Assembly: GCA_002436025.1 (NCBI GenBank) | Contig: DIXM01000002.1 | Location: 245,659-309,658, forward strand | DNA length: 64,000 nucleotides | Source of the DNA: a candidate division Hyd24-12 bacterium UBA6080 | Lineage (GTDB): Bacteria > Fermentibacterota > Fermentibacteria > Fermentibacterales > JCC-6 | Direction of reading: 5' to 3' | Shown here: positions 1 through 64,000 of the stretch, piece after piece | Layout of the letters: every line of letters starts with the position of its first letter | How positions within the stretch are numbered: the stretch's first letter is position 1 | Made by a program: the position numbers and the translations under genes | The notes under the pieces: generated by a model | Databases searched by the model: none | The model's input: the letters and a program-made list of their open reading frames with translations, nothing else | Told to the model about the DNA's origin: nothing

Positions 1-1171
<1,171 letters not shown>

Positions 1172-1177
1172 GTAAAA

Positions 1178-1327
1178 GTGCGAGTCATAATCAACCTGGC
1201 CTGTTCTGAGTGCAAGCGTCGCAACTACAGCACGACAAAGAACAAGCGAACTCATCCGGACAGGATAGAGCTGAACAAGTATTGCCGGTTCTGCCAGAAG
1301 CATACCAAGCACAGGGAAGGCAAATAG
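1178..1327 (+). CDS. rpmG: 50S ribosomal protein L33 (zinc-ribbon C+ form)
   Basis: Manual translation from GTG: [49 protein letters not shown], with CxxC...CxxC. Lies 7 nt after the tuf stop. Shorter than the ORF-track length cutoff. Confidence 0.8.
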
Positions 1328-1353
1328 AACCGGAAGAGGATTGAAGGGAACGC

Positions 1354-1429
1354 AGGGCAGTAGCACAATTGGCAGTGCACCGGACTCCAAATCCGGGGGT
1401 TGAGGGTTCAAGTCCTTCCTGCCCTGCCA
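1354..1429 (+). tRNA. tRNA-Trp (anticodon CCA)
   Basis: Cloverleaf folded by eye. Acceptor stem AGGGCAG/CTGCCCT. Anticodon stem CCGGA/TCCGG with loop CTCCAAA. T-arm GAGGG-TTCAAGT-CCTTC. Discriminator G plus encoded CCA. Sits in the classical rpmG-trpT-secE position. Confidence 0.85.
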
Positions 1430-1469
1430 GATTCCCTTACGGAACTAAAACGGGACGGAGAATGGAAAG

Positions 1470-1712
1470 ATGGCGGCAAAAGCGGCCGGTGGCGGAAAAC
1501 TTGGCTTCCTGTCCAGATGGGCTGGGCTGGCTGTCGAGTTCCTGGGCGAAGTCAAGGCGGAACTGACAAAGGTCGCCTGGCCCACCAAGGATGAAACGAT
1601 AGCCTCCACCTGGGTCATCCTGGCGGCGGTTGCCGTGGTATCGGTCTGGATATTCCTGACCGACACCATATCCTCTCAGACGTTGTCCTTCCTCATCAGG
1701 TCGTTCAACTGA
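1470..1712 (+). CDS. secE: Preprotein translocase subunit SecE
   Basis: 80 aa with a C-terminal TM helix and the conserved KVAWPTKDE motif. Position between tRNA-Trp and nusG. Confidence 0.8.
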   Translation: MAAKAAGGGKLGFLSRWAGLAVEFLGEVKAELTKVAWPTKDETIASTWVILAAVAVVSVWIFLTDTISSQTLSFLIRSFN

Positions 1713-2302
1713 TGGTCGCCGTTTCACAGGCGGCTCCGGAAGGAACCGTTGCCTTGGATAGTGAGAATCCCGCTCTCAGGTGGTACGTGGTGCACTCCTA
1801 CTCCGGCTACGAACTAAGGGTCAGGAAATTTCTTGAGGGTCCCCTCGCAAGGAAGTTTCCCGGACGGGTCGGGAAGGTCGTCATCCCCACCGAGGAGATA
1901 ACGAACCGGCGGAACGGGAAGGACATCACCAGAGAGAAGAAGCTGTACCCCGGTTATGTTTTCGTTCAGCTCGAGCTCGATGACGAGATGATCCTTGACG
2001 TAAGGGGCATGGTCAACGTCAGCGGTTTCCCCCCCATGAACAAGGGCAGGCCCACTCCCCTTTCCGACGCGGACATGAAGAGGATACTGGGTCAGTCCGA
2101 CGGCAGCACCGAAGAGAAGAAGGTCGTCAGGATCTCCTTCAAGGTCGGCCAGACCGTAAGGGTAGTTGAAGGCCCCTTCAGAAACTTCACCGGGGTCGTG
2201 GAATCGCTGAATCCTGAGAGGGGAAAAGTCAGGGTCATCTTCACCATCTTCGGCCGCAAGGCCCCGGTTGAGATTGACCATTCCCAGGTGAGACTGGTCT
2301 AG
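1712..2302 (+). CDS. nusG: Transcription termination/antitermination factor NusG
   Basis: NGN domain (WYVVHSYSGYE) and a C-terminal KOW motif (KVGQTVRVVEGPFRNFTGVVE). TGATG overlap with secE. Confidence 0.9.
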   Translation: MVAVSQAAPEGTVALDSENPALRWYVVHSYSGYELRVRKFLEGPLARKFPGRVGKVVIPTEEITNRRNGKDITREKKLYPGYVFVQLELDDEMILDVRGMVNVSGFPPMNKGRPTPLSDADMKRILGQSDGSTEEKKVVRISFKVGQTVRVVEGPFRNFTGVVESLNPERGKVRVIFTIFGRKAPVEIDHSQVRLV

Positions 2303-2402
2303 GCAAACCCGCCCGGACCTTTACATAGGGGTCGAACTACCCCGCAATCGATCCGTGACCGTTCCATCAAGGGGAGGAACGTAACGGATGAAAGGAGTTC
2401 CC

Positions 2403-2831
2403 ATGGCCAAGAAGATCTTGGGCATGGTAAAGCTTCAGCTCTCTGCAGGACAGGCTACTCCCGCCCCCCCGGTGGGACCCGCCCTGGGCCAGTACGGAAT
2501 CAATCTGGCCGGATTCTGCAAAGAGTTCAATGCCCGTACCCAGGGGCAGGAAGGCCTGATCATCCCTGCGGTGGTCACGGTCTACAAGGACAGAAGCTTT
2601 ACCTTTGAGCTCAAGTCGCCTCCCGCGGCGATCCTTCTTAAAAGGGCCGCCGGCCTGGCGAAGGGGTCGCCGGAATCCAACCGCAACAAGGTTGGGACCG
2701 TCACCACCGCCCAGTGCCGCGAGATCGCCCGCACCAAAATGAAGGACCTCAACGCGGCATCCGAAGACGCCGCGGTCGAGATGATCCGCGGTACGGCCCG
2801 CAGCATGGGCCTGGAGGTGGTGGATGGCTAA
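2403..2831 (+). CDS. rplK: 50S ribosomal protein L11
   Basis: [30 protein letters not shown], typical L11 N-terminus. AAGGAG Shine-Dalgarno before the ATG at 2403; the ORF-track start at 2388 is probably too early. Confidence 0.9.
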
Positions 2832-3528
2832 TGTCAGCAGAAGGTTCGCCAAGGCCCGGGAGACGGTCGATCGCGAGAGGATCTACTCCCTCGACGAGAC
2901 GATCGCCCTGGTGAAGGGCGCCGCCACAGCAAAGTTCGACGAGACCGTTGAAGTTGCGGTGAACCTGGGCGTGAATCCGAAGCATTCGGATCAGGTCGTC
3001 CGTGGAACCTGCATTCTTCCCTTCGGCACCGGAAGAACGGTCCGTGTACTGGTATTCGCCAGGGGCGAGAAGGCCGAAGAGGCCCGGGAAGCCGGCGCGG
3101 ACAGCATAGGCGATGAGGAAACCGTAGAGAAGATCAAGGGCGGCTGGATGGATTTCGATGTGGTCATCGCCACGCCCGACATGATGAAGGTCCTGGGCGC
3201 GGTGGCCAGAATCCTCGGTCCCCGGGGTCTCATGCCCAACCCGAAAACCGGCACCGTGACAATGGATGTGTCACAGGCGGTCAGGGAGGCGAAAGCCGGC
3301 AAGATCAACTTCAGGGTTGACAAGACCGGTGTGCTTCATGTTCCTGTGGGCAAGGCCAGCTTCGATGAGCCGGCCCTCAGGGAGAACATTGTGGCCTTCA
3401 TGGAGAAGGTGATGCAACTCAAACCCGCCACCGCCAAGGGCAAGTACATCATCAGCATGTCGGTCTCATCCACCATGGGTCCCGGAGTTCGGGTTGATAC
3501 CGCCGATCTCCGGCTGGTTCTCAAGTGA
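2824..3528 (+). CDS. rplA: 50S ribosomal protein L1
   Basis: 234 aa L1-like translation. 8-nt overlap with the end of rplK. Confidence 0.9.
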
Positions 3529-3538
3529 GGAGGGTGGA

Positions 3539-4072
3539 ATGAGCATCACAAGACAGCGCAAGGAGACAACGGTCGCGTCCCTCACTGAGGAACTGGGGTC
3601 CAACGGGGCATTTGTTCTCGCGGATTTCACCGGGATAACCGTTGCCGACATGACCGAGTTGAGAAAGATCATGCGTGAGCGCGGGGTCAGCTTCACGGTA
3701 GTGAAGAACACCCTGCTCGACATCGTGCTGAAGGGCGTTGAACTCACAGGCGAAGAGGACGTCTTCCAGTACCTTCAGGGCCCCACAGCTCTGGCATCAA
3801 GCCGTGATGAAGTGCTTCCGGCAAAGGTTCTCAAGGAGTTTGCCGCCACCCATGAGGGTCGGCCCGTCATAAAGGGCGGCTTCGTGGCCGGGAGGAGTTA
3901 CAACGCGGTGCAGGTGGCGAGTCTGGCGGACATGCCAAGCCGGGATGAGCTTCTGGCCAGGGTCATGGGTTCCGCCACGGCCCCCATCCGGGGTTTTGTC
4001 ACCGTCACCGGCGGTATTGTGAGAAAGCTTCTTTACGCGCTCAACGCCGTGAAGGAAAGCAAAGAGAACTGA
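3539..4072 (+). CDS. rplJ: 50S ribosomal protein L10
   Basis: Internal ATG at 3539 preceded by GGAGGG. MSITRQRKETTVASLTEEL is L10-like. Confidence 0.85.
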   Translation: MSITRQRKETTVASLTEELGSNGAFVLADFTGITVADMTELRKIMRERGVSFTVVKNTLLDIVLKGVELTGEEDVFQYLQGPTALASSRDEVLPAKVLKEFAATHEGRPVIKGGFVAGRSYNAVQVASLADMPSRDELLARVMGSATAPIRGFVTVTGGIVRKLLYALNAVKESKEN

Positions 4073-4127
4073 GTCGATACCATTAACGCGACCCAAGGGT
4101 CCGATTGCCTAAAACGGAGGAAGAACC

Positions 4128-4508
4128 ATGAGTGACGACAAGAAGGCCGCCATCATCGAGGCCATTTCCAATATGACCGTTCTTGAGCTCGCCGAGCTTG
4201 TCAAGGAGATGGAAGCCAAGTTCGGAGTGTCGGCCGCAGCCCCCGCAGTTGCAGTTGCCGCTGCCGGACCCGCCGCTGCCGTGGAAGTGGAAGAGCAAAC
4301 CGAGTTCGACGTGATCCTCGAGAGCTTCGGCTCGAAGAAGATCGCTGTCATCAAGGTGGTCAGGGAACTCACGAACCTGGGTCTGAAGGAAGCCAAGGAC
4401 CTCGTGGACGGAGCCCCCTCCAAGCTCAAGGAAGCCGCGGAGAAGGCCGAAGCCGAAGAGATGAAGAAGCAGCTTGAGGAAGCCGGCGCAACTGTCATAC
4501 TCAAGTAG
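4128..4508 (+). CDS. rplL: 50S ribosomal protein L7/L12
   Basis: 126 aa with an Ala/Pro hinge and C-terminal [11 protein letters not shown]...KEEAEE. GGAGG RBS. Confidence 0.92.
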
Positions 4509-4529
4509 CAGGTGTATTCTGGTCTTTGC

Positions 4530-4560
4530 GGAAGGGACGGGATCAAATCCCGTCCCTTCC
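4530..4560 (+). terminator. rplL-rpoB intergenic hairpin (attenuator-like, weak U-tract)
   Basis: Perfect 13-bp stem GGAAGGGACGGGA / TCCCGTCCCTTCC with a 5-nt loop. Followed by CCCCGTTTCC...GTTTCGTGTTTCCTTTC. Matches the known partial terminator position between rplL and rpoB. Confidence 0.5.
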
Positions 4561-4610
4561 ATCCCCGTTTCCGGGCGTTTCGTGTTTCCTTTCAGTTGTG
4601 AGGAGCGGCA

Positions 4611-7600
4611 GTGAATAAGGATAGACCTGTCAGGAACTATTCGCGGGTTACCCCTGCCCTTGAAGTACCCGACCTGCTGAAGGTACAGCGGGATTCCTTC
4701 GAGAATTTTCTACAGGCTGATGTACCTTCGGATGAAAGACTTCCACAAGGTTTACACAAGATATTTCTCGACACATTTCCGATTGAGAGCGCAAGCAAGG
4801 AGTTTTCCCTTGAGTATGTGAGCTTCGAGGTTTCCCCTCCGAAGCACACCGTGAAGGAAGCCCTGGAACGGGGCGTCACCTACTGCGCCAACCTCAACGC
4901 CGTGATGCGCCTGGTCACCCGTGACCCCGAGTCGAAAAGCTTCAAGATGGGTGTTGATCAGAAGGTCTTCCTGGGCAGTCTGCCCATAATGACCGACAGT
5001 GGCTCCTTCATTATCAACGGCGCCGAAAGGGTCATCGTAAGTCAGCTTCACAGGAGCCCCGGTGTATTCTTCGAAGAGAAGGTCCAGCAGAGGAACCGCA
5101 GGGTTCACAGCGCCAGGGTCATTCCCCACCGGGGCTCGTGGCTCGAGATAAACCTCGATCCCAACGATCAGATTTTCGCCATCATAGACAGGCGCAACAA
5201 ACGGATACCTGTCACCATGCTTCTCCGGGCACTGGGTCTCTCCACTGACACACAGATTCTCGCCGCATTCTATCCCGTGGTGGAGAAAGACCTTGAAGCC
5301 ATGCTCAAACGTCAGTCCAGAAGCAGCGACTTCATTCACAGAACCTTCGCCGAGGACATTGCCGATCCGGCGACCGGTGAAGTGCTGGTTCGCTGTGACG
5401 AACCTGTGGAAACCGTTGAGAAGCTTGAGAACCTCGTATCCAGGGGCATAACCAAAGCCCGTTTTCTCGAGTCCCGCTCGGAGAGGGACAATTTCGACGG
5501 AATCCGCAAGACCCTGGCCAAAGAGGAGTCGAGTCTCGGCGCCGGTGTCGACAAGAACGAGGATTCCGCAACGATGTGGATATACGAAGCACTTCGCGGC
5601 ACAGAAGCCCCCTCCCTCGATCACGCGAGAAGCTACCTCAGAAGCATGTTCTTCGACAGCAAGCGCTACAGCCTGAGCGAGGTCGGGCGTTACAAGCTGA
5701 ACGAGAGGTTGAACATCAACACCTCCATGGACCGTCTCACCCTTGTGGTGGAGGACCTGGTGGCGATCGTGGACAACCTCATAATGCTTCGTGAGGGCAC
5801 CAACACCGCTGACGACATCGACCACCTGGGCAACCGCAGGGTCAAGACCGTGGGCGAGCTGCTCAGTCAGGAATTCAGCAAGGGTCTCAGCCGCATGGCC
5901 CGGACCATCCGTGACAAGATGGGCCACCAGGACAAGGACAAGCTCCGCCCGCAGGACCTTGTGAACTCCAGAACCCTCTCCAGCGTCATCAACACGTTCT
6001 TCGGCTCGAGCCAGCTCTCGCAGTTCATGGAGCAGACCAATCCTCTTGCGGAACTCACCCATAAGAGGCGCACAAGCGCTCTGGGCGAGGGCGGTCTTAC
6101 CCGCGAGAGGGCAGGCTTCGACGTTAGAGACGTGCATCACACCCATTACGGCAGGGTTTGCCCCGTGGAAACCCCTGAAGGCCCGAACATCGGCCTCATA
6201 ACAACCCTTTCAGTGTACGCCTCGATCAACCGTTTCGGCTTCCTCGAAACACCCTACCGGCGTGTCATCAAGGGAAAGATCACCGACGAGGTGGTGTACC
6301 TTTCCGCAGACCGGGAAGACCGCACCACGATCGCCGAGGCAGACTCCCCTGTCGATGCCAAAGGTTACCTGACAGGTCCCCTTGTGAGGGCCAGAAAGGC
6401 CGGAAACTTTCCCATGGTGCGTCCTGACGACATCGAATACATCGATGTCAGCCCGATGCAGCTCGTGGGTCTTTCCGCCGCCCTCATCCCCTTCCTCGAG
6501 CATGACGACGCCAACAGGGCACTGATGGGCTCCAACATGCAGAGGCAGGCGGTTCCTCTTCTCTACACCCAGCCCCCGGTCGTGGGGACCGGCATGGAAG
6601 CAGTGGCCGCCCGCGACAGCGGTGCGCTGGTCACTGCCCGCAGGGGTGGCATGGTGGTCGAGGTCGACTCACGCAAGATCGTGGTCAGGGCCGACGGCGA
6701 CGAGTACGATTTTGACAGGGATGACGTCTACGACCTTAAGAAGTTCCAGAGAAGCAACCAGGACACCTGCATCAACCAGAAACCAATGGTCAGCCCTGGC
6801 CAGAGGGTCGAGGAGGGTGCCATCCTTGCGGACGGCATGGCCACCAGCGACGGCAGGCTTGCACTGGGAGTGAACGCCCTGGTCGCCTTCACACCGTGGA
6901 ACGGCTACAACTACGAAGACGCTGTCGTGATGAGCGAGCGTCTGGTGAAGAACGACCTTTTCACAAGTGTTCACATCGAGGAGTACGAGGTCAACTTCCG
7001 CGAGACCAAACTCGGTCCCGAGGAACTTCTTCGCGACATCCCCAACGTGGGCGAGGACCGCAAGCGTAACCTCGACGAAAACGGAATTATCCGGGTCGGC
7101 GCAAGGGTTAGGTCGGATGACATCCTTGTCGGCAAGGTGAGCCCCAAGGGCGAGCAGGACCTTTCCCCGGCGGAAAGGCTCATCCGGGCCATTTTCGGCC
7201 AGAAGGCCGGCGATGTGAAGGACACTTCCCTCAGGGCTCCCAACGGCATGGACGGCATCGTGGTGGACGTGAAGGTCTACTCCCGCCGTGACGACACGGA
7301 GAGGGGCCGCAGGGTTCTCGAGGAACGCATCGACGCCCTCAGGGAACAGAAGCTGAACAGGGAACAGCGGCTCTGCAAAGAGCGGGATGACATGCTTTGC
7401 GAAGTTCTCACAGGCCAGAAGGCCGTCAACCTCATCGACTCCGTGACCGGCGAGCAGTACGTGCCCTCGGGCCGCAAGCTCACCACTGCGTCACTTCGCA
7501 AGGTGAACTTCACCGACATCGACTACGGCCGGCAGCTCTGCGAAGACCTCAAGGCCGATGACAGGGCCAGGAGGATCCTTCGAAGCACAAGCAGGGAACT

Positions 7601-8411
7601 CGACAAGATACAGCAGGAGTTCCTTCAGGCCGAGAACAGGATCAGCGTCGGAGACGAGCTCAAACCCGGCGTTATCAAGCTTGTCAAGGTCTACGTGGCC
7701 AAGAGGCGCAAGCTCAGGGTCGGCGACAAGGTCGCGGGCCGACACGGCAACAAGGGCATCGTGAGCATCATAGTCCCCGAGGAGGACATGCCCTACCTGC
7801 CGGACGGCACACCCGTAGACATCTGTCTCAACCCGCTGGGCGTTCCCTCCCGAATGAACGTGGGCCAGATCATGGAAACCAATCTCGGCTGGGCCGCCAA
7901 GACGCTGGGCTTCGATGTGGTGACACCGGTCTTCGACTCGGCGCACAACAGCGTGATAGAGGAAACCCTGGAAGAGGCCGGCCTGCCCCGCGACGGCAAG
8001 ACGGTCCTCTACGACGGCCGCACCGGCGAACCCATGAACGAGAGTGTTACCGTTGGTCTCATGTACGTTATGAAACTCGCCCATCAGGTGGAAGACAAGA
8101 TCCATGCCCGGTCCACAGGTCCGTACGCCATGGTCACCCAGCAGCCACTGGGCGGCAAGGCGCAGAACGGCGGCCAGAGGCTGGGTGAGATGGAGGTCTG
8201 GGCGCTCGAAGCGTACGGGGCGGCCCACTGCCTGCAGGAGATGCTCACTATCAAGTCGGATGACGTCGAGGGCAGGAACAGGGCCTACAGCAGCATCGTA
8301 CAGGGAAAGGCCATTCCCCCCTCCAGCACACCCGAGGCCTTCAGCGTTCTTCTGAACGAGATGAGAAGCCTGGCCCTGGATGTGGAACTGGTTACCGAGG
8401 AGGAGAACTAG
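4611..8411 (+). CDS. rpoB: DNA-directed RNA polymerase subunit beta
   Basis: 1266 aa. GTG start after AGGAG. Conserved beta-subunit blocks (e.g. GEGGLTRERAGFDVRDVHHTHYGRVCPVETPEGPNIGL). Confidence 0.95.
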   Translation: MNKDRPVRNYSRVTPALEVPDLLKVQRDSFENFLQADVPSDERLPQGLHKIFLDTFPIESASKEFSLEYVSFEVSPPKHTVKEALERGVTYCANLNAVMRLVTRDPESKSFKMGVDQKVFLGSLPIMTDSGSFIINGAERVIVSQLHRSPGVFFEEKVQQRNRRVHSARVIPHRGSWLEINLDPNDQIFAIIDRRNKRIPVTMLLRALGLSTDTQILAAFYPVVEKDLEAMLKRQSRSSDFIHRTFAEDIADPATGEVLVRCDEPVETVEKLENLVSRGITKARFLESRSERDNFDGIRKTLAKEESSLGAGVDKNEDSATMWIYEALRGTEAPSLDHARSYLRSMFFDSKRYSLSEVGRYKLNERLNINTSMDRLTLVVEDLVAIVDNLIMLREGTNTADDIDHLGNRRVKTVGELLSQEFSKGLSRMARTIRDKMGHQDKDKLRPQDLVNSRTLSSVINTFFGSSQLSQFMEQTNPLAELTHKRRTSALGEGGLTRERAGFDVRDVHHTHYGRVCPVETPEGPNIGLITTLSVYASINRFGFLETPYRRVIKGKITDEVVYLSADREDRTTIAEADSPVDAKGYLTGPLVRARKAGNFPMVRPDDIEYIDVSPMQLVGLSAALIPFLEHDDANRALMGSNMQRQAVPLLYTQPPVVGTGMEAVAARDSGALVTARRGGMVVEVDSRKIVVRADGDEYDFDRDDVYDLKKFQRSNQDTCINQKPMVSPGQRVEEGAILADGMATSDGRLALGVNALVAFTPWNGYNYEDAVVMSERLVKNDLFTSVHIEEYEVNFRETKLGPEELLRDIPNVGEDRKRNLDENGIIRVGARVRSDDILVGKVSPKGEQDLSPAERLIRAIFGQKAGDVKDTSLRAPNGMDGIVVDVKVYSRRDDTERGRRVLEERIDALREQKLNREQRLCKERDDMLCEVLTGQKAVNLIDSVTGEQYVPSGRKLTTASLRKVNFTDIDYGRQLCEDLKADDRARRILRSTSRELDKIQQEFLQAENRISVGDELKPGVIKLVKVYVAKRRKLRVGDKVAGRHGNKGIVSIIVPEEDMPYLPDGTPVDICLNPLGVPSRMNVGQIMETNLGWAAKTLGFDVVTPVFDSAHNSVIEETLEEAGLPRDGKTVLYDGRTGEPMNESVTVGLMYVMKLAHQVEDKIHARSTGPYAMVTQQPLGGKAQNGGQRLGEMEVWALEAYGAAHCLQEMLTIKSDDVEGRNRAYSSIVQGKAIPPSSTPEAFSVLLNEMRSLALDVELVTEEEN

Positions 8412-8412
8412 A

Positions 8413-11400
8413 ATGCACAGCAATCCCTCTCCAAGAGATGTGAATGCTTTCCCCACCGATTTCAGGGGGATCCGCATAAGCCTCGCCTCTCCGGACACCA
8501 TAAGGAACTGGTCCCACGGCGAGGTCACCAAGGCTGAAACGATAAACTACAGAAGCTACAAGCCCGAACCTGACGGCCTCTTCTGCGAGCGCATATTCGG
8601 GCCTGAAAAGGACTGGGAGTGCGCCTGCGGAAGGTACAAGAGGATCCGCTACCGAGGCGTGAAGTGTGACCGGTGCGGGGTGGAAGTGACCATGTCCAAG
8701 GTGCGGCGCAGCCGCATGGGACACATTGATCTCGCAGTTCCCGTGTGCCACATATGGTACTACAAGAACCGCCAGATCTCAAAGCTCCTGGACATAACCA
8801 ACATCGATCTCGAAAGGGTTCTCTACTACGAATCATACATCGTTGTGGCCAGCGATCATCCCCAGCTCCGGCCCGGCACCGTCCTCGGTGACGAGGAGTA
8901 CTACGCCGCAAAGGAAACCTACGGGAAAGACACCTTCAAGGTGGGCATGGGCGCCGAAGCGATCGCGAACCTTCTGGCCGGGCTCGATCTCGAGGAGCTG
9001 GCCGCCATGCTCCGCACCTCCATCGCCAACGAAACGACCCTTTCCAGGCGTCAGAAGAACGTGAAGAGGCTGAAGGAAGTGGTGGCTTTCACGAACTCCC
9101 GGGCCGAGAACCGCCCGGAGTGGATGATCCTTCGAATACTTCCCGTGCTGCCTCCGGGTCTTCGGCCCCTGGTTCCCCTCGACGGTGGCCGCTTCGCCAG
9201 CAGTGACCTCAACGACCTCTACCGCAGGGTCATCAACAGGAACAACCGCCTGAAGAGGCTTCTTGACCTCCAGGCGCCCGACGTGATCCTTCGCAACGAA
9301 AAGCGGATGCTTCAGGAAGCGGTTGACGCGGTGCTTGACAACTCCAGCCGCCGCAAACCAGTGAAGGGCGCGGGCATGCGCCCGCTCCGAAGCCTCTCCG
9401 ACCTTCTGAAGGGGAAGCGGGGAAGGTTCCGCCAGAACCTTCTGGGCAAAAGGGTGGACTACTCAGGCCGAAGCGTCATCGTGGTCGGCCCCGAACTCAA
9501 GCTTCATCAGTGCGGTCTTCCGAAAACCATGGCCCTCGAGCTTTTCAAGCCCTTCGTGGTTGCCAGGTGGGAGAAGAAGTACGGTTGCGGCGTGAAGATG
9601 GCCCAGAAGAAGGTCGAAGAACGCCCGGAAGAAGTCTGGGCCATACTCGAAAAGGTTATCAGGAACCACCCGGTTCTCATCAACAGAGCTCCCACTCTGC
9701 ACAGGCTGGGAATCCAGGCCTTTGAACCCGTGCTGGTCGAGGGCCTTGCCATCAGGCTTCATCCGCTCTCCTGCGCCGCCTTTAACGCCGACTTCGACGG
9801 TGACCAGATGGCGGTTCACGTTCCCCTTTCCGCCGAGGCCCAGGTCGAGGCCAGAATGCTCATGCTGGGAAGCAGGAACATTCTCAAACCCGCCAGCGGC
9901 GAACCGGTGGTCACGCCCAGCCATGACATGGTCATCGGAGTGTACTACCTGACCAAACCCATGGTCGCCGCCAAGGGCGAAGGGATGGTCTTCTCGGGCA
10001 GGGAAGAGGTCATCGGCGCTCTGGATGCCGGCAAGGTTGACTATCACGCCAAGATAAAGATCAGGGGCGTGAACAGGATCGGCGAAACCGGCAACGACGG
10101 CGAGATGAGAAAACCCACGTACTGGAAGGACTACACGACCCCCGGTCAGGTGGTTTTCAACGGGATAGTTCCCGAAGGCATGGGTTACATAATGGCCAAC
10201 GGCCAGATCCCGCACGAAAAGGTTTTCGGCAAGAAGGGCCTTTCCTCGATGGTCTCCAGGTGCCACCACAACGAAGGCGCCGTGGCCTGCGCCGTATTCC
10301 TCGACAACCTGAAGAGCCTCGGCTTCCACTACAGCACCATCAGCGGGCTTACCGTGGGCATGCGTGACATGATCATCCCCGACATGAAGACCGAGATCGT
10401 CAGCGAGGGCAGGAGGCTCGTGGCCGAGGTCGAGGAGAGAGCCGGGAAGGGCGAACTAACCGAGGCCGAACGGTACAACAGGATCATCGACATATGGAGC
10501 AAGGCCACCGAAGACGTGAAGAAATCCATGATGGATGTCCTCGAGAGGGACAAACACGGTTTCAACCCCATCTTCATGATGGCCCACTCCGGTGCCAGGG
10601 GAAGCGTTGACCAGGTCAGACAGCTCGCAGGCATGAGAGGTCTCATGTCGAAGCCCAAGAAGAAGCTCTCCGGCGAGCTGGGGGAAACCATCGAAACCCC
10701 CATTTTAAGCTCACTGAAGGAAGGCCTCTCGGTCATCGAGTACTCCATCAGTACCCACGGGTCCCGCAAGGGTCTCGCCGACACAGCACTCAAGACCGCC
10801 GATGCGGGTTACCTCACCAGGCGTCTTGTGGATGTCTGCCAGGACGTTGTGATCACCATCGAGGACTGCGGCACGATAAGGGGCAGGAACATCAGCGCCC
10901 TGAAAGAGGGCGAGGAGATACTTGAACCCCTCCGCGACAGGATCGTGGGCAGGGTTACCGCCGAGGACGTCTTCGATCCCATCGGTGACGAGATCATCCT
11001 CGAGGCGGGACGCGAAGTTACGGCCGAGCACGCGCTCAGGATCGAGGAAAAGGGCATCGAGACCGTCAGGATCCGAAGCGTTCTCACCTGCGAGGCTGAA
11101 CACGGCCTTTGCGCCAGGTGCTACGGATGGGACCTCAGCCGAAACCGCATGGTGACAAGGGGAGAAGCGGTGGGAGTCATCGCTGCCCAGTCCATCGGAG
11201 AACCCGGCACCCAGCTCACCCTGCGCACGTTCCACACCGGTGGTGTTGCCGGCCGTGAGGCCAAGGAGACTGAAGTCAGGGCAAGGCGCGCCGGAAAGGT
11301 CAGTTTCCGCAACATCCATATCGTTGAGGGCTCGGACGAATCCGGCAAGGTCAACCGCATAGCCACCAGGAACGGTCAGATCGTTATTCTCGACGAAAGC

Positions 11401-13185
11401 GGCGATGCGGTGTCAACCTACGACATCGTGCCCGGCTCACTGCTCAATGTGACAGAAGACCAGCAGGTGGAGCGGGACGATCTGATCTGCAAGAGCGATC
11501 CGTTCATCATCCCCATCGTGAGTGAACACAACGGGTCGGTCCACTACGTCGACATCGAGGAAGAGATCACCCTCAGGGAGGAGATCGACAGCGAGCAGCG
11601 CAGACAGATGGTGATCGTGGAGGACCGCAGCCGTACTCTTCACCCTCACCTCTTCATCCTTCCGGAGCACATCGTTGTGCTAAGCGGAAGACCCCAGCGG
11701 AGGGACCGGGAACTCCGCACCATGCACGACCTCCTGAAAGAGGCTGATTCCTCCACGGGCCGGATCGTTTTCACCTACCGCGACCTCGGCTCGGTCAGGA
11801 ACACCTCCCTCCTTGAGGACTTCGTAGCTTCCAGGGACGAGAAGATCCCGCATGTAGGCGTTGACTGCAGAAGGGTTCACACCGGCAGTTACGCCGCCTT
11901 CGTTGATGCCATCAACCTCATTGAGCCCCTGGGCAAGAAGAGCGGTGGCGAACTCTGGAAAAACCTCAGGACCGCCATGGACAACCTTGCAGAGGCCTCA
12001 TCCAGGAACAATGAAGAGATGGAGACCCATTTCATCAGCGCCCTCCTCGAGTTCAGCAAAAAGGTTCCCATGGTGCTCTCCGTCGCCGACCTCAACAGGG
12101 GCCACACGGGCACCCGGAAACTGGTGTCGATGCTCTGCGAGTCGATCGATCAGGGCAGGATACTCTTCATCGCCAGTTTCTCCCGCAGGGGTCTTCGAAG
12201 CCACACCGTGGCCCGGGGCCGGCAGCGTACTCAGGACCAGGACCCGGTTGAAGAGTTCATCAAGGACAACGTCCTCGGCGTCTACCCCATCCCCAGCGGG
12301 GCTCACCTGCGCGTGGAGGACGGCGCCCTGATCAAGATGGGCGTTCACCTGGCCAGGATAGAGAGAAGGCTCGGTCAGCAGAGGGACATCACCGGCGGCC
12401 TTCCCCGGGTGGAGGAACTCGTGGAAGCGAGATGCCCTCTGGATGCAGCGGCGATCGCGGAGATAAGCGGTATGATCGGTCTCAGTTCGATCAAGGCCGC
12501 CATGCGCACCGTGACGATCCGGGGCGACCAGGGTCAGGAATCCTCCCTCAAGATCCAGGCTTCGAAGCACATCAGGGTGCGCGAGGCGGATCATGTCGAG
12601 GCAGGCGACAAACTCACCGAGGGCCCGCTCGATCCCCACGACATCCTGAGGGTGAGGGGAACCGAGGCGGTGGAGGATTACCTCCTCAACGAGATTCAGG
12701 AAGTCTACAGGCTTCAGGGAGTGAAGATCAACGACAAGCATGTGGGCATCGTCGTGCGCCAGATGCTTTCGAAGGCCAAGATCGAGGACCCGGGCGACAC
12801 CAGGTTCCTCGAAGGCTCCCAGGTGGACAGACTCGATCTCAACCGTCACAACATGGAAGTGATGAGGCAGGGCAAGAGGCCTGCCACGAGTGACGTTCTG
12901 CTGCTGGGCATCACCAAGGCATCCCTCGCAACCGACAGTTTCCTTTCGGCGGCATCATTCCAGGAGACGAACACAGTCCTCGCTGATGCAGCCGTTCAGG
13001 CCAAGGTCGATCCTCTGCTGGGTCTGAAGGAAAACGTCATTGTCGGTCACCTCATTCCAGCGGGAACCGGTTTGCCTCTGTACAGGAACGTGAGGCTTTT
13101 CCTGCCCGACGGCGGCGCACTGCCGGAGCCGGTCAGGCTTGAGCCTGAAGAAGATACGCTTGACAATTTCCATTTCGATGCGTAA
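8413..13185 (+). CDS. rpoC: DNA-directed RNA polymerase subunit beta' (long form, about 1590 aa)
   Basis: ATG at 8413, 2 nt after the rpoB stop. Zinc-binding CxC...CxxC N-terminus. NADFDGD catalytic motif. The ORF-track start at 8380 overlaps rpoB and was rejected. Confidence 0.95.
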   Translation: MHSNPSPRDVNAFPTDFRGIRISLASPDTIRNWSHGEVTKAETINYRSYKPEPDGLFCERIFGPEKDWECACGRYKRIRYRGVKCDRCGVEVTMSKVRRSRMGHIDLAVPVCHIWYYKNRQISKLLDITNIDLERVLYYESYIVVASDHPQLRPGTVLGDEEYYAAKETYGKDTFKVGMGAEAIANLLAGLDLEELAAMLRTSIANETTLSRRQKNVKRLKEVVAFTNSRAENRPEWMILRILPVLPPGLRPLVPLDGGRFASSDLNDLYRRVINRNNRLKRLLDLQAPDVILRNEKRMLQEAVDAVLDNSSRRKPVKGAGMRPLRSLSDLLKGKRGRFRQNLLGKRVDYSGRSVIVVGPELKLHQCGLPKTMALELFKPFVVARWEKKYGCGVKMAQKKVEERPEEVWAILEKVIRNHPVLINRAPTLHRLGIQAFEPVLVEGLAIRLHPLSCAAFNADFDGDQMAVHVPLSAEAQVEARMLMLGSRNILKPASGEPVVTPSHDMVIGVYYLTKPMVAAKGEGMVFSGREEVIGALDAGKVDYHAKIKIRGVNRIGETGNDGEMRKPTYWKDYTTPGQVVFNGIVPEGMGYIMANGQIPHEKVFGKKGLSSMVSRCHHNEGAVACAVFLDNLKSLGFHYSTISGLTVGMRDMIIPDMKTEIVSEGRRLVAEVEERAGKGELTEAERYNRIIDIWSKATEDVKKSMMDVLERDKHGFNPIFMMAHSGARGSVDQVRQLAGMRGLMSKPKKKLSGELGETIETPILSSLKEGLSVIEYSISTHGSRKGLADTALKTADAGYLTRRLVDVCQDVVITIEDCGTIRGRNISALKEGEEILEPLRDRIVGRVTAEDVFDPIGDEIILEAGREVTAEHALRIEEKGIETVRIRSVLTCEAEHGLCARCYGWDLSRNRMVTRGEAVGVIAAQSIGEPGTQLTLRTFHTGGVAGREAKETEVRARRAGKVSFRNIHIVEGSDESGKVNRIATRNGQIVILDESGDAVSTYDIVPGSLLNVTEDQQVERDDLICKSDPFIIPIVSEHNGSVHYVDIEEEITLREEIDSEQRRQMVIVEDRSRTLHPHLFILPEHIVVLSGRPQRRDRELRTMHDLLKEADSSTGRIVFTYRDLGSVRNTSLLEDFVASRDEKIPHVGVDCRRVHTGSYAAFVDAINLIEPLGKKSGGELWKNLRTAMDNLAEASSRNNEEMETHFISALLEFSKKVPMVLSVADLNRGHTGTRKLVSMLCESIDQGRILFIASFSRRGLRSHTVARGRQRTQDQDPVEEFIKDNVLGVYPIPSGAHLRVEDGALIKMGVHLARIERRLGQQRDITGGLPRVEELVEARCPLDAAAIAEISGMIGLSSIKAAMRTVTIRGDQGQESSLKIQASKHIRVREADHVEAGDKLTEGPLDPHDILRVRGTEAVEDYLLNEIQEVYRLQGVKINDKHVGIVVRQMLSKAKIEDPGDTRFLEGSQVDRLDLNRHNMEVMRQGKRPATSDVLLLGITKASLATDSFLSAASFQETNTVLADAAVQAKVDPLLGLKENVIVGHLIPAGTGLPLYRNVRLFLPDGGALPEPVRLEPEEDTLDNFHFDA

Positions 13186-13187
13186 AC
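13159..13187 (+). promoter_or_regulatory. Candidate sigma70-type promoter for rpsL-rpsG, embedded in the last codons of rpoC
   Basis: TTGACA - 17 nt - TAAACT, immediately before the rpoC stop. Followed by a 7-bp hairpin (CTGTTCC/GGAACAG, 13191-13213). Confidence 0.3.
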
Positions 13188-13241
13188 TTGCTGTTCCGCC
13201 AATGAAGGAACAGACGCTGTAAGGTTCTGAAAGGAGAGAAT

Positions 13242-13613
13242 TTGCCCACGATCAACCAACTGGTGCGGTCAGGGAGAAGCAAGCAGAAGGCCAACACAAA
13301 GGCTCCCGCGCTTACCTCCTGCCCTCAGAAAAAGGGCATCTGCACCCGTGTGTATACATCAACGCCCAAAAAGCCCAACTCCGCCCTCAGAAAAGTGGCC
13401 AGGGTCAGGCTTCGCAACGGTTATGAAGTAACAGCCTACATTCCCGGCGAGGGGCACAACCTCAACGAGCACTCCGTGGTTCTCGTCCGCGGGGGCAGGG
13501 TCAAGGACCTTCCCGGCGTGCGCTATCACATCATCCGCGGTGTTGAAGACGCCAGCGGCGTGAGCGGTCGCAAGCAGAGCAGGTCCAAGTACGGGACGAA
13601 GAAGGAAGCGTAG
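13242..13613 (+). CDS. rpsL: 30S ribosomal protein S12
   Basis: TTG start after [14 protein letters not shown]...[11 protein letters not shown] is the S12 signature. Confidence 0.92.
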
Positions 13614-13618
13614 GCGTC

Positions 13619-14086
13619 ATGAGAAGAAACAGACCGAAAAGGCGTGAGATACTTCCTGACAGGAAGTACGGAAACCTGGTGATCGCCAAGTTCATAAACA
13701 ACATCATGCACCAGGGCAAACGCTCAGTTGCCGAGGGCGTGGTATACGACGCTTTCGACATGATATCCGAAAAAACTGGTCAGGACCCCGTGGCCGTCTT
13801 CAACAAGGCCATGAACAACGTCCGCCCCACCCTCAAGGTGAAATCCAGGAGGGTTGGCGGTTCAACCTACCAGGTGCCCGTCGAGGTCAAGCAGAGCGAG
13901 CGCGACGCCCTGGCAATGCGCTGGATAATCAGCTACTCCAGGGGCCGCAAGGGGCGCAGCATGGCCCAAAGACTGGCCCAGGAGTTCATCGAGGCCTCCC
14001 AGGGCGAGGGCAACAGCGTCAAGAAGCGGGAAGACACCCACAAGATGGCCGAAGCCAACAAGGCTTTCGCCCACTACCGCTGGTAA
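13619..14086 (+). CDS. rpsG: 30S ribosomal protein S7
   Basis: 155 aa S7-like (MRRNRPKRREILPDRKYGN...). Confidence 0.92.
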   Translation: MRRNRPKRREILPDRKYGNLVIAKFINNIMHQGKRSVAEGVVYDAFDMISEKTGQDPVAVFNKAMNNVRPTLKVKSRRVGGSTYQVPVEVKQSERDALAMRWIISYSRGRKGRSMAQRLAQEFIEASQGEGNSVKKREDTHKMAEANKAFAHYRW

Positions 14087-14089
14087 TAA

Positions 14090-14161
14090 TTGGGGGACAC
14101 AATACTTGATTATCCGAAACGATGCGGGTCAAACTGGATAAGTAAGTTTTGTGTCCCCCAA
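14090..14161 (+). repeat. Palindromic repeat element copy A (72 nt)
   Basis: 13-bp perfect terminal stems TTGGGGGACACAA / TTGTGTCCCCCAA around a 46-nt interior. The conserved 5' motif TTGGGGGACACAATACTTGATTATCCGA recurs at 15049 and, inverted, at 16257. Starts 3 nt after the rpsG stop. Confidence 0.65.
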
Positions 14162-14177
14162 AATCCAAAAACCAAAA

Positions 14178-14564
14178 TCATTCCTCGAACACTCCATCGA
14201 CGAACTGCCCGTGATTCCTCCAGCAGTTCGCGTTCCATCCCCGAAGGCTGAACGTGTCCCTCTCTCTGCCCATGATACGGTATCTGTACTCGATGCCGGT
14301 CCTGGGGCAGACCAGACCTGCATGAACGTATCCTGAGATTGTGTTCAGCTTCTTCCAGCCGTTCCCCGGGGGATACTGATTGTGCTCTGCAAGGTAGAGT
14401 TGAAGCGCGCCCGCTATGGTTCTCAGATTCGACCTGCAGGAAGCAAGCTTTGCGCTTTCCGAAACGTCCCTGAATTTGGGAATGGCGATGGCGGACAGTA
14501 TTCCCAGTATCACCACCACTATCATGAGTTCGATGAGTGTGAAGCCCTTGTTGGAATCCTTCAC
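14178..14564 (-). CDS. Prepilin-type N-terminal cleavage/methylation domain protein (type IV pilin / T2SS pseudopilin-like)
   Basis: N-terminus MKDSNKGFTLIELMIVVVILGILSAIAIP is the class III signal with G|FTLIE. GTG start in a GTGA overlap with the upstream gene's stop. Confidence 0.75.
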   Translation of the reverse strand: MKDSNKGFTLIELMIVVVILGILSAIAIPKFRDVSESAKLASCRSNLRTIAGALQLYLAEHNQYPPGNGWKKLNTISGYVHAGLVCPRTGIEYRYRIMGRERDTFSLRGWNANCWRNHGQFVDGVFEE

Positions 14565-14965
14565 AGCTCACCTGCCTTGAAGGCTTCGATCTCCATGTCG
14601 GAAGTGTAATAGAGTCCGCCCGGGGTTCGAAGCGACCATTCATCGTCGTACTCCAGTTCGAACACGAAACCCGACGGAAGGTCAAGATCGGGTGCCAGGG
14701 GCATGGTATCGGTCAATGCCCGCCAATCCTGAACCCTCATGAAAACCGCAGCGACAGAATCCCTTTCCGCCTGCTCCAAAGGGGGCGGGGAGCCTACAAA
14801 ACCGCTGCCTTCAGGCTGATACAGCAGGACAACGATGATCAGAAGCGCACCCGCCGCGCCAAAGACCAGAATGCCGGAGCCTTTCTTCCGCTTTTCCTTC
14901 GGCGGGGCCTTCTCCTCGTAGACGATGTCCATGTCCAGCTCAAGGGGTTTCTGAGTGTTCGTCAT
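14561..14965 (-). CDS. Hypothetical membrane protein (co-transcribed with pilin)
   Basis: Start chosen at the ATG (MTNTQKP...) preceded by GGAGGAG; the ORF track's GTG at 14992 is upstream of it. One predicted TM segment (ILVFGAAGALLIIVVLLY). Confidence 0.5.
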   Translation of the reverse strand: MTNTQKPLELDMDIVYEEKAPPKEKRKKGSGILVFGAAGALLIIVVLLYQPEGSGFVGSPPPLEQAERDSVAAVFMRVQDWRALTDTMPLAPDLDLPSGFVFELEYDDEWSLRTPGGLYYTSDMEIEAFKAGEL

Positions 14966-15048
14966 GCCGGTCTCCTCCAGTAAGAGATTCACTCATCCCA
15001 ATCCCTGATTATCAAAAGAACTCCCACGGTTGCAAAGGGGTGGGTAAC

Positions 15049-15144
15049 TGGGGGACACAATACTAAATTATCCGATGGGAAAAATCTGAATCTTCAGGGT
15101 AGTTCAATGCAAACCTGCGGTTTTTACAGGTTTGTGTCCCCCCA
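15049..15144 (+). repeat. Palindromic repeat element copy B (96 nt)
   Basis: TGGGGGACACAATACTAAATTATCCGA...TTGTGTCCCCCCA with 12-bp perfect terminal stems. Lies in the divergent region between the minus-strand pilin operon and the plus-strand genes. Confidence 0.65.
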
Positions 15145-15160
15145 TTCCCTTGGAGGCCTT

Positions 15161-15861
15161 TTGAGACACTTCACATTGGCCCTCATCCTTCTTACGAAAT
15201 GGTCAGCTTATGGAGCAGATTCCGCATTATTCCGTTTCATCGGCTTTTCCACCGATGGAGTTTTTTCGCCTGGGAGCAGTACGGCGTACAGGACGGCAGC
15301 GGTTTTCCGTGGAGCACGGTGACCATCCAGTCGACTGCTGACGGATCAGTCATCCATGAGTTCAGCGTCGTCCTGGAAGACGGGTTCAAGGGAGAAGGCG
15401 ACCCCGGGGGGGAGAGTATGCGGCTGGCACACGAGGCTCTCCTCTGCCTGTCCGGCGGAAGCTGGGACAGGGGTTCGCTGCTCGTTCACCATCCCCCCAC
15501 AGACATGACGTTCGGGGGAAGCCAGGTGACCTTCTGCACGACTTACTACTCCCCCTCATACTACATCGGTGACTACACACTCGACCTTGTTACCGTGGAG
15601 ATTCCCGGGACTGAGATGGAGGAGTACTGGGGGTTCCCACCGCTTTCGTTGTCCGTGGTGTTTTCCGATAACATCACAGGTCTCACCCGAACGGTGATGG
15701 ATACATCCGACAGGACCGGCAACCTCCAATGGGTGTTCGGTTACGGCATACAGGACGTCTGGTGCATTGGGGACTCGGTCTTTGCTGCTGCCATCCAGTG
15801 CGTATCCATAGGTTTCGAAGGACCTGACCTGCGGTACCTGATGACGGGCTGGACGATTTGA
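15161..15861 (+). CDS. Hypothetical secreted protein; reading frame interrupted at a T6 tract (15261-15266)
   Basis: TTG start after GGAGG encodes a signal-peptide-like MRHFTLALILLTKWSAYGADSALF... in the frame of ORF 15107..15322. The long body continues in the frame of ORF 15199..15861. One extra T in the T6 run would join them into about 233 aa. Confidence 0.45.
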
Positions 15862-15885
15862 CCGGTCACATCGTGAGGAGGAACG

Positions 15886-16203
15886 ATGTCTTCTGAGAAA
15901 GCCTTCACCTGCAGCCAGTGCGGGGCCCCCGAACTGGAACGGTCGGGGGAGGGAAAGCTGCGATGCCCATATTGCGGCAGCCTCTACAGCTTTTCAGTGC
16001 GGGGTCCGACCGTTGTGATCCGAAAGGGAGCAAACGTCATCATTGGCAAAAAAGCAAAAGTTACGATAAGAGGCGGGGTGGAGATCCACGAAGGCGCCCG
16101 GGTCAAGATTGACGGAGAGGTGACACTTCTGGAAAGGGCGCCCGAAGAGGCCATCAGCGCCGCCAGACTGAGGCTGCGAGCAACGGGCAAAGACGAAACT
16201 TAA
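15886..16203 (+). CDS. Small zinc-ribbon protein with bactofilin-like beta-helical repeat segment
   Basis: GAGGAGG RBS. CSQCG...CPYCG zinc ribbon. Then VVIRKGANVIIGKKAKVTIRGGVEIHEGARVKIDGEVTLL, an alternating hydrophobic/Gly pattern as in bactofilin DUF583. Confidence 0.6.
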   Translation: MSSEKAFTCSQCGAPELERSGEGKLRCPYCGSLYSFSVRGPTVVIRKGANVIIGKKAKVTIRGGVEIHEGARVKIDGEVTLLERAPEEAISAARLRLRATGKDET

Positions 16204-16215
16204 GATATCTAAACT

Positions 16216-16249
16216 GAAGGTTCATTTTTCTTTAAAAAATGAGGCCTTC
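16216..16249. terminator. AT-rich palindromic hairpin between convergent genes
   Basis: GAAGG...CCTTC stem around the near-palindrome CATTTTTCTTTAAAAAATG. A striking AT island in GC-rich DNA. Confidence 0.3.
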
Positions 16250-16256
16250 GGTGCAA

Positions 16257-16285
16257 GATAATTTAGTATGGTGTCCCCCAATTTA
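16257..16285 (-). repeat. Repeat copy C (inverted, left-arm motif only)
   Basis: The reverse complement reads AATTGGGGGACACCATACTAAATTATC, about 24/27 identity to copies A and B. No partner arm. Abuts the stop codon of the MFS gene. Confidence 0.6.
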
Positions 16286-17464
16286 TTCCTTGATCGGCTT
16301 CAGGGTGAAACCAATGATGGCAGCCACGAAGCACAGGGCCGCGGCGGTATAGTAGGCTGCGGTGTAGCCGCCGGTAGAGTCGAGTATCCTTCCCGCCATC
16401 ATGGGGCCGATCTGCCCGCCCACACCCCACGCTGTGAAAAGAACTCCGTAGTTCAACCCCATGTTTTTCGTGCCGTAGAAATCACCGACCGCGGAGGGGT
16501 AGACGGAAAGCATGGCGCCGTAGGCGAAGGTGACGACCATCGCGCCGAAAAGGATGGATGCGAAGCTCCCGAAGCTTGCGAAGAAAAGAAGGACAGTACC
16601 CTGGGCGAGGTAGAGGATCATCATGGTCTTCGCCCGTCCCAGTTTGTCCGAGATGGTTCCCGCAATGGGCCGGCCAAGGGCGTTGCTTATTGCCATGAAG
16701 GCCACCAGCAGAAAGCCGAAGTTCCGGCCGGTCTGCACGCTGGCGATCGTTGAAAGGTGGCCGATGATCATCAGACCGGCCAGCGCCCCCGCGACGAACA
16801 TCACCCAGAGCTGGTAGAACTGCCGTGTGCGTATCATCTGTTTCCAGTCGTAGTCACGTACCGAGACCCTGGCCTGCCGTCCGGCAGCCTGCACCTGCTT
16901 TTCGGGGTTCTTTAGGGTCTGGGCGAGTCCCACCACCACCAGGAAGAAGCCCGCTCCGAGAATCCGGAAGGAGTTGAAGATCGTGTAGTTCTGTATCAGG
17001 TAGTTGGTGAGGGGCGCGATGTAGATGGTTGCCGCGCCGAACCCTCCCACCACCATGCCCGAGATCAGCCCCTTGCGCTCAGGTGGGAACCACTTTATGG
17101 CGACGGGGGTCGTGGCCGAGTAACCAAGACCGATTCCCGACCCCGCCATGATACCGAAGCACAGCACAAGCCCCGGAACGGTCTGGAAGAAACTGGCCAG
17201 AACCATGCCTCCCCCCACCAGTATCCCGGCCAGCGTCACTACGACCCTGGGGCCGTACTTGTCCTGAAGACGGCCACCGAAGATCATCATGACGGCGAAC
17301 ATTGCCACAGCCATCGTGTAGGGCAGCGAAGCCTGGGTGCTGCTCCATCCAAGCGATTCCCGCAGGTTGGCGGCGAAGATGCTCCAGGCGTAGAGAACTC
17401 CGAAGGAAAGGTTGATGCCCATTCCGGCCAGGACGATGGTCCATGCCCTTTTGTTCCTGTTCAT
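16283..17464 (-). CDS. MFS transporter, oxalate/formate antiporter (OFA) family-like
   Basis: 393 aa with 12 predicted TM helices. OFA-like motifs. Confidence 0.8.
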   Translation of the reverse strand: MNRNKRAWTIVLAGMGINLSFGVLYAWSIFAANLRESLGWSSTQASLPYTMAVAMFAVMMIFGGRLQDKYGPRVVVTLAGILVGGGMVLASFFQTVPGLVLCFGIMAGSGIGLGYSATTPVAIKWFPPERKGLISGMVVGGFGAATIYIAPLTNYLIQNYTIFNSFRILGAGFFLVVVGLAQTLKNPEKQVQAAGRQARVSVRDYDWKQMIRTRQFYQLWVMFVAGALAGLMIIGHLSTIASVQTGRNFGFLLVAFMAISNALGRPIAGTISDKLGRAKTMMILYLAQGTVLLFFASFGSFASILFGAMVVTFAYGAMLSVYPSAVGDFYGTKNMGLNYGVLFTAWGVGGQIGPMMAGRILDSTGGYTAAYYTAAALCFVAAIIGFTLKPIKE

Positions 17465-17535
17465 ATGCGGAAGCCCCCCTGTTGAATTTAGCCCGGATTA
17501 TAGCTGGATTGGCTGTTCTTAACAAAACCCGGCTA

Positions 17536-18765
17536 TCAGTGCTTTCCCGCCCGAATGCCTGAAGCTGCCGCCACTGCGGAAGAGAATGCCCACTGGATGT
17601 TGTAACCGCCGGTATCGCCGTCCACATCGAGGACTTCCCCCGCGAAGAAAAGACCCGGGGTGATCCTGGATTCCATGCTCTTCCGGTTGACCTCGTCCCG
17701 GGTCACGCCTCCCGCTGTTGCCATTGCGACATTGAAGCCGCCCTTTTTCGCAACCTTGACGGGAAATGCCGTTACCAGACCGAGTATCTTCATTCGATCG
17801 GTCCTTCCGATCTCTCCTCCCTTGCGGGACGGAACGATACCCGCCTTTTCGAGAACGGTGTCCGCGAGCCGTTCGGGAATGCCAAGGCCTTTCACGATGG
17901 TTCTGACCGCCTTCTTTCCCCCGGCCTGAAGGGCGGCGATAAGGCTGATTTCGACTTCTCCCGCAGGTTTGTCCGTAAGCGCCACCGAAAGCCTGTCACC
18001 ATCCCTGATGTGCCTGCTGAGGTCCAGTATTCCGGGTCCCGAAAGCCCAGCTCCGGTGAAGAGAACGTCGCCCCTGGCTGAAATCGTCCTCCCGTCGGCC
18101 TTATGAAGGGAGATCGCCGGGTTTTTGACTGATATGCCGGCAAGCCCTGCGGGAAAAGGTTCCTCCGCCGTTATGTGTGTGAGGGAGGGGGTGATGTCGG
18201 TTACGGTATGGCCCAGCGAAACCGCCAGATCGAACCCGTCACCTGCTGAGCCGGTGTCGGGGTAGGAGCACCCGCCCGTGGCTATGACCAGGTAATCGGA
18301 TGAGAACACCGCTGCACCAGTGGTGACGGTGAAACCGCCCTCCTCCCTTGAAACCGCTTCGACCTGTGAGTCGAACACCATCCTTACGCCCTTCCCGGCA
18401 CACCGCCCAAGAAGAAGCGCGAGGATGTCGGATGCCCTCATTCCCGCAGGGAACAGCTTGCCGTCCTCCCGGGCGAAGGTCTTTACGCCGCCGTTCTCGA
18501 GAAAGGCGCACAGGTCTTTGTTGGTGAAGGCCAGAAGGGCTGGTTTGACGAAATTGGCTGCTCCACCGTAGTGCCCGGTGAATTCACTGATCGGACCGGT
18601 CCGGCTGAAATTGCACTGCCCCGACCCCGAAAGCAGCAGCTTTCTGCCGGGACTTCCGTTCTTCTCAAGCAGGAGCACATCATCCCTGTTCGTGCATGCG
18701 TTCAGGGCACAGAACAGTCCTGCGGGACCTGCCCCGATGACAATGGTCTTGTATCTGGAGAGCAT
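17536..18765 (-). CDS. HI0933/BaiN-like NAD(P)/FAD-dependent oxidoreductase (aminoacetone oxidase family flavoprotein)
   Basis: Start set at the internal ATG giving MLSRYKTIVIGAGPAGLF (Rossmann GxGxxG). LLLEKNGSPGRKLLLSGSGQCNFS is typical of the HI0933 family. Confidence 0.8.
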   Translation of the reverse strand: MLSRYKTIVIGAGPAGLFCALNACTNRDDVLLLEKNGSPGRKLLLSGSGQCNFSRTGPISEFTGHYGGAANFVKPALLAFTNKDLCAFLENGGVKTFAREDGKLFPAGMRASDILALLLGRCAGKGVRMVFDSQVEAVSREEGGFTVTTGAAVFSSDYLVIATGGCSYPDTGSAGDGFDLAVSLGHTVTDITPSLTHITAEEPFPAGLAGISVKNPAISLHKADGRTISARGDVLFTGAGLSGPGILDLSRHIRDGDRLSVALTDKPAGEVEISLIAALQAGGKKAVRTIVKGLGIPERLADTVLEKAGIVPSRKGGEIGRTDRMKILGLVTAFPVKVAKKGGFNVAMATAGGVTRDEVNRKSMESRITPGLFFAGEVLDVDGDTGGYNIQWAFSSAVAAASGIRAGKH

Positions 18766-18772
18766 GAGCGGC

Positions 18773-19174
18773 CTACAGCCTCCATACCTCCTCGCCGGTC
18801 TGGACCAGGCCCATCCCGTTTTCCTCCAGGGCTGAGCGCATCCATTCCAGTGACTTGTCGAAGTTATCAAGCAGGACGGTGCTTCCGTTATCGGAGCTGA
18901 CCTGCAGCAACCTGCTGTTCCGGGCGTAGGTTCCCCTGGAAACGGTTACTGTGCCGAAGGGAAGGCTGACAGGTTTTCCCCTTATCAGAAGCTTTAGAAG
19001 GATACCCAACTGGGTGTAGAGCAGCGCCATCTTTCCCAGGTCGTGAAAGACGAACCTTCTGTTGGTCAGAACGCAACGGCAGTCAACCGGGAACTTTATC
19101 TTCCCGCCCTGCAGCGTGTAACGGCGTCTGTCGGCGAAAACCTGCTCATCGGGGTCGGGCGTGAACTTCGGCAT
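18773..19174 (-). CDS. Hypothetical protein (possible bacterial PH-like fold)
   Basis: 133 aa, no signal peptide. Co-directional and tightly spaced between the OM-barrel gene and the oxidoreductase gene. Confidence 0.4.
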   Translation of the reverse strand: MPKFTPDPDEQVFADRRRYTLQGGKIKFPVDCRCVLTNRRFVFHDLGKMALLYTQLGILLKLLIRGKPVSLPFGTVTVSRGTYARNSRLLQVSSDNGSTVLLDNFDKSLEWMRSALEENGMGLVQTGEEVWRL

Positions 19175-19189
19175 GAAACTCCTTTTTTC

Positions 19190-19921
19190 TCAGAACATCC
19201 TTCTGATGGTAAAGCCCAGGGCGAGGTCGTTCGTGGCCGCCCCGTTCAACTGCCCCCGCGGGCCGATGCCGGTACTGTTCCCAAGGATGACGACGAACTG
19301 GTGACCCCATGTGGTGCGCCTGACCCCGAAGCAGAACGAGTCTTCGGGAAGGATCGATTGATCTTCGTCATCCCGGTCGATGACCGGGAAGTATTCTCCG
19401 ATAAGGGCCGTATTCTCCCCAAGACCAAGGGAAAGACCGAACCCGGGGCCGTGCCTTTCGGTCCTGCCGTCATAGGCATAGTTCACCGTGGGGATGATCC
19501 GCCCGTTCGCGAAGGGGGCCGAGAACGCGCCAAGCAGCGTCAGCCCGCCCTCACGGTCCTGGTTGGCCGCAGGTTTCACCGAGGAATACCCCATGGAAAA
19601 GGCAGCCTCGAAGCTGTCGACAAAGGTGCTCCAGTACCCGCCCAGCGTGTATTCCTTCCCGGAGCGCACGTGCCCGGCCCTGATCTCGAGACCGTTCACC
19701 GGGAACCATCCCAGTTCTGCACCCACGTTGGCACCGATGTCCATTCCGAAGAATGTCTCGATCGGTTCGTCCTTAAGTGCTGCCCCGTAGAACCTGTGGT
19801 TCAGCCTGAGTTCCAGGCTTCCCTCACCGGTTGCCGGCGCGGGGGTCTCGATGTTGAGCATCCCAGGGCCGTAGGCGGCCAAAGGACAGGCGATCGCCAG
19901 AAGCATCGCGGCAACTCTCAT
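19190..19921 (-). CDS. Putative outer-membrane beta-barrel protein
   Basis: Signal peptide MRVAAMLLAIACPLAAYG. Alternating amphipathic strands rich in aromatic and Gly residues. C-terminal ...GFTIRRMF ending in Phe. Confidence 0.55.
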   Translation of the reverse strand: MRVAAMLLAIACPLAAYGPGMLNIETPAPATGEGSLELRLNHRFYGAALKDEPIETFFGMDIGANVGAELGWFPVNGLEIRAGHVRSGKEYTLGGYWSTFVDSFEAAFSMGYSSVKPAANQDREGGLTLLGAFSAPFANGRIIPTVNYAYDGRTERHGPGFGLSLGLGENTALIGEYFPVIDRDDEDQSILPEDSFCFGVRRTTWGHQFVVILGNSTGIGPRGQLNGAATNDLALGFTIRRMF

Positions 19922-19930
19922 GAGAACCTC

Positions 19931-20461
19931 CTAAAGGAGTTCGAGTGAAACTGCACGAACGAACTGGTGCGCGCTTGTGAAATCATCTCCCCCACTTGGA
20001 CCGTAAGCCAGCAGGATCGCATAGGTTTCCCCCTGGGTGAGAACGGCATCGTACAGGTCGCCGGAAGACATGGGGATGGAGAAGTCGATCTCGGTCTTGT
20101 TTCCGGTCTCGCCCGCCTCTATGAGCGTGACGTTGCTGTTGCCTCCCAATACAATGTCGGCCTCGTGGGTCGTGACGCCCGTACCGAAATCGTCACGTAT
20201 GAACCCCGTTCCGTCTTCGACGTATCCGATGATGAAATTCGCATCCTTCATCATCACGGAGGGGTCGAAACCAACCGCAACCCAGCCCGTCGTTGGCGCG
20301 GAGAGTTTCACGTGAAGGGTCGCCCCGTCGTTCTCCACCCGCCACTGAAACACGACATCGTCAGTGGTGTAGTCGTTCCATCCCTCGGTCCCGGAAGGGC
20401 CCGTGGTGTCGCCGCAGCTTCCCATAAGAAGCAGGGCTGTAATGACAAAAGCTTTTTTCAT
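19931..20461 (-). CDS. DOMON-domain lipoprotein (paralog 1)
   Basis: MKKAFVITALLLMGSCG lipobox. TGWVAVGFDPSVMM.DANFIIGYV...IRDDFG...H..D..LGG core shared with the divergent paralog. Confidence 0.7.
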   Translation of the reverse strand: MKKAFVITALLLMGSCGDTTGPSGTEGWNDYTTDDVVFQWRVENDGATLHVKLSAPTTGWVAVGFDPSVMMKDANFIIGYVEDGTGFIRDDFGTGVTTHEADIVLGGNSNVTLIEAGETGNKTEIDFSIPMSSGDLYDAVLTQGETYAILLAYGPSGGDDFTSAHQFVRAVSLELL

Positions 20462-20545
20462 TCCGCCTCCGCCCTTTTCCATCGTTTTCCTTACTTGACA
20501 GTTGTATTATTATACTTGCTGGTGAAAAAGAAAGGAAGGCTGACA

Positions 20546-21094
20546 ATGGGTAAGCTGTTGATCATCATGGCCGTCCTCACAGGCACCACATTCGCATGGC
20601 AGGAGATCGAGGTTTCGGGATTCCTCCTCAGATGGGAAACCCGGGCGGGAGACAACCTTGCTGTGGAGCTCACCGGTCCCACGACGGGCTGGGTTGCGGT
20701 GGGTTTCGACCCCTCCGTGATGATGCTGGACGCCAACATCATCATCGGCTACGTTTCGGGCGGCAACACCTTCATCAGGGACGACTTTGGATGGCAGACC
20801 ACATCCCACAGGGCCGACACCCTCCTGGGGGGAACCGAAGACTTTATCATCGACGGCGGCTCCGAGTCCGGGGGGGAAACCCAGATCAGGTTCACCATCC
20901 CGCTTGACTCCGGTGACCAGTACGACAAGCCCCTTGTTCCCGGCAGCTCCTACCCGATAATACTTGCCAGGGGACCCAACGGCGCAGACGACTTCTCGAC
21001 CCAGCACCAGTTCATAACCACTGCCACCATCGACATCCTTGCCTTCTCCCTCCAGGGGTCCACCTGGGGTAGGGCGAAGATGGGTCTTGACTGA
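20546..21094 (+). CDS. DOMON-domain protein (paralog 2, signal peptide)
   Basis: AAAGGAAGG RBS. MGKLLIIMAVLTGTTFA signal. The same TGWVAVGFDPSVMMLDANIIIGYV...IRDDFG core as paralog 1. Confidence 0.7.
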   Translation: MGKLLIIMAVLTGTTFAWQEIEVSGFLLRWETRAGDNLAVELTGPTTGWVAVGFDPSVMMLDANIIIGYVSGGNTFIRDDFGWQTTSHRADTLLGGTEDFIIDGGSESGGETQIRFTIPLDSGDQYDKPLVPGSSYPIILARGPNGADDFSTQHQFITTATIDILAFSLQGSTWGRAKMGLD

Positions 21095-21692
21095 GAGCAC
21101 GACCGACACTCTTCGGATACTCGCCTTTGCGGGCAGCACCAGAGAGGGATCTTTCAATCGCGCACTGATGGAACAGGCTGCCGGGTTCGCACGCGAGGCC
21201 GGCGCTGCTGTCACCCTGGTCGATCTCGACGACTTCCCCATGCCGATAGTGAACCAGGACCTTGAAACCGCGCACGGCATCCCTGCGACCGCCCTGGCCT
21301 TCAAACGGCTTCTTTCAGAGAACGACGGCTTTCTCATCGCGTCGCCTGAATACAACGGCTTCGTTACACCGCTGCTCAAGAACTGCCTGGATTGGGCTTC
21401 CCGTTCGGAAACGCCCGACGAGAAGCCCCTCTCGGCGTTCAGGGGGAAGACGGCGGCCATCCTGTCGGCATCACCCGGAGGCCTTGGGGGGCTCCGCAGC
21501 CTGTCCGTCCTCAGAACGCTTCTGACGAACCTCGGTGTGATCGTGCTTCCGGGGCAGCATGCGGTCTCCGGGGCGGACGGGGCGTTCGATGATGAAGGAA
21601 AACTGAAGGATTCCGGGAACGTCGCATCGGTGAAAAGGGTCGTCCGGGAACTTGTCAGGGTCACTTCCGCTCTGAGAGCAACGGTCCACTGA
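21087..21692 (+). CDS. NAD(P)H-dependent FMN reductase family protein
   Basis: TTG start overlapping the DOMON stop. LRILAFAGSTREGSFNRAL...LIASPEYNGFVTPLLKNCLDW is typical of the SsuE/ArsH-like FMN reductase family. Confidence 0.75.
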   Translation: MTESTTDTLRILAFAGSTREGSFNRALMEQAAGFAREAGAAVTLVDLDDFPMPIVNQDLETAHGIPATALAFKRLLSENDGFLIASPEYNGFVTPLLKNCLDWASRSETPDEKPLSAFRGKTAAILSASPGGLGGLRSLSVLRTLLTNLGVIVLPGQHAVSGADGAFDDEGKLKDSGNVASVKRVVRELVRVTSALRATVH

Positions 21693-22387
21693 TGCTGCTT
21701 CAGGCGCTTCCGCCGGCGCTCCCGCCCGGGAGTTCAGAATCATCCGACGCACTCCAGGCCATCGCCCTGCGAGCCGTGCTCCGATCCCCGGAGTGGGGGC
21801 AGGTCAAAGAGTACTGGAACCTTCTGAACCGCGTAACAGGGAAAGGTGGCCAGTTCCAGCCCGCCGGTGACCTGGACATGGCAAAGGCCGACAGCATCAT
21901 AGCCGATGTTCGCAGGTGCATGGCCGGGCTCAACCCCGACGGCGGTACGGGGGGCATGTGGAGCGCCCTTGAGATGACGGGTCTTCTCGTTGAGACCCGG
22001 GCACTGAGGCTCAGCCGCATCAACCCCGCTTTCATGACAAGGATGATGCCCTCATGGTCGACCACCTTCGGTGAAGACCTGCTCTACAGCTTCGACTCAA
22101 GGCTCAGGGAGCTCGAGAGGCTCAGGAGCGGGGGTGAACTCACCGAAGAGGTCTTCCTGTCTGCGTCGGATACGCTTGGCAGACAGTTCGAAACGTGGGC
22201 GCTTCTGCAGTTGGCCGATGACCGGTACGGCTTCGGGCCCCCCGGTATTCAGGAAAGGCTTCTGGAGGTCGAACTCCTCTACGAAACCGTTGCGGAGGAA
22301 TTCGGCGAGGAGAGGGTTCTGGCCTTCAGGGAGATGCGCCCATACCTCGAGCCCCTTCTCGAAAGTCTTCTTGAGGAGTTTTACTGA
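21692..22387 (+). CDS. Hypothetical protein (231 aa, no recognisable domain)
   Basis: TGATG coupled to the FMN reductase gene. Ends in a CTGA junction with the radical SAM gene. Confidence 0.5.
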   Translation: MLLQALPPALPPGSSESSDALQAIALRAVLRSPEWGQVKEYWNLLNRVTGKGGQFQPAGDLDMAKADSIIADVRRCMAGLNPDGGTGGMWSALEMTGLLVETRALRLSRINPAFMTRMMPSWSTTFGEDLLYSFDSRLRELERLRSGGELTEEVFLSASDTLGRQFETWALLQLADDRYGFGPPGIQERLLEVELLYETVAEEFGEERVLAFREMRPYLEPLLESLLEEFY

Positions 22388-23298
22388 ACGTCTTCTGGTT
22401 CGCGTTCGAGGTCACTCCCGTCTGCAACCTTTCCTGCGGCTACTGTTACAACTTCTGGCGCGACCCCGGGCAGCAGGTTCCACGGGAGCTTGAGATTACA
22501 GAGATCCGGGGGATTCTGCACAGCCTTCGGACCGATGCCCCGGGATCAGGCGTGACCCTTACGGGAGGCGAACCCCTGCTCAGACCCGATCTTCCCGGGA
22601 TCGCAGCTGCAGCAGCGGAACAGGGCTTCACAGTGGCCGTCGCCACCAACGGGACACTTCTGACATCATCCATTGCCCGCGAACTGCGGGATTCGGGAGT
22701 AAGGCACTTCGACATCGGCATCGAAACCAGAGTCGCGGACGTTTCAGAAGGGATAGCAGGTGCCTGTGCGACCGGGGCCAGCGTCACCCTTTCACTTTGC
22801 CTCACCTCGAAAAACTCCGGTTCGGCACCGGAAGTGGTGAGGTTTGCGGCGGCTCTGGGGGCCGATGCCGTGTGTCTGAACAGGTTCGTTCCAACGGGCA
22901 GGCCGACCGATGCCGACCACCTGCCCTCGTCAACCGGGATCATTGATGCCCTGCGGGATGCCGGAAGGGTGGGCGCGGAGCTCTCCCTGCCTGTCTACGC
23001 GGGCATCCCGCTGGAGCCCTGTGTGTTCCCCAATGTCAATGAATTTGGTATAATCAACACCGCATGTCACTGTGGAGAGGGAAAGTGGGCCATAGGGCCC
23101 GATGGCTGGCTGAGAACCTGTGAGCAGAGCCCTGTTCTTCTCGGAAGCCTGCTTACAGAAAGGTTTTCTGCACTGAGGGAGTTGACCGTCGTGAAAGGGT
23201 TCCGTGAAGCCACACCTTTCCGTAAATGCCATGGTTGTGCCGATCTTCCACGTTGCGGCGGAGGGTGCAGGTTTCTTGACGGATCGGAGTGCAGTTGA
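22384..23298 (+). CDS. Radical SAM / SPASM-domain protein (no canonical start codon before the Cys motif)
   Basis: Frame open from 22375. It encodes LNVFWFAFEVTPVCNLSCGYCYNFW (CxxxCxxC), then GGEPLL, then C-terminal CHCGEGKW...CHGCADLPRCGGGCR (SPASM/twitch-like). The first canonical start (GTG 22552) lies after the cluster motif. A CTG at 22384 overlaps the upstream TGA. Confidence 0.6.
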   Translation: MNVFWFAFEVTPVCNLSCGYCYNFWRDPGQQVPRELEITEIRGILHSLRTDAPGSGVTLTGGEPLLRPDLPGIAAAAAEQGFTVAVATNGTLLTSSIARELRDSGVRHFDIGIETRVADVSEGIAGACATGASVTLSLCLTSKNSGSAPEVVRFAAALGADAVCLNRFVPTGRPTDADHLPSSTGIIDALRDAGRVGAELSLPVYAGIPLEPCVFPNVNEFGIINTACHCGEGKWAIGPDGWLRTCEQSPVLLGSLLTERFSALRELTVVKGFREATPFRKCHGCADLPRCGGGCRFLDGSECS

Positions 23299-23789
23299 AC
23301 TACTTCGCGTACGGATCGAACATGTCCCTGGCAAGGCTGTCCGCCAGGATCCCGTCGGTGCGGCGAACCTGTGTGGGCTCTCTCGCCGGTTATAAACTGG
23401 TGTTTCACAAGGCCGGTGAAAGCGACGGCTCGGCCAAATGCGACGCATTCTTCACGGGCGACCCGTCCCACGAGCTCCTGGGCGTGGTGTACCGGATCGA
23501 TCCCGACGAGAAACACAGGCTGGACATCATCGAAGGCGTCGGTTACGGCTACGAGAACCGTTGCGTCAAGATCAGGCTCGGGGACGGCAGCGTCGTTTCG
23601 GCCTGGGTTTACTGCGCCACCGTCATCAATCCTTCGCTGCTGCCTTTCGACTGGTACAGGGAGCATGTGGTGAGGGGAGCCCTTGAAAACGGTCTTCCCG
23701 ACCATTACGTCTCCCGCATAAGGGCCGTCGAGGCAAAGAGCGACCCCGACCGTGAACGGGCCTCACGCGAGCTTTCCATCTACGCCTGA
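23289..23789 (+). CDS. Gamma-glutamylcyclotransferase (GGCT/AIG2-like) family protein
   Basis: N-terminus QLNYFAYGSNM is the GGCT signature. GTG start overlapping the radical SAM gene end. Confidence 0.75.
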   Translation: MQLNYFAYGSNMSLARLSARIPSVRRTCVGSLAGYKLVFHKAGESDGSAKCDAFFTGDPSHELLGVVYRIDPDEKHRLDIIEGVGYGYENRCVKIRLGDGSVVSAWVYCATVINPSLLPFDWYREHVVRGALENGLPDHYVSRIRAVEAKSDPDRERASRELSIYA

Positions 23790-23791
23790 AC

Positions 23792-23820
23792 TTGACAAAC
23801 CGGCATCCTGTCGTAAGAAT
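23792..23820 (+). promoter_or_regulatory. Candidate promoter upstream of fusA
   Basis: TTGACA - 17 nt - AAGAAT, 42 nt before the fusA ATG. Confidence 0.25.
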
Positions 23821-23861
23821 GCCTGCCTGTAACCCCCACAGCCAGGAGACAGGTTCCGCCC

Positions 23862-25916
23862 ATGAGCAGCCCCAGTGCACTTCGCAACATAGGCATCTTC
23901 GCCCACATCGATGCGGGCAAGACCACGGTCACGGAGAGGATACTTTTCTACACCGGCCGCACTCATCGAATGGGAGACGTTGACCACGGCACCACGGTGA
24001 TGGACTGGATGCCGCAGGAGCGCGAAAGGGGCATAACCATCGTTTCCGCAGCCACCACGTGCACCTGGAAGAACACCACCATAAACATCATAGACACACC
24101 CGGTCACGTTGACTTCACGGCCGAGGTCGAGCGTTCCCTCAGGGTCCTCGACGGCGGAGTGGCTGTATTCTGTGCGGTGGGAGGCGTCGAACCCCAGACC
24201 GAAACTGTCTGGCGCCAGGCTCTGAAGTACGGGGTCCCGACCATTGCTTTCGTGAACAAGATGGACCGCCAGGGAGCAGATTTCCCCAGGGTGCTCCAGA
24301 TGATGCGGGACATCCTTGGGGCTGTGCCCCTGCCCGTTTTCCTTCCCATCGGAAGCGGACAGGCCTTCAGGGGCATCGTGGATGTGATACGCAGCCGTGC
24401 GCTCTTCTTCGATCCAGAATCACTTGGCGAGACCATACGTGAAGAGCCGATACCCGAAGAGATGGCCGATTCCGCGGCCCGGGCCCTCGAGGCCGTTCAG
24501 GAGGCCGTGGCTGACCTTTGCGAAGATGCCATGGAACGTTACTGCACGGGGAATCTCGATCCGTCCCTCATCATCCCGCTCATCAGGAGGGGAACGCTTG
24601 AGAAACGGTTCGTTCCGGTCCTCTGCGGCGCCGCCCTCAGGAACGTGGGCGTTCAGCGTCTTCTCGACGCCATAGTCGACTGGCTTCCCGCCCCTGAAGA
24701 GCTTCCTCCCGTCACAGGCATCAAGTCCGACGGCACCGAAGCGGAAAGGTCCAGAGGCACTGATTCGCCCTTCACCGCCCTGGTGTTCAAGATACAGACC
24801 GACTCCCATCTGGGCAGGCTCGCCTACATGAGGGTGTATTCGGGAAGCGCGAAGGATGGCCAGGCCGTTCTGAACAACCGTACGGGCCGGAAGGAGAGGA
24901 TGATGCGCCTGGTCCGCATGCATGCGGACAAGCGTGACCACCTCGACTTCGTACAGGCCGGAGACATAGCGGCGGCTGGAATGAAGGACGCTGCAACGGG
25001 CGACACCCTGACGGCGCCCGAACACCCGATTACCCTTGAATCCATCGATTTCGCCGAACCGGTCATGCAGATGGCCATCGAGCCCGCGGGCGCCCGTGAT
25101 GACAAGGCTCTGGAGGACGCCCTTCAGGAGATGACCAGTGAGGACCCCAGCCTGAGGGTGGGAGTAGACCGCGATACCGGCCAGAACATCATCATGGGCA
25201 TGGGAGAGCTGCATCTGGAGATCGTGGTGGACAGACTAAAGCGGGAGAAGAATCTTCAGGTTCACACCGGGAACCCCCAGGTATCCTACCGCGAGGGCGT
25301 TCTGCGCCCGGGCAGGGGCGAGGGCAGCTTCGAGAGGCTCATCGCGGGCCGTGGCAATTTCGGCCATGCCGTGGTGCAGGTCGAACCCACTGGGGGGGGG
25401 ATCGAGATAGCAAGCACTGTTTCAGGGCTTCCCTTTTCCTTCACCGAGGCCGCCAAAAGCGGGATCAGGGGCAGTGTGGGCGCCGGAGCACTTGCGGGTT
25501 TTCCAGTGGATGGCATTCGTATAACGCTGATCCAGGCAAGGCTTCACGAGACCGATTCGACGGAACTTGGCTATGCCTCGGCCGCTGCAGCCGCCTTCCG
25601 GGAAGCACTGAAGGATGGCTCACCGGTGATCCGCGAGCCCATAATGATGCTGGATGTGATATCCCCGGTAGACTACCTCGGCGAAGTCCTGGGCGACATC
25701 AGCTCCCGCCGTGGACAGGTCGAGGCCATCCACCAGCGCGGGGAAGCGCGCAACATCCACGCCAGGGTTCCCCTGGCCGAGCTGTTCGGGTATTCCAGCA
25801 ACATAAGGAGCCTCACCCAGGGCCGCGCAGGGTTCTCCATGCAGTTTTTGAACTACGAGAACACCCCGCCCAACGTTCAACGCGACCTTCTTCAGAAAAT
25901 GGGCATCATCACCTGA
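23862..25916 (+). CDS. fusA: Elongation factor G
   Basis: 684 aa. [14 protein letters not shown] and DTPGHVDF G-motifs. Domains II-V recognisable. Separated from rpsG and from rpsJ by accessory DNA. Confidence 0.9.
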
Positions 25917-25950
25917 ACCGCAGCCTGAAAAGCTCAGGCGGTCGCCGTTC

Positions 25951-25988
25951 CCGGGATGCTTCCGGGAAGGCAAGTGCAATGCCTTTTT
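25951..25988 (+). terminator. Candidate intrinsic terminator after fusA
   Basis: CCCGG-GATGCTT-CCGGG, then GGCA-AGTGCAA-TGCC followed by TTTTT. Confidence 0.35.
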
Positions 25989-26231
25989 AAGCAGGAAACC
26001 ACCCCGGGGCTGCATTCCGTGATATGGACCCCCGACGCTTCCGTGCCTTCGGGGTGCTATCTGATAGGACTTGAGTCAGCCGGTGGAACGGTCACAAGAC
26101 GATGCGTGTTTATGAGATAGTGTTATCCGGCTGGCTTGGGAACCACAGAAGTGTCGCACCAAAACCGGCGAATCTGTAGCATCTGTCACCGAAGTTGATG
26201 CTCACAGCACTGGTTTCTGTCCTGATGCTCC

Positions 26232-26260
26232 TTGACAATTGAATCCCGCCGTATGTAAAT
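26232..26260 (+). promoter_or_regulatory. Candidate promoter for secreted-protein gene pair
   Basis: TTGACA - 17 nt - GTAAAT, about 50 nt upstream of the 26312 ATG. Confidence 0.25.
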
Positions 26261-26311
26261 TGACATGGCAGGTTTATTCTCTCAGAGCATTACCCTGTAG
26301 GGAGTCTTGTC

Positions 26312-29227
26312 ATGTCGTATCTTCCTCCCAGATTTGGTGTATTCACTCTTAGCGTTCTAATCCTGCTCACTCAGTCCCTCATCGCAGCGGAACCCGGGGA
26401 GAACACAATTCCCATCATAGGCATGCGGGCTTCCAACAACGCAGACTTTTCAGGGATAGGCATTCGTCTTCTCTGCGAGCTGTCTTGGAAGTGTTTCGAC
26501 GGAGTGGAGGTGGAGGGACTTGTGGTGGATGGTTCCGCGGGAAACCCGGATTGGCAAGACAATCGTGATTTCATAGAACTCTGCGGTGATGCGGGCATGC
26601 TTCTGGTCCTTGCTCCCTGGGAGATAAGCCAGTTCCATAACTTCTGGAACGTAAACACCGCGTACTGGTTCCGCTGGGAGGACTATTCACTCAATTCCGG
26701 GAAGTGTTTCGGGCAGCTTTCCGAAACCCTTGGAGCACCGATTGACTCCATGACGGCTGCGCAGATGGCAGATACCACTGAAATCAGATCAGTTGCATAC
26801 GCGAACAACCAATTGGCAATCACCTTGAACCCTGCGACTTATCCCGCCCTTTGGTTCTACAACGTATATGACGAGGCGCCTGCGCGTCAGCGTGCCAGAA
26901 TGATAGAAGGTTCCACGACATGGGACGATTGGATCCCCAACCTCTACACCCAGGACACACTGAGCAATGGTGAACCAACCCTGACGGAGATAGAACCCGC
27001 GGGCATCTACTCCTGGCAGAAGTGGTTTGCGGAAAACCACGTGACAACTCCCATCCCCCTTACCATCAACTTCTCCCTGCTGCATACCATTCAAGCCAAT
27101 GAGTACACCGGGATAACCTGGGATCTCAACTACGGCACCATGCACCAGCAGGCCAATTCTGTCAGAGCGTTGTGCGAAGCCCTGTACCAGGGGCCTCCCG
27201 GGACGGGAACGCCCGTTGACCCGGTGAGCAACTCCCCTGAGTTCATCTGTTTCGACTACTACCCGTTTCGGTATGTTCACATTGATTCCCTGGGAGCAAC
27301 CCTCTGCGACGACGACTGGCTCTTCCTTGTTGACCATTGCGAACAGGGGATGGACTCGACGGTGTTCGCGGCAAGGGAGAGCGATGTCCCGGTGTTCTTC
27401 TACCCTCAGGCCTTCGGGGTCTCCGGAGGTCCGCTGCTGCGTGATTCCGCAGGAGATCTTGAGTACCTTTCCTACACGTACCGCACTCCTGCTCCTCAGG
27501 AGTTCCGCATGCTCTGCAATCTGGCCCTGCTGCACCAGGCAAAGGGGCTTTTTCCCTACTCCCTGGCCGGCTACATCTCTGACCCCAATGCCCCTGAAGA
27601 TCAGAACAACTTTATATGCAACTCGCTTCTCGACCTTCACGGCATACCGTTCGATGCTCCGTACGAAGACTGGGTGTACACCGGAAGGTGGCCGGATACT
27701 GGTGACTGGGAAGGCGGGTACGAGTACGCCGACCCCGGGGAACTTCCCCCCTTCAGCGCGGGCTTCGACCCTCTCTACGAGGTGTCGGCAGCACCGGTTC
27801 CAGTGCAGGATGACCCGAAGAACACCGAGAGGTTTCTGACATGGCTCTTCGAGCCCTACTCGAGGCTTTACGACAGCGTTCAGGTTCCCCTGGCCGAGGC
27901 TGCAGTGATTGCACCCGAGATGTCGGATCTCTGGTGGTGGGAGGGTTCGTGGGACGCTGCAAGTATCTCTGTGGACGACCCTGAGATCTACGACCACTAC
28001 GTTCCACCTGTGATAAAGGTGTTCCAGGGGCCGGACAGCAGCCACGTGTATCTTTACTACGTGAACCGCTACCTGAGGAACGAAGAGACGGATTACACCG
28101 TCAGGCTCACTGTCTCTCAGAGCCCCGGGTACGTATCCTTAACTGTACTTGACCACAGCAGGCGCTTTTTGATACCGGCTCCTTCAGGGGGCGGGGGCAA
28201 CGATGTTTACGTCGCCTTCGACGACACGCTGGAAGCGGGTGAGGGCAGGCTCGTTGAGTTCGTGGACACAAATGCTCTTCCCGCGGACATCAGGGTGACG
28301 TCACCCGACGTTTATGTGTACAGGCAGGGCGCCGTGAACAGAAGCGACCGGTTGTGCTGCACCGCCGGTGAAACCATCACCTTCGGAGCCGTGTACTACA
28401 ACATGGGGACTGCGGCAACCGGAGATATCAGCGTGGTCTTCGAAAAGGTTGGTACACCGTACATACTGGGCACCGACACGATACGTTTCGGGGGGCTTTC
28501 AGGGTACTACAACCCCGACAGCGCCTCCGCGAGCATTCAGTGGGAGACCGATGTGAACGACATTGGTGTTCACAGGATCGGGATAAGCGCGGGAGCCGTT
28601 TCCGGCGAGAACACATCCGACAACAGTGTTACGGTCACGGTTCTTGTTGAGCCTTTGGACTACGCCACCGAAGTTCCGGGGAACGCGTGGGACATGACCG
28701 AGGCTGTGAGCAATCCGCCGGACTGGTTCACCAATGACATTGTCTCGATTGCGGCCGGCTGGATTGATTCATGCTGGACCGATTCCGTCAGCGGAATGTT
28801 CGAGGGCGCAATTGAGTCCCGCACTTACGGTGCCTGGACAGGGTTCAAGGGGGATATCAGCCTTAACACCGGCGGTGGATCAATCAACGCAGACCGGTAC
28901 ACATTGCTGAGCCTTGCCGGTGTCTCCCTGAACCCCAATGTATCTACAACGGAGTATGGCTGCGGCATGTTCCTGTTATGGAAGGATTCAACGGAGACCG
29001 AGCGTCAGTTGGAGCTTCACGGGAGCAACGGCTTTGATCGGTGGCTTGGGAACGGCAGGGAGATGTGGCGCGAGTTCGGACCTCTTGACCTCTCCGATGT
29101 TCCTTGGTGGGGCGGCGAGATAAGCGATCTGAGGATAAGGTTCCAGATGGATCCGCCCGGAAGTCTCCCGGGTAGCTCCCTTGGCATCAGGATCGGCTGG
29201 GTCAGGCTGGAAGAAGGTGCTTTGTGA
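26312..29227 (+). CDS. Large secreted hypothetical protein (971 aa) with CARDB-like Ig-fold segment
   Basis: N-terminal signal peptide. No catalytic motif recognised. A segment around residues 640-760 resembles CARDB/Ig-like repeats. Confidence 0.65.
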   Translation: MSYLPPRFGVFTLSVLILLTQSLIAAEPGENTIPIIGMRASNNADFSGIGIRLLCELSWKCFDGVEVEGLVVDGSAGNPDWQDNRDFIELCGDAGMLLVLAPWEISQFHNFWNVNTAYWFRWEDYSLNSGKCFGQLSETLGAPIDSMTAAQMADTTEIRSVAYANNQLAITLNPATYPALWFYNVYDEAPARQRARMIEGSTTWDDWIPNLYTQDTLSNGEPTLTEIEPAGIYSWQKWFAENHVTTPIPLTINFSLLHTIQANEYTGITWDLNYGTMHQQANSVRALCEALYQGPPGTGTPVDPVSNSPEFICFDYYPFRYVHIDSLGATLCDDDWLFLVDHCEQGMDSTVFAARESDVPVFFYPQAFGVSGGPLLRDSAGDLEYLSYTYRTPAPQEFRMLCNLALLHQAKGLFPYSLAGYISDPNAPEDQNNFICNSLLDLHGIPFDAPYEDWVYTGRWPDTGDWEGGYEYADPGELPPFSAGFDPLYEVSAAPVPVQDDPKNTERFLTWLFEPYSRLYDSVQVPLAEAAVIAPEMSDLWWWEGSWDAASISVDDPEIYDHYVPPVIKVFQGPDSSHVYLYYVNRYLRNEETDYTVRLTVSQSPGYVSLTVLDHSRRFLIPAPSGGGGNDVYVAFDDTLEAGEGRLVEFVDTNALPADIRVTSPDVYVYRQGAVNRSDRLCCTAGETITFGAVYYNMGTAATGDISVVFEKVGTPYILGTDTIRFGGLSGYYNPDSASASIQWETDVNDIGVHRIGISAGAVSGENTSDNSVTVTVLVEPLDYATEVPGNAWDMTEAVSNPPDWFTNDIVSIAAGWIDSCWTDSVSGMFEGAIESRTYGAWTGFKGDISLNTGGGSINADRYTLLSLAGVSLNPNVSTTEYGCGMFLLWKDSTETERQLELHGSNGFDRWLGNGREMWREFGPLDLSDVPWWGGEISDLRIRFQMDPPGSLPGSSLGIRIGWVRLEEGAL

Positions 29228-31062
29228 AAGCTCTGATTCTGCTGCCCGTTGTCTTGACAACCTCTTTGGCGGGCTTAAGCGGGCAGGACGACTGGTCCGA
29301 CGGGCCTGGAGTTCCCGGGCCGGTGAACTTCTTCTTTCAATCCTTCGACAGCCACCAGAACATGGGATACGAGGACACGCCGGGGGAGTTGTTCCTTCAT
29401 CTTCGGGGCGAGAAGCATCAGGTCACGAACTACCTTGAGTACTCGGTTCCCGGGATGGTGGCAGACATGAACGGCGACGGTCACCTTGACGTGGTGTGCG
29501 GGTCCAACGGATACAGCAAGAGGAAGGTTTACTGGTTCGAGAACGACGGTTCAGGGGGTGGCTGGGAGCGCCACGATGTGAGTGGAACTGGCGAAGTGAC
29601 CTATCCATGGTCCGTTTGCGCCGCGGATGTCGACGGAGATGGCGATATGGACGTTATCTGCGGGGATAACGACAACAAGATTTTGCTCTGGATCAACACT
29701 GACGGATCGGGGCTGACCTGGGAAACCATCATTCTTGTTGACAACCTTTTCTATAGCCCAACGTTTGTCACGAATTCCGACATTGATGGCGACAGTTATC
29801 CTGATGTTGTTACACTAACAGGTGGTGGTTCCAACGAGTTGATCCTATGGTTTGAAAACCCCATACCCGATCGGCCCACAATCGATGGATGGACACAACA
29901 TCTGGTAGGACCGAAAGCAAACTGCAATCAGGTCTTTCCAGCCGACATCAACGGCGATGGTCGGATGGACGTGGTCAGCGCTGCTGGAAGTTCCAACAAG
30001 CAGGTGTCGTGGTGGGAGAACGAGAACGGTACGGGCGACAACTGGACTGAGCGCACCATTGTCAACAACATCAATCACGCAAAGACTGTCCATGCTTCAG
30101 ACATGGACGGTGACGGCGACATGGATGTGATTGCTGCAGGGTCTTATGACTTGTACTGGTTTGAGAACGACGACGGACTGGGAACTTCTTGGACAGAGCA
30201 TCAACTTCCTGATCCTTTTGTTCTGTGCAAGGCCGCTGCAGGAGTTGACATTTTTGGAAACGGCAGTCCAGTGATTCTCTCTGCTCATGGTTCCAGTGGC
30301 ACGCCTATTCGCTTCGTCCTCTGGGAGCGGATGGACGAGGGGGGTCTGACCTGGAGAAGGCACATACTGGAGAAGAGTTACCTGTACCATGGTCTCTCCG
30401 TTGGGGATATCGATGGGGACGGTACACTTGATGTGGTTGCCTTCGAGGATGGCAGCCGGGTTTTCTGGTTCAGCAAGTTTGGCTACCCATCCGAAGGAAC
30501 ACTCACCTCATCCATTCTGGACGTGAACAACTATCCCCACTGGGATGAGATACAGTGGCAGGACAGCGTTCCTGCGGGTTCTTCCGTACGGTTTCGTGTG
30601 CGTAGTTCCAACGATCCCGGGGACATGGGTGAGTGGTCTGGCTACATTGAGGAGTCCGGGAGCCTTGAGGGCTTTGCGGACAGCACCCACCGTTATTTCC
30701 AGTACCGTGTTCACATGGAGCCATCGGGCCATCTGGTGACACCCACGCTCTATCAGGTGCTGATCTACTGGCAGTGGCTTGGGGTGGAGGGGGCTGAAGA
30801 AGAAACATGCCTTCACCCGGTGACCCCCAACCCATGTACAGGCCCTGTGGAGATACGGTTCAGTCTTGCGGAGCCGGGTCCCATTGCGCTTCAGGTGTTC
30901 GACCTGTACGGCCGTTTGGTCGCCTTGCCGGTGGACGGCGAGGTGTCGGGCGGTGAACACTCGGTCCAGCTTGCTTCCCTGCATCCGGGAGCCTACTTCG
31001 TCAGGATGACCACGGGAGAAGAAGTGCTGCGGGAGCGCTTTGTTCTGGTGGGTGATCAGTAA
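29224..31062 (+). CDS. FG-GAP/VCBS-repeat beta-propeller protein with T9SS-type C-terminal sorting domain
   Basis: GTGA overlap with the upstream gene. Signal peptide. Repeated DxDGDGxxDV calcium-binding FG-GAP motifs (DMNGDGHLDV, DVDGDGDMDV, DINGDGRMDV, DMDGDGDMDV, DIDGDGTLDV). The C-terminal ~80 aa (NPCTGPVEIRFSLAEPGPIALQVFDLYGRLV...GAYFVRM) resembles the Por/T9SS CTD. Confidence 0.8.
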   Translation: MKALILLPVVLTTSLAGLSGQDDWSDGPGVPGPVNFFFQSFDSHQNMGYEDTPGELFLHLRGEKHQVTNYLEYSVPGMVADMNGDGHLDVVCGSNGYSKRKVYWFENDGSGGGWERHDVSGTGEVTYPWSVCAADVDGDGDMDVICGDNDNKILLWINTDGSGLTWETIILVDNLFYSPTFVTNSDIDGDSYPDVVTLTGGGSNELILWFENPIPDRPTIDGWTQHLVGPKANCNQVFPADINGDGRMDVVSAAGSSNKQVSWWENENGTGDNWTERTIVNNINHAKTVHASDMDGDGDMDVIAAGSYDLYWFENDDGLGTSWTEHQLPDPFVLCKAAAGVDIFGNGSPVILSAHGSSGTPIRFVLWERMDEGGLTWRRHILEKSYLYHGLSVGDIDGDGTLDVVAFEDGSRVFWFSKFGYPSEGTLTSSILDVNNYPHWDEIQWQDSVPAGSSVRFRVRSSNDPGDMGEWSGYIEESGSLEGFADSTHRYFQYRVHMEPSGHLVTPTLYQVLIYWQWLGVEGAEEETCLHPVTPNPCTGPVEIRFSLAEPGPIALQVFDLYGRLVALPVDGEVSGGEHSVQLASLHPGAYFVRMTTGEEVLRERFVLVGDQ

Positions 31063-31089
31063 ACACGTTGCAGGAGAGACCGTTTCCCG

Positions 31090-32253
31090 TCAGTTGCACA
31101 GGCCCCTCACGATAACAGCTCGTACCGTTTCCAGAAGCAGTTTCGAGCCCAAAGACAGAAGCCCGTCGGGGAACTCGTAATCGGGGTGGTGGAGAGAAGG
31201 GGTTTCCTCACCGGCCCCAAGGCCGAGAAGGACCCCCGGGATGGCGCCTGTGAAGTGGCCGAAGTCCTCCGACCATGGGAAGGGCTCTTCCCTGAAGGAG
31301 ACGTTCATGCCAAGCCCCCTGGCTGTCTCTGCGACCAGGTCAACCAGACTGCTGTCGTTCTGCACGGGTGGGAACTCTTCGCTTCCTTCCACCGAAACCC
31401 CCAGCCCGTAAGCCCCCGCGATCCCCTCGGCGAGCCAGGTGCACTCTCTGAACAGGTCTTCGAGAACCCCCTTTTCTGCGGCCCTGAGGGTTGCCATTAA
31501 AACCGCCTCGCCCGGGGAAGTCCCGAACGTTTCAGCACCCAGCGCCGCATGGACGACAGTGACCATCGCAGGTTGATAAAGACCGGTCCGGTTCTGTGGA
31601 ACGGCGTTAAGGGCCTGGATAAGCTGGGCGACCGCCATTGCAGGGCTTCTGCCCTTGTGGGGTTCCCCCGCGTGGGAACGTTCACCGGTGATATTGACGG
31701 TTATCCCCACTGATGCGGAGGCGAAGACACCATGCCTGAGGATGACCTCGCCCGACTTGAACCCGGGAAGGTTGTGAAGCGCCACTGCGAAGTCGGGCAT
31801 TACGGACTTGAAACCTTCGTCCTTCAGTGCCGCGGAGGCTCCTGCGCCGGTCTCTTCCGCGGGCTGGAAAAGCAGGAGGACCGAGCCCCTTTCAAGCGGG
31901 GCTTCCGAAAGTTCTGCCGCCACGCCGGCAAGCATCGCCATATGACCATCGTGCCCGCACCCGTGATACGCTCCGGAACCATCCGGCATGGGAAGGCCGT
32001 CGAGCTCGCACCTAACCATTACCCGGGGTCCGGGAAGAGCCCCCTTGAATAGAGCGGCCACGCCGTGCCCGGCGATCCCCCTCAGAAGCCTGGTTGGGCA
32101 TGTGGCGGCAAGAAAGTCTGCCACGATCACTGCCGTTGCGGCCTCCCTGCCGGAAACCTCGGCCCTTGCGTGAAGGGCCCTTCGGAGATCGAGCGGGTTC
32201 AGACCTTCCCCTTTCCAACGAGTTTGGCGAAGTGTTCGAAGGAGCGGTCCCAC
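31090..32253 (-). CDS. M20D-family amidohydrolase (peptidase M20)
   Basis: LRRALHARAEVSGRE...GIAGHGVAALFKGALPGPRVMVRCELDGLP...QPAEE is typical of M20D. Start shown as GTG 32253, which overlaps the upstream small ORF by 55 nt. The alternative CTG 32202 overlaps that ORF's TGA and gives MNPLDLRRALHA, a very typical family N-terminus. Confidence 0.75.
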   Translation of the reverse strand: MGPLLRTLRQTRWKGEGLNPLDLRRALHARAEVSGREAATAVIVADFLAATCPTRLLRGIAGHGVAALFKGALPGPRVMVRCELDGLPMPDGSGAYHGCGHDGHMAMLAGVAAELSEAPLERGSVLLLFQPAEETGAGASAALKDEGFKSVMPDFAVALHNLPGFKSGEVILRHGVFASASVGITVNITGERSHAGEPHKGRSPAMAVAQLIQALNAVPQNRTGLYQPAMVTVVHAALGAETFGTSPGEAVLMATLRAAEKGVLEDLFRECTWLAEGIAGAYGLGVSVEGSEEFPPVQNDSSLVDLVAETARGLGMNVSFREEPFPWSEDFGHFTGAIPGVLLGLGAGEETPSLHHPDYEFPDGLLSLGSKLLLETVRAVIVRGLCN

Positions 32254-32402
32254 GTTTTCTCTTCTTCTTTTGGGAAAAAGCAGCCCGGAATCTCCCTGTT
32301 CTTCAGGTGGCTTGCCACACATTCGCAGCAAACACCCTTTCGGGAGCACGGTTCGTAGCTGCAGTTGCACCGCTTGAGATTTTCAGGCTTTCTGCACTCC
32401 AT
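32199..32402 (-). CDS. Small cysteine-rich protein (67 aa, 7 Cys; CxCx5Cx5CCxC...C)
   Basis: Strong SD: GGAAGGAGTG, 5 nt before the ATG. MECRKPENLKRCNCSYEPCSRKGVCCECVASHLKNREIPGCFF. Divergent from the S10 operon. Confidence 0.6.
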   Translation of the reverse strand: MECRKPENLKRCNCSYEPCSRKGVCCECVASHLKNREIPGCFFPKEEEKTWDRSFEHFAKLVGKGKV

Positions 32403-32465
32403 GATTCACTCCTTCCGTCCGGTTTGCATAAGGGCCGGGCGCCCCCGGTGTCAATGCCCCACGGC

Positions 32466-32494
32466 TTGACAGACCGGGTTTTCTGTGGTAGGCT
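32466..32494 (+). promoter_or_regulatory. Candidate S10-operon promoter
   Basis: TTGACA - 17 nt - TAGGCT, about 175 nt upstream of rpsJ. Confidence 0.25.
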
Positions 32495-32667
32495 TGCACT
32501 TCCCCGAAAGGCCAGGGGTGGTTGCGGTTCCTTTGGAATTCAACCATATTTGGCGCCCCGGAGGCTCCGATGAGCCAATGGGTGAAAATGAAATTGGCAG
32601 CGCGGGATTCTCCCGAATGGGTGTATTGCGCGTTTATTTCTGGTTTGTAAAGAACCGAGGAGATGGG

Positions 32668-32973
32668 TTGAACGAAATACGGCTCAGAATCAGGCTTCGG
32701 GCCTATGACCACCGGCTTCTGGACAAGTCAGCCGCTTCCATCGTGCGCGGCGTGCTGAATACCGGAGCCAAGGTTGCGGGTCCGATCCCACTGCCCACGA
32801 GGCGCACGATGTTGACGGTTCTCCGAAGCCCCCATGTTGACAAGAAATCACGGGAGCAGTTCGAGTTGAGGGTTCACTCCAGGCTCATTGAGATTCGCGA
32901 TCCCAACGAGCAGACCACCGAAGCCCTGCGTCAGCTCGATGTTCCCGCCGGTGTGGATGTTGAGATAAAGTAA
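32668..32973 (+). CDS. rpsJ: 30S ribosomal protein S10
   Basis: TTG start after [26 protein letters not shown]...GPIPLPTR is the S10 signature. The ORF-track start at 32485 is too early. Confidence 0.9.
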
Positions 32974-33125
32974 CCTGCATTCCTCCTGACTGATCCGGCG
33001 GGGCCGGATTAAGAGGAAATGTCGCACTGCGGAGCCTGGGCGGATGCTCCGGCGGGCGACGGAAGAAAGAACAGAAACGCTCGTCCCCCCGCCAATAAGG
33101 GGACTTCAGCGACGGGAAGTGGTAT

Positions 33126-33761
33126 ATGAGCGGATTGATGGCTCGTAAACTGGGCATGACCCGTGTCTTCAATGAAGACGGAAGGGTCATCCCGGTCACC
33201 GTACTCGAGGCGGCGCCCAACCATGTGGTTCAGGTGAAAACCATCGAGCATGACGGCTATGCCGCTGTGCAGGTGGGCTTCGTTCCACAGAAGGAAAGCC
33301 GTCTCAACAAGCCCCGGAAGGGGCATCTGGCGAAGGCGGGGGTTCCCCCCGTGTCCAGGCTTGCGGAAGTTGGGAAGCCCGGGGGCGATGTAAAACCGGG
33401 TGACACCATCACCGTGAGCATCTTCAGCCCCGGCGAGAAGGTCGACGTAACAGGCCTGTGCAAGGGCAAGGGTTTCCAGGGTGTCGTGAAAAGGCACGGT
33501 TTCAGCGGTGGTGATGAGACCCACGGCTGCAAGTCCCACCGTGTTCCCGGCTCGATCGGTCAGAACGCAACCCCCGGTCGCGTCTGGAAGAACAAGAAGA
33601 TGCCCGGCCAGACCGGCAACACCAGGGTGACGGTCAAGAACCTTGAGATCGTGGAAGTAGACGGAGAGAAGAACCTCGTCGTGCTCAAGGGCGCTGTTCC
33701 CGGTTCAAGGAACGGTTACCTTCTCATTCGGAAGCACCGCAAGAGCGGAGGTAACAACTGA
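33126..33761 (+). CDS. rplC: 50S ribosomal protein L3
   Basis: LGMTRVFNEDGRVIPVTVLE, position in the S10 operon. Confidence 0.9.
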   Translation: MSGLMARKLGMTRVFNEDGRVIPVTVLEAAPNHVVQVKTIEHDGYAAVQVGFVPQKESRLNKPRKGHLAKAGVPPVSRLAEVGKPGGDVKPGDTITVSIFSPGEKVDVTGLCKGKGFQGVVKRHGFSGGDETHGCKSHRVPGSIGQNATPGRVWKNKKMPGQTGNTRVTVKNLEIVEVDGEKNLVVLKGAVPGSRNGYLLIRKHRKSGGNN

Positions 33762-34384
33762 TGGCACTCGCAAGGGTATACACGATGAGCGGCGAAGAGG
33801 TCGACACCGTTCAGCTCCCGGATGAGGTTTTCTCCACCGGGGTTTCCACCCATGTTCTGTGGGAGGTCGTAAGGGTCGAGCAGACCAACCGCCGCAGGGG
33901 TACCGCCAGCACCAAGACCCGCGCCTTCGTAGTCGGCAGCGGAAAGAAACCCTGGCGTCAGAAGCATACCGGCCATGCCCGAAGCGGCTCCAAGAAGTCG
34001 CCGATCTGGCGTGGGGGCGGCGTTGCTTTCGGCCCCCATCCCCGTCCGTGGAGCATCAAGCTCAACCGCAAGATACGCCGCAAGGCCTTTGCGGGGATAC
34101 TCAGCGAAAGACTGGACGAGGGGAACCTTCGCCTCATCCGTGATTTCTTCCTCGAGGGCAAGACCCGGCAGGTCGCGGGAATGCTTGCCGGGAACGGTTG
34201 CTCGGGCAGGAAGACCCTCATTCTCACCCTCGAGGGAGACGAACTTGCCACCAGGGCGTCCCGCAACATCCCCGGTGTGTTCTCAGCCAGTGCCCGAAGC
34301 GTTCCGGTGACCACTCTGGTTAACGCCGAAGTGGTCCTGATGGACGAACGGGCCATTGATGAGCTGAAAGCGAGGCTTTTGTAA
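33761..34384 (+). CDS. rplD: 50S ribosomal protein L4
   Basis: ATGA overlap with rplC. L4-like 207 aa. Confidence 0.9.
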   Translation: MALARVYTMSGEEVDTVQLPDEVFSTGVSTHVLWEVVRVEQTNRRRGTASTKTRAFVVGSGKKPWRQKHTGHARSGSKKSPIWRGGGVAFGPHPRPWSIKLNRKIRRKAFAGILSERLDEGNLRLIRDFFLEGKTRQVAGMLAGNGCSGRKTLILTLEGDELATRASRNIPGVFSASARSVPVTTLVNAEVVLMDERAIDELKARLL

Positions 34385-34671
34385 TGGATGCCCGACAGAT
34401 AATCATCGAGCCCATTGTAACCGAGAAATCCACCGTGGCACGGGAGAGCCTCAACGCCTACTCCTTCAAGGTGAAGCCCTCCGCCACCAAGCACCAGATC
34501 GCCAAGGCGATCGAGGAGATATTCAGTGTGACGGTCCTTGCAGTCCATACCATCAGGATGGATGGCAAACTGAAGCGCATGGGCCGCTTCGCGGGTCGCC
34601 GCTCATCCTGGAAAAAAGCCATTGTCACCCTGAAAAAGGGCGACACTGTCGACTTCTTTGAGGGGGTGTAA
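34384..34671 (+). CDS. rplW: 50S ribosomal protein L23
   Basis: 95 aa, [10 protein letters not shown]... Confidence 0.9.
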
Positions 34672-34673
34672 CC

Positions 34674-35516
34674 ATGGGTATGAAGCGTTGGAAGCCCACC
34701 ACCCCTGGTACCAGGTTCAAGGTATCGCCCGACTTCTCCGAGATAACCAGAACCGGGGGCGAAAAGTCCCTTCTTGTGATCCTGCCAAGCAAGGCCGGCC
34801 GGAACAACAAGGGGCGCGTTACCGCCAGGCACAGGGGTGGCGGTCACAAACGCATGTACAGGATCGTAGACTTCCGCAGGAACAAGCCGGGCATTCCGGG
34901 CAGGGTCGATTCAATCGAATACGATCCGAACCGCAGCGCCAGGATCGCCCTCGTGATCTACTGCGACGGCGAGAAGCGGTACATCATTGCCCCCGAGGGT
35001 CTCGAAGTCGGTCAGACCGTTCTCAGCGGCTCCGAGGCGCCTCCCGAGATCGGCAACCATCTTCCCCTGAACAGGGTTCCTCTGGGCACAATGGTTCACA
35101 ATGTCGAGATGAAGCCCGGCAAGGGCGGACAGATCGCCCGAAGCGCGGGCGCTTCGGTTCAGCTCATGGCGCGCGAGGGCGGATACGCAACTCTGCGCAT
35201 GCCCTCCCGCGAGATGAGAAGGGTGCCCGCTGAGTGCATGGCCACCATCGGCCAGGTCGGAAACTCCGAGCACAATCTGGTTGTTCCCGGCAAGGCCGGA
35301 GCCAGCCGCTGGGTAGGCAGAAGACCCTACGTCAGGGGTGTTGCCATGAACCCGGTTGACCATCCCATGGGTGGTGGCGAAGGCAAGACAAGCGGTGGCC
35401 GTCATCCGTGCTCACCGTGGGGACAGCTCGCCAAGGGCCTTCGAACCCGGAAACCCAAGAAGGATTCGAACAAACTCATCTTAAGGCGCAGACCCACCGG
35501 AAAGAGGAGGAAGTAG
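34674..35516 (+). CDS. rplB: 50S ribosomal protein L2
   Basis: [10 protein letters not shown]...GGGHKR...[15 protein letters not shown]. Confidence 0.93.
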
Positions 35517-35518
35517 CG

Positions 35519-35785
35519 ATGGCGCGTTCCCTGAAAAAAGGCCCGTTCATCGATGCCGGGCTTCTCCGGAAGGTGGAGCTCATGGGCCAGACCGGCGAAA
35601 GCAAGGTAATAAAGACCTGGGCCAGACGGTCCACGATCCCGCCGGACTTCGTAGGCCAGACATTTGCGGTACACAACGGCCGCAAGTTCGTACCGGTTTT
35701 CGTTGTGGAAAACATGGTGGGGCACAAGCTCGGCGAGTTCGCCCCCACCCGGACCTTCCGCGGTCACCGCGAGAAGAAGAAGTAG
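35519..35785 (+). CDS. rpsS: 30S ribosomal protein S19
   Basis: ATG 2 nt after the rplB stop. [12 protein letters not shown]... The ORF-track start at 35408 is upstream junk. Confidence 0.9.
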
Positions 35786-35795
35786 GGGTGGGAAA

Positions 35796-36161
35796 ATGGA
35801 AGCCGTAGCAAAGGCCAGATTTGTCAGGGTTCCCCCCCGGAAGGCCAGGCAGGTCGCCGACCTCATCCGGGGCAAATCCGTTGGCCAGGCGCTGTCCATA
35901 CTCATGACAGTGCCCAAGGTTGCCTCGAAGATCATCGCCAAGACACTCGATTCCGCTGTGGCGAACGCCGTCTTTCTCTCCGACGGCGCCAAGCTCGAGG
36001 CTGAGAAAATGAAGGTCTCCCTTATCACCGTGGACGAGGGCCCCATGGTTGCCCGCTGGCGTCCCAGGGCCAGGGGCAGGGCCACACGCATTGTTCACCG
36101 GACCAGTCACATCACCGTCAGGGTCAGCCAGGGTGAAGCTGCCGGACCGGAGAAGAGGTAA
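35796..36161 (+). CDS. rplV: 50S ribosomal protein L22
   Basis: MEAVAKARFVRVPPRKARQVADLIRGKSV. Internal ATG of ORF 35664. Confidence 0.88.
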   Translation: MEAVAKARFVRVPPRKARQVADLIRGKSVGQALSILMTVPKVASKIIAKTLDSAVANAVFLSDGAKLEAEKMKVSLITVDEGPMVARWRPRARGRATRIVHRTSHITVRVSQGEAAGPEKR

Positions 36162-36163
36162 AC

Positions 36164-36817
36164 ATGGGACAGAAGACAAATCCTATCGGCCTCAGGCTGG
36201 GGATCACCAGAAGCTGGGACTCGGTCTGGTTCGCCAAGGGCAGGAATTTCGCGAAGCTGGTTGAAGAGGACGCAAGGATCAGAAAGTACATCCTTCTGAA
36301 CCCTCTCCTCGACAAGGCCCAGATAAGCAAGGTCCAGATACTCAGGAAGCCCCAGGAAGTGCATATCGCCATCAGCACGGCAAGACCCGGCATGGTCATC
36401 GGCACGAGGGGCAAGACCATCGACAAGCTCACCAGCGAACTCACCGCCCTCACCGACAAGACCGTGAAGGTCAAGGTTGACCAGATCGACAATCCGGAAG
36501 TGAGCGCAGTCCTGGTCGCCGAGAACGTCGCCAGGCAACTGGAGAACAGGGTTTCGGTCAGAAGGGCCATAAAGAGAACAATATCCGACACGATAAGGGC
36601 CGGTGCTCTGGGAATCAAGGTTTCCTGTTCCGGCAGGCTGGGCGGAGCGGAGATGTCCAGGATCAACACGTACCATGAGGGCCGGGTTCCCCTGCACACC
36701 CTCAGGGCGGACATCGACTTCGCCAGGGCCGTCTCCCGTACCACATACGGCGTGATCGGCGTTAAGGTCTGGATCTATGTGGGCGATGTTCACGAAGCCC
36801 CCGTGGCCGGATCCTGA
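36164..36817 (+). CDS. rpsC: 30S ribosomal protein S3
   Basis: MGQKTNPIGLRLGI... with a KH domain. Confidence 0.92.
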   Translation: MGQKTNPIGLRLGITRSWDSVWFAKGRNFAKLVEEDARIRKYILLNPLLDKAQISKVQILRKPQEVHIAISTARPGMVIGTRGKTIDKLTSELTALTDKTVKVKVDQIDNPEVSAVLVAENVARQLENRVSVRRAIKRTISDTIRAGALGIKVSCSGRLGGAEMSRINTYHEGRVPLHTLRADIDFARAVSRTTYGVIGVKVWIYVGDVHEAPVAGS

Positions 36818-36834
36818 GAGAGTGGTGATGCAGC

Positions 36835-37257
36835 ATGTTGATGCCGAAAAGAACTAAGTACCGGAAACAGCACCGGGGAAGAATGCGGGGAATGGCCAAG
36901 GGCGGCGCCGAGGTTTCCTTCGGTGAATTCGGCCTTCAGGCCCTGGCCCCGGGTTGGATCACGAGCGCCCAGATCGAGGCAGCCCGAATCGCCATGACCA
37001 GACACATCAAGAGGGGCGGAAAGGTTTGGATCAGGGTCTTCCCTGACAAACCCATCACTGCCACCCCTCTGGAAACAAGGATGGGCAAGGGCAAGGGGCC
37101 GGTTGAGGGCTGGGTTGCCGTAATAAGACCCGGCCGGGTGATGTTTGAAATCGAGGGAGTGGCACCGGAAACCGCCAGGGAGGCCATGCGCCTCGCCGGG
37201 CACAAGCTGCCGGTGGCAACCCGTTTCGTGATCAGGGATAAGGAGGCTCACCAGTGA
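36835..37257 (+). CDS. rplP: 50S ribosomal protein L16
   Basis: [19 protein letters not shown]. Confidence 0.92.
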
Positions 37258-37472
37258 AACCTCATGAATTCCGGGCCATGAGCAGGGATGAGCTTGAGGA
37301 ACAGGTGAGAGAGCTCCAGAGGGAGATTTTCAACCTCAGGTTCCGCAAGGCGGCCCAGCAGCTCGACAACCCGGTGAAGGTTCGCATGGTCCGGAAAGAT
37401 CTGGCCCGGGCCTTGTCCATTCTTCATGAGATAGACATGGGCATTGAAACCAAAGCCGGGGAAGGGAACTGA
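37254..37472 (+). CDS. rpmC: 50S ribosomal protein L29
   Basis: 72 aa, ELREQ...FNLRFRKA. Confidence 0.88.
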
Positions 37473-37474
37473 CC

Positions 37475-37738
37475 ATGGCCGAAACAAGAGTAGGAAACAG
37501 AAGAGTGCTTCGTGGAACCGTGGTTTCGAGCGCCATGGACAAGACCGCAGTGGTGGAAGTCACCTCGGTCAAGGCTCACCCGGCCTACAAGAAGCGCGTT
37601 CGAAGCAGCAGCAGGTATTACGCCCACGACGAGAACAACCAGTGCGCCGTGGGGGATGTGGTTACCATCGCGGAAACCCGCCCCCTCTCCAGACTCAAGA
37701 GATGGCGCCTGATTGAGATCGTCGAGAAGGCCAAGTAG
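37475..37738 (+). CDS. rpsQ: 30S ribosomal protein S17
   Basis: 87 aa S17-like. Confidence 0.9.
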
Positions 37739-37749
37739 GGAGGCCGGAT

Positions 37750-38115
37750 ATGATTCAGGTGTTATCAAGGCTCAAGGTAGCCGACAACTCCGGCGCCCGG
37801 GAGGTCATGTGCATCAAGGTACTGGGTGGTACCGGGCGTCGGTACGCCTACATCGGTGACCTCATCGTGGTCACCGTGAAAGAGTCGTCCCCCGGTGGGA
37901 CGGTGAAGAAGAGCGATGTCAGAAGGGCGGTTGTGGTCCGCACCCGCAAGGAACTCAACCGTGCCGACGGCTCAAGTGTAAGGTTCGACGACAACGCCGC
38001 AGTGATCCTTGACGACGCCGGTCAGCCCGTGGCCACAAGGATCTTCGGTCCGGTGGGTCGTGAGCTTCGTCAGCGTTTCATGAAGATCGTCTCGCTGGCG
38101 CCGGAGGTGATTTAG
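37750..38115 (+). CDS. rplN: 50S ribosomal protein L14
   Basis: [27 protein letters not shown]. Confidence 0.93.
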
Positions 38116-38116
38116 G

Positions 38117-38434
38117 ATGCATGTGCGCAAGGGCGACAAGGTTCTTGTCATCACCGGAAACGACAAGGGCAAGAGCGGCAAGGTGCTGAAGGTCTTCCGG
38201 GACAGGAACAAGGCAGTTGTGGAAGGCGTCAGGATCATCAAGCGCCACACCCGTCCGTCCCAGAAGAACCAGCAGGGTGGAATTGTGGAGAAGGAAGCCC
38301 CCATCGATGCTTCGAATCTTCAGGTGATCTGCCCTGACTGCGGCAAGGCTTCGGGCATGAGCCGTGTCAGGGATGAAGACGGCAATCTCTCTCGCAAGTG
38401 CAAGGCTTGCGGCGAGATCATCACTGCGGGATAG
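38117..38434 (+). CDS. rplX: 50S ribosomal protein L24 with C-terminal C4 zinc-ribbon tail
   Basis: KOW-containing L24 core (KGDKVLVITGNDKGKSGKV). The C-terminus is ICPDCGKASGMSRVRDEDGNLSRKCKACGEI (CxxC-x20-CxxC). Confidence 0.88.
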   Translation: MHVRKGDKVLVITGNDKGKSGKVLKVFRDRNKAVVEGVRIIKRHTRPSQKNQQGGIVEKEAPIDASNLQVICPDCGKASGMSRVRDEDGNLSRKCKACGEIITAG

Positions 38435-38442
38435 GAGACTGA

Positions 38443-39018
38443 ATGAGCGAGAACACCATGCCCAGGCTCAAGCAGATCTACCGGCAGGAGGTCCGCGGCA
38501 AGATGCTTGAGAAATTCAACTACACCAACGCCATGCAGACCCCGGGTCTGACCAAGATCGTGGTCAACATGGGGCTTGGCAAAGAAGCGATGGACAACGC
38601 CAACAACGTTACCAGCGCCCAATCCCAGATGGAGGCCATAACCGGCCAGAAGAGCGTTGTGGCGAAGGCCAAGAAATCCGTCGCGGCTTTCAGACTTCGC
38701 GAAGGAATGCCCATCGGGGTGTTCACCACCCTCAGGGGTGACAGGATGTGGGAGTATCTTGACCGGCTCATCAATTTCGCACTGCCCCAGGTGCGCGATT
38801 TCCGCGGACTGCCTTCAAAGGGGTTCGACGGAAGGGGCAACTACAATTTCGGAGTCGAGGAACAGGCGATCTTCCCCGAAATCGACGTGGACAAGATTGA
38901 CAAGTTCAGGGGGATGAACATCACCATCGTCACCACAGCCAGGAACGATGAAGAAGGCCTCGAGCTTCTCAGCCTCCTGGGAATGCCATTCCGTCGCAGT
39001 GGCAGAAGGGGGGCGTAG
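38443..39018 (+). CDS. rplE: 50S ribosomal protein L5
   Basis: 191 aa L5-like. Confidence 0.9.
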
Positions 39019-39019
39019 A

Positions 39020-39205
39020 ATGGCGAAGAAGAGCCTGATCGCCAAACAGAAAAGACCCGCCAAGTTCCAGGTCAGGAACTACAACAGGTGCACTCTCTGC
39101 GGAAGGCCGAGGGGCTTTCTGCGAATGTTCGGAATATGTCGGATCTGCTTCAGGGATATGGCCAACAGGGGTCTTATTCCTGGTATCCGCAAGGCTAGCT
39201 GGTAG
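39020..39205 (+). CDS. rpsN: 30S ribosomal protein S14 type Z (zinc-binding, 61 aa)
   Basis: [16 protein letters not shown]...[22 protein letters not shown]. Coordinates follow the ORF-track frame; my text reading near here is 1 nt ambiguous. Confidence 0.85.
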
Positions 39206-39218
39206 GAAGGGGTAAAAC

Positions 39219-39614
39219 ATGTCAATGACCGACCCGATAGCCGACATGCTGACCCGGATCAGGAACGCTTCCTCGGCGGGCCACAAGATGGTTGATATTC
39301 CTGCGTCGAAATTGAAGGCCAGCATCGCCAGGGTCCTCTACAACCATGGCTTCATTCTCGGCTTCCGCAGAATCGAAGACGGGAAACAGGGGGTGCTCAG
39401 GGTTTACCTGGCATACAGGAACGGAACACCCCTGATCGTGGGAATAAAAAGAATCTCCAAGCCCGGGTGCAGAGTGTACGCCGGTGTTGATACCCTTCCC
39501 AGAGTCATGGGAGGCAGAGGGCTGGCAGTACTCACCACGCCCAGGGGGATCATCACCGATTTCGAGGCCAGGAAACACAACGTGGGCGGCGAAGTGCTGC
39601 TCCACGTCTGGTAA
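39219..39614 (+). CDS. rpsH: 30S ribosomal protein S8
   Basis: MSMTDPIADMLTRIRNA. Confidence 0.92.
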   Translation: MSMTDPIADMLTRIRNASSAGHKMVDIPASKLKASIARVLYNHGFILGFRRIEDGKQGVLRVYLAYRNGTPLIVGIKRISKPGCRVYAGVDTLPRVMGGRGLAVLTTPRGIITDFEARKHNVGGEVLLHVW

Positions 39615-39627
39615 GCGGGGGTAGGGA

Positions 39628-40173
39628 ATGTCAAGAATCGGAAAGCTTCCCATCCCCCTCCAAGGCGCAAAGGTGACCCTCTCCGGTAATACCGTGACAG
39701 CGGTCGGCGCCCGGGGGGAGGACACTTTCGTCCTCCCGGATGGGATAACAATTGAGGTCACCGGCGAGATGGTGAACGTCAATCGCCGGGATGACAGCCC
39801 GGATCAGCGCCGGCTTCACGGCGTGACCCGCGCCCAGCTCAACAACCGAATCCTCGGTGTGACGCGGGGTCACACACTTGAACTGGTTGTTCAGGGCAAG
39901 GGTTACCAGGCTGAGCTCGTGGGAAAAGCGATTGAAATGCAGATCGGTTTTTCCCACAAAGTCGTGGTTTCCATTCCCGAAGGGCTGAAGGTCGAACTCA
40001 AGCTGGGCCAGAACACGTTCAGCCTGGTCATTGCCGGGAACGACAAGCAGCTCGTGGGGAACTTCGCTTCAACACTCTACAAGATCAGGCCGGTTGAACC
40101 CTACAACCTCATCGGGTTCCGGTACAGCGACCAGCAGATAAAGCGCAAGGCCGCCAAGTCTGCAACAAGTTAG
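39628..40173 (+). CDS. rplF: 50S ribosomal protein L6
   Basis: MSRIGKLPIPL... Confidence 0.92.
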   Translation: MSRIGKLPIPLQGAKVTLSGNTVTAVGARGEDTFVLPDGITIEVTGEMVNVNRRDDSPDQRRLHGVTRAQLNNRILGVTRGHTLELVVQGKGYQAELVGKAIEMQIGFSHKVVVSIPEGLKVELKLGQNTFSLVIAGNDKQLVGNFASTLYKIRPVEPYNLIGFRYSDQQIKRKAAKSATS

Positions 40174-40189
40174 AAGAACGGAGGCAATC

Positions 40190-40552
40190 ATGTCCAAACC
40201 TGACAGAATTCAGCGCCTCCTTCGCCGGCACAGGAGCATCAGGAAGAAGATCTCAGGAACAGCGGAGCGACCCAGGCTTTTCGTCCGGCGGACCAACCGG
40301 CACATGCTTGCGAGTCTCATCGATGACCAGGCTGGCAGGACGCTGCTCTCCCTCACCACCGACTCCAGGGAGATCGGGGAAGCAGCAACCGGGAGCAAAA
40401 GCGACAGGGCTGCGTTCCTCGGAGCAAAACTGGCTGAAAAGGCCAGGGCGATAGGCGTTGAAAAAGTAGTATTTGACCGGGGCGGTCATCCCTTCCACGG
40501 TAGGGTGAAGGCTCTGGCTGAAAAAGCCCGCGAAGGCGGACTGGTTTTCTAG
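40190..40552 (+). CDS. rplR: 50S ribosomal protein L18
   Basis: 120 aa L18-like. Confidence 0.9.
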
Positions 40553-40562
40553 GGGGCTCTCA

Positions 40563-41192
40563 ATGGCTGAAGAAAAACAGGGCGGAAGGTCTTCCCGGGG
40601 CACAGGAGCTGCCGGTGGCGGCCCGGGCGCCAGAGGTAACAGGACTCCCAAGGATCGCAAGGAAGCCAAGGGCAGACAGCGCAAGCCCGAAGTGGTCGAG
40701 GACGACGGCCTGGTGGACAGGCTGATAGCGGTCAACCGCTGCGCCAAGGTCACCAAGGGCGGCAGAACCTTCGGCTTCAACGCCATCGTTGCCGTGGGAG
40801 ACCAGAACGGCAAGGTCGGCGTCGGTCTCGGAAAGGCTACCGAGCTTCCCGAATCAATCAGGAAGGCTACCGAAGCCGCCAAGAAGAGCATGATCGAGAT
40901 TCCAATGATGGACAACCGCACGCTGCCCCACGTCATCGTGGGCAGGTACGGAGCGGGGCAGGTTCTGCTTCGTCCCGCCAGCCCCGGAACGGGTGTCATC
41001 GCCGGAAGCGCCGTGCGCGCCATAATGGAGTGCGCCGGTGTCAAAGACGTTCTCACCAAGGCTCAGGGCACAAGCAACCCGCACAATGTGGTCAAGGCCA
41101 CCATGAGCGGGCTGACCGATCTCATCACGATCACCAGGGTGAGTGCCATCCGGTCCAAGATCGTCGCCGGAAGGACGGAGAACAATGGCTGA
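40563..41192 (+). CDS. rpsE: 30S ribosomal protein S5 (with Gly/Arg-rich N-terminal extension)
   Basis: S5 core [39 protein letters not shown], preceded by an extension of about 45 aa. Confidence 0.9.
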
Positions 41193-41376
41193 GGCAAAAC
41201 TCAGGATCACCAAGGTGAAGAGCTGCATCGGAAGGCAGGAAGTGCAGAAGCGCACACTTGCCGCCCTCGGGCTCAGAAAGATCAACCAGGTGGTTGAACA
41301 GCCGGATAACCCGCAGACCAGGGGCATGGTTTTCAGGGTTCGCCATCTTGTTAAAGTGGAAGAGGTGAAGGCATGA
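41185..41376 (+). CDS. rpmD: 50S ribosomal protein L30
   Basis: [34 protein letters not shown]. Internal ATG of ORF 41143. 8-nt overlap with rpsE. Confidence 0.85.
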
Positions 41377-41816
41377 GAAGGCTGCAACACCTCCGTCCCG
41401 CCGATGGCGCCACCAAGGACCGCCTTCGAAGGGGATGCGGCCGGGGAACCGGCAACGGCGGAACTGCCGGCAAGGGCCACAAGGGCCAGAAGGCAAGGGG
41501 GAAGATCCACCCCTGGTTCGAGGGCGGACAGCTCCCCATCCACCGCAGGATGACACACAAGGGGTTCAGCAATTTCAGGTTCGCCATCGACTACCAGGTC
41601 GTGAACGTCGGGATGCTGAACAGATTCGAGAACTCAACGGTGATCACCCCGGACATTCTCAAGTGCGCGGGCCTCATCTCTTCCCGGAACAAGCCGGTGA
41701 AGATCCTCGGCGACGGCGCGCTTGAGAAGGAACTCACGGTCTGCGCCCACGCGTTCACCCAGAGCGCTCTCGAGACCATCAAGTCCGCCGGGGGGACCGC
41801 AGAGGTGATCGGCTGA
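41373..41816 (+). CDS. rplO: 50S ribosomal protein L15
   Basis: Gly-rich L15. Confidence 0.9.
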
Positions 41817-43120
41817 TGCGCGGTTTCGAAAGCATCATGAAGATACAGGAGCTGAGGAAGAAGATCATATACACCTTCCTGCTCCTGGCGGTTTACCGCA
41901 TCGGCGGGCACATCCCTGTTCCCGGTATCGATGGTTCCGCCCTTCAGGAGGCCTTTAACTCCGCCGGCGGCATGATGGGCATGTATGACCTGTTCGTGGG
42001 CGGCGCCCTCAGCAGGGCAAGCATTTTCGCGCTGGGGATCATGCCCTACATCTCTGCCTCGATCATCATCCAGCTCCTCACTTCCGTGGTGCCCTACTTC
42101 GAGAAACTGAAGAAGGAGGGCGAAGCCGGCAGACAGAAGATGACCGAGATCACCCGTTACGGCACGGTGCTTCTTGGGTTGATCCAGGGCCTGGGCATCT
42201 CCCAGTTCATCGTGGGCATGAATCAGCAGGTTCCCGGGGTAGTACCCAATCCCGGTCTGGGTTTCACCCTGCAGACGGTCCTCACCCTGATCACCGGCAC
42301 CATATTCGTGATGTGGCTGGGCGAGCGCATCAGTGAGCGGGGCGTGGGCAACGGCATAAGCCTCATCATCTTCGCCGGCATCGTCGGGGATATCCCCCAG
42401 GCTGTGATATCGCTCTACAGAGATGTCTTCGTGCTTCAGCAGACCAACTTCATGAGCATGATATTCCTTTTGGTGTTCATGTTCGCCACTGTGGCTTTCG
42501 TTGTCCTGATGACCGAAGCCCAGCGCAAGATTCCCGTCACCTACGCCAAGCAGGTGAGGGGAAGGAAGGTCTACGGCGGCCAGAGCACGTTCATTCCCAT
42601 CCGCCTCAACACCGCTGGGGTGATCCCCGTGATCTTCGCCCAGTCCTTCATGATGTTCCCGTCCTCCATAGCGATGTTCTTCCCCAACTCCGGAATAGAT
42701 GACTGGGTGAACAGCTGGCTCTCCCCGGGGGGCGCCATCTACAACATCGTCTATGCCGTGCTCATCATCGTGTTCGCCTACGTGTACACCGCCATAACCT
42801 TCAACCCCCAGGACCTCTCCGACAACATGAAGAAGTACGGCGGTTTCATTCCGGGCAGAAAACCGGGCAAGTCCACGGCGAAGTACATCGAGCGGGTCCT
42901 TGTCAGAGTTACGCTTCCGGGAGCCATCTTCCTGGCCCTGATCGCTGTGCTTCCCATGATCCTCATCAGGCAGATGGGCGTGAACTTCATGTTCGGCGGC
43001 ACCAGTCTCCTGATCGTGGTCGGGGTGGCCCTCGAAACCCTCAGACAGATCGAGACCCACCTTCTCATGAGGCATTACGATGGCTTCCTCAGCAAGGGAA
43101 GGATTCGCGGCCGCCGATGA
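41816..43120 (+). CDS. secY: Preprotein translocase subunit SecY
   Basis: 434 aa, 10 TM helices, SecY signature. Confidence 0.93.
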   Translation: MRGFESIMKIQELRKKIIYTFLLLAVYRIGGHIPVPGIDGSALQEAFNSAGGMMGMYDLFVGGALSRASIFALGIMPYISASIIIQLLTSVVPYFEKLKKEGEAGRQKMTEITRYGTVLLGLIQGLGISQFIVGMNQQVPGVVPNPGLGFTLQTVLTLITGTIFVMWLGERISERGVGNGISLIIFAGIVGDIPQAVISLYRDVFVLQQTNFMSMIFLLVFMFATVAFVVLMTEAQRKIPVTYAKQVRGRKVYGGQSTFIPIRLNTAGVIPVIFAQSFMMFPSSIAMFFPNSGIDDWVNSWLSPGGAIYNIVYAVLIIVFAYVYTAITFNPQDLSDNMKKYGGFIPGRKPGKSTAKYIERVLVRVTLPGAIFLALIAVLPMILIRQMGVNFMFGGTSLLIVVGVALETLRQIETHLLMRHYDGFLSKGRIRGRR

Positions 43121-43734
43121 TCGTAACCTTCTTCGGTTCACCCGGCTCCGGAAAGGGCACCCAGGCTGAACTCGCCTCAAGGGCCCTGGGACTCACCCAT
43201 GTGTCCACGGGCAACCTTTTCCGCAGGGAGATCGAGCGGAACAGCGCCCTTGGCTGCAAGATCCGGGATGTTCTCGAAGCGGGAAAACTGGTGGCCGACG
43301 AGATAGTGAACGAGCTTGTTTTTCAACTGCTCCATGAGCTTCCAGGGGTACTCCTCGACGGGTACCCCCGGAACGTTTTCCAGGCCGGCAGTCTCGACGG
43401 CTTCCTGCTTCAGGGCAGCCGGAAGCTTGATCTGGCTGTCTTTCTGGATATCCCCGAGACCGAGGCGGTATGCAGGCTCTCCGGCAGGCGTCAATGCACT
43501 TCCTGCGGCGTCCAGGCCGCTTCCTCAGACGAGTCCTGCAACTCCTGCGGAGCAGCGCTGATACGCCGCACCGACGACGACCCCGGCGTGATACACCGGC
43601 GTTTCGAGGAGTATCGCCTTAAGACAAGCCCACTCGAGGCGTTCTACGCCGGAAGGCTTGTCAGGGTGGACGGAGTCGGAACCGTTGCGCAGGTCCATTC
43701 CCGGGTCCTGAAGGCGATGGAACCATGGCTGTGA
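43117..43734 (+). CDS. adk: Adenylate kinase (zinc-lid form)
   Basis: GSPGSGKGTQ P-loop. LID with CTSCG...CNSCG. ATGA overlap with secY. Confidence 0.9.
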   Translation: MIVTFFGSPGSGKGTQAELASRALGLTHVSTGNLFRREIERNSALGCKIRDVLEAGKLVADEIVNELVFQLLHELPGVLLDGYPRNVFQAGSLDGFLLQGSRKLDLAVFLDIPETEAVCRLSGRRQCTSCGVQAASSDESCNSCGAALIRRTDDDPGVIHRRFEEYRLKTSPLEAFYAGRLVRVDGVGTVAQVHSRVLKAMEPWL

Positions 43735-44471
43735 TCACCTCCAAAAACGAAATTGCCGCCATGCGCGAAGCCTGCAGGATTGTGAGGAAGGTTCTCACCG
43801 AGACCGGTTCTTTCATCGAGCCGGGCGTTACCACGGCCGCCATTGACGCCCTCGGCAGAAGGATCATCGAAGCGGAGGGTGCCGTTCCCTCCTTTCTGGG
43901 CTACAACGGCTATCCTGCAGGGGTCTGTGTATCCGTGAACAACGAGGTGGTCCACGGCATTCCATCCACAGACCGAACCATCAAGGAAGGCGATCTGGTA
44001 AGCGTTGATGTGGGAGCTTTCAAAGGGGGCTTTCACGGCGACGCTGCCGAGACCTTTCCGGTGGGCAGGGTGATCCCCCTTGCCTCGAAGCTGCTTGAGG
44101 TAACCCTCAGGGCAAGGGACCTTGGCATAGCCGCCGCAGTCAGCGGGGGCCATGTGGGTGATATCGGAGCCGCGGTTCAACAGGAAGTTGAGAAGAACGG
44201 CTTCAGCGTTGTCAGGCAGCTCGTGGGTCACGGCATCGGCAGACGGCTTCACGAGAAGCCACAGGTGCCCAACTATGGGTCGATTGGAAGGGGAATGCGG
44301 CTGTCCGACGGACTGCTGCTGGCCATTGAACCCATGGTGAACTCCGGAGACGCGTTCGTGAAAACACTTTCCGACGGTTGGACCGTCATCACGGCGGACG
44401 GGTCGCTTTCCGCCCACGCGGAGCATACGGTGATGGTTCGTGGGCGTGAACCGGAAATATTGACGGCGTAG
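43725..44471 (+). CDS. map: Methionine aminopeptidase type I
   Basis: 248 aa with the metal-ligand pattern of MAP1. Confidence 0.9.
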   Translation: MAVITSKNEIAAMREACRIVRKVLTETGSFIEPGVTTAAIDALGRRIIEAEGAVPSFLGYNGYPAGVCVSVNNEVVHGIPSTDRTIKEGDLVSVDVGAFKGGFHGDAAETFPVGRVIPLASKLLEVTLRARDLGIAAAVSGGHVGDIGAAVQQEVEKNGFSVVRQLVGHGIGRRLHEKPQVPNYGSIGRGMRLSDGLLLAIEPMVNSGDAFVKTLSDGWTVITADGSLSAHAEHTVMVRGREPEILTA

Positions 44472-44524
44472 ACATTTATGCGAATAATTGGGGTTCTCAT
44501 AGTACCGGAAGGGAGTGAAGGCAC

Positions 44525-44749
44525 TTGGCGAAAGAACAGGGCGTAGTGGTTGACGGGACCGTTCTCGAGACACTTCCCAACAACATGTGTCGCGTTCAGC
44601 TGGACAAGCCCGAGGGTCATGTGGTCCTTTGCCATGTTTCCGGCAAGATGAGAATGCATTACATAAGAATACTGGTGGGCGACAGGGTCACGGTCGAGAT
44701 CTCCCCCTACGATCTCACCCGGGGCAGGATCACCTACAGGTACAAGTGA
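44525..44749 (+). CDS. infA: Translation initiation factor IF-1
   Basis: 74 aa S1-like OB fold. TTG start after a GGGAG-containing RBS. Confidence 0.88.
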
Positions 44750-44758
44750 GGTTGAAAA

Positions 44759-44875
44759 ATGAAGGTACGCAGTTCAGTGAAGAAAATCTGCGAATACTGC
44801 CGAATTGTTCGCCGCAACGGGAAGGTGCATGTCATCTGCCCCCGGAATCCGCGACACAAACAACGGCAGGGATAG
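44759..44875 (+). CDS. rpmJ: 50S ribosomal protein L36 (zinc form)
   Basis: Manual translation: [38 protein letters not shown]. Below the ORF-track size cutoff. Confidence 0.85.
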
Positions 44876-44904
44876 CCGCATAAAACGGCGACGGAGGTGT
44901 AAGA

Positions 44905-45270
44905 TTGGCGAGAATCGCAGGAGTTGACCTGCCCAGGAACAAGCATGTGCTCTACGCTCTTCCGTACATCCACGGCATTGGGCTCACTAGTTCCAGGTTC
45001 ATTCTGGACAAGGTCGGGATTCCCATGGACAGGAACACCGATGCCCTTTCAGAAAGCGATGTTGCTGCTCTTCGTAAAGTCATCGAAGAGGAGTTCAAGG
45101 TAGAGGGCGCCCTCAGGGCCGAGGTCAGCATGAACCGTAAAAGGTTGATGGATATCGGCTGCTACAGGGGGCTCAGACATCGCAGGGGTCTTCCAGTCCG
45201 GGGACAGAGAACCCACACCAATGCCCGCACCCGCAAGGGTCCCAAGCAGGGCCACACCAGGAAGCGGTAG
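44905..45270 (+). CDS. rpsM: 30S ribosomal protein S13
   Basis: [15 protein letters not shown]... Confidence 0.92.
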
Positions 45271-45281
45271 GGAGGTAGACC

Positions 45282-45683
45282 TTGCCCAAAGCTAAGGGAA
45301 AGCGAATAGTCAAGAAAATCACCAGGGTTTCGGATATTAATGGTGTTGCGCACATTAAATCCTCGTTCAACAACACCCTGGTTTCCATTTCCGACCGGCA
45401 GGGAAATGTCATCACATGGGCCAGCGGTGGAACCACCGGGGTCAAGGGAACAAGAAAGAGCACGGCCTACGCCGCGAGCCAGGCAGCCGTTCAGGCTGCC
45501 GAGAGAGCCATAGAGGCGGGCCTGAAGAAGGTCGAGATATGGGTGATGGGTCCCGGATCAGGAAGGGAAGCCGCGGTCAGGGCCCTTCAGTCGACTGATC
45601 TTGAAGTGGTGGCCATCAAAGACATCACCCGGCTGCCTCACAACGGCTGCAGACCTACAAAGAGACGCAGGGGCAAGTCGTAG
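45282..45683 (+). CDS. rpsK: 30S ribosomal protein S11
   Basis: TTG start after GGGAGG. S11-like 133 aa. Confidence 0.9.
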
Positions 45684-45714
45684 GAGGGATTCTCAAGCCT
45701 TCAGGGGGAGATGA

Positions 45715-46701
45715 ATGGAATTCATGAAGCTTTACCTGCCGGACCGTATTCAGTGGGAACAGGAAACACTCACGGAAACCACTGGCAGGCTTGTGATAAC
45801 GCCTCTGGAAAGAGGTTTCGGCCGCACCCTTGGCAACGCGATGAGAAGGGTCATGCTCTCCTCGCTTGCGGGTGCTGCTCCCGTGTCTGTGACCATCAAA
45901 GGCGCCAGCCATGAGTTCAGCGCCCTTCCGGGTGTAAGGCAGGACGCATCTGACATCGTTCTGAACGTCAAGTCCCTGAGCATCCGCCACGACGGCGAAG
46001 AGCCGTGCACTCTCACGCTCAAGGCCGACAAGCCGGGTGTGTACACAGCGGCCTCCCTTGCGGGTGATCCCCTTCTCAGGGTGACCAATCCCGATCAGGA
46101 GATCGCTGAGATCACCGGCAAAGGCGTGCTGGACCTCACCATCCTGGTGGAAAAGGGCAAGGGCTTCGTCACGGTGGACGAGTGGTTCAATACCGGCAGG
46201 GGCCAGGAAATCGGCACCATGCTCGTTGACTCGTGGTTCTGCCCCGTGAAGACGGTCAATTACACCGTCGAAAGCGCCCGTGTCGGCGACAGAACAGACT
46301 ACGACTGCCTCTACATCGACATAACCACCGACGGAAGCCTTACGCCCCAGGAAGCCGTGGAGAAAACCTGCGCCATCCTTGTTCAGCACTTCAAAATGGT
46401 AATGGAGGGCACCGGGCCCGAAACATCCGAGGAAACAGGCGTTGAAAAGGCCGCTCCTGCTAAGAAGACCGAGAGCAAGCCAAAAAGCAGCAACTGGGAC
46501 TCGGTTCCCATCGACGATGAAGACTTCCAGATGGACAGGAAGTATGTGAATATACTGAAGTCCGCTGGGATTGAGACCGTCGGCGGACTCGCCGCCATGA
46601 CAGCCGACCAGTTGAAGGCATTCAACGGCGTGGGCGACAAAACCCTTCAGGTCATAAACGAGAAGCTTTCTCTGAAGGGCCTGAAGCTGAGAACGGAATA
46701 G
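45715..46701 (+). CDS. rpoA: DNA-directed RNA polymerase subunit alpha
   Basis: NTD ITPLERGFGRTLGNAMRRVMLSS and a CTD helix-hairpin-helix. Directly follows rpsK, with no rpsD between. Confidence 0.92.
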   Translation: MEFMKLYLPDRIQWEQETLTETTGRLVITPLERGFGRTLGNAMRRVMLSSLAGAAPVSVTIKGASHEFSALPGVRQDASDIVLNVKSLSIRHDGEEPCTLTLKADKPGVYTAASLAGDPLLRVTNPDQEIAEITGKGVLDLTILVEKGKGFVTVDEWFNTGRGQEIGTMLVDSWFCPVKTVNYTVESARVGDRTDYDCLYIDITTDGSLTPQEAVEKTCAILVQHFKMVMEGTGPETSEETGVEKAAPAKKTESKPKSSNWDSVPIDDEDFQMDRKYVNILKSAGIETVGGLAAMTADQLKAFNGVGDKTLQVINEKLSLKGLKLRTE

Positions 46702-46708
46702 GAAACCC

Positions 46709-47083
46709 ATGCGTCACAGAAAAACGACACCCAAGCTTGGCCGCACCAGGGAAGCCCGGGTACGAATGCTCAGGAACCTGGTCACCTCGCTTATCATTGA
46801 GGAAAGGGTGACTACAAGCCTGGCAAGGGCAAAGGTCGCCCGGAGCCTCGCGGAACGGATCATCACCAAGGGCAGGACCGACACCGTGCACTCCCGCAGG
46901 CAGGTCGCGGGTATGGTTTACGGCAGCGATGCCGTGAAAAAGGTCTTCAACGAACTCGGTCCCAGGTTCACGACCCGTCCCGGTGGCTACACCAGGATAC
47001 TTCGACTCGGCCCACGGGCGGGAGACGCCGCCGAAGCAGTGATACTGGAATTGGTGGACGCTCCCGCAGTGGAAAAGAAGTGA
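46709..47083 (+). CDS. rplQ: 50S ribosomal protein L17
   Basis: MRHRKTTPKLGRTREARVRMLRNL. Confidence 0.92.
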   Translation: MRHRKTTPKLGRTREARVRMLRNLVTSLIIEERVTTSLARAKVARSLAERIITKGRTDTVHSRRQVAGMVYGSDAVKKVFNELGPRFTTRPGGYTRILRLGPRAGDAAEAVILELVDAPAVEKK

Positions 47084-48042
47084 GAAGGATAGCCGTTCTT
47101 TCCTCGGGCGGCGACGCCCCGGGAATGAACGCCGGAATAAGGGCCACGGTCAGGGCTTCCCTGAGCCGTGGCCTTTCCGCGTACGGCGTTTACCGGGGTT
47201 ACGAAGGCCTCATAGACGACAATATGCGCCTTCTGGAATCGCGTGATGTTTCCAACATCCTTCAGCACGGCGGAACGATCCTTCATTCCGCGAGAAGCGA
47301 TCGCTTCATGACGCCCGAAGGCCGGGCGGCGGCGGCAGCGAACCTCGCGAAGCGCGGGATCGACGGTCTTGTTGTCCTGGGCGGCGACGGCAGCTTCAGG
47401 GGAGCCCACGATCTCAGCGTGGAACACGGTGTAAACGTGGTCGGGGTGCCGGCCACGATAGACAACGACATCTGGGGGTCGGATTTCACAATAGGCTACG
47501 ACACGGCGGTCAACACCGCACTTTCGGCGCTTGACAAGGTTCGCGACACCGCTGCGGCCCACGACAGGCTTTTCATAGTTGAGGTCATGGGCAGGCATGC
47601 GGGCTTCATAGCACTTGAGGTTGCCATCGGCGGCGGCGCCGAAGCCGTGTTCATCCCCGAAACGCCCAGCGACATCCCCGGGATCTGCGACAAGGTCAGG
47701 GAAAGGGTTGCCCTTGGCCGGACCTCCAACATCCTCGTTGTCGCCGAGGGCGACGAGGAGGGGAACGCCTACGCAATTGCGAAGAAGATCGAGGACCTGT
47801 CCGGTCTGAAAAGCCGGGTAACGGTCCTGGGCCATGTTCAAAGGGGGGGGAGCCCCACCACCAGCGACAGGGTCCTTGCAACCAAGCTGGGATGGGCGGC
47901 CGTTGATGCCCTTCTGGAAGGCAATGCGCCCTGCATGGTGGGTGTGGAGAACGGAAACATCTCGCACCACTATCTTCCCGATACCTGGCAGAACAAAAAA
48001 CAGCTCGACACTCTCCTGCTTCAGATCATCCAGGACATTTAG
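47080..48042 (+). CDS. pfkA: ATP-dependent 6-phosphofructokinase
   Basis: GTGA overlap with rplQ. IAVLSSGGDAPGMNAGIRA, GGDGS, MGRHAGFIAL motifs. Confidence 0.88.
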   Translation: MRRIAVLSSGGDAPGMNAGIRATVRASLSRGLSAYGVYRGYEGLIDDNMRLLESRDVSNILQHGGTILHSARSDRFMTPEGRAAAAANLAKRGIDGLVVLGGDGSFRGAHDLSVEHGVNVVGVPATIDNDIWGSDFTIGYDTAVNTALSALDKVRDTAAAHDRLFIVEVMGRHAGFIALEVAIGGGAEAVFIPETPSDIPGICDKVRERVALGRTSNILVVAEGDEEGNAYAIAKKIEDLSGLKSRVTVLGHVQRGGSPTTSDRVLATKLGWAAVDALLEGNAPCMVGVENGNISHHYLPDTWQNKKQLDTLLLQIIQDI

Positions 48043-48044
48043 CC

Positions 48045-48506
48045 TTGCTCGGGGTGCTCTGCTACCTGAAGCGCGACGGCCATACCCTCATGATACACCG
48101 CAACCGGAAACCCGGCGACGTTCACGGTGGGAAATGGAACACGCTTGGCGGCAAGATGGAGCCCGGCGAAACCCCCGAAGAGTGCGCCGCAAGGGAAGTC
48201 AGGGAGGAAAGCGGCCTCGTGGTACAGAACCCCAGGCTGCGGGGGGTCATAACCTTCCCCGAGTTCGCGGACGAGCAGGACTGGTTCGTCTTTGTCTTCA
48301 CCTGCACCGAATTCACCGGAGAACTTTTGAAAGAGTGCCCCGAAGGCACGATCCACTGGGTGAACGACGAAGACCTGTCCTCCCTGTCACTCTGGGAGGG
48401 CGACCATATCTTCATGAAGTGGCTGGACTCAGAGAAGTTCTGGAGCGCCAGGTTCGCTTACGGACCGGAGGGGCTCAGGAACCACTCGGTGGTCTTTCAC
48501 GGGTAA
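48045..48506 (+). CDS. NUDIX hydrolase (MutT-like)
   Basis: Nudix box GGKMEPGETPEECAAREVREESGL. Confidence 0.8.
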   Translation: MLGVLCYLKRDGHTLMIHRNRKPGDVHGGKWNTLGGKMEPGETPEECAAREVREESGLVVQNPRLRGVITFPEFADEQDWFVFVFTCTEFTGELLKECPEGTIHWVNDEDLSSLSLWEGDHIFMKWLDSEKFWSARFAYGPEGLRNHSVVFHG

Positions 48507-48535
48507 GACCCGTAGAACCGTCCCAAAGAAGGAAA

Positions 48536-49231
48536 CTACATTTTATCCTTGCCTCCACCTATGAACCGATAGATCACGGCCCCCAGCATTGCCCCGACTA
48601 ACGGCGCAACCCAGAAGAGCCAGAGCTGTTCGACCGCCCATCCTCCGACGAACAGGGCAACTCCTGTGCTGCGGGCGGGGTTCACTGAGGTGTTCGTGAC
48701 CGGAATGCTTATCAGATGGATCAGGGTGAGGCAAAGACCTATGGCGATTGGCGCAAGTCCTTTGGGCGCCCTGTTGTCGGTGGCCCCGAGTATCACGACA
48801 AGGAACATCATTGTCATGACCACTTCAGTCACAAGCGCCGCAAGAAGGGTGTACCCTCCCGGTGAGTGGGCGCCGTAACCGTTCGAGGCGAACCCGGCGG
48901 AAACGTCGAAACCCGCCTTTCCGCTCGCGATGAGGAAGAGCACGCCGCCAGCGGCTATGCCGCCCAGCACCTGGAAAAGGATGTAGGGGAACAGGTCTTT
49001 TGCCTTGAAGCGTCCGCCTGCCCATAGACCAAGCGACACCGCAGGGTTGAGATGGCACCCGGAGATGTGACCTATTGCGAATGCCATGGTCAGAACGGTG
49101 AGGCCGAACGCAAGCGACACGCCAAGCAGACCAATCCCAAGGCCGGGAAACGCGGCCGCCAGAACGGCACTGCCGCAACCGCCAAGAACAAGCCAGAAGG
49201 TTCCGAAGAACTCAGCGACATACTTTCTCAT
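48536..49231 (-). CDS. aqpZ: Aquaporin Z / MIP-family channel
   Basis: Two NPA motifs (NPAVSLG, NPARS). N-terminus [23 protein letters not shown] matches AqpZ. Start at the internal ATG. Confidence 0.88.
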
Positions 49232-49343
49232 GGCTCCCCCTTTCATTCATGATCGTGACAAAGAATCCGATTCATGTTGATAACAGCATGGCAGGGCTCC
49301 GTACACGCAACTAGACCATGAGGGCGGACGGAACAAGTTTTCC

Positions 49344-49835
49344 TCAGAGCATCTTCTGCATCCATACCGTGTCGAATTCGCGCCCCATCTTCATTCCCAC
49401 GTTCCTGAAACGGCCGCACTCAACGAACCCGTTCTTCAGGTGAAAGTTCACGCTTCCGGGGTTCAGTGAAGAGATGCTGGCAAGGATCGTGATGATACCC
49501 CTTTCAGCTGCTCCGCGTTCGAGATGTGCCAGAAGCAGTTTTCCCAGCCCCTTCCCCGTGTGGTCAGGGTGGATGAAATAAGCCGCCTCGGCGGTTCGGG
49601 TGAATGCGGGCATCGGGTTGTGCGCCCGCAGCATTGCGAATCCCACGACGCTGCCCTGTCGATCCCTCACGGCTGCGGTGGGGTAGCCCTTCGACATCTG
49701 AAGCAGCATGTCGAATGCCTGGTCGGGCAGCCTGGTCTCGGGGTAGGCTGCGAACGAGTTCTCGATGTAGTGGTTGAAAATCTCCATGACCGCTATGCGG
49801 TCTTCAGGTTTCAGCGGTCCGATGGAATACTCCAT
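49344..49835 (-). CDS. GNAT family N-acetyltransferase
   Basis: 163 aa, acetyl-CoA binding motif ..GKGLGKLLL.. Confidence 0.75.
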   Translation of the reverse strand: MEYSIGPLKPEDRIAVMEIFNHYIENSFAAYPETRLPDQAFDMLLQMSKGYPTAAVRDRQGSVVGFAMLRAHNPMPAFTRTAEAAYFIHPDHTGKGLGKLLLAHLERGAAERGIITILASISSLNPGSVNFHLKNGFVECGRFRNVGMKMGREFDTVWMQKML

Positions 49836-49851
49836 GATTACTGCTTCCTTT

Positions 49852-51060
49852 CTACAATCCCCGAATGAGCGTTTCGAGCGCCAGTGCTATCTCAATAACC
49901 TTCGCGCAGTCAACTATTCCCGGATTGTCCTTATCAGTGTGCGTAACGTCCTGTGTGTCCATGTTCGTTATCAGCCACATTGAAGAGACCGCCAGCGCCG
50001 GGCACCCCATCTGAACGAAAATGCTGTGGTCGCCCTGTGGCCACTGTGGACCCTCCCCGATGCCGGGAAAGAGCTCAAGTACATGGCTCGCCAGATCCAT
50101 GACAGGCTTTGGCAGACCGAAGAAGGAAAAGGAGCTCAATCCATCCCGGTAGCCTGCGCCGTCTATGTTGATGTTGAGAAGCATGTCTCCGAACCTGTCC
50201 CGGTTCATCCCAATGTACTGCATCTGACCGGGAACGGCGTAATAGTCTTCGCCGTTCAGGGCGACCAGTTCGATCAGCCTTTCTCCATGATAGTCCGCAA
50301 GCAGTTCCGACAGAAGAAGCAGAACCGCCACGCCAGTGGCATTGTCAATGGCGCCTGGCGTCCCTTTTTTCGCGTCTATGTGGGCTGTTACAACGACCCT
50401 TTTCCCCCGGGAGGCGCCTCTGGAGGCAATGACATTGAAAGCCTTTTCAGGTATTCGGACCGCCCGGGATTCGAGCCTGGCCATCCCACCGGTCTGGGGC
50501 AGCAGCCGTGCGCCTTCCTCCTCTGTCATGTACACCGACGGGATGTCGAAATCACCGTCCTCTATGAGCGGAAATGGGTAAACCCCGCCCGCAAGCGATG
50601 AGTTTCTGCCCGTGGCGCAAACGATTGCGGCGGGTTGCTTTTCTTCGAGGGTGTCTATCAAGGCCCTGTGGTGGTCTGGATTGTAGAAGACGAAGTTTTT
50701 GGGCATGATCTGCTCACGCGCCAGCCCGCCGTAGAGGAGCAGCACCTTTCCGAGTGCCTCGGATGCCCTCAGTTCCTCCAGGGAAGAAGTGCAAACCAGG
50801 GGCGCTTCGACAGAACAACCAAGGCTGTATGGGCTGGCATTCACGGTAAACGCTTCGCCGGCCACCGAAAGCGTGCTCTTTCCCACGCTCCAACCCATCA
50901 CATCCATTTCGTGTGATTCCGTCAGCCAGCCGAACCGCCGGGTTTCGTCCTCGAAGAATGATGTGGCCATCCTGTTGCCCGGGCTTCCCACGCAACGCTC
51001 CGGAATAGCCCTGCACAGCTGCTCAAGTATGCGTGAGCACCTTTTCTCACCGTGTTCCAT
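49852..51060 (-). CDS. M28-family zinc peptidase (aminopeptidase-like)
   Basis: GGAGG RBS. TAHIDAKKGTPGAIDNATGVAVLLLLSE and GDHS metal-ligand blocks. Confidence 0.75.
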   Translation of the reverse strand: MEHGEKRCSRILEQLCRAIPERCVGSPGNRMATSFFEDETRRFGWLTESHEMDVMGWSVGKSTLSVAGEAFTVNASPYSLGCSVEAPLVCTSSLEELRASEALGKVLLLYGGLAREQIMPKNFVFYNPDHHRALIDTLEEKQPAAIVCATGRNSSLAGGVYPFPLIEDGDFDIPSVYMTEEEGARLLPQTGGMARLESRAVRIPEKAFNVIASRGASRGKRVVVTAHIDAKKGTPGAIDNATGVAVLLLLSELLADYHGERLIELVALNGEDYYAVPGQMQYIGMNRDRFGDMLLNINIDGAGYRDGLSSFSFFGLPKPVMDLASHVLELFPGIGEGPQWPQGDHSIFVQMGCPALAVSSMWLITNMDTQDVTHTDKDNPGIVDCAKVIEIALALETLIRGL

Positions 51061-51081
51061 GCCGACCTCCGTGGCTTTCCT

Positions 51082-52347
51082 TCAGTCCGGCTGATTATCG
51101 TCCTCGAACTCGGGGTAGTGTAACTTTCGGCAATCCGGACAGATGCCATGGCTGAACTCGGCCTGGGAGTGGGTTTGAATGTAGCTTTCGATCTGATTCC
51201 AATAGCCCATGTCATCACGCACCTTCTTGCAGACTGAACAGATCGGCATCAGTCCACTGAGGATCTTTACGGTCTGAAGGGCTTTCTCACGCTCTGAAAC
51301 GAGCCGTTCGCGCTCCTCCTCGATCCTCTTGCGCTCGGAAATATCATTCACGCTGGACAGAACGCACATTTCGCCGTTCACCCTCATGATCTCAGCCGAG
51401 AAAAGGCCCGTAAAAGTCTCGCCGGACTTCTTCGTGAAGATGTACTCCATGCCGGATACGCTTTGGTTTCCCGCAAGCTGCTTCACTACCATTTCCCTGT
51501 CCTTCGGCTCGGCCCAGAGGGTCAGTTCAACGGTCGTCCTTCCAATGACTTCGTCCGGGCTGAAACCCGTGATCCTTTCGAAGCCCCGGTTGACCTCAAA
51601 GATGGCACCGTCAGTCATGCGGCTGAGAATAATTGCGTAAGGAGAGGAGTGGAATGCCGCCGAGAACCTGGCCTCCTGCATCCCGATCGTGCTTATCAGC
51701 CTGCGGTTGACCATCAGACCCATGGAATAGGTGAGCAGCACGAAGAGAAGTTGAAGAACCATGTGAAACGCTGCTTCCGCGTTGCCAGAGTTCAGGTAGT
51801 TGCCGGCCTGAAGTGGATTTGTCGCCAGCCATACGGCTCGGATGGCAAAGACCAGCGTGTAAAGGAAAAACGCCAGCCCCACCCATGAAGTGAAGTGGCG
51901 CATCGCAGCGTTTGCCGGGCGAAGCATCAGGAGCGCGCACTGAAAACAGATCACGAGAAGCGCGACCGTCAAGTTGAGGGAGCGAAGCGTGAGGTCGGGC
52001 GAGACCATTGAGAAGTAGGCGTGAACAACTATGGCAAGCCCGAGATAAACCAGGTTGCCCGTCCGGGGGATCCTCTGTCCGACAAACCGGGAAAGACCCT
52101 CCAGCCCCAGGAACGAGCCGCTGATAATAAGTATGTTGGCGAACAGTACCGATGCCCAGTCGGGAATCGAGCCCCGAAGAAGGATCAGAAAAAGCCCCGT
52201 GGTCTGCAGCAGGAAGTCCAGCGCCCAGAGGGACAGCCCGTCGAACTGCTTACGGTTCTGACGCCATAGTGCTGCCATCACCATTGCACAGATGGTGTTG
52301 ACCAGTACTCCGCCGATTACGACCGTCTGCAGGTCAAGTGAGTGCAT
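51082..52347 (-). CDS. Membrane sensor: 7-TM N-terminal domain + PAS + C-terminal Cys/His-rich domain
   Basis: About 7 hydrophobic helices in the first 220 aa. A PAS fold (…RFSAAFHSSPYAIILSRMTDGAIFEVNRGFERITGFSPDEVIG…). The C-terminus is ICSVCKKVRDDMGYWNQIESYIQTHSQAEFSHGICPDCRK. Confidence 0.65.
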   Translation of the reverse strand: MHSLDLQTVVIGGVLVNTICAMVMAALWRQNRKQFDGLSLWALDFLLQTTGLFLILLRGSIPDWASVLFANILIISGSFLGLEGLSRFVGQRIPRTGNLVYLGLAIVVHAYFSMVSPDLTLRSLNLTVALLVICFQCALLMLRPANAAMRHFTSWVGLAFFLYTLVFAIRAVWLATNPLQAGNYLNSGNAEAAFHMVLQLLFVLLTYSMGLMVNRRLISTIGMQEARFSAAFHSSPYAIILSRMTDGAIFEVNRGFERITGFSPDEVIGRTTVELTLWAEPKDREMVVKQLAGNQSVSGMEYIFTKKSGETFTGLFSAEIMRVNGEMCVLSSVNDISERKRIEEERERLVSEREKALQTVKILSGLMPICSVCKKVRDDMGYWNQIESYIQTHSQAEFSHGICPDCRKLHYPEFEDDNQPD

Positions 52348-52487
52348 CGCGTCCGTTTCTGCCGGGAGATCAGTTCAGTGTAAAAAGCGTAAGGAATATG
52401 CATGAGCACGAATGGACAATGACGGCATCAGTTCATAACCCTTTCCGAGCAACGATCCGCAGGATACTGCATCAGCACTGTCTTGTC

Positions 52488-52895
52488 CTACCGGGTCCAG
52501 GGTCCCGACAGGGAAAGCCCCTCCCTGTTCACGGATACATAGATGATCTCTGATACCAGCTCGCTTTCCTCGCTGTAGAAGGTCCTGTCGAAACGGAAAT
52601 GCACGGTGTAGCCCCCCATCTCCTCGTAACCCTGTTCGTGGGTCGTCCGCATGGAGGAGAGAGGAAAACCGCTGAGTGCGGAAAGCTCGTCTGCGCTCAG
52701 GACGTGTGTTTTTCCAAAGGCGTTGATGGTGAAAGAGCTCCACACTCCTGATCCCACTGTGGCGCTGATGGAGATGTCCCCAGCCTCGGGAGTCCCCGCG
52801 ACCTGAACTGAAGCCGAGGTCCAGTCGAGGAATTCCTCCTCGGAGGCGAAAGTCACGCCCACCAGAAGCAACAGTGTCACAGCAAGCCTTTTCAT
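52488..52895 (-). CDS. Hypothetical secreted protein
   Basis: Signal peptide MKRLAVTLLLLVGVTFA. Last gene of a three-gene minus-strand operon with 4-nt overlaps. Confidence 0.5.
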   Translation of the reverse strand: MKRLAVTLLLLVGVTFASEEEFLDWTSASVQVAGTPEAGDISISATVGSGVWSSFTINAFGKTHVLSADELSALSGFPLSSMRTTHEQGYEEMGGYTVHFRFDRTFYSEESELVSEIIYVSVNREGLSLSGPWTR

Positions 52896-53365
52896 GTTAC
52901 CCTTTCCGGATTGGTCGGCAAGGACATCCCTGCGGACAGATCTTCGGTTGCAGTTATCGTTCCCCCCGCAAGCTCGACACCCAGAACTGTTTTGAACGCA
53001 GTTGGTTCCTGATACCCCATGTGGACATAGCGGCCAGGTATGAGGTCTTTCGCAAGCGTGAGCCTTCCCGTGAAGGGCACGCTTATGGCAAGCCCCGGGT
53101 AGGTTGCCCTGAACTCCTCCATGGTGGGTTCGACCCCCCCTATGGGCAGGTACCGTCCGTTCCTTTCCCTGAGCGTGAGCTGCCGGAGCAGAAGCTCCTG
53201 ATTCGTAAGCTCATAGGTGCAGTAGTATCCGCGGTAGCAGCCCGTGTGCATCATTTCGGGTTCCATGCCGAACTGCCCGGGAGTTGCCAGCTCTCCGGGA
53301 GTCATGCCTATCAGGGAATACTCTTCATTCCGGTATAGAAAGGTGTCGGATATCTGGGCAGTCAA
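52892..53365 (-). CDS. Hypothetical protein
   Basis: 157 aa. ATGA-coupled on both sides. Confidence 0.45.
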   Translation of the reverse strand: MTAQISDTFLYRNEEYSLIGMTPGELATPGQFGMEPEMMHTGCYRGYYCTYELTNQELLLRQLTLRERNGRYLPIGGVEPTMEEFRATYPGLAISVPFTGRLTLAKDLIPGRYVHMGYQEPTAFKTVLGVELAGGTITATEDLSAGMSLPTNPERVT

Positions 53366-53667
53366 ACTGACTCCATTCCGGCCTCTCTCAGCAGGTCGTC
53401 CGACTCCTGTTTCGAAAGCCTCATCAGGTATTCGTCATCCTCACTGCCGTTAACGAGGAAGACGTAGTCGGTCCGGTAGAGGAAGAAAGCACCGCATTCC
53501 GGACACTGCTTAAGGATACGTTTCCTGCTGCTGCAGGGTTCATAGTCGAACACATCGGTCAACCTTGAAAAAGCCGCAGGAAGGTATGTGTTGTTATCTG
53601 AACCGAACTTCTGTTCAGCATGCTCCCTGTCGGAAAGCCCTGAGCATGTCTCGCAGCTGTTTGCCAC
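53362..53667 (-). CDS. Hypothetical zinc-ribbon protein
   Basis: CETC...CPECG pairs of CxxC. First gene of the three-gene operon. Confidence 0.45.
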
Positions 53668-53856
53668 TTTAATCCCCAGCTTCTTCCGGCTTGCAGAAAA
53701 CCCGGACGGGTTTCATGTTCCTCTCCAGGTCAACGATGCCACGGTGGAATATGGTTACTATTGTGGCAGCGATGGAAGTATGAGTTAGATTGTTGTGGTA
53801 CAACGATTTGTCGCAGCAAACTAATCTATCTAAGTCCGTCCCCTAAGGAGGGTGAT

Positions 53857-54258
53857 ATGGGAATGATGAAGGAGTTCAGGGCGTTCGCGATGCGGGGGAA
53901 CGTGATGGACATGGCGGTGGGCATCATCATCGGCGCGGCGTTCGGGAAGATAATCGCGTCGCTGGTGGCCGACGTGATAATGCCTCCGATAGGGCTGCTG
54001 GTCGGAGGGGTGAACTTCACCGATCTTTCGGTAGTCCTCAGGGAGGCGGTGGGCGAGACCGCCGCGGTGACCCTGAACTACGGTGTTTTCATCCAGACGC
54101 TTCTCGACTTCGTGATCGTGGCATTCGCCATCTTCCTGATGATCAGGGGGATGAACACTCTGTCCAGGAAGAGGGCCCAGGCGCCCGCTGCCCCCCCCGC
54201 GCCTTCTGCGGAAGAGGTTCTTCTGGGGGAGATCAGGGACCTTCTGAAGCAGAAGTAG
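53857..54258 (+). CDS. mscL: Large-conductance mechanosensitive channel
   Basis: [55 protein letters not shown] closely matches MscL. Confidence 0.9.
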
Positions 54259-54304
54259 GGGCTGTCCCCTTTCAGCCCGGAAGGTCTTGGGCTATCTTTC
54301 TGGC

Positions 54305-57112
54305 ATGAGTGCCATCGTCCTTCTTCTGTCTGTCGCGGCGTCCATTGCCGTAAGGGTGGGATATGAAGAGAACCCGCCCATGGCCTTCACCAACCCTTCC
54401 GGTGAACCGGACGGTTTTTACGTCGAGCTGGTGAACCACATCGCGCAGTCCGAGGACTGGAAGCTTCAGTTCGTGCCGGGGGAGTGGTCCGAGCTGCTTG
54501 AGTGGCTTGAAAGCGGCGAGATCGACCTTCTGCTATCAATTGCCATGACGCCGGCCCGGAGGGAGCTCTTTCTCTTCACCGAGAACAGCGCTTATTCCGG
54601 GTGGTCCACGGTGGCGGTCAAGCGTTCGGGAAGGTTCGGCTCGATGGCCGAGCTCGAAGGCGCGACCATTGCGATGATCCACGACGACATCCACTCCATG
54701 ACGTTCCTGGAACTCGTGGATAGGCTTGGCGTTGCAGTGACGCCGCTCTGGGTCTCCAATTTTCACGGGGCGATGCAGGCCGTGGCCGACGGCATGGCAG
54801 ACGGCGCAGCGGTCCCGTGGCACGCCGTGGCTTTCTTCGGGCCGGATATGGGCCTTGAGGGGTCTCCTGTGGTGTGGAACCCCGTTCAGACAAGTATAGC
54901 GGGCAACCTTATGACGGCGGCGCCGCTCATCGCCGCGATAGACGGTCATCTTACGGCATTGAAGGCCGATGACGAATCCATCTATTATGCCCTCAGGAGC
55001 AAGTGGGTCTTCCCCGATACCGATTCCCATCACCGTTTGCTGCTTGTCATACTGGGTGTGCTGGCCCTGTCGGGCGTTGTCATCATTTTCGTAAGCAATT
55101 TGAGGTTGAGCCGGGAGGTCAGGAAGAAAAATCGCGCCCTCAGGGTTAATTCCACGCTTGCCACCGTAGCCGGTGCCGTAAACGAGGCGGATTCACTCGA
55201 CGAACTGTGCAGCAGACTCGTGGGCGCCCTGGCCGACGTGATGGAAACCTCGAACCTGTTCGTCGCTGTGTATGTCCCGGAAAGGGACGTGTTCCGCATC
55301 CCGAAAATTCTTGACAGGTTCGACGACTACACCGAGATCGACAACCCCGGGTCACTGACCCACAACGTGTTCCGCTCCAACGCTGCCGTGAGGTGGAACC
55401 GGGAAGAGATAAGCGCCTACTACCGCCGGACCGGCGGCGTACAGGTGGGAACGCCTGCCGAGCAGTGGCTGGGTGTCCCCCTCAGGGCAGGGAAGGAACC
55501 GGTGGGCGTCGTGGCCGTTCAGAGCTACGAGAGGGCGGACCAGTTCACTCAGGCTGATCAGGAACTTCTGGAGAGCGTGGGCGCACAGCTTGGCAACGCA
55601 ATACTCCGCATGAGGGCCATCGAGGAACTCACCGCCTCCAGGGGGCGGCTCTCAAGGTTGATGGCTGCGGACCCTTCAGCTATCCTGCTTCTCGACGAAA
55701 AGGGTGTCGTGCAGGACTGCAACCCACAGGCACGGGATATCCTGGGCTGCGGCTGCAACGAGCTCATGGGCCTTGACTTCTACGGTTTTCTGAGTCAGGG
55801 CGCCGAACGGATGCGGTGTTTCCTTGACCCGGACTCTCCGGACGAGGACTTCCGGTTCGCCGGGCAGGTGTCAAAGCCTGATGGGACGGGCTTCCCTTTC
55901 GAGGCCAGGGGTTCCGTTTTCGAGGAATCAGGCAGAAGGCTCTACTTCGTTGGTATTCAGGACGCCACCCGAAAGCTCGCCCTCGAGGCCGAAGCCGCCC
56001 GGAACGAGAGGCTGGAGTCGGTCGGTGTTCTGGCAGGTGGCATCGCCCACGACTTCAACAACATCCTGACCGGTGTGCTTGCAAACCTCAGCCTTCTGAA
56101 AAGGGAGAAACCCGGATCGAAGAGGTTCAGGACCTTCGCGGAGGACGCCGAGAAAGCCGCCCTCAGCGCCAGGCACCTGACCAACCAGCTCCTCACGTTC
56201 GCCCAGGGGGGCGCTCCGGTCAAAAGGGCGGTTCATACGGCCGAACTGCTTGAACAGGCCACGAGGTTCCTTCTTCGGGGGTCGGGAGTGTCCTTCTCCA
56301 TCGAGTCGGACAGCGACCTCTGGAATCTCGAGGCCGACCCAGGTCAGTTCTCGCAGGTGGTGAGCAACCTTGTTTTGAACGCGAAGCAGGCGATGAACGA
56401 TGCCGGAAGCCTCAGTGTTTTCGCAAGGAATGCAACGCTGAAGGCCACTGACGAGGAGGGGTTGCCTTCGGGAAGGTACGTGAGGATCCTCTTTCACGAT
56501 TCCGGCCCCGGGATTCCAAGAAAGATAGCTGACAAGGTCTTCGACCCCTACTTCACCACCCGGGAAAAGGGGCATGGGCTTGGTCTCACGACCAGCCACT
56601 CCATAGTCGTCAGACACGGGGGGCGCATCCGGATACTGCCGTCCGCCAAAGGGGCGCTCTTCGAAGTGCTGATGCCCGCCGCCCTTGCAGGCACTCTGTT
56701 GCCCGCACGCATTGCCGGGATCCCGGCAGAACACACAGAAAAGATACTTGTCCTCGACGACGAGGAGATAGTGCGTACCGCCGCGAGCAACCTGCTCGGC
56801 GCCCTGGGATGCACGGTTGACGAGGCCTCTGACGGCGCCACCGCCATCGCAATGTACCAGAGCGCCCTTGATGACGGCCGCAGGTACGATGCCGTTATCA
56901 TGGACCTCACGATTCCCGGAGGGATTGGCGGTGAGCAGGCCGTTCGCGAGGTGCTGGCCATAGATCCCGACGCCAGGGTGATAGTCTCAAGCGGTTACGC
57001 CGGCAACAGCATAATGGCCAACTACCGCGACTTCGGGTTCAGTGGCGTTCTGAGCAAGCCCTATACCCTTTCAGAGCTCTCCGATGTGATCCGAAGGGTC
57101 GTCGATGACTAA
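54305..57112 (+). CDS. Hybrid sensor histidine kinase/response regulator (periplasmic solute-binding-like domain, TM, GAF, PAS, HisKA-HATPase, REC)
   Basis: H-box GGIAHDFNNILTGV. G-boxes. A C-terminal REC domain (LVLDDEEIV...DAVIMDLTIPGG). The start could also be the TTG at 54287. Confidence 0.8.
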   Translation: MSAIVLLLSVAASIAVRVGYEENPPMAFTNPSGEPDGFYVELVNHIAQSEDWKLQFVPGEWSELLEWLESGEIDLLLSIAMTPARRELFLFTENSAYSGWSTVAVKRSGRFGSMAELEGATIAMIHDDIHSMTFLELVDRLGVAVTPLWVSNFHGAMQAVADGMADGAAVPWHAVAFFGPDMGLEGSPVVWNPVQTSIAGNLMTAAPLIAAIDGHLTALKADDESIYYALRSKWVFPDTDSHHRLLLVILGVLALSGVVIIFVSNLRLSREVRKKNRALRVNSTLATVAGAVNEADSLDELCSRLVGALADVMETSNLFVAVYVPERDVFRIPKILDRFDDYTEIDNPGSLTHNVFRSNAAVRWNREEISAYYRRTGGVQVGTPAEQWLGVPLRAGKEPVGVVAVQSYERADQFTQADQELLESVGAQLGNAILRMRAIEELTASRGRLSRLMAADPSAILLLDEKGVVQDCNPQARDILGCGCNELMGLDFYGFLSQGAERMRCFLDPDSPDEDFRFAGQVSKPDGTGFPFEARGSVFEESGRRLYFVGIQDATRKLALEAEAARNERLESVGVLAGGIAHDFNNILTGVLANLSLLKREKPGSKRFRTFAEDAEKAALSARHLTNQLLTFAQGGAPVKRAVHTAELLEQATRFLLRGSGVSFSIESDSDLWNLEADPGQFSQVVSNLVLNAKQAMNDAGSLSVFARNATLKATDEEGLPSGRYVRILFHDSGPGIPRKIADKVFDPYFTTREKGHGLGLTTSHSIVVRHGGRIRILPSAKGALFEVLMPAALAGTLLPARIAGIPAEHTEKILVLDDEEIVRTAASNLLGALGCTVDEASDGATAIAMYQSALDDGRRYDAVIMDLTIPGGIGGEQAVREVLAIDPDARVIVSSGYAGNSIMANYRDFGFSGVLSKPYTLSELSDVIRRVVDD

Positions 57113-57223
57113 CCGCTTTCGTGGCGCCCTGCATAAGTTCGTGTCGTTCAGTCAGAAAACCTTGAAATGGAACATGATGCCCACTTTCTGTGTATATTGC
57201 AGGTGGAATACAGGGAGGTCTTC

Positions 57224-57610
57224 ATGACTAAAACTCAGGTTCGCTCAAACAGTGCTCCCGCCCCCGTGGGTCCCTACAGCCAGGCCATTCTCACGGAAGG
57301 GTTCGTTTTCGCAAGCGGTCAGCTCGGCATCAACCCAGCTACGGGTGCCATGCCCCCGACGGTGGAGGAGCAGGCCGAACAGGCCCTGAACAATCTCAGG
57401 GCCGTTCTCGAAGCGGGCGGGTCAGCGCTTGACCGGGTCGTCAAAACCACCGTCCTGCTTGCCGACATGAAGGACTTTGCAAAGGTCAACGGCATATATG
57501 CCCGCTATTTCACCGAGCCCTTCCCCGCAAGGGCGGCCTACCAGGTCGCCGGGCTTCCCCTTGGGGGGCTCGTGGAGATAGAGGCAGTGGCCCTTTCCGG
57601 AAGGGACTGA
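57224..57610 (+). CDS. ridA: RidA/YjgF family reactive-intermediate deaminase
   Basis: AGGGAGG RBS. PAPVGPYSQAILTEGFVFASGQLGINPATG. Confidence 0.85.
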   Translation: MTKTQVRSNSAPAPVGPYSQAILTEGFVFASGQLGINPATGAMPPTVEEQAEQALNNLRAVLEAGGSALDRVVKTTVLLADMKDFAKVNGIYARYFTEPFPARAAYQVAGLPLGGLVEIEAVALSGRD

Positions 57611-57611
57611 C

Positions 57612-58280
57612 ATGCTGGGTCTGGTCTGGTCCACGGTTACCGCATCCGACGGTTTCACCAAGTTCATCCTGCTTCTGATACTCGTGTTGTCGCTGGGCGC
57701 TTGGTCGGTGGCCATATCCAAGCTCAGGGAGCTTTCCCGGATAAGCGGGGCTTCGCGAATGTTCATGGAAGCCCTCCGGACTACCGGCCGCCCCCCGGGT
57801 GGTGATTTTTTGAAGAACAGTTCCGAGATGGGGCCCCTGGCCAGGATGTACGCCGAAGCCGGCAGGTATCTTCGCCGCAGAAGCGACCTCGGCCTGACAG
57901 GCCCCCTGACGGCCGAGGAAGTCGCGATCCTTCACGGGGCGCTCGAGAGGGAAGCCAGTGAAGACCTGGCCCAGCGCAGCAGGAACATCGGCTTTCTTGC
58001 CACTGTCACCAGCATCAGCCCCCTTCTCGGGCTTCTTGGAACCGTTTGGGGCGTGCTGGCCAGTTTCATAGGGATGCGGGAGATGGGCTCGGCCGACATA
58101 AGCGCGGTGGGCTCAGGCATCGCCGCAGCCCTGACCACTACAGTGGCAGGGCTTCTCGCCGCCATTCCCGCCAACGTCTTCCACAACTACTCCGTCGGGA
58201 AGGTTGACGACCTTGCTGGAGAGATAGACCGCTTCCTTTCAGAGCTTGTTGACGTGTGCAGAAGGGGCAGCATAACATGA
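57612..58280 (+). CDS. tolQ: MotA/TolQ/ExbB proton-channel family protein
   Basis: 3 TM helices with a conserved C-terminal TM pair. First gene of the tolQ-tolR-tolA-like-tolB-pal-cpoB cluster. Confidence 0.8.
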   Translation: MLGLVWSTVTASDGFTKFILLLILVLSLGAWSVAISKLRELSRISGASRMFMEALRTTGRPPGGDFLKNSSEMGPLARMYAEAGRYLRRRSDLGLTGPLTAEEVAILHGALEREASEDLAQRSRNIGFLATVTSISPLLGLLGTVWGVLASFIGMREMGSADISAVGSGIAAALTTTVAGLLAAIPANVFHNYSVGKVDDLAGEIDRFLSELVDVCRRGSIT

Positions 58281-58690
58281 TCCGCCCCAGATACCGGCAG
58301 CTCTCGACCATCAACGTAACGAACCTCGTTGACGTCACTTTCGTCCTGCTGGTGATCTTCATGCTGAGCGCCCCTGTGATCCATCGCAGCGCGGATGTCA
58401 GGCCCCCTTCCACCGATCAGGGGCGCATCCTGAACCGGCTTGACCCCGGAACATCCCTTCTGGTCGAGATCGATGCCCTTGGTAACATCACCGTGGCCGG
58501 CGAGCCCGTGGCTCCGGCGGACCTCTCCGGGCTCGCTGCGGCTGCCCTTGAGGGTGGACGCACCGAAGCCTTTGTGAGGGCCGACGGTGAAGCCCGCTAC
58601 ACAGTTCTTGCCCTGGCGCTCACCGAGCTGCGCAGGGGTGGCTATGCAAACGTGGGTCTTGTACAGGAGTCCATGAGTGAACAGCCCTGA
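58277..58690 (+). CDS. tolR: ExbD/TolR family protein
   Basis: ATGA overlap. INVTNLVDVTFVLLVIFM single TM. Confidence 0.8.
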   Translation: MIRPRYRQLSTINVTNLVDVTFVLLVIFMLSAPVIHRSADVRPPSTDQGRILNRLDPGTSLLVEIDALGNITVAGEPVAPADLSGLAAAALEGGRTEAFVRADGEARYTVLALALTELRRGGYANVGLVQESMSEQP

Positions 58691-59432
58691 TGCTTTCCGC
58701 AGACCCTCCAGCAGCCCGCCGGTCGTCGACCGGTCGGCCATGGTCATGTCCTTCGGGGTGCACGCGGGGATACTCGTCCTGATCATCCTGACCGGGCTGA
58801 TAATGAACTCCGGCCCAGCGCCCGTCATCATGGGTGGTGGCTCCATGGTTTCGGTCGAGATGGTGGTGCTCGATCCGGAATCGAACCCCGGAAATCCGCA
58901 GACCCTTCCGGCCGAGGTCGAGACAGCCCAGATCGAGGAATCGGTACCGATACCCGAACTGATCCAGGAGATGATGGAGGCCACCGAGGTCGAACCTGTT
59001 GAGATCGAGCCTGTTGAAACCCAGCCCGTCGAAGTGCAACCCGCTGAAACTCAGCCCGCTGAAGTCCAACCCGCCGAGGTGCAGCCCGTACAGACTCAGC
59101 CCGCTGAAGTTCAGCCCTCTGGCCAGTTCGTCACCATAGGTTCCTCGGGAGAGGCGGGAGCGGGAGCGCCCGGACCCGCAAGCTACGAGGGAAGGGTGTT
59201 CGCCGCCATCAGAAGGAATTTCGTAACATCCACCGATCCCCCAAACACGTACCGGATCCATTTCACCGTAAACCTTGACGGTACATACAGGTACGATGTC
59301 GTCAGACAGAGCGGCAACGCTGCCTTCGACAGGGCTGTCGAGCACGCCCTCGAAACGGCCAACATACCTCCGGTGCCTCCGGGTCGAACAAATCCGGTCA
59401 GATTGAGTATAGAGTTTCTGGGTCCCGAGTAG
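58677..59432 (+). CDS. tolA: TolA/TonB-like energy transducer (Pro/Glu-rich repeat linker, TonB_C-like C-terminus)
   Basis: GTG start. N-terminal TM. (QPxEV)n linker. C-terminal ...YEGRVFAAIRRNF...NAAFDRAVEHAL. Confidence 0.7.
   Translation: MNSPDAFRRPSSSPPVVDRSAMVMSFGVHAGILVLIILTGLIMNSGPAPVIMGGGSMVSVEMVVLDPESNPGNPQTLPAEVETAQIEESVPIPELIQEMMEATEVEPVEIEPVETQPVEVQPAETQPAEVQPAEVQPVQTQPAEVQPSGQFVTIGSSGEAGAGAPGPASYEGRVFAAIRRNFVTSTDPPNTYRIHFTVNLDGTYRYDVVRQSGNAAFDRAVEHALETANIPPVPPGRTNPVRLSIEFLGPE
58988..59116 (+). repeat. In-frame 15-nt tandem repeat (about 8 units of CAGCCCGCTGAAGTN) encoding (T/V)QPAEV units in the tolA-like linker
   Basis: The direct repeats are visible in the nucleotide sequence at 58988-59116. 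Confidence 0.7.
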
Positions 59433-59457
59433 TTCAGGGGCGTGAGGGGAGAAACCT

Positions 59458-60633
59458 TTGAAATTGCTTGTCCTTATCCTTGCGATACCGGTCTGCCTTC
59501 AGGCCGCCGAATTCCTTCCCATGACACCAATAGGCGCCCAGTGCCTTCCAGTGAGCGTTCGTGTGGAGGGGTTGGGCGAGGGAGCGGTAACCGTCCGCGA
59601 TCAGCTTGTGTTCGACATCGACTTTTCGGGCCTTCTCATAACCGTCCCCGAGAACGAGGCTTTCGTGAAGCTTTCAGCCAGGGTCTCGGGTAGCGACGGG
59701 AACTGGAATATCTCCGCCAGGGCCGAAGCCGAGGGGGAAGGGGTGCTCGTGAAGGAGTACCAGGGTTCCTCGCTTCACGACATGGTGCACAGCCTTTCGG
59801 ATGACCTGGTGTTCGCCCTCACGGGTGAACAGGGGATCGCCTCCACAAGAATCGCCTACATAGTCCGGGGGGGCGAGGAGTGGAGGCTTGTCGTTAAAAC
59901 CCTCGATCCCAGGCCATCAGCCACCATCATGCGGGACGCGCAGGTTCTGACCACCCCCGCGTGGAGCCCACTGGGCGATCGCATCGCCTTCACTTCCTAC
60001 AGGGCCGGAACGGGCGACATCTACACCTATTCGTTCGCTTCGGGCTCGGCATCACGGATCATTTCGGGCGGGGTGAACACCGCTCCCGCCTGGAGCCCGA
60101 ACGGAAGCCAGCTCGCATTCACCCGTTCCGAGAACGGAAGCTCCGACCTTTGGCTGTACAGCGTTTCGGGCGGCAGCTCCACCCCCCTCACGGCCAGAAG
60201 CAGCATCGAGACATCGGCCAGCTTCTCCCCCAACGGGCTTCAGTTGATCTTCACCAGCGACCGGGTGGGCTATCCCCAGCTCTACTGGATGAGCGCCTCG
60301 GGCGGGAGCGCGGAGAGGGCGGGATTTTCCCACGGTTACTGCGACAGCCCTGCGTGGTCGCCCCGGGGCGACAAGATAGCCTACTGCGCAAGGGCCGGAA
60401 GCGGGTTTCACATCTTCGTGATGAACTCGGACGGAACCGAGATAAGGCAGGTGACCACCCGGGGAACCCTCAACGAAGACCCCGTATGGTCGCCCACCGG
60501 GCGCCACCTTGCCTTTTCCAGCGACATGGATGGCATGAGGAACATATACATGATGGAGTTGAACAGTTTGAAGGTTCACAGGCTCTCCACCGGCGGAGAG
60601 AGTTACTGCCCGGCGTGGTCGCCGGTGCGTTAG
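59458..60633 (+). CDS. tolB: Tol-Pal system beta-propeller protein TolB
   Basis: Signal peptide. Repeated ...P.WSP.G..IAF.S.R.G..DIY beta-propeller blades. Confidence 0.85.
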   Translation: MKLLVLILAIPVCLQAAEFLPMTPIGAQCLPVSVRVEGLGEGAVTVRDQLVFDIDFSGLLITVPENEAFVKLSARVSGSDGNWNISARAEAEGEGVLVKEYQGSSLHDMVHSLSDDLVFALTGEQGIASTRIAYIVRGGEEWRLVVKTLDPRPSATIMRDAQVLTTPAWSPLGDRIAFTSYRAGTGDIYTYSFASGSASRIISGGVNTAPAWSPNGSQLAFTRSENGSSDLWLYSVSGGSSTPLTARSSIETSASFSPNGLQLIFTSDRVGYPQLYWMSASGGSAERAGFSHGYCDSPAWSPRGDKIAYCARAGSGFHIFVMNSDGTEIRQVTTRGTLNEDPVWSPTGRHLAFSSDMDGMRNIYMMELNSLKVHRLSTGGESYCPAWSPVR

Positions 60634-60639
60634 GGAAGG

Positions 60640-61155
60640 ATGGAAGAGATGAAGAAGCTTGCGTTGACGATGGGGTTGATCTCACTTCTTGTCGCCTTTG
60701 CCGGCTGCGGCCGCACGACCGTTATCGAGGACGACGTGGTCGAAAGCGACACCCTTGTCACCGGGGTGTGGGAGGAAGACCCCATGATCGCGCTGAACGC
60801 CGCGCTGGCCAGGCATCAGGAAGCACTTCGCGACGTTTTCTTCGAGTACGACTCCAATGAACTGAGCAGTGCAGCGCTTGAGGCACTGATGTTCGACGCC
60901 GGATACATGATGAGCAACTCGGGTTTCAAGGTGCTTCTTGAAGGCCACTGCGACGAGCGCGGCACCGTTGACTACAACCTTGCCCTGGGTGAGAGGCGCG
61001 CCCAGTCCGTCTACCAGTACCTGGTGAACTACGGCATCCCGGCTTCCAGGCTCACGACGGTCAGCTATGGCAAGGAAAGGCCCTTCGCCAGTGGTTCCAC
61101 CGAGTACGCCTTCTCCCAGAACCGCAGGGTTCACCTGCGGGTGATGCCGGAGTAG
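60640..61155 (+). CDS. pal: Peptidoglycan-associated lipoprotein (OmpA-like)
   Basis: Lipobox LVAFAGCG. OmpA-like domain FEYDSNEL...LEGHCDERGTVDYNLALGERRA. Confidence 0.88.
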   Translation: MEEMKKLALTMGLISLLVAFAGCGRTTVIEDDVVESDTLVTGVWEEDPMIALNAALARHQEALRDVFFEYDSNELSSAALEALMFDAGYMMSNSGFKVLLEGHCDERGTVDYNLALGERRAQSVYQYLVNYGIPASRLTTVSYGKERPFASGSTEYAFSQNRRVHLRVMPE

Positions 61156-61160
61156 TCCAG

Positions 61161-61832
61161 ATGAAACGGGGGGCCCTTTACACGGTCTTTCTCTTGCCGC
61201 TTTTTTGCGGGTGCTGGCTCTCCACATGGTCCAAGGCGCCGGGCAGGGTCGAGAAACTCGAGGTATCCCAGGAGGAGATGAGGGTCGATGTCGATTCCAT
61301 CGCTGCCGGGGTCGAGAGAAACCAGCATCTGCTCCGGGGGATCCAGGCTCAGGCCGGAATGCGCGACTCTGGAGCAGCCCAGCAACTGTCCGAGATGGTG
61401 AGCCAGCTCGAGGCGGCTCTTGCCAGGTTCACCCAGGCCCGGGTGGGACAGGACGAAGAGGCCGGGGCTGCCGAGCCCATTTACGAAGACGCCTTCAGGC
61501 AGTATCAGCAGGGCGATTACACAAGGGCTGCCCAGGGCTTCAGGCAGGTGTTCTCCGAATACCCCAGAAGCGTACTGGCGGACGACGCGCTATACTTCGC
61601 CGCCCTCTGCAACCAGGCACTCGGAGAGCCCCACCGGGCCATCGAGGAGCTGGTGGCCGTCTATTTCATGTACCCGTCGGGGGACAGGACCGCATCGGCC
61701 CTGGCCAGGGCGGCGGCCATCTACGCACTGCACACCGCCGAAACCGAGAGGGACAGGCTTGAAGCGATCATTCTCCAGGAATACCCCCAGAGTGACGAGG
61801 CCAGACTGATCCGTCAGCGCACCGGAAGGTAG
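61161..61832 (+). CDS. cpoB: Tol-Pal associated TPR protein CpoB/YbgF-like
   Basis: Signal/lipobox. Coiled-coil N-terminus. C-terminal TPR (YEDAFRQYQQGDYTRAAQGF...). Confidence 0.65.
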   Translation: MKRGALYTVFLLPLFCGCWLSTWSKAPGRVEKLEVSQEEMRVDVDSIAAGVERNQHLLRGIQAQAGMRDSGAAQQLSEMVSQLEAALARFTQARVGQDEEAGAAEPIYEDAFRQYQQGDYTRAAQGFRQVFSEYPRSVLADDALYFAALCNQALGEPHRAIEELVAVYFMYPSGDRTASALARAAAIYALHTAETERDRLEAIILQEYPQSDEARLIRQRTGR

Positions 61833-61940
61833 CGGCGATCTTACAAATCCGGCATATTTGCCGGTCAGAGCATGTGCTGCCCGGGGTCCCCTCCCGGGCA
61901 GCAGTAGTCATTGAACGCAACACCCAAGAGTGGAAATCAA

Positions 61941-63194
61941 ATGTCTTACAATGTCACAACGGATGAATCCGGCAGAAAAACCGTCAGTTTTCACATGGAT
62001 GCCGAGGGAGTGGACAGGCTCTTTCGGGAAGTCAGGCGTGAGATACAGAAGGACATCGTCGTTCCCGGGTTCAGGAAGGGCAAGATACCTTCGTCCATCC
62101 TGAAGCAGAAGTTCGGAAACCTGATACTCTCCGAGGTTGCTGAGAAAGCCCACCGTGAGATGTCCGACGTTCTTTTCGAGGAGAACGACTGGATCCTCTC
62201 CGACGCCGAACCCGAGTTCAAGCCGGTCCTGCCTGCTGAGGGCCGCGACTACGACTACGAGGTCACCTACACTCTCTTCGAGACGCCGGCTCCCACCGGG
62301 ATCAGGGGCATTTCCATTGCCGTTCCCGGCTTTGACGAGGACAAGGCCCTCGAGGAAGCCCTTTCAGAGATCCGCAACCGGTTCGTCTCATTTGAGCATG
62401 TGGAACGGGCAGCGGAGGAAGGAGACCTCGTTGTTGTCGAGTACCCTTCGCGCGAGGCGGGGGAACCCCGGCGCGCGGCGGTTGTCATAGGCAGGGAGAA
62501 CATGGGGCCGGGTTTCGACGAGCTCCTTCCCGGCCTTTCCACGGGAGCCAGGTTCTCGGCCCGAATGGATTTCCCGGGGCTCGAAGAGGAGCCCCCGGCC
62601 ACTGAATTTGCCGTCGTGGAGGTGAGGGAACCCAAAACCCCCGAGCTTGACGACGATTTCGCGAAAACCGCCGGCGGGTTCGAAAGCATGGAACAGCTCA
62701 GGCAGAAACTGCGCGAGAATATCAGCGAGAAGCATAAGGCCGAGCGCCGGTCGTTCGTTGAGTCCGTGGCACTGGACAGCCTGCTTTCATCCAACGTGTT
62801 CGATCCGCCCGCGTTCATGGTTGACAACCTTGCCCGTGACTACGCAAAACGTCTCGAAGACGGCGAATCGACCCCGGAAACCGAGAAGACGATCAGGGAG
62901 CTGGCCGAACGCAAGGTCCGGGAATTCCTGATACTCCGGCAGATAGCCATAGTCGAAGGCATACCGTTGTCACAGGAAGAGATACAGAAAGAGGCCGCGG
63001 GTGGCTCTGCCTCTTCGGCGCTCGACCGGCTTCGCAACGAGAGGGCTTTGGAACTCGTGATCTCGAGCGCAGTTGAAACCGTTGCGGAACCTCAGGCAGA
63101 ACATCCGGATAATCATGATGAGCCCGGGGCTTCATGGAAGTGGGTCGCGGTTACCGAAATGCCCGGCAAGGAGAAGGAGAAGGAGGGTCAGTGA
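61941..63194 (+). CDS. tig: Trigger factor
   Basis: PGFRKGKIP ribosome-binding signature. PPIase and C-terminal domains. Start at the internal ATG (MSYNVT...). Confidence 0.85.
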
Positions 63195-63781
63195 TGTCTT
63201 CCGTGATTCCCTTCGTCGTTGAGAGGGATGGGAACTATGAGCGCTCGTACGACATCTATTCAAGGCTGCTTAAAGACCGCATAGTTTTCATCGGTGATGT
63301 CATTTCTCCGCAGACGGCGGGTCTTGTCGTCGCTCAGCTCCTTTTCCTTGAGGGCCAGGATCCCAAGAAAGACATCAACATGTACATTCACAGCCCGGGA
63401 GGCTCGGTCTCCGCGGGACTCGCGATCTTCGACACCATGAGGTTCATAAGGCCCGACATCGCCACGTTCTGCATGGGAAGCGCCGCAAGCATGGCTTCAG
63501 TGCTTCTGGCCGCGGGCGCGAAGGGCAAGAGGAACATCCTGCCCCACGCCAGGGTGATGATCCATCAACCCAGCGGCGGCGTGAGGGGGCAGGCCAGCGA
63601 CATCGAGATCGAAGCCCGTGAGATCCTGAAGATACGGGAGGAGATGAACATCATCCTGGCGGAATGCACCGGACAACCCATAGGGAAGATAGCGCAGGAC
63701 ACCGACAGGAACTTCTGGATGAACGCCGCCGAGTCGGTCGGGTACGGCATCGTTGACAACATTCTTGACAAGAGGGTGTAA
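63194..63781 (+). CDS. clpP: ATP-dependent Clp protease proteolytic subunit
   Basis: TGATG overlap with tig. Ser-His-Asp context ([19 protein letters not shown]). Confidence 0.92.
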
Positions 63782-63783
63782 CA

Positions 63784-64000
63784 ATGCCGAAGGAGAACCG
63801 CTGTTCCTTCTGCAACAGGGCGTCGGGTGAGGTCAACCAGCTCATCCAGGGGCCGGGGGTCTTCATCTGTGACGACTGCGTAAGGTATTGCAGCGAGATA
63901 ATCGTTGAAACACCGGGAAAGCCCGAGGAGAAGTCCGTCCCCGGCCTTTTTCGCAAGGGACTTCCGTCACCCCGTGAGATAAAGGAACAGCTCGACCAGT
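63784..64000 (+). CDS. clpX: ATP-dependent Clp protease ATP-binding subunit ClpX (3' partial)
   Basis: N-terminal C4 zinc-binding domain CSFC...CDDC. Runs off the window end. Confidence 0.9.
   Translation, partial: MPKENRCSFCNRASGEVNQLIQGPGVFICDDCVRYCSEIIVETPGKPEEKSVPGLFRKGLPSPREIKEQLDQ

Follow-up and report, generated by a model that had tools for sequence, protein, structure and literature searches.

A divergent ten-gene block of Fermentibacterota with a DOMON/DUF5777 cassette and a radical SAM/SPASM gene pair

Organization of the block

Pfam and NCBIfam profiles with their curated cut-offs were used to assign families to the genes of a divergent block that lies between rpsG and fusA in the window, the whole stretch of 64,000 nucleotides that was analysed, which comes from a Candidatus Fermentibacteraceae bacterium. 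All ten open reading frames of an earlier, sequence-only reading were confirmed at or near the coordinates given there (Table 1). The span stated in that reading, 19190-23789, left out three genes named in its own text, and the full set occupies 16283-23789. As described there, two DOMON paralogs diverge from an 84-bp spacer and each heads a tightly spaced gene string; the two proteins are 46% identical (BLASTP E 3e-52), and their paralogy, their export signals and the tight coupling of the genes were all borne out. The spacer contains a ribosome-binding site, GAAAGGAAGG, at 20530-20539 and the sequence TTGTATTATTAT at 20502-20513, which is kept in the window and in the related loci L003, L004, L012, L013 and L015.

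Table 1. Genes and control region of the block, in window positions
Feature	Positions	Strand	Evidence
A5, MFS monocarboxylate (L-lactate type) transporter	16283..17464	-	NF049980
A4, HI0933-like FAD enzyme, TIGR00275 family, 409 aa from ATG 18765	17536..18765	-	
A3, 133-aa protein without family assignment	18773..19174	-	no Pfam or NCBIfam match
A2, DUF5777 outer-membrane beta-barrel, 243 aa	19190..19921	-	Pfam PF19089
A1, DOMON lipoprotein, 176 aa	19931..20461	-	Pfam DOMON, AF2, Foldseek
Divergent 84-bp control region	20462..20545		
B1, secreted DOMON paralog, 182 aa	20546..21094	+	Pfam DOMON
B2, NAD(P)H-dependent FMN reductase, flavodoxin-like fold	21087..21692	+	PF03358
B3, 231-aa all-helical protein without family	21692..22387	+	
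B4, radical SAM/SPASM enzyme, 304 aa	22384..23298	+	PF04055
B5, GGCT-like (AIG2_2/GGACT) enzyme	23289..23789	+	PF13772, PF06094

The overlaps reported earlier for the plus strand stood at three junctions. B1 and B2 overlap by 8 nt if B2 starts at TTG 21087; B2 and B3 share one nucleotide at 21692 in a TGATG junction that is kept in relatives; and B3 and B4 are joined by CTGA, in which CTG 22384 overlaps TGA 22385-22387. The fourth, a GTG junction, proved to be one of two possible starts of B5, as the overlap with B4 measures 10 nt from GTG 23289 or is a 4-nt TTGA from TTG 23295, the latter matching relatives. The B2/B3, B3/B4 and B4/B5 overlaps are conserved across a narrow clade of Fermentibacteraceae, and the CTGA junction is likewise conserved in relatives, with TTGA at the same position in L015. 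The minus-strand genes do not overlap; the gaps between them measure 9, 15 and 7 nt. A 71-nt gap with a promoter-like site (TTGTTA-17-TATAAT at 17525-17497) precedes the MFS gene, which probably adjoins the block as a separate transcription unit under a promoter of its own; a sulfatase gene stands between it and the HI0933 gene in L004. The HI0933 start is most likely ATG 18765, not TTG 18870.

No ATG, GTG or TTG was found upstream of the CxxxCxxC motif in the B4 reading frame, and CTG appears to be the sole plausible start of this gene. This conserved CTG start within the CTGA coupling explains why gene callers shorten B4 and miss its catalytic motif. We also considered, and rejected, a fusion of B3 with B4 by a -1 frameshift: no slippery site is conserved, an in-frame stop lies four codons upstream of the CTG in the window, and L015 has a canonical TTG at the CTG position.

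The FMN reductase, GGCT-like and HI0933-type assignments were upheld by profile scores above the curated cut-offs. In particular, B2 scored 136.3 bits with FMN_red (ArsH only 72 against 292), B5 scored 54.8 bits with AIG2_2 and 44.3 bits with GGACT, and A4 scored 268.9 bits with HI0933_like and 391.6 with TIGR00275 (cut-off 183.8). A5 had been called an OFA-family MFS transporter; the MFS part was retained, with 424.6 against 320 for the NCBIfam SfMCT L-lactate transporter model, but the OFA model TIGR00890 was missed (242.9 against 374.85). For the label 'PH-like' of A3, profile support was lacking, and no Pfam match was obtained even at E up to 1.

DOMON proteins and the DUF5777 barrel

The DOMON calls were not reassigned; both the profile (PF03351, 69.5 bits for A1 and 65.4 for B1, cut-off 32.7) and the predicted fold upheld them. 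The A1 signal peptide carries a lipobox-like LMGSC, where relatives have a classical xGC lipobox, and the B1 signal peptide ends at TFA/WQE. Searching PDB sequences with the DOMON profile gave nothing useful, and the fold search alone was informative. Foldseek with the AF2 model of A1 (pLDDT 89) matched the DBH DOMON domain and cytochrome domains of cellobiose dehydrogenase (CDH) with a probability of 1.0, and the PDH cytochrome-b domain was also matched. The E-values ranged from 1e-5 to 2e-5 against the CDH and PDH cytochrome domains, and the EBDH and Nxr haem-b subunits were found as well.

Among 170 DOMON domains, the A1 residues M71, H99 and H165 are kept in 161, 164 and 162, respectively. 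The spacing between M71 and H165 is 94 residues, compared with 98 between Met65 and His163 of CDH, and the local motifs agree; the two residues were equated with the CDH ligands by motif inspection and a non-significant hhalign alignment. Cloacimonadota have proteins with three to five DOMON repeats, and one with five was the sole protein to pass the Pfam CDH-cyt cut-off (PF16010, 30.2 against 27). As Met and His apparently stand where CDH has its haem-b ligands, the DOMONs are probably b-type cytochrome domains, as judged from sequence and predicted fold. Additionally, five Asp residues are invariant in the DOMONs and could form a site of the CBM9 kind for Ca2+ or sugar.

The outer-membrane beta-barrel proposed for A2 was identified as DUF5777, with 48.6 bits against a PF19089 cut-off of 23.1 over an alignment that covered only the C-terminal third. 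The protein has an N-terminal signal peptide and a C-terminal Phe. Of 78 genome loci, 51 have a DOMON gene next to a DUF5777 barrel gene of the same orientation, and this adjacency extends over Fermentibacterota, Cloacimonadota, WOR-3, Zixibacteria, Coatesbacteria and one deltaproteobacterium. De novo clustering of the DOMON neighbourhoods gave no shared neighbour besides the barrel. Literature searches on DUF5777, PF19089 and bacterial DOMON with haem found no relevant paper.

The radical SAM enzyme B4 and its partner B3

The earlier radical SAM/SPASM call for B4 holds, with both the cluster motif and a Cys-rich C-terminus present. B4 scored 73.9 bits with Radical_SAM, and PF13186 is recorded for homologs. 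Cys14, Cys18 and Cys21 form the CxxxCxxC motif, eight further Cys (213, 228, 230, 246, 282, 285, 291 and 295) lie towards the C-terminus, and the set is invariant in the radical SAM alignment. The top PDB profile matches were PqqE (93 bits) and SkfB (83 bits), both peptide-modifying enzymes. All curated NCBIfam radical SAM models scored far below their cut-offs on B4; the best were AhbD (79.2 bits) and NirJ (74.1 bits) against cut-offs of 500, and a tetrapyrrole identity was rejected, as unrelated radical SAM families score alike. An anSME identity, considered because L003 and L004 have sulfatase genes close to the block, was likewise rejected: there was no curated match, and the window has no adjacent sulfatase.

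No Pfam or NCBIfam family covers B3, and a Pfam search of 32 members of its family gave weak SHOCT and GvpG matches only. The family has 52 representative clusters in 1.84 billion proteins. In the AF2 model of B3 (pLDDT 73), residues 110-125 form a flexible loop with the conserved motif NPxxxTRMMPxW, which scores below 50 and is predicted to be disordered; the family form is of the [ML]TRMMPP type, and W35, W42, R103, R117 and M118 are invariant family-wide. In six of six distant relatives, the gene directly before the B4 ortholog is B3-like, with no DOMON gene nearby and no third common gene, and the HMM of the narrow clade scores these distant partners at E 1e-11 to 1e-34. Proteins of this family, 230-400 aa in length, are the sole conserved neighbour of B4 across phyla. 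The partner has an export signal in most other lineages and none in the narrow Fermentibacteraceae clade. In a metagenome scan, the matches listed belonged to a remoter radical SAM subfamily; taken as a negative control, they had no B3-like partner.

B4 most likely modifies the conserved flexible loop of B3. Instead of being the substrate, B3 could have an accessory or scaffolding role; no Cys, the residue that many SPASM enzymes target, is conserved in it.

Conservation, interpretation and comparison with known systems

The block from A3 to B4 was found in the same divergent layout in every examined member of one Fermentibacteraceae clade (L001-L006 and L012-L017), and the full block occurs only in these loci, among which the 231-aa protein shows as little as 47% identity and the genes flanking the block vary. 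A3, searched with phmmer, was detected only in the same loci minus L015, while the HI0933 gene is absent from L001 and L016 and the GGCT gene from L004-L006 and L017. In 72 DOMON loci outside the clade, from at least seven phyla, the barrel is the sole common gene; a radical SAM or 231-aa gene was present in none of the 72, and an FMN reductase lies near the DOMON gene in only two (L023 and L027). In Aegiribacteria MLS_C, the two cassettes lie on separate scaffolds (L032 and L009). The neighbourhood check revealed the full block in the narrow clade, and elsewhere either the DOMON-barrel or the B3-B4 cassette separately. The earlier proposal of one functional module stands as co-conservation within this clade, but not for all ten genes as a single module, since the cassettes lie apart outside it. 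Its remark that the combination was not recognised as a described system was sustained, as we found no match to one, and the cassettes were not found in the searchable literature.

With a probability of roughly 0.6, we favour the view that the locus does not represent one ancestral system but is a mosaic of three units that is specific to the lineage. The first unit (A1, A2 and B1) would be an old cell-envelope cassette of lipid-anchored and soluble exported DOMONs with a small DUF5777 barrel. By analogy with the CDH cytochrome domain, each DOMON is predicted to use Met71 and His165 to ligate one haem b, and may carry single electrons or hold haem at the outer membrane, with the barrel as its membrane partner, either anchor or conduit. 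The second unit (B3 and B4) would be a self-contained two-gene cassette, in which cytoplasmic B4 may post-translationally change the invariant Arg-Met flexible loop of helical B3. The third would comprise clade-specific additions, namely the FMN reductase, the GGCT-like enzyme, the 133-aa protein, the HI0933 flavoprotein and the lactate-type MFS transporter; among these, B2, translationally coupled to B3/B4, might supply the low-potential electrons needed by the radical SAM cluster. Against this explanation, the tight translational coupling of B1-B5 and the conserved linkage of both strings within the clade would also fit a genuine functional link in this lineage. Fermentibacteria have been described as non-respiring fermenters (PMC5030696), which we likewise count against it.

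It is rather unlikely that all ten genes, or A3-A1 with B1-B5, form one pathway in the clade. In one example of this kind, haem or electrons would pass from flavoenzymes of the cytoplasm by way of the DOMONs and barrel of the envelope, and the radical SAM enzyme would produce or modify the cofactor. Such a pathway would agree with a block that stays intact at 47-60% protein identity while its flanks change and with the stop/start codon overlaps throughout B1-B5, but the cassettes are apart everywhere outside the clade, and HI0933, A3 and GGCT are each lost in some of its members. The reductase that adjoins the DOMON gene in L023 and L027 also seems to favour it; there, however, the two genes are convergent and therefore not in one operon. 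The best NCBIfam matches of B4 are indeed the tetrapyrrole enzymes AhbD and NirJ2, but at about 79 and 74 bits against 500, scores that unrelated radical SAM families reach as well.

We regard as unlikely a role of the DOMON/DUF5777 cassette in ligand uptake or binding (haem scavenging, sugar or metal) rather than electron transfer. The fold also matches CBM9 sugar-binding modules, but with a TM of about 0.4, much weaker than the 0.62-0.66 of the cytochrome domains. The five invariant Asp, the resemblance of a surface lipoprotein with a barrel to uptake systems and a possible need of non-respiring hosts for haem scavenging speak for uptake; on the other side, the DOMONs retain the Met and His presumed to ligate haem, and their genes have neither a TonB-dependent receptor nor an ABC importer among their conserved neighbours.

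A bolder version of the electron-carrier role is doubtful: haem-b DOMON and DUF5777 barrel would form an unrecognised outer-membrane electron conduit that works without c-type cytochrome, by which fermentative candidate phyla (Fermentibacterota, Cloacimonadota, WOR-3 and Zixibacteria) would pass reducing equivalents to extracellular acceptors or partners, co-expressed in the Fermentibacteraceae clade with a dedicated flavin reductase.

Lastly, the earlier suggestion of B4 as a maturase of a RiPP whose short precursor peptide escaped annotation would suit its SPASM-type architecture and its nearest solved relatives, PqqE and SkfB, but it is highly improbable, since no precursor ORF was found near B4, the operon spacers of 0-84 nt leave no room for one, the enzyme begins about 10 residues before CxxxCxxC and so has no N-terminal extension for an RRE domain, and the only neighbour conserved across phyla is the B3 family of 230-400 aa.

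The mosaic view resolves the ten-gene block into two testable units, the DOMON/DUF5777 cassette and the B3/B4 pair. The former is widespread in uncultured anaerobes thought to have no respiratory chains, and if its DOMONs bind haem b, the question arises what role an exported b-type cytochrome has in obligate fermenters.

Upon comparison with known systems, the CDH cytochrome (DOMON-type) domain and other haem-b DOMON proteins (PDB 1D7C, 4QI3 and 6JT6) have the same beta-sandwich fold as A1. The CDH domain has Met and His at apparently equivalent positions with similar spacing and motifs, and both are extracytoplasmic. Sequence identity is about 12%, however, and haem is predicted in our case; whereas CDH-type domains are fused to a flavin or PQQ dehydrogenase, the DOMONs described here are stand-alone bacterial proteins, one of them lipid-anchored, that pair with an outer-membrane barrel. 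MtrCAB-type porin-cytochrome conduits similarly encode an outer-membrane barrel beside exported putative haem proteins, one a lipoprotein. They use multihaem c-type cytochromes (CxxCH) and a barrel of about 700 aa with 26 strands, while the haem here would be b-type, one per domain; assignment to this type was rejected, as CxxCH is absent from all ten proteins of the block and the barrel has only 243 aa. A4 passes the cut-off of TIGR00275 (aminoacetone oxidase, BaiN relatives) and A5 that of SfMCT; they are linked to the DOMON cassette in the narrow clade only.

Similar to B4, the enzymes of PqqE/PqqA, SkfB, anSME/sulfatases and QhpD/QhpC combine CxxxCxxC with a Cys-rich C-terminal SPASM region and have a dedicated adjacent partner gene, and B3 is exported in most lineages, as the substrates of anSME and QhpD are. 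B4 differs from PqqE-type systems in having no RRE or PqqD component, and its partner differs from those of known SPASM systems in being a helical protein of 230-400 aa with an RM(M)PP loop and no conserved Cys. The rare B3/B4 pair, with its invariant Arg-Met loop, may represent a new protein modification.

Gene block within the str operon

All ten genes described in the sequence-only reading were found between rpsL-rpsG and fusA. Its family calls held above curated Pfam/NCBIfam cut-offs for all but A3 and B3, which matched nothing. A5 scored 424.6 bits against a cut-off of 320 as an SfMCT L-lactate transporter equivalog, and A1 and B1 shared 46% identity (E 3e-52).

Gene block and related loci (window coordinates unless a locus is named)
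Feature	Position	Strand	Remark
rpsL-rpsG	13242-14086		left boundary
A5, MFS transporter	16283-17464	-	Pfam/NCBIfam
A4, HI0933-like flavoprotein	17536-18765	-	Pfam/NCBIfam
A3, 133-aa protein	18773-19174	-	no Pfam or NCBIfam match
A2, DUF5777 barrel	19190-19921	-	Pfam/NCBIfam
A1, DOMON lipoprotein	19931-20461	-	Pfam/NCBIfam
B1, secreted DOMON	20546-21094	+	Pfam/NCBIfam
B2, FMN reductase	21087-21692	+	Pfam/NCBIfam
B3, 231-aa protein without family	21692-22387	+	no Pfam or NCBIfam match
B4, radical SAM/SPASM	22384-23298	+	Pfam/NCBIfam
B5, GGCT-like	23289-23789	+	Pfam/NCBIfam
fusA	23862-25916		right boundary
B4 start-overlap set	22384-22387		also L001, L003, L004, L012, L013, L015, L016
Multi-DOMON Cloacimonadota loci	L050 7898-10471; L070 9875-12397		also L040, L056, L062, L064, L065, L086
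Secreted protein of ~110-127 aa	L086 8809-9189		one of 11 loci

The block lies inside the rpoB-rpoC to ribosomal-protein superoperon. The rpsL-rpsG-fusA (str) operon is normally contiguous; in the window (13242-25916) it is interrupted by ~9.7 kb of unrelated genes between rpsG and fusA, a split also seen in relatives L003, L004 and L012-L017. A second insertion (26312-32370) parts fusA from the rpsJ/rplC block at ~33126. Just past rpsG (14178-14992, minus strand) is a gene for a type IV pilin-like protein with an N_methyl motif, together with a small partner, and downstream of fusA (29224-31062, plus strand) a gene encodes a protein that combines FG-GAP repeats with a T9SS sorting domain (Por_Secre_tail).

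The junctions also agreed with the earlier description. The minus-strand genes are separated by spacers of 7-15 nt with no overlaps, and the 71-nt gap upstream of A5 contains a good sigma-70-like promoter; a promoter-like site is also present upstream of fusA. Throughout the narrow clade (the Fermentibacteraceae loci carrying the full block), overlaps of 1 nt (B2/B3), 4 nt (B3/B4) and 4-10 nt (B4/B5) were found, and the B1/B2 junction varied, the genes overlapping in some loci and lying up to 67 nt apart in others. The divergent spacer contains an AT-rich element, TTGTATTATTAT (20502-20513), followed by GAAAGGAAGG (20530-20539), both kept across the clade and probably constituting a shared -10 region and the plus-operon ribosome-binding site; the spacer is longer and different in L001 and L016.

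In the window, as in L001/L016, L012 and L013, the stretch from the last in-frame stop to the CxxxCxxC motif of B4 contains no ATG, GTG or TTG. The CTG start of B4 overlaps the upstream TGA (CTGA); this C-TGA is kept in all eight CTG-bearing lineages, with the CTG four codons ahead of a conserved Trp. In L015, TTG (TTGA) stands in place of CTG and is used as the start by gene callers, and the NCBI annotation of the L012 ortholog begins at the codon of that same position. Elsewhere, automated callers shorten B4 orthologs to 248-281 aa, with loss of the CxxxCxxC catalytic motif.

The B3/B4 pair

Homologs of B4 (~35-45% identity) were found in Aegiribacteria, Phycisphaerae, deltaproteobacteria and others. 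At all six distant loci examined, an unannotated gene ends at or overlaps the radical SAM start, no DOMON is present and no third gene is held in common. Five of the upstream genes matched the narrow-clade B3 HMM (E 1e-11 to 1e-34) and that of L007 was recovered with a wider-family HMM (E 3.5e-34); by profile similarity, all six are remote B3 homologs. The B3 family is small, with only 52 clusters recovered when 1.84 billion representatives were searched by profile. Its alignment revealed invariant W35, W42, R103, R117 and M118. It also revealed the motif [ML]TRMMPP, which falls in a low-confidence loop of the all-helical B3 AF2 model. Most members carry an N-terminal signal-peptide, lipobox or transmembrane segment, but those of the window clade have none. 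Residues ~131-166 of the window B3 (RLRELERLRSGGELTEEVF), after the RMMP loop, appear SHOCT-like; two family members gave weak Pfam SHOCT matches, and P0267, a protein of 1368 aa, contains 11 repeats of this segment. A DUF2259 protein, predicted to be secreted, is encoded within a few kb of the pair both in the window (15199-15861) and in Aegiribacteria MLS_C (L009 3438-4202), which may be a coincidence.

Among solved structures, B4 is closest to PqqE and SkfB, two enzymes that modify peptides, and all curated NCBIfam radical SAM equivalogs, including AhbD and NirJ, fell far under cut-off. B4 has no RRE domain, and the locus has no room for a short precursor ORF of the kind that the sequence-only reading proposed to look for. 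On the simplest interpretation, B4 would modify the conserved loop of B3. Alternatively, B3 may be an accessory subunit. B2 would be a reasonable candidate electron donor to the radical SAM cluster, since FMN_red proteins have a flavodoxin-like fold.

The DOMON/barrel cassette and the whole block

A genome-wide pattern scan with the DOMON alignment as query returned 78 loci, whose six-frame ORFs were searched with the ten window proteins and whose neighbours were all clustered de novo. Outside the narrow clade, the DUF5777 barrel was the only family accompanying DOMON; it lies next to DOMON in the same orientation in 51 of the 78 loci. The pairing spans Fermentibacterota plus Aegiribacteria, Cloacimonadota, WOR-3, Zixibacteria, Coatesbacteria and one deltaproteobacterium, and was missing in 10/10 Spirochaetota loci. 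In Cloacimonadota, the barrel gene directly adjoins genes for proteins in which DOMON is repeated three or five times in tandem. A small secreted protein with no Pfam match lies beside the pair in 11 loci, mostly Cloacimonadota. Other Fermentibacterota have one divergent DOMON, two tandem DOMONs and the barrel; the divergent layout therefore predates accretion of the other genes.

Homologs of B3 were scarce (14 clusters in a 5.8-billion-sequence collection, one named Candidatus Fermentibacteraceae). The A3-to-B4 block, with its divergent layout directly upstream of fusA, was kept in twelve loci, namely L001-L006, contigs reached via B3 relatives that are 47-60% identical, and L012-L017, from six GTDB genomes. 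The genes flanking it vary among these loci, and single members have lost HI0933 (L001, L016), A3 (L015) or GGCT (L004-L006, L017). The block is thus genuine and has been maintained, but only within a single family-level clade. In addition, fusA is in two ORFs in L003 (12171-14226) and the barrel is split in L005 (7353-8250); these are frameshifts, which may reflect errors of assembly or pseudogenes in the MAGs concerned.

In Aegiribacteria MLS_C the two units sit on different scaffolds, the DOMON cassette on L032 and the B3/B4 pair on L009 (with its counterpart in NCBI), and are thus separable. The earlier observation was confirmed, but its single-module interpretation was upheld only in part: the best description of the locus is a mosaic, specific to this clade, in which accessory genes accompany two uncharacterised cassettes that are conserved independently of each other, rather than one ten-gene system, described or undescribed. 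That the block genes are functionally connected within the narrow clade is unlikely.

Comparison of the DOMON proteins with haem-b cytochromes

The hosts have been described as fermenters without respiration (PMC5030696). The AF2 model of A1 was confident (pLDDT 89), and its fold matched the DBH DOMON domain, the cytochrome-b domains of cellobiose dehydrogenase (CDH) and pyranose dehydrogenase, and the haem-b subunits of ethylbenzene dehydrogenase and Nxr; matches to CBM9 sugar-binding modules were weaker. Among 170 DOMON domains, M71, H99, H165 (A1 numbering) and five Asp were nearly invariant, and a five-repeat relative exceeded the Pfam CDH-cyt cut-off. From these fold matches, the near-invariant M71 and H165, the passing relative and the CDH-like motifs described below, we infer that the window DOMONs are putative b-type cytochromes. 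The haem ligands of CDH are Met65 and His163. The CDH sequence used was compared with PDB 1D7C. The local motifs around the CDH ligands and around M71 and H165 are similar (GGAM-NNDLLLVAW versus SVMM-KDANFIIGY; TFSEH versus FTSAH); the spacing is 94 residues between M71 and H165 and 98 between the CDH ligands.

Follow-up and report, generated by a model that had tools for sequence, protein, structure and literature searches.

The radical SAM/SPASM gene at 22384–23298 of the window (the whole 64,000-nucleotide stretch of DNA analysed) is in all probability intact and separate, and is predicted to initiate at a near-cognate CUG codon (22384-86) lying in a CUGA overlap with the upstream gene, 5 nt past a GAGGAG motif. 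This CTG start is almost certainly real biology and not a sequencing error or the trace of a broken or fused gene, because it is retained in approximately 19 related lineages. It is an unusually deeply conserved case of a near-cognate start, which is an already known phenomenon.

Organization of the junction

The features of the locus are as follows.

21690–21694, + strand: TGATG junction between the FMN-reductase gene and the 231-aa gene (1-nt overlap).
21692–22387, + strand: upstream gene, encoding a 231-aa, all-helical protein of an uncharacterised family; C-terminus ...LLESLLEEFY followed by TGA.
22373–22378, + strand: Shine-Dalgarno-like GAGGAG within the final E-E codons of the upstream gene; the CTG is 5 nt downstream.
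22379–22382, + strand: TTTT run, suggested as a slip site; without conservation and outside any slippery heptamer.
22384–22386, + strand: CTG, predicted start of the radical SAM gene; Cys1 follows 13 codons later.
[quoted passage not shown]
22384–23298, + strand: radical SAM/SPASM gene as re-annotated (304 codons plus TGA; PF04055).
22423–22446, + strand: CxxxCxxC cluster motif (C14, C18 and C21, numbered from the CTG), which precedes every canonical start.
22552–22554, + strand: GTG, first canonical in-frame start, from which automatic callers derive a 248-aa product without the cluster motif.
23065–23268, + strand: SPASM-type C-terminal cysteines (C228, C230, C246; CX2CX5CX3C at C282-C295), from translation and alignment.
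23295–23789, + strand: next gene, AIG2/GGACT-like, with a TTG start and a TTGA overlap with the radical SAM stop codon.

The upstream ORF ends ...GAG GAG TTT TAC TGA. In the radical SAM frame there is a TGA at 22372-22374, and the frame is open from 22375 (GGA GTT TTA CTG AAC GTC TTC TGG...), translating as G-V-L-L-N-V-F-W-F-A-F-E-V-T-P-V-C-N-L-S-C-G-Y-C. The first-pass annotation had reported that this frame contains no ATG, GTG or TTG before the cluster motif, GTG 22552 being the first, and that the CTG at 22384-22386 overlaps the upstream TGA at 22385-22387 as CTGA; both observations are reproduced from the sequence. GTG 22552 is 43 codons past Cys1 (TGC 22423-25) and opens a 248-aa entry in the ORF list, and the CTG alone among codons one base removed from ATG is present in the open frame before Cys1. 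The 4-nt same-strand overlap (CTGA, 22384-87) has the geometry typical of coupled gene pairs. GAGGAG, which the first-pass annotation did not point out, stands 5 nt before the CTG, an appropriate spacing for a ribosome-binding signal, the motif overlapping conserved upstream codons. The junction is not an assembly artefact, as two independent assemblies from this species (L008, Logan SRR5323161; L009, JGI 3300002498) carry it unchanged. The adjoining operon junctions are TGATG and TTGA, and the TTGA overlap between the radical SAM stop and the next gene is also called in L001 and L008.

Conservation of the CTG codon

The best homologue, P0001 (84% identical), is annotated at NCBI as starting MNGFWFAFEV at the same aligned codon; its annotated DNA start is also CTG, in the same GAGGAGTTTTACTGA context. 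The next lineage, P0002 (MKGSWFAFEV), has TTG at the aligned start codon, and the orthologues in out-group phyla are stand-alone and ATG-initiated, with the ATG 11-16 codons before Cys1. The CTG is thus at the orthologues' start position, and no canonical start fits the N-terminal domain. The earlier proposal that the CTG is a real start, giving M-N-V-F-W-F..., is strongly supported by the P0001 CTG start and by its recurrence in approximately 19 lineages. The homologues do not point to a canonical codon that was lost here through error; the non-canonical codon is the conserved state.

CTG is found at -13 (or -12, or -17) in approximately 19 species-level Fermentibacteria lineages, down to about 40% protein identity, and in at least 11 of them no canonical start precedes the first cluster cysteine. 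In a neighbour-joining tree the single TTG lineage and the ATC lineages nest within the CTG clade. Read from these comparisons, the CTG arrangement goes back to the ancestor of a large Fermentibacteria clade and has endured over divergences at which, in the deeper comparisons, synonymous sites approach or reach saturation. The CTGA is kept in 15 lineages where the upstream gene terminates at that TGA, and the final sense codon before it varies (TAC, CAC, CGC, AAC, ATC, GCC). The stop/start overlap is 8 nt in L021 and L103; L025 and L013 contain a CTGA that is not a working stop/start overlap, and L025 retains the CTG with AAGGAGG 6 nt upstream of it and no overlapping upstream gene. Counted from the CTG, the gene has 304 codons in all eight close orthologues, and orthologue lengths are 299-327 aa. 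A few lineages (L025, L099, L100, L103, L104) have an upstream in-frame ATG or GTG that is taken by gene callers.

Of the 17 CTG lineages tabulated, 15 have a Shine-Dalgarno-like motif (AGGAG, GGAGG, GAGG, GGAG or AAGG) that ends 5-7 nt short of the CTG. The motif is weak or absent in L099 and L102, and it is confounded with conserved Glu/Gly codons at the C-terminus of the upstream protein (L-x-E-E, M-E-A). In L012 and L047, which also have a GTG or TTG at -10, GGAGG is spaced for the CTG rather than for the codon at -10. GGAGG-type motifs are present at further genes of the related locus L001 as well.

Possible selection and predicted initiation at the CTG codon

A CUG start without any adaptive role is a serious possibility, if one we would stop short of calling probable. 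Tight termination-reinitiation together with the Shine-Dalgarno motif would make the identity of the first base a minor matter, such that CUG is tolerated rather than selected, and the GC-biased third positions of the upstream gene (xxC before TGA) would simply keep the C. Consistent with this, C constitutes 77% of C/T at comparable third positions in the window genes, the nested lineage L002/L011 has drifted to TTG, and others have drifted to ATG or TTG. Against the 77% baseline, finding at most one T in 17 lineages is only a marginal binomial excess of C (p ~0.07, by hand arithmetic in which phylogeny is ignored), so that retention of C over T beyond genome preference is marginally indicated, suggestive but not decisive. 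However, the last residue of the upstream protein varies (Y, H, R, N, I, A) while the third base of its codon stays C through at least five amino-acid changes, and among eight close lineages just 5 of 177 amino-acid-variable codon columns (2.8%) have a similarly invariant third base. Tolerance also sits poorly with lineages that keep the CTG in other settings: L025 lacks an upstream gene that overlaps it, and in L021 and L103 the C has ceased to occupy a third codon position of the upstream ORF. Moreover, a single synonymous C-to-T change would provide an approximately 10-fold stronger start, as judged from E. coli measurements, yet it has been fixed once only.

More tentatively, and with the odds in our view against it, the CUG (AUC in a sub-lineage) may be selectively maintained across the Fermentibacteria as an expression-limiting or IF3-sensitive device. 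If so, a potentially harmful radical SAM/SPASM maturase would be held at a low and constant ratio to the helical partner encoded before it, and no deeply conserved CUG initiation codon would have been documented in bacteria earlier. In a wider form of this idea, the Fermentibacteria phylum would discriminate less strongly against CUG; in L001, 9 of 11 called genes start with ATG, a small sample with no sign of genome-wide CTG use. A crude scan across the window for genes that combine an unexplained gap with an extended open frame ahead of their first canonical start returned this gene only.

However the codon came to be kept, the most likely mechanism is translationally coupled initiation at a weak, near-cognate CUG with the help of the Shine-Dalgarno motif. 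The comparisons show an intact gene, the site of its N-terminus, a conserved CTG and the lack of a canonical alternative; we infer that initiation at this codon uses fMet, that it depends on translation of the upstream gene, and that the expression ratio is low. Ribosomes ending the upstream ORF, or 30S subunits retained through pairing with the Shine-Dalgarno motif, would set the CUG in the P site, where it is presumably read as fMet by the initiator tRNA. The enzyme would then be made in translational coupling with its upstream partner and, relative to that partner, probably at a low level. Such a start would yield the N-terminal tryptic peptide (f)M-NVFWFAFEVTPVCNLSCGYCYNFWR. Occlusion of the Shine-Dalgarno motif could be at most a tentative basis for coupling, because the local RNA fold around the junction is not significant (MFE z = -1.28); the folds of the junctions in individual lineages have no structure in common, and the motif often pairs with upstream Leu codons.

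CUG is a weak bacterial start, giving 1-2% of AUG activity in E. coli, and AUC belongs to the same 1-2% class (bioRxiv 10.1101/063800); the non-canonical codons observed in this radical SAM family are CUG and AUC. CUG initiation is very poor or undetectable in E. coli and in chloroplast reporters, which weighs against the CUG reading, and across 69 model genomes CUG starts are on record for just 20 ORFs, or 0.024% (PMC9845219). Overlaps of 4 nt are the commonest coupling geometry, and those of the ATGA type are enriched among subunits of heteromeric complexes (PMC10666635). The Fermentibacteria junction has the same NUGA geometry as ATGA-type termination-reinitiation, with the genes on the same strand, in an operon, and with the Shine-Dalgarno motif in the upstream coding region; it differs in that the overlapped start is CUG and not AUG, GUG or UUG, and the coupling here is a predicted one.

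The AUU start of infC, encoding IF3, is conserved and forms part of an established autoregulatory circuit that acts through IF3. Both this and the rare annotated CUG starts resemble the radical SAM gene in having a near-cognate codon at an N-terminus defined by experiment or comparison, a Shine-Dalgarno motif before it, and conservation among orthologues, but the infC AUU has IF3 as its regulator whereas the radical SAM CUG has no known regulator. The literature searched contained general work on CUG and near-cognate initiation, but nothing on this radical SAM family and no account of a bacterial CUG start shared throughout a clade of family or phylum rank. Starts of the non-canonical kind tend to be written off as errors; the CUG here has persisted over approximately 19 lineages, all of them uncultured MAGs in which the start assignment is comparative. 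The junction offers a clean natural test case of near-cognate initiation, a Shine-Dalgarno motif and a stop/start overlap setting the stoichiometry of an enzyme and its partner.

A fusion of the two ORFs is very improbable, whether through a one-base indel (T4 for T5, by error or polymorphism) or through a programmed -1 frameshift. The first-pass annotation had raised a T4-to-T5 slip generating a protein of approximately 535 aa, and the radical SAM frame is indeed -1 relative to the upstream frame with a T run at 22379-82; the fusion predicts a junction peptide ...PLLESLLEEFLLNVFWF.... However, no fused homologue was recovered when 5.8 billion clusters were searched with the hypothetical 535-aa fusion and with the upstream protein alone, or when a profile of the upstream protein was run against 1.84 billion representatives. 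There is no fused protein among 197 radical SAM matches, of which the 120 listed are 299-659 aa and cover at most 67% of the fused query, and none among 14 upstream-family matches (231-240 aa, protein search) or the 52 representatives from the profile search (84-403 aa, plus two long repetitive outliers). Homologues of the two genes are always separate proteins, of about 300 aa for the radical SAM enzyme and 194-403 aa for the upstream protein, and the ATG-initiated out-group orthologues are no exception.

Nor is the T run conserved. It is limited to the three closest lineages, with T4 the same in the independent assemblies L008 and L009, and relatives read GGGCTTCA, GGACTTCA, GGGTTTCG etc. 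where the window has TTTT. The zero frame here (GAG GAG TTT TAC TGA) lacks an X XXY YYZ slippery heptamer, as does every other lineage, the zero frames of relatives reading GAG GGG CTT CAC, GAC GGA CTT CAC, GCT GGA AAC etc. The frame relationship is not constant, differing in L002/L011, L010, L013, L021 and L103, and no trans-frame product is maintained; the L002/L011 genes share a frame but are separated by an in-frame TAG, and those of L021 and L103 have the 8-nt overlaps noted above. The likeness to programmed -1 frameshifting of the dnaX or IS-element type is confined to a -1 downstream ORF overlapping the upstream end, and the junction differs in having no slippery heptamer, no conserved stimulatory structure, and no conserved fusion product.

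That the gene is decaying, or truly starts at GTG 22552 to give a 248-aa protein without CxxxCxxC, is hardly credible: automatic calls of 217-273 aa are found in L008, L009 and L094-L102 (248 aa in L008, L009, L094, L095 and L099), but the 55 codons preceding the GTG (codons 2-56, from the CTG to GTG 22552) are under purifying selection (dN/dS 0.24-0.52, dS 0.5-1.6) and include the invariant T11, C14, C18, C21, Y22 and N23, the first canonical start shifts among lineages from +5 to +43 codons after Cys1 and is not a conserved start, and no lineage has a break anywhere in the 304-codon frame.

The enzyme, its operon and their annotation

Membership of the radical SAM superfamily is evident from the C14-x3-C18-x2-C21 motif, whose cysteines are invariant in alignment A1, and from a significant PF04055 match (E=2.2e-20; 73.9 bits against a cut-off of 29.5). 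The C-terminal cysteines are those of the SPASM subgroup (C282-HG-C285-ADLPR-C291-GGG-C295, plus C228, C230 and C246, from the translation) and are likewise invariant in A1; PF13186 is recorded for many homologues, and the window protein itself has no PF13186 match at E<=0.01. The enzyme shares the N-terminal CxxxCxxC, a GGEP motif and the C-terminal CX2CX5CX3C with AhbD/NirJ-like and PqqE-like radical SAM/SPASM maturases. None of the named equivalogs searched (AhbD TIGR04545, NirJ2 TIGR04055, GeoRSP TIGR04303, PqqE TIGR02109 and others) reaches its curated NCBIfam cut-off. AhbD, NirJ2 and GeoRSP are the best NCBIfam similarities, at no more than 79 bits against equivalog cut-offs of 400-650 bits; AhbD scores highest, with 79.1 bits against 500, and the remainder are further under theirs. 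The enzyme therefore belongs to no named subfamily, its scores being far under every equivalog cut-off.

The upstream 231-aa protein has no Pfam or NCBIfam match. An AF2 model (pLDDT 72) consists entirely of helices arranged as a helical bundle, for which Foldseek returned no PDB match at E<0.3. The family is present in 2-3 tandem copies in some genomes, and the helical protein may be a substrate of the radical SAM/SPASM enzyme. The conserved neighbours of the radical SAM gene are the helical protein, DOMON proteins, an FMN reductase, and the AIG2/GGACT-like protein, together flagging an uncharacterised conserved operon (DOMON, FMN reductase, helical protein, rSAM/SPASM, GGACT) in a candidate phylum that is common in anaerobic digesters. 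The only tRNA gene in the window is tRNA-Trp.

In all of the related metagenomes checked, Prodigal-type pipelines shorten the enzyme to 217-273 aa, with loss of the catalytic cluster motif and, in some products, of the Pfam match, and callers in other lineages stretch the radical SAM gene into the upstream ORF. The CTG start is present in one NCBI record only, so that public protein collections misannotate this family in a systematic way. A metagenome scan with the window protein provided at least one useful locus, L090.

Organization of the radical SAM gene junction

The radical SAM gene product matches PF04055 (E=2e-20), carries SPASM-type cysteines at its C-terminus (CX2CX5CX3C, residues 282–295 numbered from the CTG), and resembles AhbD, NirJ2, and GeoRSP, although its scores fall far under their cut-offs. 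The 231-residue product of the gene immediately upstream is predicted to be all-helical (AF2, pLDDT 72), has no match in Pfam or NCBIfam, and its model has no significant neighbour in a PDB structure search. Neighbouring minus-strand genes encode an HI0933-like flavoprotein, a 133-residue ORF, DUF5777, and a DOMON protein; the plus-strand genes encode a DOMON protein, an FMN reductase, the 231-residue protein, the radical SAM enzyme, an AIG2/GGACT-like protein, and EF-G. The gene order around the radical SAM gene is kept in relatives, which by their source names belong to Candidatus Fermentibacteraceae, Sabulitectum, and Aegiribacteria.

Features of the window
1354–1429: tRNA-Trp
4611–13185: rpoB and rpoC
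19190–19921, minus: DUF5777 gene; relatives carry DUF5777 at the equivalent place
19931–20482, minus: DOMON gene; relatives carry DOMON at the equivalent place
21690–21694, plus: TGATG overlap of the FMN reductase and 231-residue protein genes
21692–22387, plus: upstream ORF, 231 residues, 3' end ...GAG GAG TTT TAC TGA
22423–25, 22435–37, 22444–46, plus: cysteine codons of the CxxxCxxC motif, read from the sequence
23295–23298, plus: TTGA overlap of the radical SAM gene and the GGACT-like gene (TTG start)
26312–29227, plus: 971-residue ORF, no Pfam match
29224–31062, plus: 612-residue FG-GAP-repeat protein with a Por/T9SS C-terminal sorting domain; joined to the 971-residue ORF by a 4-nt overlap

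Re-reading positions 21500–23500, listing ORFs, and translating both frames reproduced the junction exactly as the first-pass annotation had described it. In the radical SAM frame, the stop TGA 22372–74 is followed by GGA GTT TTA CTG AAC GTC TTC TGG TTC GCG TTC GAG GTC ACT CCC GTC TGC..., and the earliest in-frame ATG/GTG/TTG is GTG 22552, 43 codons after the first cysteine of the motif (Cys1). The sole codon in this open stretch one base from ATG is CTG 22384–86, which shares bases with the upstream TGA (22385–87) in a CTGA overlap. A Shine-Dalgarno (SD)-like GAGGAG (22373–78), absent from the first-pass annotation, lies 5 nt 5' of the CTG.

Start codons in orthologues

The proposal that translation starts at CTG 22384–86 is very probably correct, given the aligned starts of homologues and the presence of CTG in ~19 species-level lineages with protein identity down to ~40%. 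The nearest homologue, P0001 (84% identity, from an NCBI-annotated Fermentibacteraceae MAG), has the N-terminus MNGFWFAFEVTPRCNLSC and a CTG start in the same context as the window (cttGAGGAGttttaCTGAac). In P0002 (59% identity, the next lineage) the sequence reads TAG TTG TTG AAA, with TTG at the codon aligned to the window CTG, and the upstream gene shares the radical SAM frame and stops at the TAG.

Start codons were placed relative to Cys1 by script in species-representative genomes and in contigs with homologues of either gene (L-numbers denote related loci and their lineages, and WIN that of the window). CTG occurs at codon -13 in WIN, L001, L094, L095, L096, L098, L099, L090, L100/101, L102, L012, L016, L021, L025, L047, L075, and L103, at -12 in L104, and at -17 in L020. 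In 15 of the about 19 CTG lineages the TGA of CTGA is the upstream gene's stop; that gene extends two codons further in L021 and L103 (CTGACTAG, CTGATTAG). Eleven lineages (WIN, L001, L094, L095, L096, L098, L090, L102, L016, L021, and L075) have no ATG, GTG, or TTG in the open frame before Cys1. All of the out-group phyla have an ATG 11–16 codons 5' of Cys1, so where the N-terminus lies is a property of the family. CTG is likely the ancestral state of its clade, since the TTG lineage (L002/L011) and the candidate ATC lineages (L010, L013) are nested within it in a neighbour-joining tree.

Ahead of the conserved WFAFE segment, L010 (~2955–3000) and L013 (~2960–3000) lack both a canonical start and any CTG in frame. 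The L010 sequence, TAG-GGAGGC-TGCGCC-ATC, offers a possible ATC start preceded at 7 nt by GGAGG. CTGA is present in L013, with the CTG one base out of frame beside a CCC run, so either the assembly has an indel there or the gene starts at ATC.

Both near-cognate starts and 4-nt overlaps have precedents, and CUG starts have been reported for only 20 ORFs (0.024%) among 69 model genomes (PMC9845219). In our literature searches, no paper described a bacterial CUG start kept across a clade of comparable depth, and none dealt with the gene family of this locus. This CTG is an unusually well-conserved near-cognate start. P0001 is one NCBI record already annotated with it, and Prodigal-type calls (JGI, ENA, and Logan assemblies) give truncations of 217–273 residues or extensions overlapping the upstream gene; N-termini of the family in public databases are inconsistent both ways. 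In L103 (143–1042), L104 (2001–2984), and L025 (2782–3774) callers took upstream ATGs, adding 15–80 poorly conserved residues and overlapping the upstream gene by ~50 nt; CTG and an SD-like motif are present there at the family's usual start position. NCBI protein P0004 (MTPRC...) seems to start at a CTG 4 codons before Cys1 and is probably mis-started.

Separate genes and an intact reading frame

A product of about 535 residues, fusing both ORFs through one extra T in the TTTT run, had been offered as the alternative, and we regard it as very improbable. That run is limited to WIN, L001, and L094, with GGGCTTCA, GGACTTCA, GGGTTTCG, GGGAAT, GGAAA, and others at the site elsewhere. When the hypothetical 535-residue protein was searched against 5.8 billion protein clusters, 197 radical SAM homologues matched; the 120 matches listed are 299–659 residues long and cover at most 67% of the query, and close orthologues (299–353 residues) cover just its radical SAM half. 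The upstream protein as sole query matched 14 clusters (231–240 residues), and a profile of these clusters found 52 proteins among 1.84 billion representatives, none a fusion of about 535 residues; full-length members have ~194–403 residues, and two long outliers show repetitive, low-complexity-like matches. Because none of these searches gave a fused protein, the two genes are, by homology, separate wherever found, which answers the first-pass question of whether homologues are separate or fused. Nor was an X XXY YYZ heptamer found in any lineage. The frame relation of the genes varies (L002/L011 have both genes in one frame with a stop between them; L021 and L103 have overlaps of 8 nt), and the RNA fold around the junction is unremarkable (z = -1.28). 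Together with the unconserved T run and the lack of fused homologues, these observations lead us to reject both an indel and a programmed frameshift.

Sequencing error is ruled out by a junction, including T4, that is identical in two independent assemblies of the window's species (Logan SRR5323161 and JGI 3300002498, from 8 contigs bearing an identical upstream protein). A pseudogene is ruled out by a frame of exactly 304 codons from the CTG in 8/8 close lineages, by low dN/dS (0.24–0.52, with dS 0.5–1.6, over the 55 codons from CTG to GTG 22552, comparable to 0.16–0.21 in the remainder), and by N-terminal residues invariant across 17 proteins (T11, C14, C18, C21, Y22, and N23). The first canonical start after Cys1 shifts from +5 to +43 codons among lineages and therefore is not a conserved start.

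Persistence of the CTG and possible coupling

The C of the CTG is also the final base of the last upstream codon. This codon varies (TAC, CAC, CGC, AAC, ATC, GCC), and in every one of its forms a C-to-T change is synonymous and would yield the canonical TTG. Across eight close lineages only 8–13% of third positions are invariant, and only 5/177 in columns with at least three different amino acids. We thus regard the persistence of the CTG as established. Selection for a weak start is plausible but unproven, because 77% of C/T at sites of this type in the genome is already C, leaving p ~0.07 for one T among 17 lineages (hand binomial, phylogeny ignored).

AGGAG, GGAGG, GAGG, GGAG, or AAGG lies 5–7 nt 5' of the CTG in 15/17 tabulated CTG lineages, and SD pairing appears to be in use in these organisms, since GGAGG-type motifs also precede ordinary ATG genes in L001. 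L012 and L047 also carry GTG or TTG at -10, with GGAGG 7 nt from the CTG and ~16 nt from the -10 codon, and L025 keeps the CTG, with AAGGAGG 6 nt upstream, although no upstream gene overlaps it. From its overlaps, the entire plus-strand gene block looks translationally coupled; overlaps of -4 and -1 predominate in coupling and are enriched for subunits of complexes (PMC10666635). Ribosomes that terminate at UGA, or SD-anchored 30S subunits, would start on the CUG with fMet-tRNA, and radical SAM synthesis may thereby be tied, in a low ratio, to synthesis of the upstream protein. Initiation at CUG, AUA, AUC, and AUU in E. coli is ~1–2% of that at AUG (bioRxiv 10.1101/063800), and initiation complexes on CUG are less stable than those on AUG, GUG, or UUG (PMC11497404).

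The window ORFs 19043–19948 and 19967–21094 (both plus strand), listed mechanically, are probably not real genes; the 375-residue plus-strand ORF is an over-extension, because relatives have DUF5777 and DOMON genes there and a 182-residue plus-strand DOMON gene. In L100–L102 (3717–4686; ~50% identity) the AIG2/GGACT-like gene is missing and EF-G directly follows the radical SAM gene, which was called as a 217–219-residue fragment with no Pfam match on record. By tblastn, three tandem paralogues of the upstream helical-protein family in L075 (681–2773) and two in L047 (1496–2794) lie right before the radical SAM gene, an array reminiscent of multiple substrates or precursors of a SPASM maturase.

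Follow-up and report, generated by a model that had tools for sequence, protein, structure and literature searches.

Start codon of the amidohydrolase at the DUF6485–M20D junction

Does the M20D amidohydrolase of a Fermentibacterota bacterium (UBA6080, contig DIXM01000002.1) begin at a CTG codon laid over the stop codon of the gene before it, or at one of the canonical codons in the same frame? The question arises within the 64,000-nucleotide stretch analyzed here (the window), where a small Cys-rich ORF ends in GTC TGA and the amidohydrolase frame across the same bases reads GGT CTG AAC CCG CTC GAT CTC CGA AGG GCC CTT CAC. Translated from CTG, the N terminus is LNPLDLRRALH, that is, (M)NPLDLRRALH. 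The coordinates and the reading of this CTGA stop/start geometry agree with the original prediction. The features of the junction are as follows.

32199..32402, minus strand: upstream cistron, the Cys-rich DUF6485 gene, 67 aa, with ATG at 32402 and TGA at 32201-32199
32200..32202, minus strand: CTG, proposed M20D initiation codon, with its TG common to the DUF6485 stop (CTGA, −4 overlap)
31090..32202, minus strand: M20D amidohydrolase coding sequence, 370 aa counted from CTG
32203..32216, minus strand: purine-rich tract GGAAAGGGGAAGGT, Shine-Dalgarno (SD)-like, in the DUF6485 3′ end directly 5′ of CTG
32251..32253, minus strand: GTG, the nearest canonical in-frame start and rival to CTG, which would extend the protein by 17 aa and overlap DUF6485 by 55 nt
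32128..32130, minus strand: GTG at which the public model starts (MIVADF..., 346 aa), with 24 conserved residues lost
32425..32454, minus strand: possible promoter of the pair, TTGACA, 18 nt, TATGCA, a low-confidence candidate read from the sequence

GTG 32253 is in frame and, if used, would create a 55-nt overlap with DUF6485, as had been proposed. It was also described as the only canonical start upstream, which is incorrect: it is merely the nearest, and others lie 120, 129, and 168 nt 5′ of CTG (in-frame GTG 32370 is among these farther starts) and overlap DUF6485 still more. The candidate promoter went unflagged in a promoter and terminator scan over 30900-32750, which returned nothing informative; TTGACA..TTATGCAAA is also found 5′ of DUF6485 in locus L001, and TTATGCAAA in L003. 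The hexamer CTGAAC occurs 74 times against 37 expected and was rejected as a signal or motif, the occurrences being mostly Leu-Asn codon pairs or antisense and the enrichment a matter of codon usage.

Both genes of the pair are recognizable. The Cys-rich ORF matches Pfam PF20095 (E = 5.5e-15; 56.1 bits, cut-off 24) over residues 8-65, on model positions 3-68 of 70, and GGAAGGAG lies 7 nt 5′ of its ATG, with an SD duplex of −8.9 kcal/mol. Among 16 sequences, its codon positions 3, 1, and 2 vary at 41, 23, and 19 of 49 sites, which clearly points to a real gene under selection. The amidohydrolase matches PF01546 Peptidase_M20 (E = 4.4e-26; 92.5 bits, cut-off 24.6), PF07687 M20_dimer (23.7 bits, cut-off 21), and NCBIfam TIGR01891 (182.6 bits, cut-off 153.75; residues 5-346 on model positions 3-360); a search for an equivalog-level family match found none. 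The metal-site motifs HGCGHDGH, QPAEE, and HNLPG are seen in its translation, which aligns to YxeP (1ysj) and SAPEP (4ewt) from the RR.LH helix on, and also to 1xmb. Regex searches for a DUF6485 motif adjoining M20D homologues returned 0 in 157 loci from other phyla, and the pairing looks specific to the group studied here.

Conservation of the overlap among relatives

The comparison set consisted of 19 distinct DUF6485+M20D sequences, with M20D identities to the window down to 55%. Close loci were retrieved by exact-protein look-ups; the ribosomal protein S10, whose sequence is the same in most of the family, with one exception among the loci checked, gave ten 20-kb syntenic loci. A metagenome scan for close amidohydrolase relatives returned only distant homologues, at ≤52% identity.

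The 4-nt NTGA overlap is present without indels in all 19 sequences, as CTGA in 16, GTGA in two (the L164 and L180 groups), and TTGA in one (L167). The CTG state spans a clade whose M20D identity to the window falls to approximately 63%. In a control of 144 M20D loci of other lineages, a single one is without a canonical start near the motif, and it is also a member of the Fermentibacteria. The CTGA geometry at the M20D junction exceeds chance to judge by these comparisons, since it is conserved in 19 distinct sequences and the control gave 1 in 144. The junction C is invariant across the CTG clade; approximately 8% of the 4-fold sites in these sequences do not vary either, so that this invariance is only modestly unusual.

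The distribution of GTG 32253 is narrower, and it bears on the possibility that the amidohydrolase starts there, within DUF6485 and with a 17-residue extension, leaving CTGA as an evolutionary leftover. The codon is canonical, in frame, and kept in 8/8 members of the window's subclade, and gene callers picked it in three relatives (387-aa models P0003 to P0005). It is, however, absent from the other 11 of the 19 sequences, including all deep branches and the GTG and TTG lineages, and in L188 a stop 12 codons 5′ of CTG parts its position from the gene. It owes its existence to the wobble G of a Thr codon (ACG) in DUF6485, and its retention matches the neutral expectation; persistence within the subclade is unremarkable because approximately 32% of 4-fold sites are invariant there. 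The extension itself undergoes radical changes (R/C, W/G), with no reduction in DUF6485 wobble variation across it. Together with the family alignments, SD match, and second junction described below, this makes a start at GTG 32253 unlikely as the general explanation, and initiation at this codon, alone or in addition to CTG, could still take place in the window's organism.

Canonical codons have appeared close to the junction in several lineages: ATG 7 codons downstream in L003 and L169, TTG 5 codons downstream in L002 and L177, and GTG at the junction itself in L164. Two lineages, apart on a rough NJ tree, carry an Arg-to-Met change within the conserved RR.LH motif. Since canonical starts evolved repeatedly nearby, CTG is a poor start, and some lineages may use it no longer. 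The new ATG and TTG codons, a copy truncated at 894 nt in L003, and the inconsistency of the public gene models would also fit decayed starts, with the genes poorly expressed or not expressed at all (incipient pseudogenes), or a lineage-specific turnover of canonical codons that never involves CUG. Against decay, both genes of the CTG junctions in the window (the amidohydrolase and the radical SAM gene described below) are under clear purifying selection over their whole length, including the codons right after CTG, and the CTG state has persisted across the clade down to the 63% identity given above. Turnover does not account for the M20D genes of L161/L181 and L188, which have no canonical start nearby, nor for the radical SAM genes of four loci. 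L188 carries AAGGAGG 6 nt 5′ of CTG, and its first canonical start lies 45 codons downstream. Decay or turnover is thus a very unlikely account.

Coding phase and position of the family N terminus

The substitution pattern shifts at the junction. Among the 16 CTG-clade sequences, codon positions 1, 2, and 3 vary at 11, 9, and 22 of 23 sites in M20D codons 2-24 after CTG, and at 44, 38, and 94 of 100 in the body of the gene. Over the 17 codons 5′ of CTG, the same positions of the M20D frame vary at 15, 6, and 4 of 17, which is the DUF6485 wobble pattern and resembles the rest of DUF6485. As read from these alignments, selection acts in the DUF6485 frame right up to the junction and in the M20D frame from there on.

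The position of the family motif is in agreement with this boundary. The sequence after CTG had been called a textbook M20D N terminus, and the comparison with homologues bears this out: the His of LH..PE is most often residue 12 (26 cases among approximately 100 homologues) and in most lies at residues 10-17. With a CTG start it is residue 11, and with GTG 32253 it would be residue 28. The TIGR01891 match begins at residue 5 counted from CTG. Homologues thus mostly begin where CTG stands and not near GTG 32253, the extension from GTG 32253 is unconserved, and DUF6485 is clearly under selection; all comparative tests that were run support the proposal that the true amidohydrolase N terminus lies at the CTG over TGA. 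For the window's own gene, CTG is supported by homology and not by exclusion, as a canonical GTG sits 17 codons upstream.

The public gene model places the start downstream instead, at GTG 32130. A 100%-identical database protein (P0001, 346 aa) begins there, L178 is called likewise, and the codon follows a GGGAGG motif with an SD duplex of −10.9 kcal/mol and an 11-nt spacer. With such a start the conserved LRRALH.RAEVSG helix would be lost; this helix can be aligned to M20D structures that have been solved, and coding selection acts on it and on the 23 codons 5′ of the GTG. The GTG codon is Val in 7/19 sequences; the others have Glu, Asp, Leu, or Thr there. Homologues of other phyla all start 5′ of the LRRALH helix motif. 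This start was rejected as highly improbable.

Shine-Dalgarno pairing and RNA structure

SD pairing was calculated with the canonical anti-SD assumed, because no 16S rRNA lies within the window. The duplex before CTG 32202 has −8.1 kcal/mol and that before GTG 32253 has −3.2 kcal/mol, a weak match. In L002, L003, L177, and L188 the values reach −10.0 to −12.8, with GGAGG 6-7 nt before CTG. The purine-rich background inside genes has a 5th percentile of −10.3, so the window's −8.1 kcal/mol is unexceptional. In the search for conserved RNA structure, this junction and the one described next were no more stably folded than their shuffled counterparts (z = 0.17 and −1.22). The sole tRNA within the window is tRNA-Trp.

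A second CTGA junction at a radical SAM gene

The original prediction referred to a second enzyme gene in the window with a CTG over TGA. This gene exists, on the plus strand, and is a stronger case than M20D.

22384..23298, plus strand: radical SAM gene, 304 aa from CTG 22384-22386, at the second CTGA junction in the window
21692..22387, plus strand: upstream cistron, 231 aa, no family match, ending in TAC TGA
22372..22378, plus strand: in-frame TGA 22372-22374 overlapping a GAGGAG SD motif (22373-22378), with a 5-nt spacer to CTG

CTG 22384-22386 overlaps TGA 22385-22387 of the upstream gene, and a TGA in the radical SAM frame stands 4 codons 5′ of CTG. The protein matches Pfam Radical_SAM (E = 2.2e-20) over residues 9-115 and carries CNLSCGYC (CxxxCxxC) at residues 14-21; the first canonical start, GTG 22552, lies past this motif. 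The predicted translation upstream of GTG 22552 includes (M)NVFWFAFEVTPVCNLSCGYCYNFWR and DPGQQVPR. In WIN (the window), L179, L181, and L184, an in-frame stop 4-8 codons upstream leaves no canonical start that retains the Fe-S motif. The GTG 32253 reading of the amidohydrolase leaves this gene unexplained. Coding sequence 5′ of all usable canonical starts is conserved in the radical SAM gene, and in the M20D gene of L161/L181 and L188.

Six lineages retain CTGA at the radical SAM junction; in a seventh, the equivalent codon is TTG. The last codon of the 231-aa gene is TAC, CAC, or CGC (Y, H, or R) depending on the lineage, with the third-position C constant. The phase switch is again seen, with 5, 6, and 16 of 23 downstream versus 15, 6, and 8 of 20 upstream. 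The GAGGAG motif gives an SD duplex of −8.1 kcal/mol. A hairpin can pair this motif with an upstream CUUCUCGA; it is not separable from a coincidence of the coding sequence.

A programmed −1 frameshift could make a start codon needless at either junction, by joining the amidohydrolase to DUF6485 and the radical SAM enzyme to the 231-aa protein before it. The downstream frame is indeed −1 relative to the upstream one in both pairs, and in Mycobacterium tuberculosis an AUGA overlap has been reported to yield fusion products (PMC11260477). A slippery heptamer is, however, absent from both junctions, where the flanking bases vary by lineage, and the last codons (GTC; TAC, CAC, and CGC) could not re-pair after a −1 shift. 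One lineage has its radical SAM gene in frame with the gene before it, which ends in a TAG stop, and the TTG start stands two codons further on. The 157 loci of other phyla have no DUF6485 motif beside their M20D homologues. Frameshift fusion was rejected and seems the least credible of the explanations considered.

The search for further CTGA-type junctions, made within the window, found those of the radical SAM and M20D genes and no more. The wider suggestion of a systematic loss of canonical starts finds no support at the scale of the genome, as the window has approximately 63 genes and only two such cases. Ten ORFs that run open for a long stretch ahead of their first canonical start were inspected for further noncanonical starts, and either their Pfam domains begin after a canonical start or they have no Pfam match. 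The starts of L10, rpoC, and S12 are conventional ATG or TTG codons, and ordinary ATGA, GTGA, and TTGA junctions also occur in the window. The neighboring ribosomal-protein genes, in which 17/21 stops are conserved, are too conserved to serve as a control for stop turnover.

Probable termination-reinitiation at a CUG codon

The likely arrangement is that DUF6485 and M20D form a coupled unit with an NTGA overlap, in which M20D starts at CTG 32202 read as Met. The two genes would constitute a two-gene unit with a four-base stop/start overlap, where a ribosome terminating at the DUF6485 TGA would already sit on CTG. The SD-like purine tract just behind it may help reinitiation despite the weak codon, and initiator tRNA would read CTG 32202 as Met to give MNPLDLRRALH.... 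The radical SAM gene at 22384 would follow the same route, with no alternative start that spares its iron-sulfur motif. Weak CUG initiation by termination-reinitiation coupling probably operates at both genes. From the comparisons above we infer three separate properties: decoding of CUG as an initiator, dependence on DUF6485 termination, and low output.

CUG starts and NTGA coupling are both already known, and these two genes would add further examples. NTGA is the commonest coupled spacing (PMC12548453). As in the coupled pairs described previously (Escherichia coli trpE-trpD; Huber et al. 2019, PMC6728339; PMC12548453), the genes here are co-oriented, TGA shares two bases with NTG, an SD-like tract lies in the upstream gene, and the geometry is conserved among relatives; there, however, the start is ATG, GTG, or TTG, whereas here it is CTG and coupling is read from the geometry.

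Direct precedent for CTG starts comes from Deinococcus-Thermus, where Baudet et al. (PMC2830850) give a conserved CTG start of rpsL (and of Deide_03051) established by N-terminal proteomics, and cite the plasmid protein RepA of E. coli as another that starts at CTG. The rpsL CTG likewise occupies the initiator position of homologues, is conserved in its clade, and has heterogeneous or truncated gene models. It is backed by peptides, whereas the M20D and radical SAM starts are proposed from comparative sequence. No stop/start overlap is mentioned in the passages on those cases; here two accessory enzyme genes of an uncultured family both have CTGA.

The AUU and AUA starts of infC (IF3) and pcnB, weak starts kept for regulation, are summarized there as well. 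They likewise show a near-cognate weak start long retained though one base change would make it canonical; the long retention, at infC/pcnB and at M20D, therefore suggests low or regulated output. The codons there are, however, AUU and AUA and not CUG, and infC has an IF3 autoregulatory logic of which no equivalent is known here. As for the expected strength, CUG initiates with Met at approximately 1-2% of AUG in E. coli and at 0.02-3% in other constructs (Hecht et al., 10.1101/063800). Those values come from artificial reporters with an independent ribosome-binding site, in contrast to reinitiation at an overlap, and from another organism, whose initiator tRNA and IF3 may differ.

Consequences for annotation and for the family

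The significance of these starts lies chiefly in annotation. Public amidohydrolase models range from 334 to 426 aa, with at least 7 different starts across lineages, and public radical SAM models usually have 244-273 aa, without the CxxxCxxC iron-sulfur motif. One NCBI radical SAM model, P0121, has 304 aa and begins MNGFWF..., and may already be based on a CTG start. The models of both enzymes appear to be wrong in most relatives and to be cut short at the N terminus in the window's organism.

The two genes would also provide two independent, evolutionarily stable CUG starts, each within a −4 stop/start overlap. At the amidohydrolase the start would turn canonical with any synonymous substitution in the Val codon that ends DUF6485, and at the radical SAM gene a C-to-T change would suffice in most lineages. 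These junctions are suited to asking whether reinitiating ribosomes accept CUG better than those initiating de novo, and the acceptance of CUG at an overlap bears on the debate over 30S versus 70S scanning in translational coupling. The canonical codons that arose repeatedly nearby, together with the Arg-to-Met changes, show how lineages compensate for a weak start.

A possible ATT or ATC start was seen in another member of the phylum and hints at a wider tolerance. A more tentative idea, which we regard as rather doubtful, is that start selection is relaxed in the Fermentibacteria, with CUG, and perhaps AUU and AUC, forming a regular fourth class of starts for a few percent of genes, especially for reinitiation at NTGA overlaps. 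A change in the anticodon stem of initiator tRNA or in IF3 could be the cause, and the weak codon may have been selected to fix a low output of the downstream enzyme compared with its upstream partner.

For the family, metabolism inferred from Fermentibacteraceae MAGs would count the radical SAM enzyme as broken. If start selection is indeed relaxed in the Fermentibacteria, many gene models of the phylum would be truncated.

The junction between DUF6485 and the M20D amidohydrolase

The M20D amidohydrolase gene is preceded on the minus strand by a small Cys-rich gene, DUF6485, whose last codons are GTC TGA. The original prediction placed a CTGA stop/start overlap at this junction, which is confirmed by direct reading of GTC TGA and of the CTG at 32202-32200.

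Features of the junction in the window
32402..32199, minus strand: DUF6485 open reading frame, Cys-rich, 67 codons (Pfam DUF6485 match, E=5.5e-15)
32202-32200, minus strand: CTG, proposed M20D start, in the Peptidase_M20/M20_dimer frame, one base before the TGA
32253, minus strand: GTG, nearest canonical in-frame codon to the CTG; a start there would give a 55-nt overlap with DUF6485
32130, minus strand: GTG, next canonical codon downstream of the CTG, used by the public model

From CTG 32202, the frame reads CTG AAC CCG CTC GAT CTC CGA AGG GCC CTT CAC (LNPLDLRRALH), and additional canonical in-frame codons are found at 120, 129, and 168 nt upstream. In DUF6485 itself, the ATG is preceded at a distance of 7 nt by GGAAGGAG. 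The public model of the window's own protein (P0001, 346 aa, MIVADF...) starts at GTG 32130, and its nearest relatives carry the annotation Candidatus Fermentibacteraceae.

Across about 100 homologues from the database, the LH..PE His is most commonly residue 12 (26 cases) and mostly falls at residues 10 to 17; in the window protein it is residue 11 counted from the CTG and residue 28 counted from GTG 32253. The NCBIfam model TIGR01891 scores 182.6 bits (cutoff, 153.75 bits), with model position 3 aligned to residue 5 from the CTG, and the RR.LH helix aligns to the solved M20D structures 1ysj and 4ewt. A canonical start 5 to 35 codons upstream of the His is absent in only 1 of 144 M20D loci from other lineages, and this locus (L040, Candidatus Sabulitectum) also belongs to the Fermentibacteria. 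The L040 paralogue (~2960-3021 of JAIOSV010000122.1) lacks any ATG, GTG, or TTG in the stretch from an in-frame TAA to the conserved LRNSLH. It likely starts at an ATT or ATC, 6 nt after AAAGGGG, which would yield the usual N terminus (MKELIQLRNSLH); the AT-rich, promoter-like stretch preceding this start indicates that it is not a coupled junction.

Conservation of the overlap and switch of selection at the CTG

Nineteen distinct DUF6485-M20D sequences were collected from three genome loci, from exact-protein look-ups, and from a look-up of the ribosomal protein S10, which is 101 aa long and 100% identical in every related locus checked but one; the latter yielded ten 20-kb syntenic loci. The 4-nt overlap is kept in all 19, with no indel between the Cys motif of DUF6485 and the M20D motif. 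The DUF6485 stop is TGA throughout, a codon that accounts for only 26 of the 63 stops in the window. The junction is CTGA in 16 sequences, GTGA in 2 (the L164 and L180 groups, M20D protein MTITELRR...), and TTGA in 1 (L167, MTPRELRR...), showing that the codon homologous to the window CTG is a canonical start in related lineages. In a rough neighbor-joining tree, the TTG lineage is basal and the GTG lineage is nested within the CTG clade, where M20D identity to the window reaches down to ~63%. In the GTG lineage (L164-L166, L180, and L182), DUF6485 ends in Leu (CTG TGA) rather than Val (GTC TGA), so that an amino acid change in the upstream protein hands the downstream gene a canonical start. 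One M20D copy, in L003, has a reading frame of only 894 nt (its database protein, P0018, has 290 aa and a divergent tail); the gene may be decaying in that genome, or the assembly may contain a frameshift.

Variable sites at M20D codon positions 1/2/3 in 16 CTG-clade sequences
Rest of DUF6485: 41/23/19 of 49
17 codons before the CTG: 15/6/4 of 17
Codons 2-24 after the CTG: 11/9/22 of 23
Next 100 M20D codons: 44/38/94 of 100

Both rows upstream of the CTG show the wobble pattern of DUF6485, and the switch at the junction indicates that protein-coding selection in the M20D frame starts there. This rules out a start at the database GTG 32130. It also bears on the alternative that the enzyme starts at GTG 32253, inside DUF6485, since the test of these 16 sequences gave no sign of constraint on the resulting 17-codon extension as enzyme sequence. 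This GTG is created by the wobble G of a DUF6485 Thr codon (ACG TGG) and occurs in 8 of the 19 sequences, all of one subclade, the others having ACC or AGC, which gives CTG in the M20D frame; in L188, moreover, an in-frame stop lies 12 codons before the junction CTG. Its retention in a subclade is the behavior of a neutral site (52 of 161 four-fold sites are invariant), and it is preceded by a weak Shine-Dalgarno match, at −3.2 kcal/mol, compared with −8.1 for the CTG and −8.9 for the DUF6485 ATG (anti-Shine-Dalgarno sequence assumed). A −1 frameshift fusing the upstream and downstream genes was rejected, as neither junction has a slippery site and the last codons differ among lineages. The homologous canonical starts, the phase switch, and the lack of GTG 32253 in 11 of 19 sequences support the earlier reading, and CTG 32202 is probably the functional start of the amidohydrolase.

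The evidence for selection on the C of the junction is weak: in 15 CTG-clade sequences, the third base is invariant in 9 of 105 conserved four-fold codon columns, the junction GTC among them. Val codons are not dominated by GTC (GTC, 73; GTG, 63; GTT, 49; GTA, 10), and every synonymous change of the junction Val codon would yield an ATG, GTG, or TTG start. Canonical codons have also arisen repeatedly nearby, a sign that CTG is a poor start. An ATG at codon +7 (homologous to window 32181-32179) occurs in L003 and in L169-L172, two lineages apart on the tree, via an Arg-to-Met change within RR.LH. Met at this second Arg was found in none of about 100 other homologues, which suggests that a canonical start was created more than once close to a weak CTG. 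A TTG at codon +5 is found in the L002 group and L177, and in L164 the Val-to-Leu change places GTG at the junction itself; in L161/L181 and L188, no alternative start lies close by.

The radical SAM junction

A scan of all NTGA sites bridging two long open reading frames in the window recovered the second CTGA enzyme gene of the original prediction, which encodes a radical SAM protein.

Features of the radical SAM junction
21692..22387, plus strand: 231-aa gene, the upstream cistron, ending TAC TGA
22384-22386, plus strand: CTG, proposed radical SAM start; the frame opens LNVFWFAFEVTPVCNLSCGYC (Pfam E=2.2e-20, residues 9-115)

Upstream of this CTG are an in-frame TGA, at four codons, and GAGGAG, at 5 nt; the first canonical start, GTG 22552, is located 3' of CxxxCxxC, so that CTG 22384 alone among NTG codons preserves the iron-sulfur motif. 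Nine of the 12 closest database clusters are called truncated (244-273 aa), and two models (P0121 and P0130) begin with M exactly at the CTG-homologous codon. The CTGA is kept in six lineages (the window, L179, L181, L184, L187, and L188), among which the last codon of the upstream gene varies between TAC, CAC, and CGC; the L183 lineage reads TAG TTG TTG AAA, with TTG at the homologous codon. Variable sites at positions 1/2/3 switch from 15/6/8 of 20 before the CTG to 5/6/16 of 23 after it. Both enzyme genes hence share the overlap geometry, its conservation, canonical starts at homologous codons, and the switch in selection, and a start at CTG 22384 appears more probable still than that of the amidohydrolase.

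No significant RNA structure was found at either junction. A local 8-bp hairpin (22355-22378, plus strand) pairs the radical SAM Shine-Dalgarno sequence (UUGAGGAG) with CUUCUCGA in the upstream gene. Parts of it persist in relatives, where one G-U pair has become G-C; the region folds no better than shuffled sequence (z = −1.22), and Leu/Glu repeats are encoded by both arms.

Other starts and gene content

The two CTG starts stand among ~63 genes, and the systematic loss of canonical starts that had been suggested is not borne out. L10, S12, and rpoC have normal starts, and 10 window reading frames with long pre-start stretches gave no further CTG-type case, having either a Pfam domain after the canonical start or no Pfam match. 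Two in ~63 nevertheless exceeds what annotated bacterial genomes would predict, their starts being 81.8% ATG, 13.8% GTG, and 4.35% TTG, with CTG rare (10.1101/063800). CTGAAC as a start-site signal was rejected: its excess (74 copies versus ~37 expected from shuffles) is due to Leu-Asn codon pairs read in frame (23) and to antisense copies (35).

S10 (32671-32976, plus strand) and S12 (13243-13613, plus strand) have TTG starts after strong GAGGAG or AAGGAG. In the ribosomal operon of L178-L187, callers disagree on L16 (121-140 aa), S17 (77 or 87), L29 (64 or 72), L3 (201-253), S8 (129 or 131), and L6 (159 or 181). This occurs among near-identical loci, the window cases examined have ordinary canonical starts, and the disagreement seems to be caller noise.

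Between EF-G and the amidohydrolase (26312-31062, plus strand) lie two large genes that overlap each other by GTGA, one of 971 aa (the identical gene in L178 has no recorded family) and one of 612 aa, an FG-GAP protein with a Por secretion tail. Most relatives instead have alanine racemase directly downstream of the amidohydrolase, and the pair looks like a lineage-specific replacement.

Proposed route of initiation and meaning

At the CTGA junctions, fMet-tRNA would read CUG, mainly on ribosomes that have just terminated at the overlapping UGA. Such termination-reinitiation is the slightly favored route. Among coupled genes of prokaryotes, NTGA is the most frequent spacing (PMC12548453), CUG initiation amounts to ~1-2% of AUG in Escherichia coli reporters (10.1101/063800), and in Deinococcus-Thermus the rpsL gene has a conserved CTG start backed by peptides (PMC2830850). 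In vitro, an altered anticodon stem in the initiator tRNA makes discrimination against CUG less strict (PMC11497404); the only tRNA gene in the window is tRNA-Trp. A literature search for work on start codons in Fermentibacteria gave no paper. Neither CUG starts nor NTGA coupling is new in itself; the added interest lies in two independent, clade-conserved CTG starts in the same overlap geometry, at which public gene models are widely truncated.
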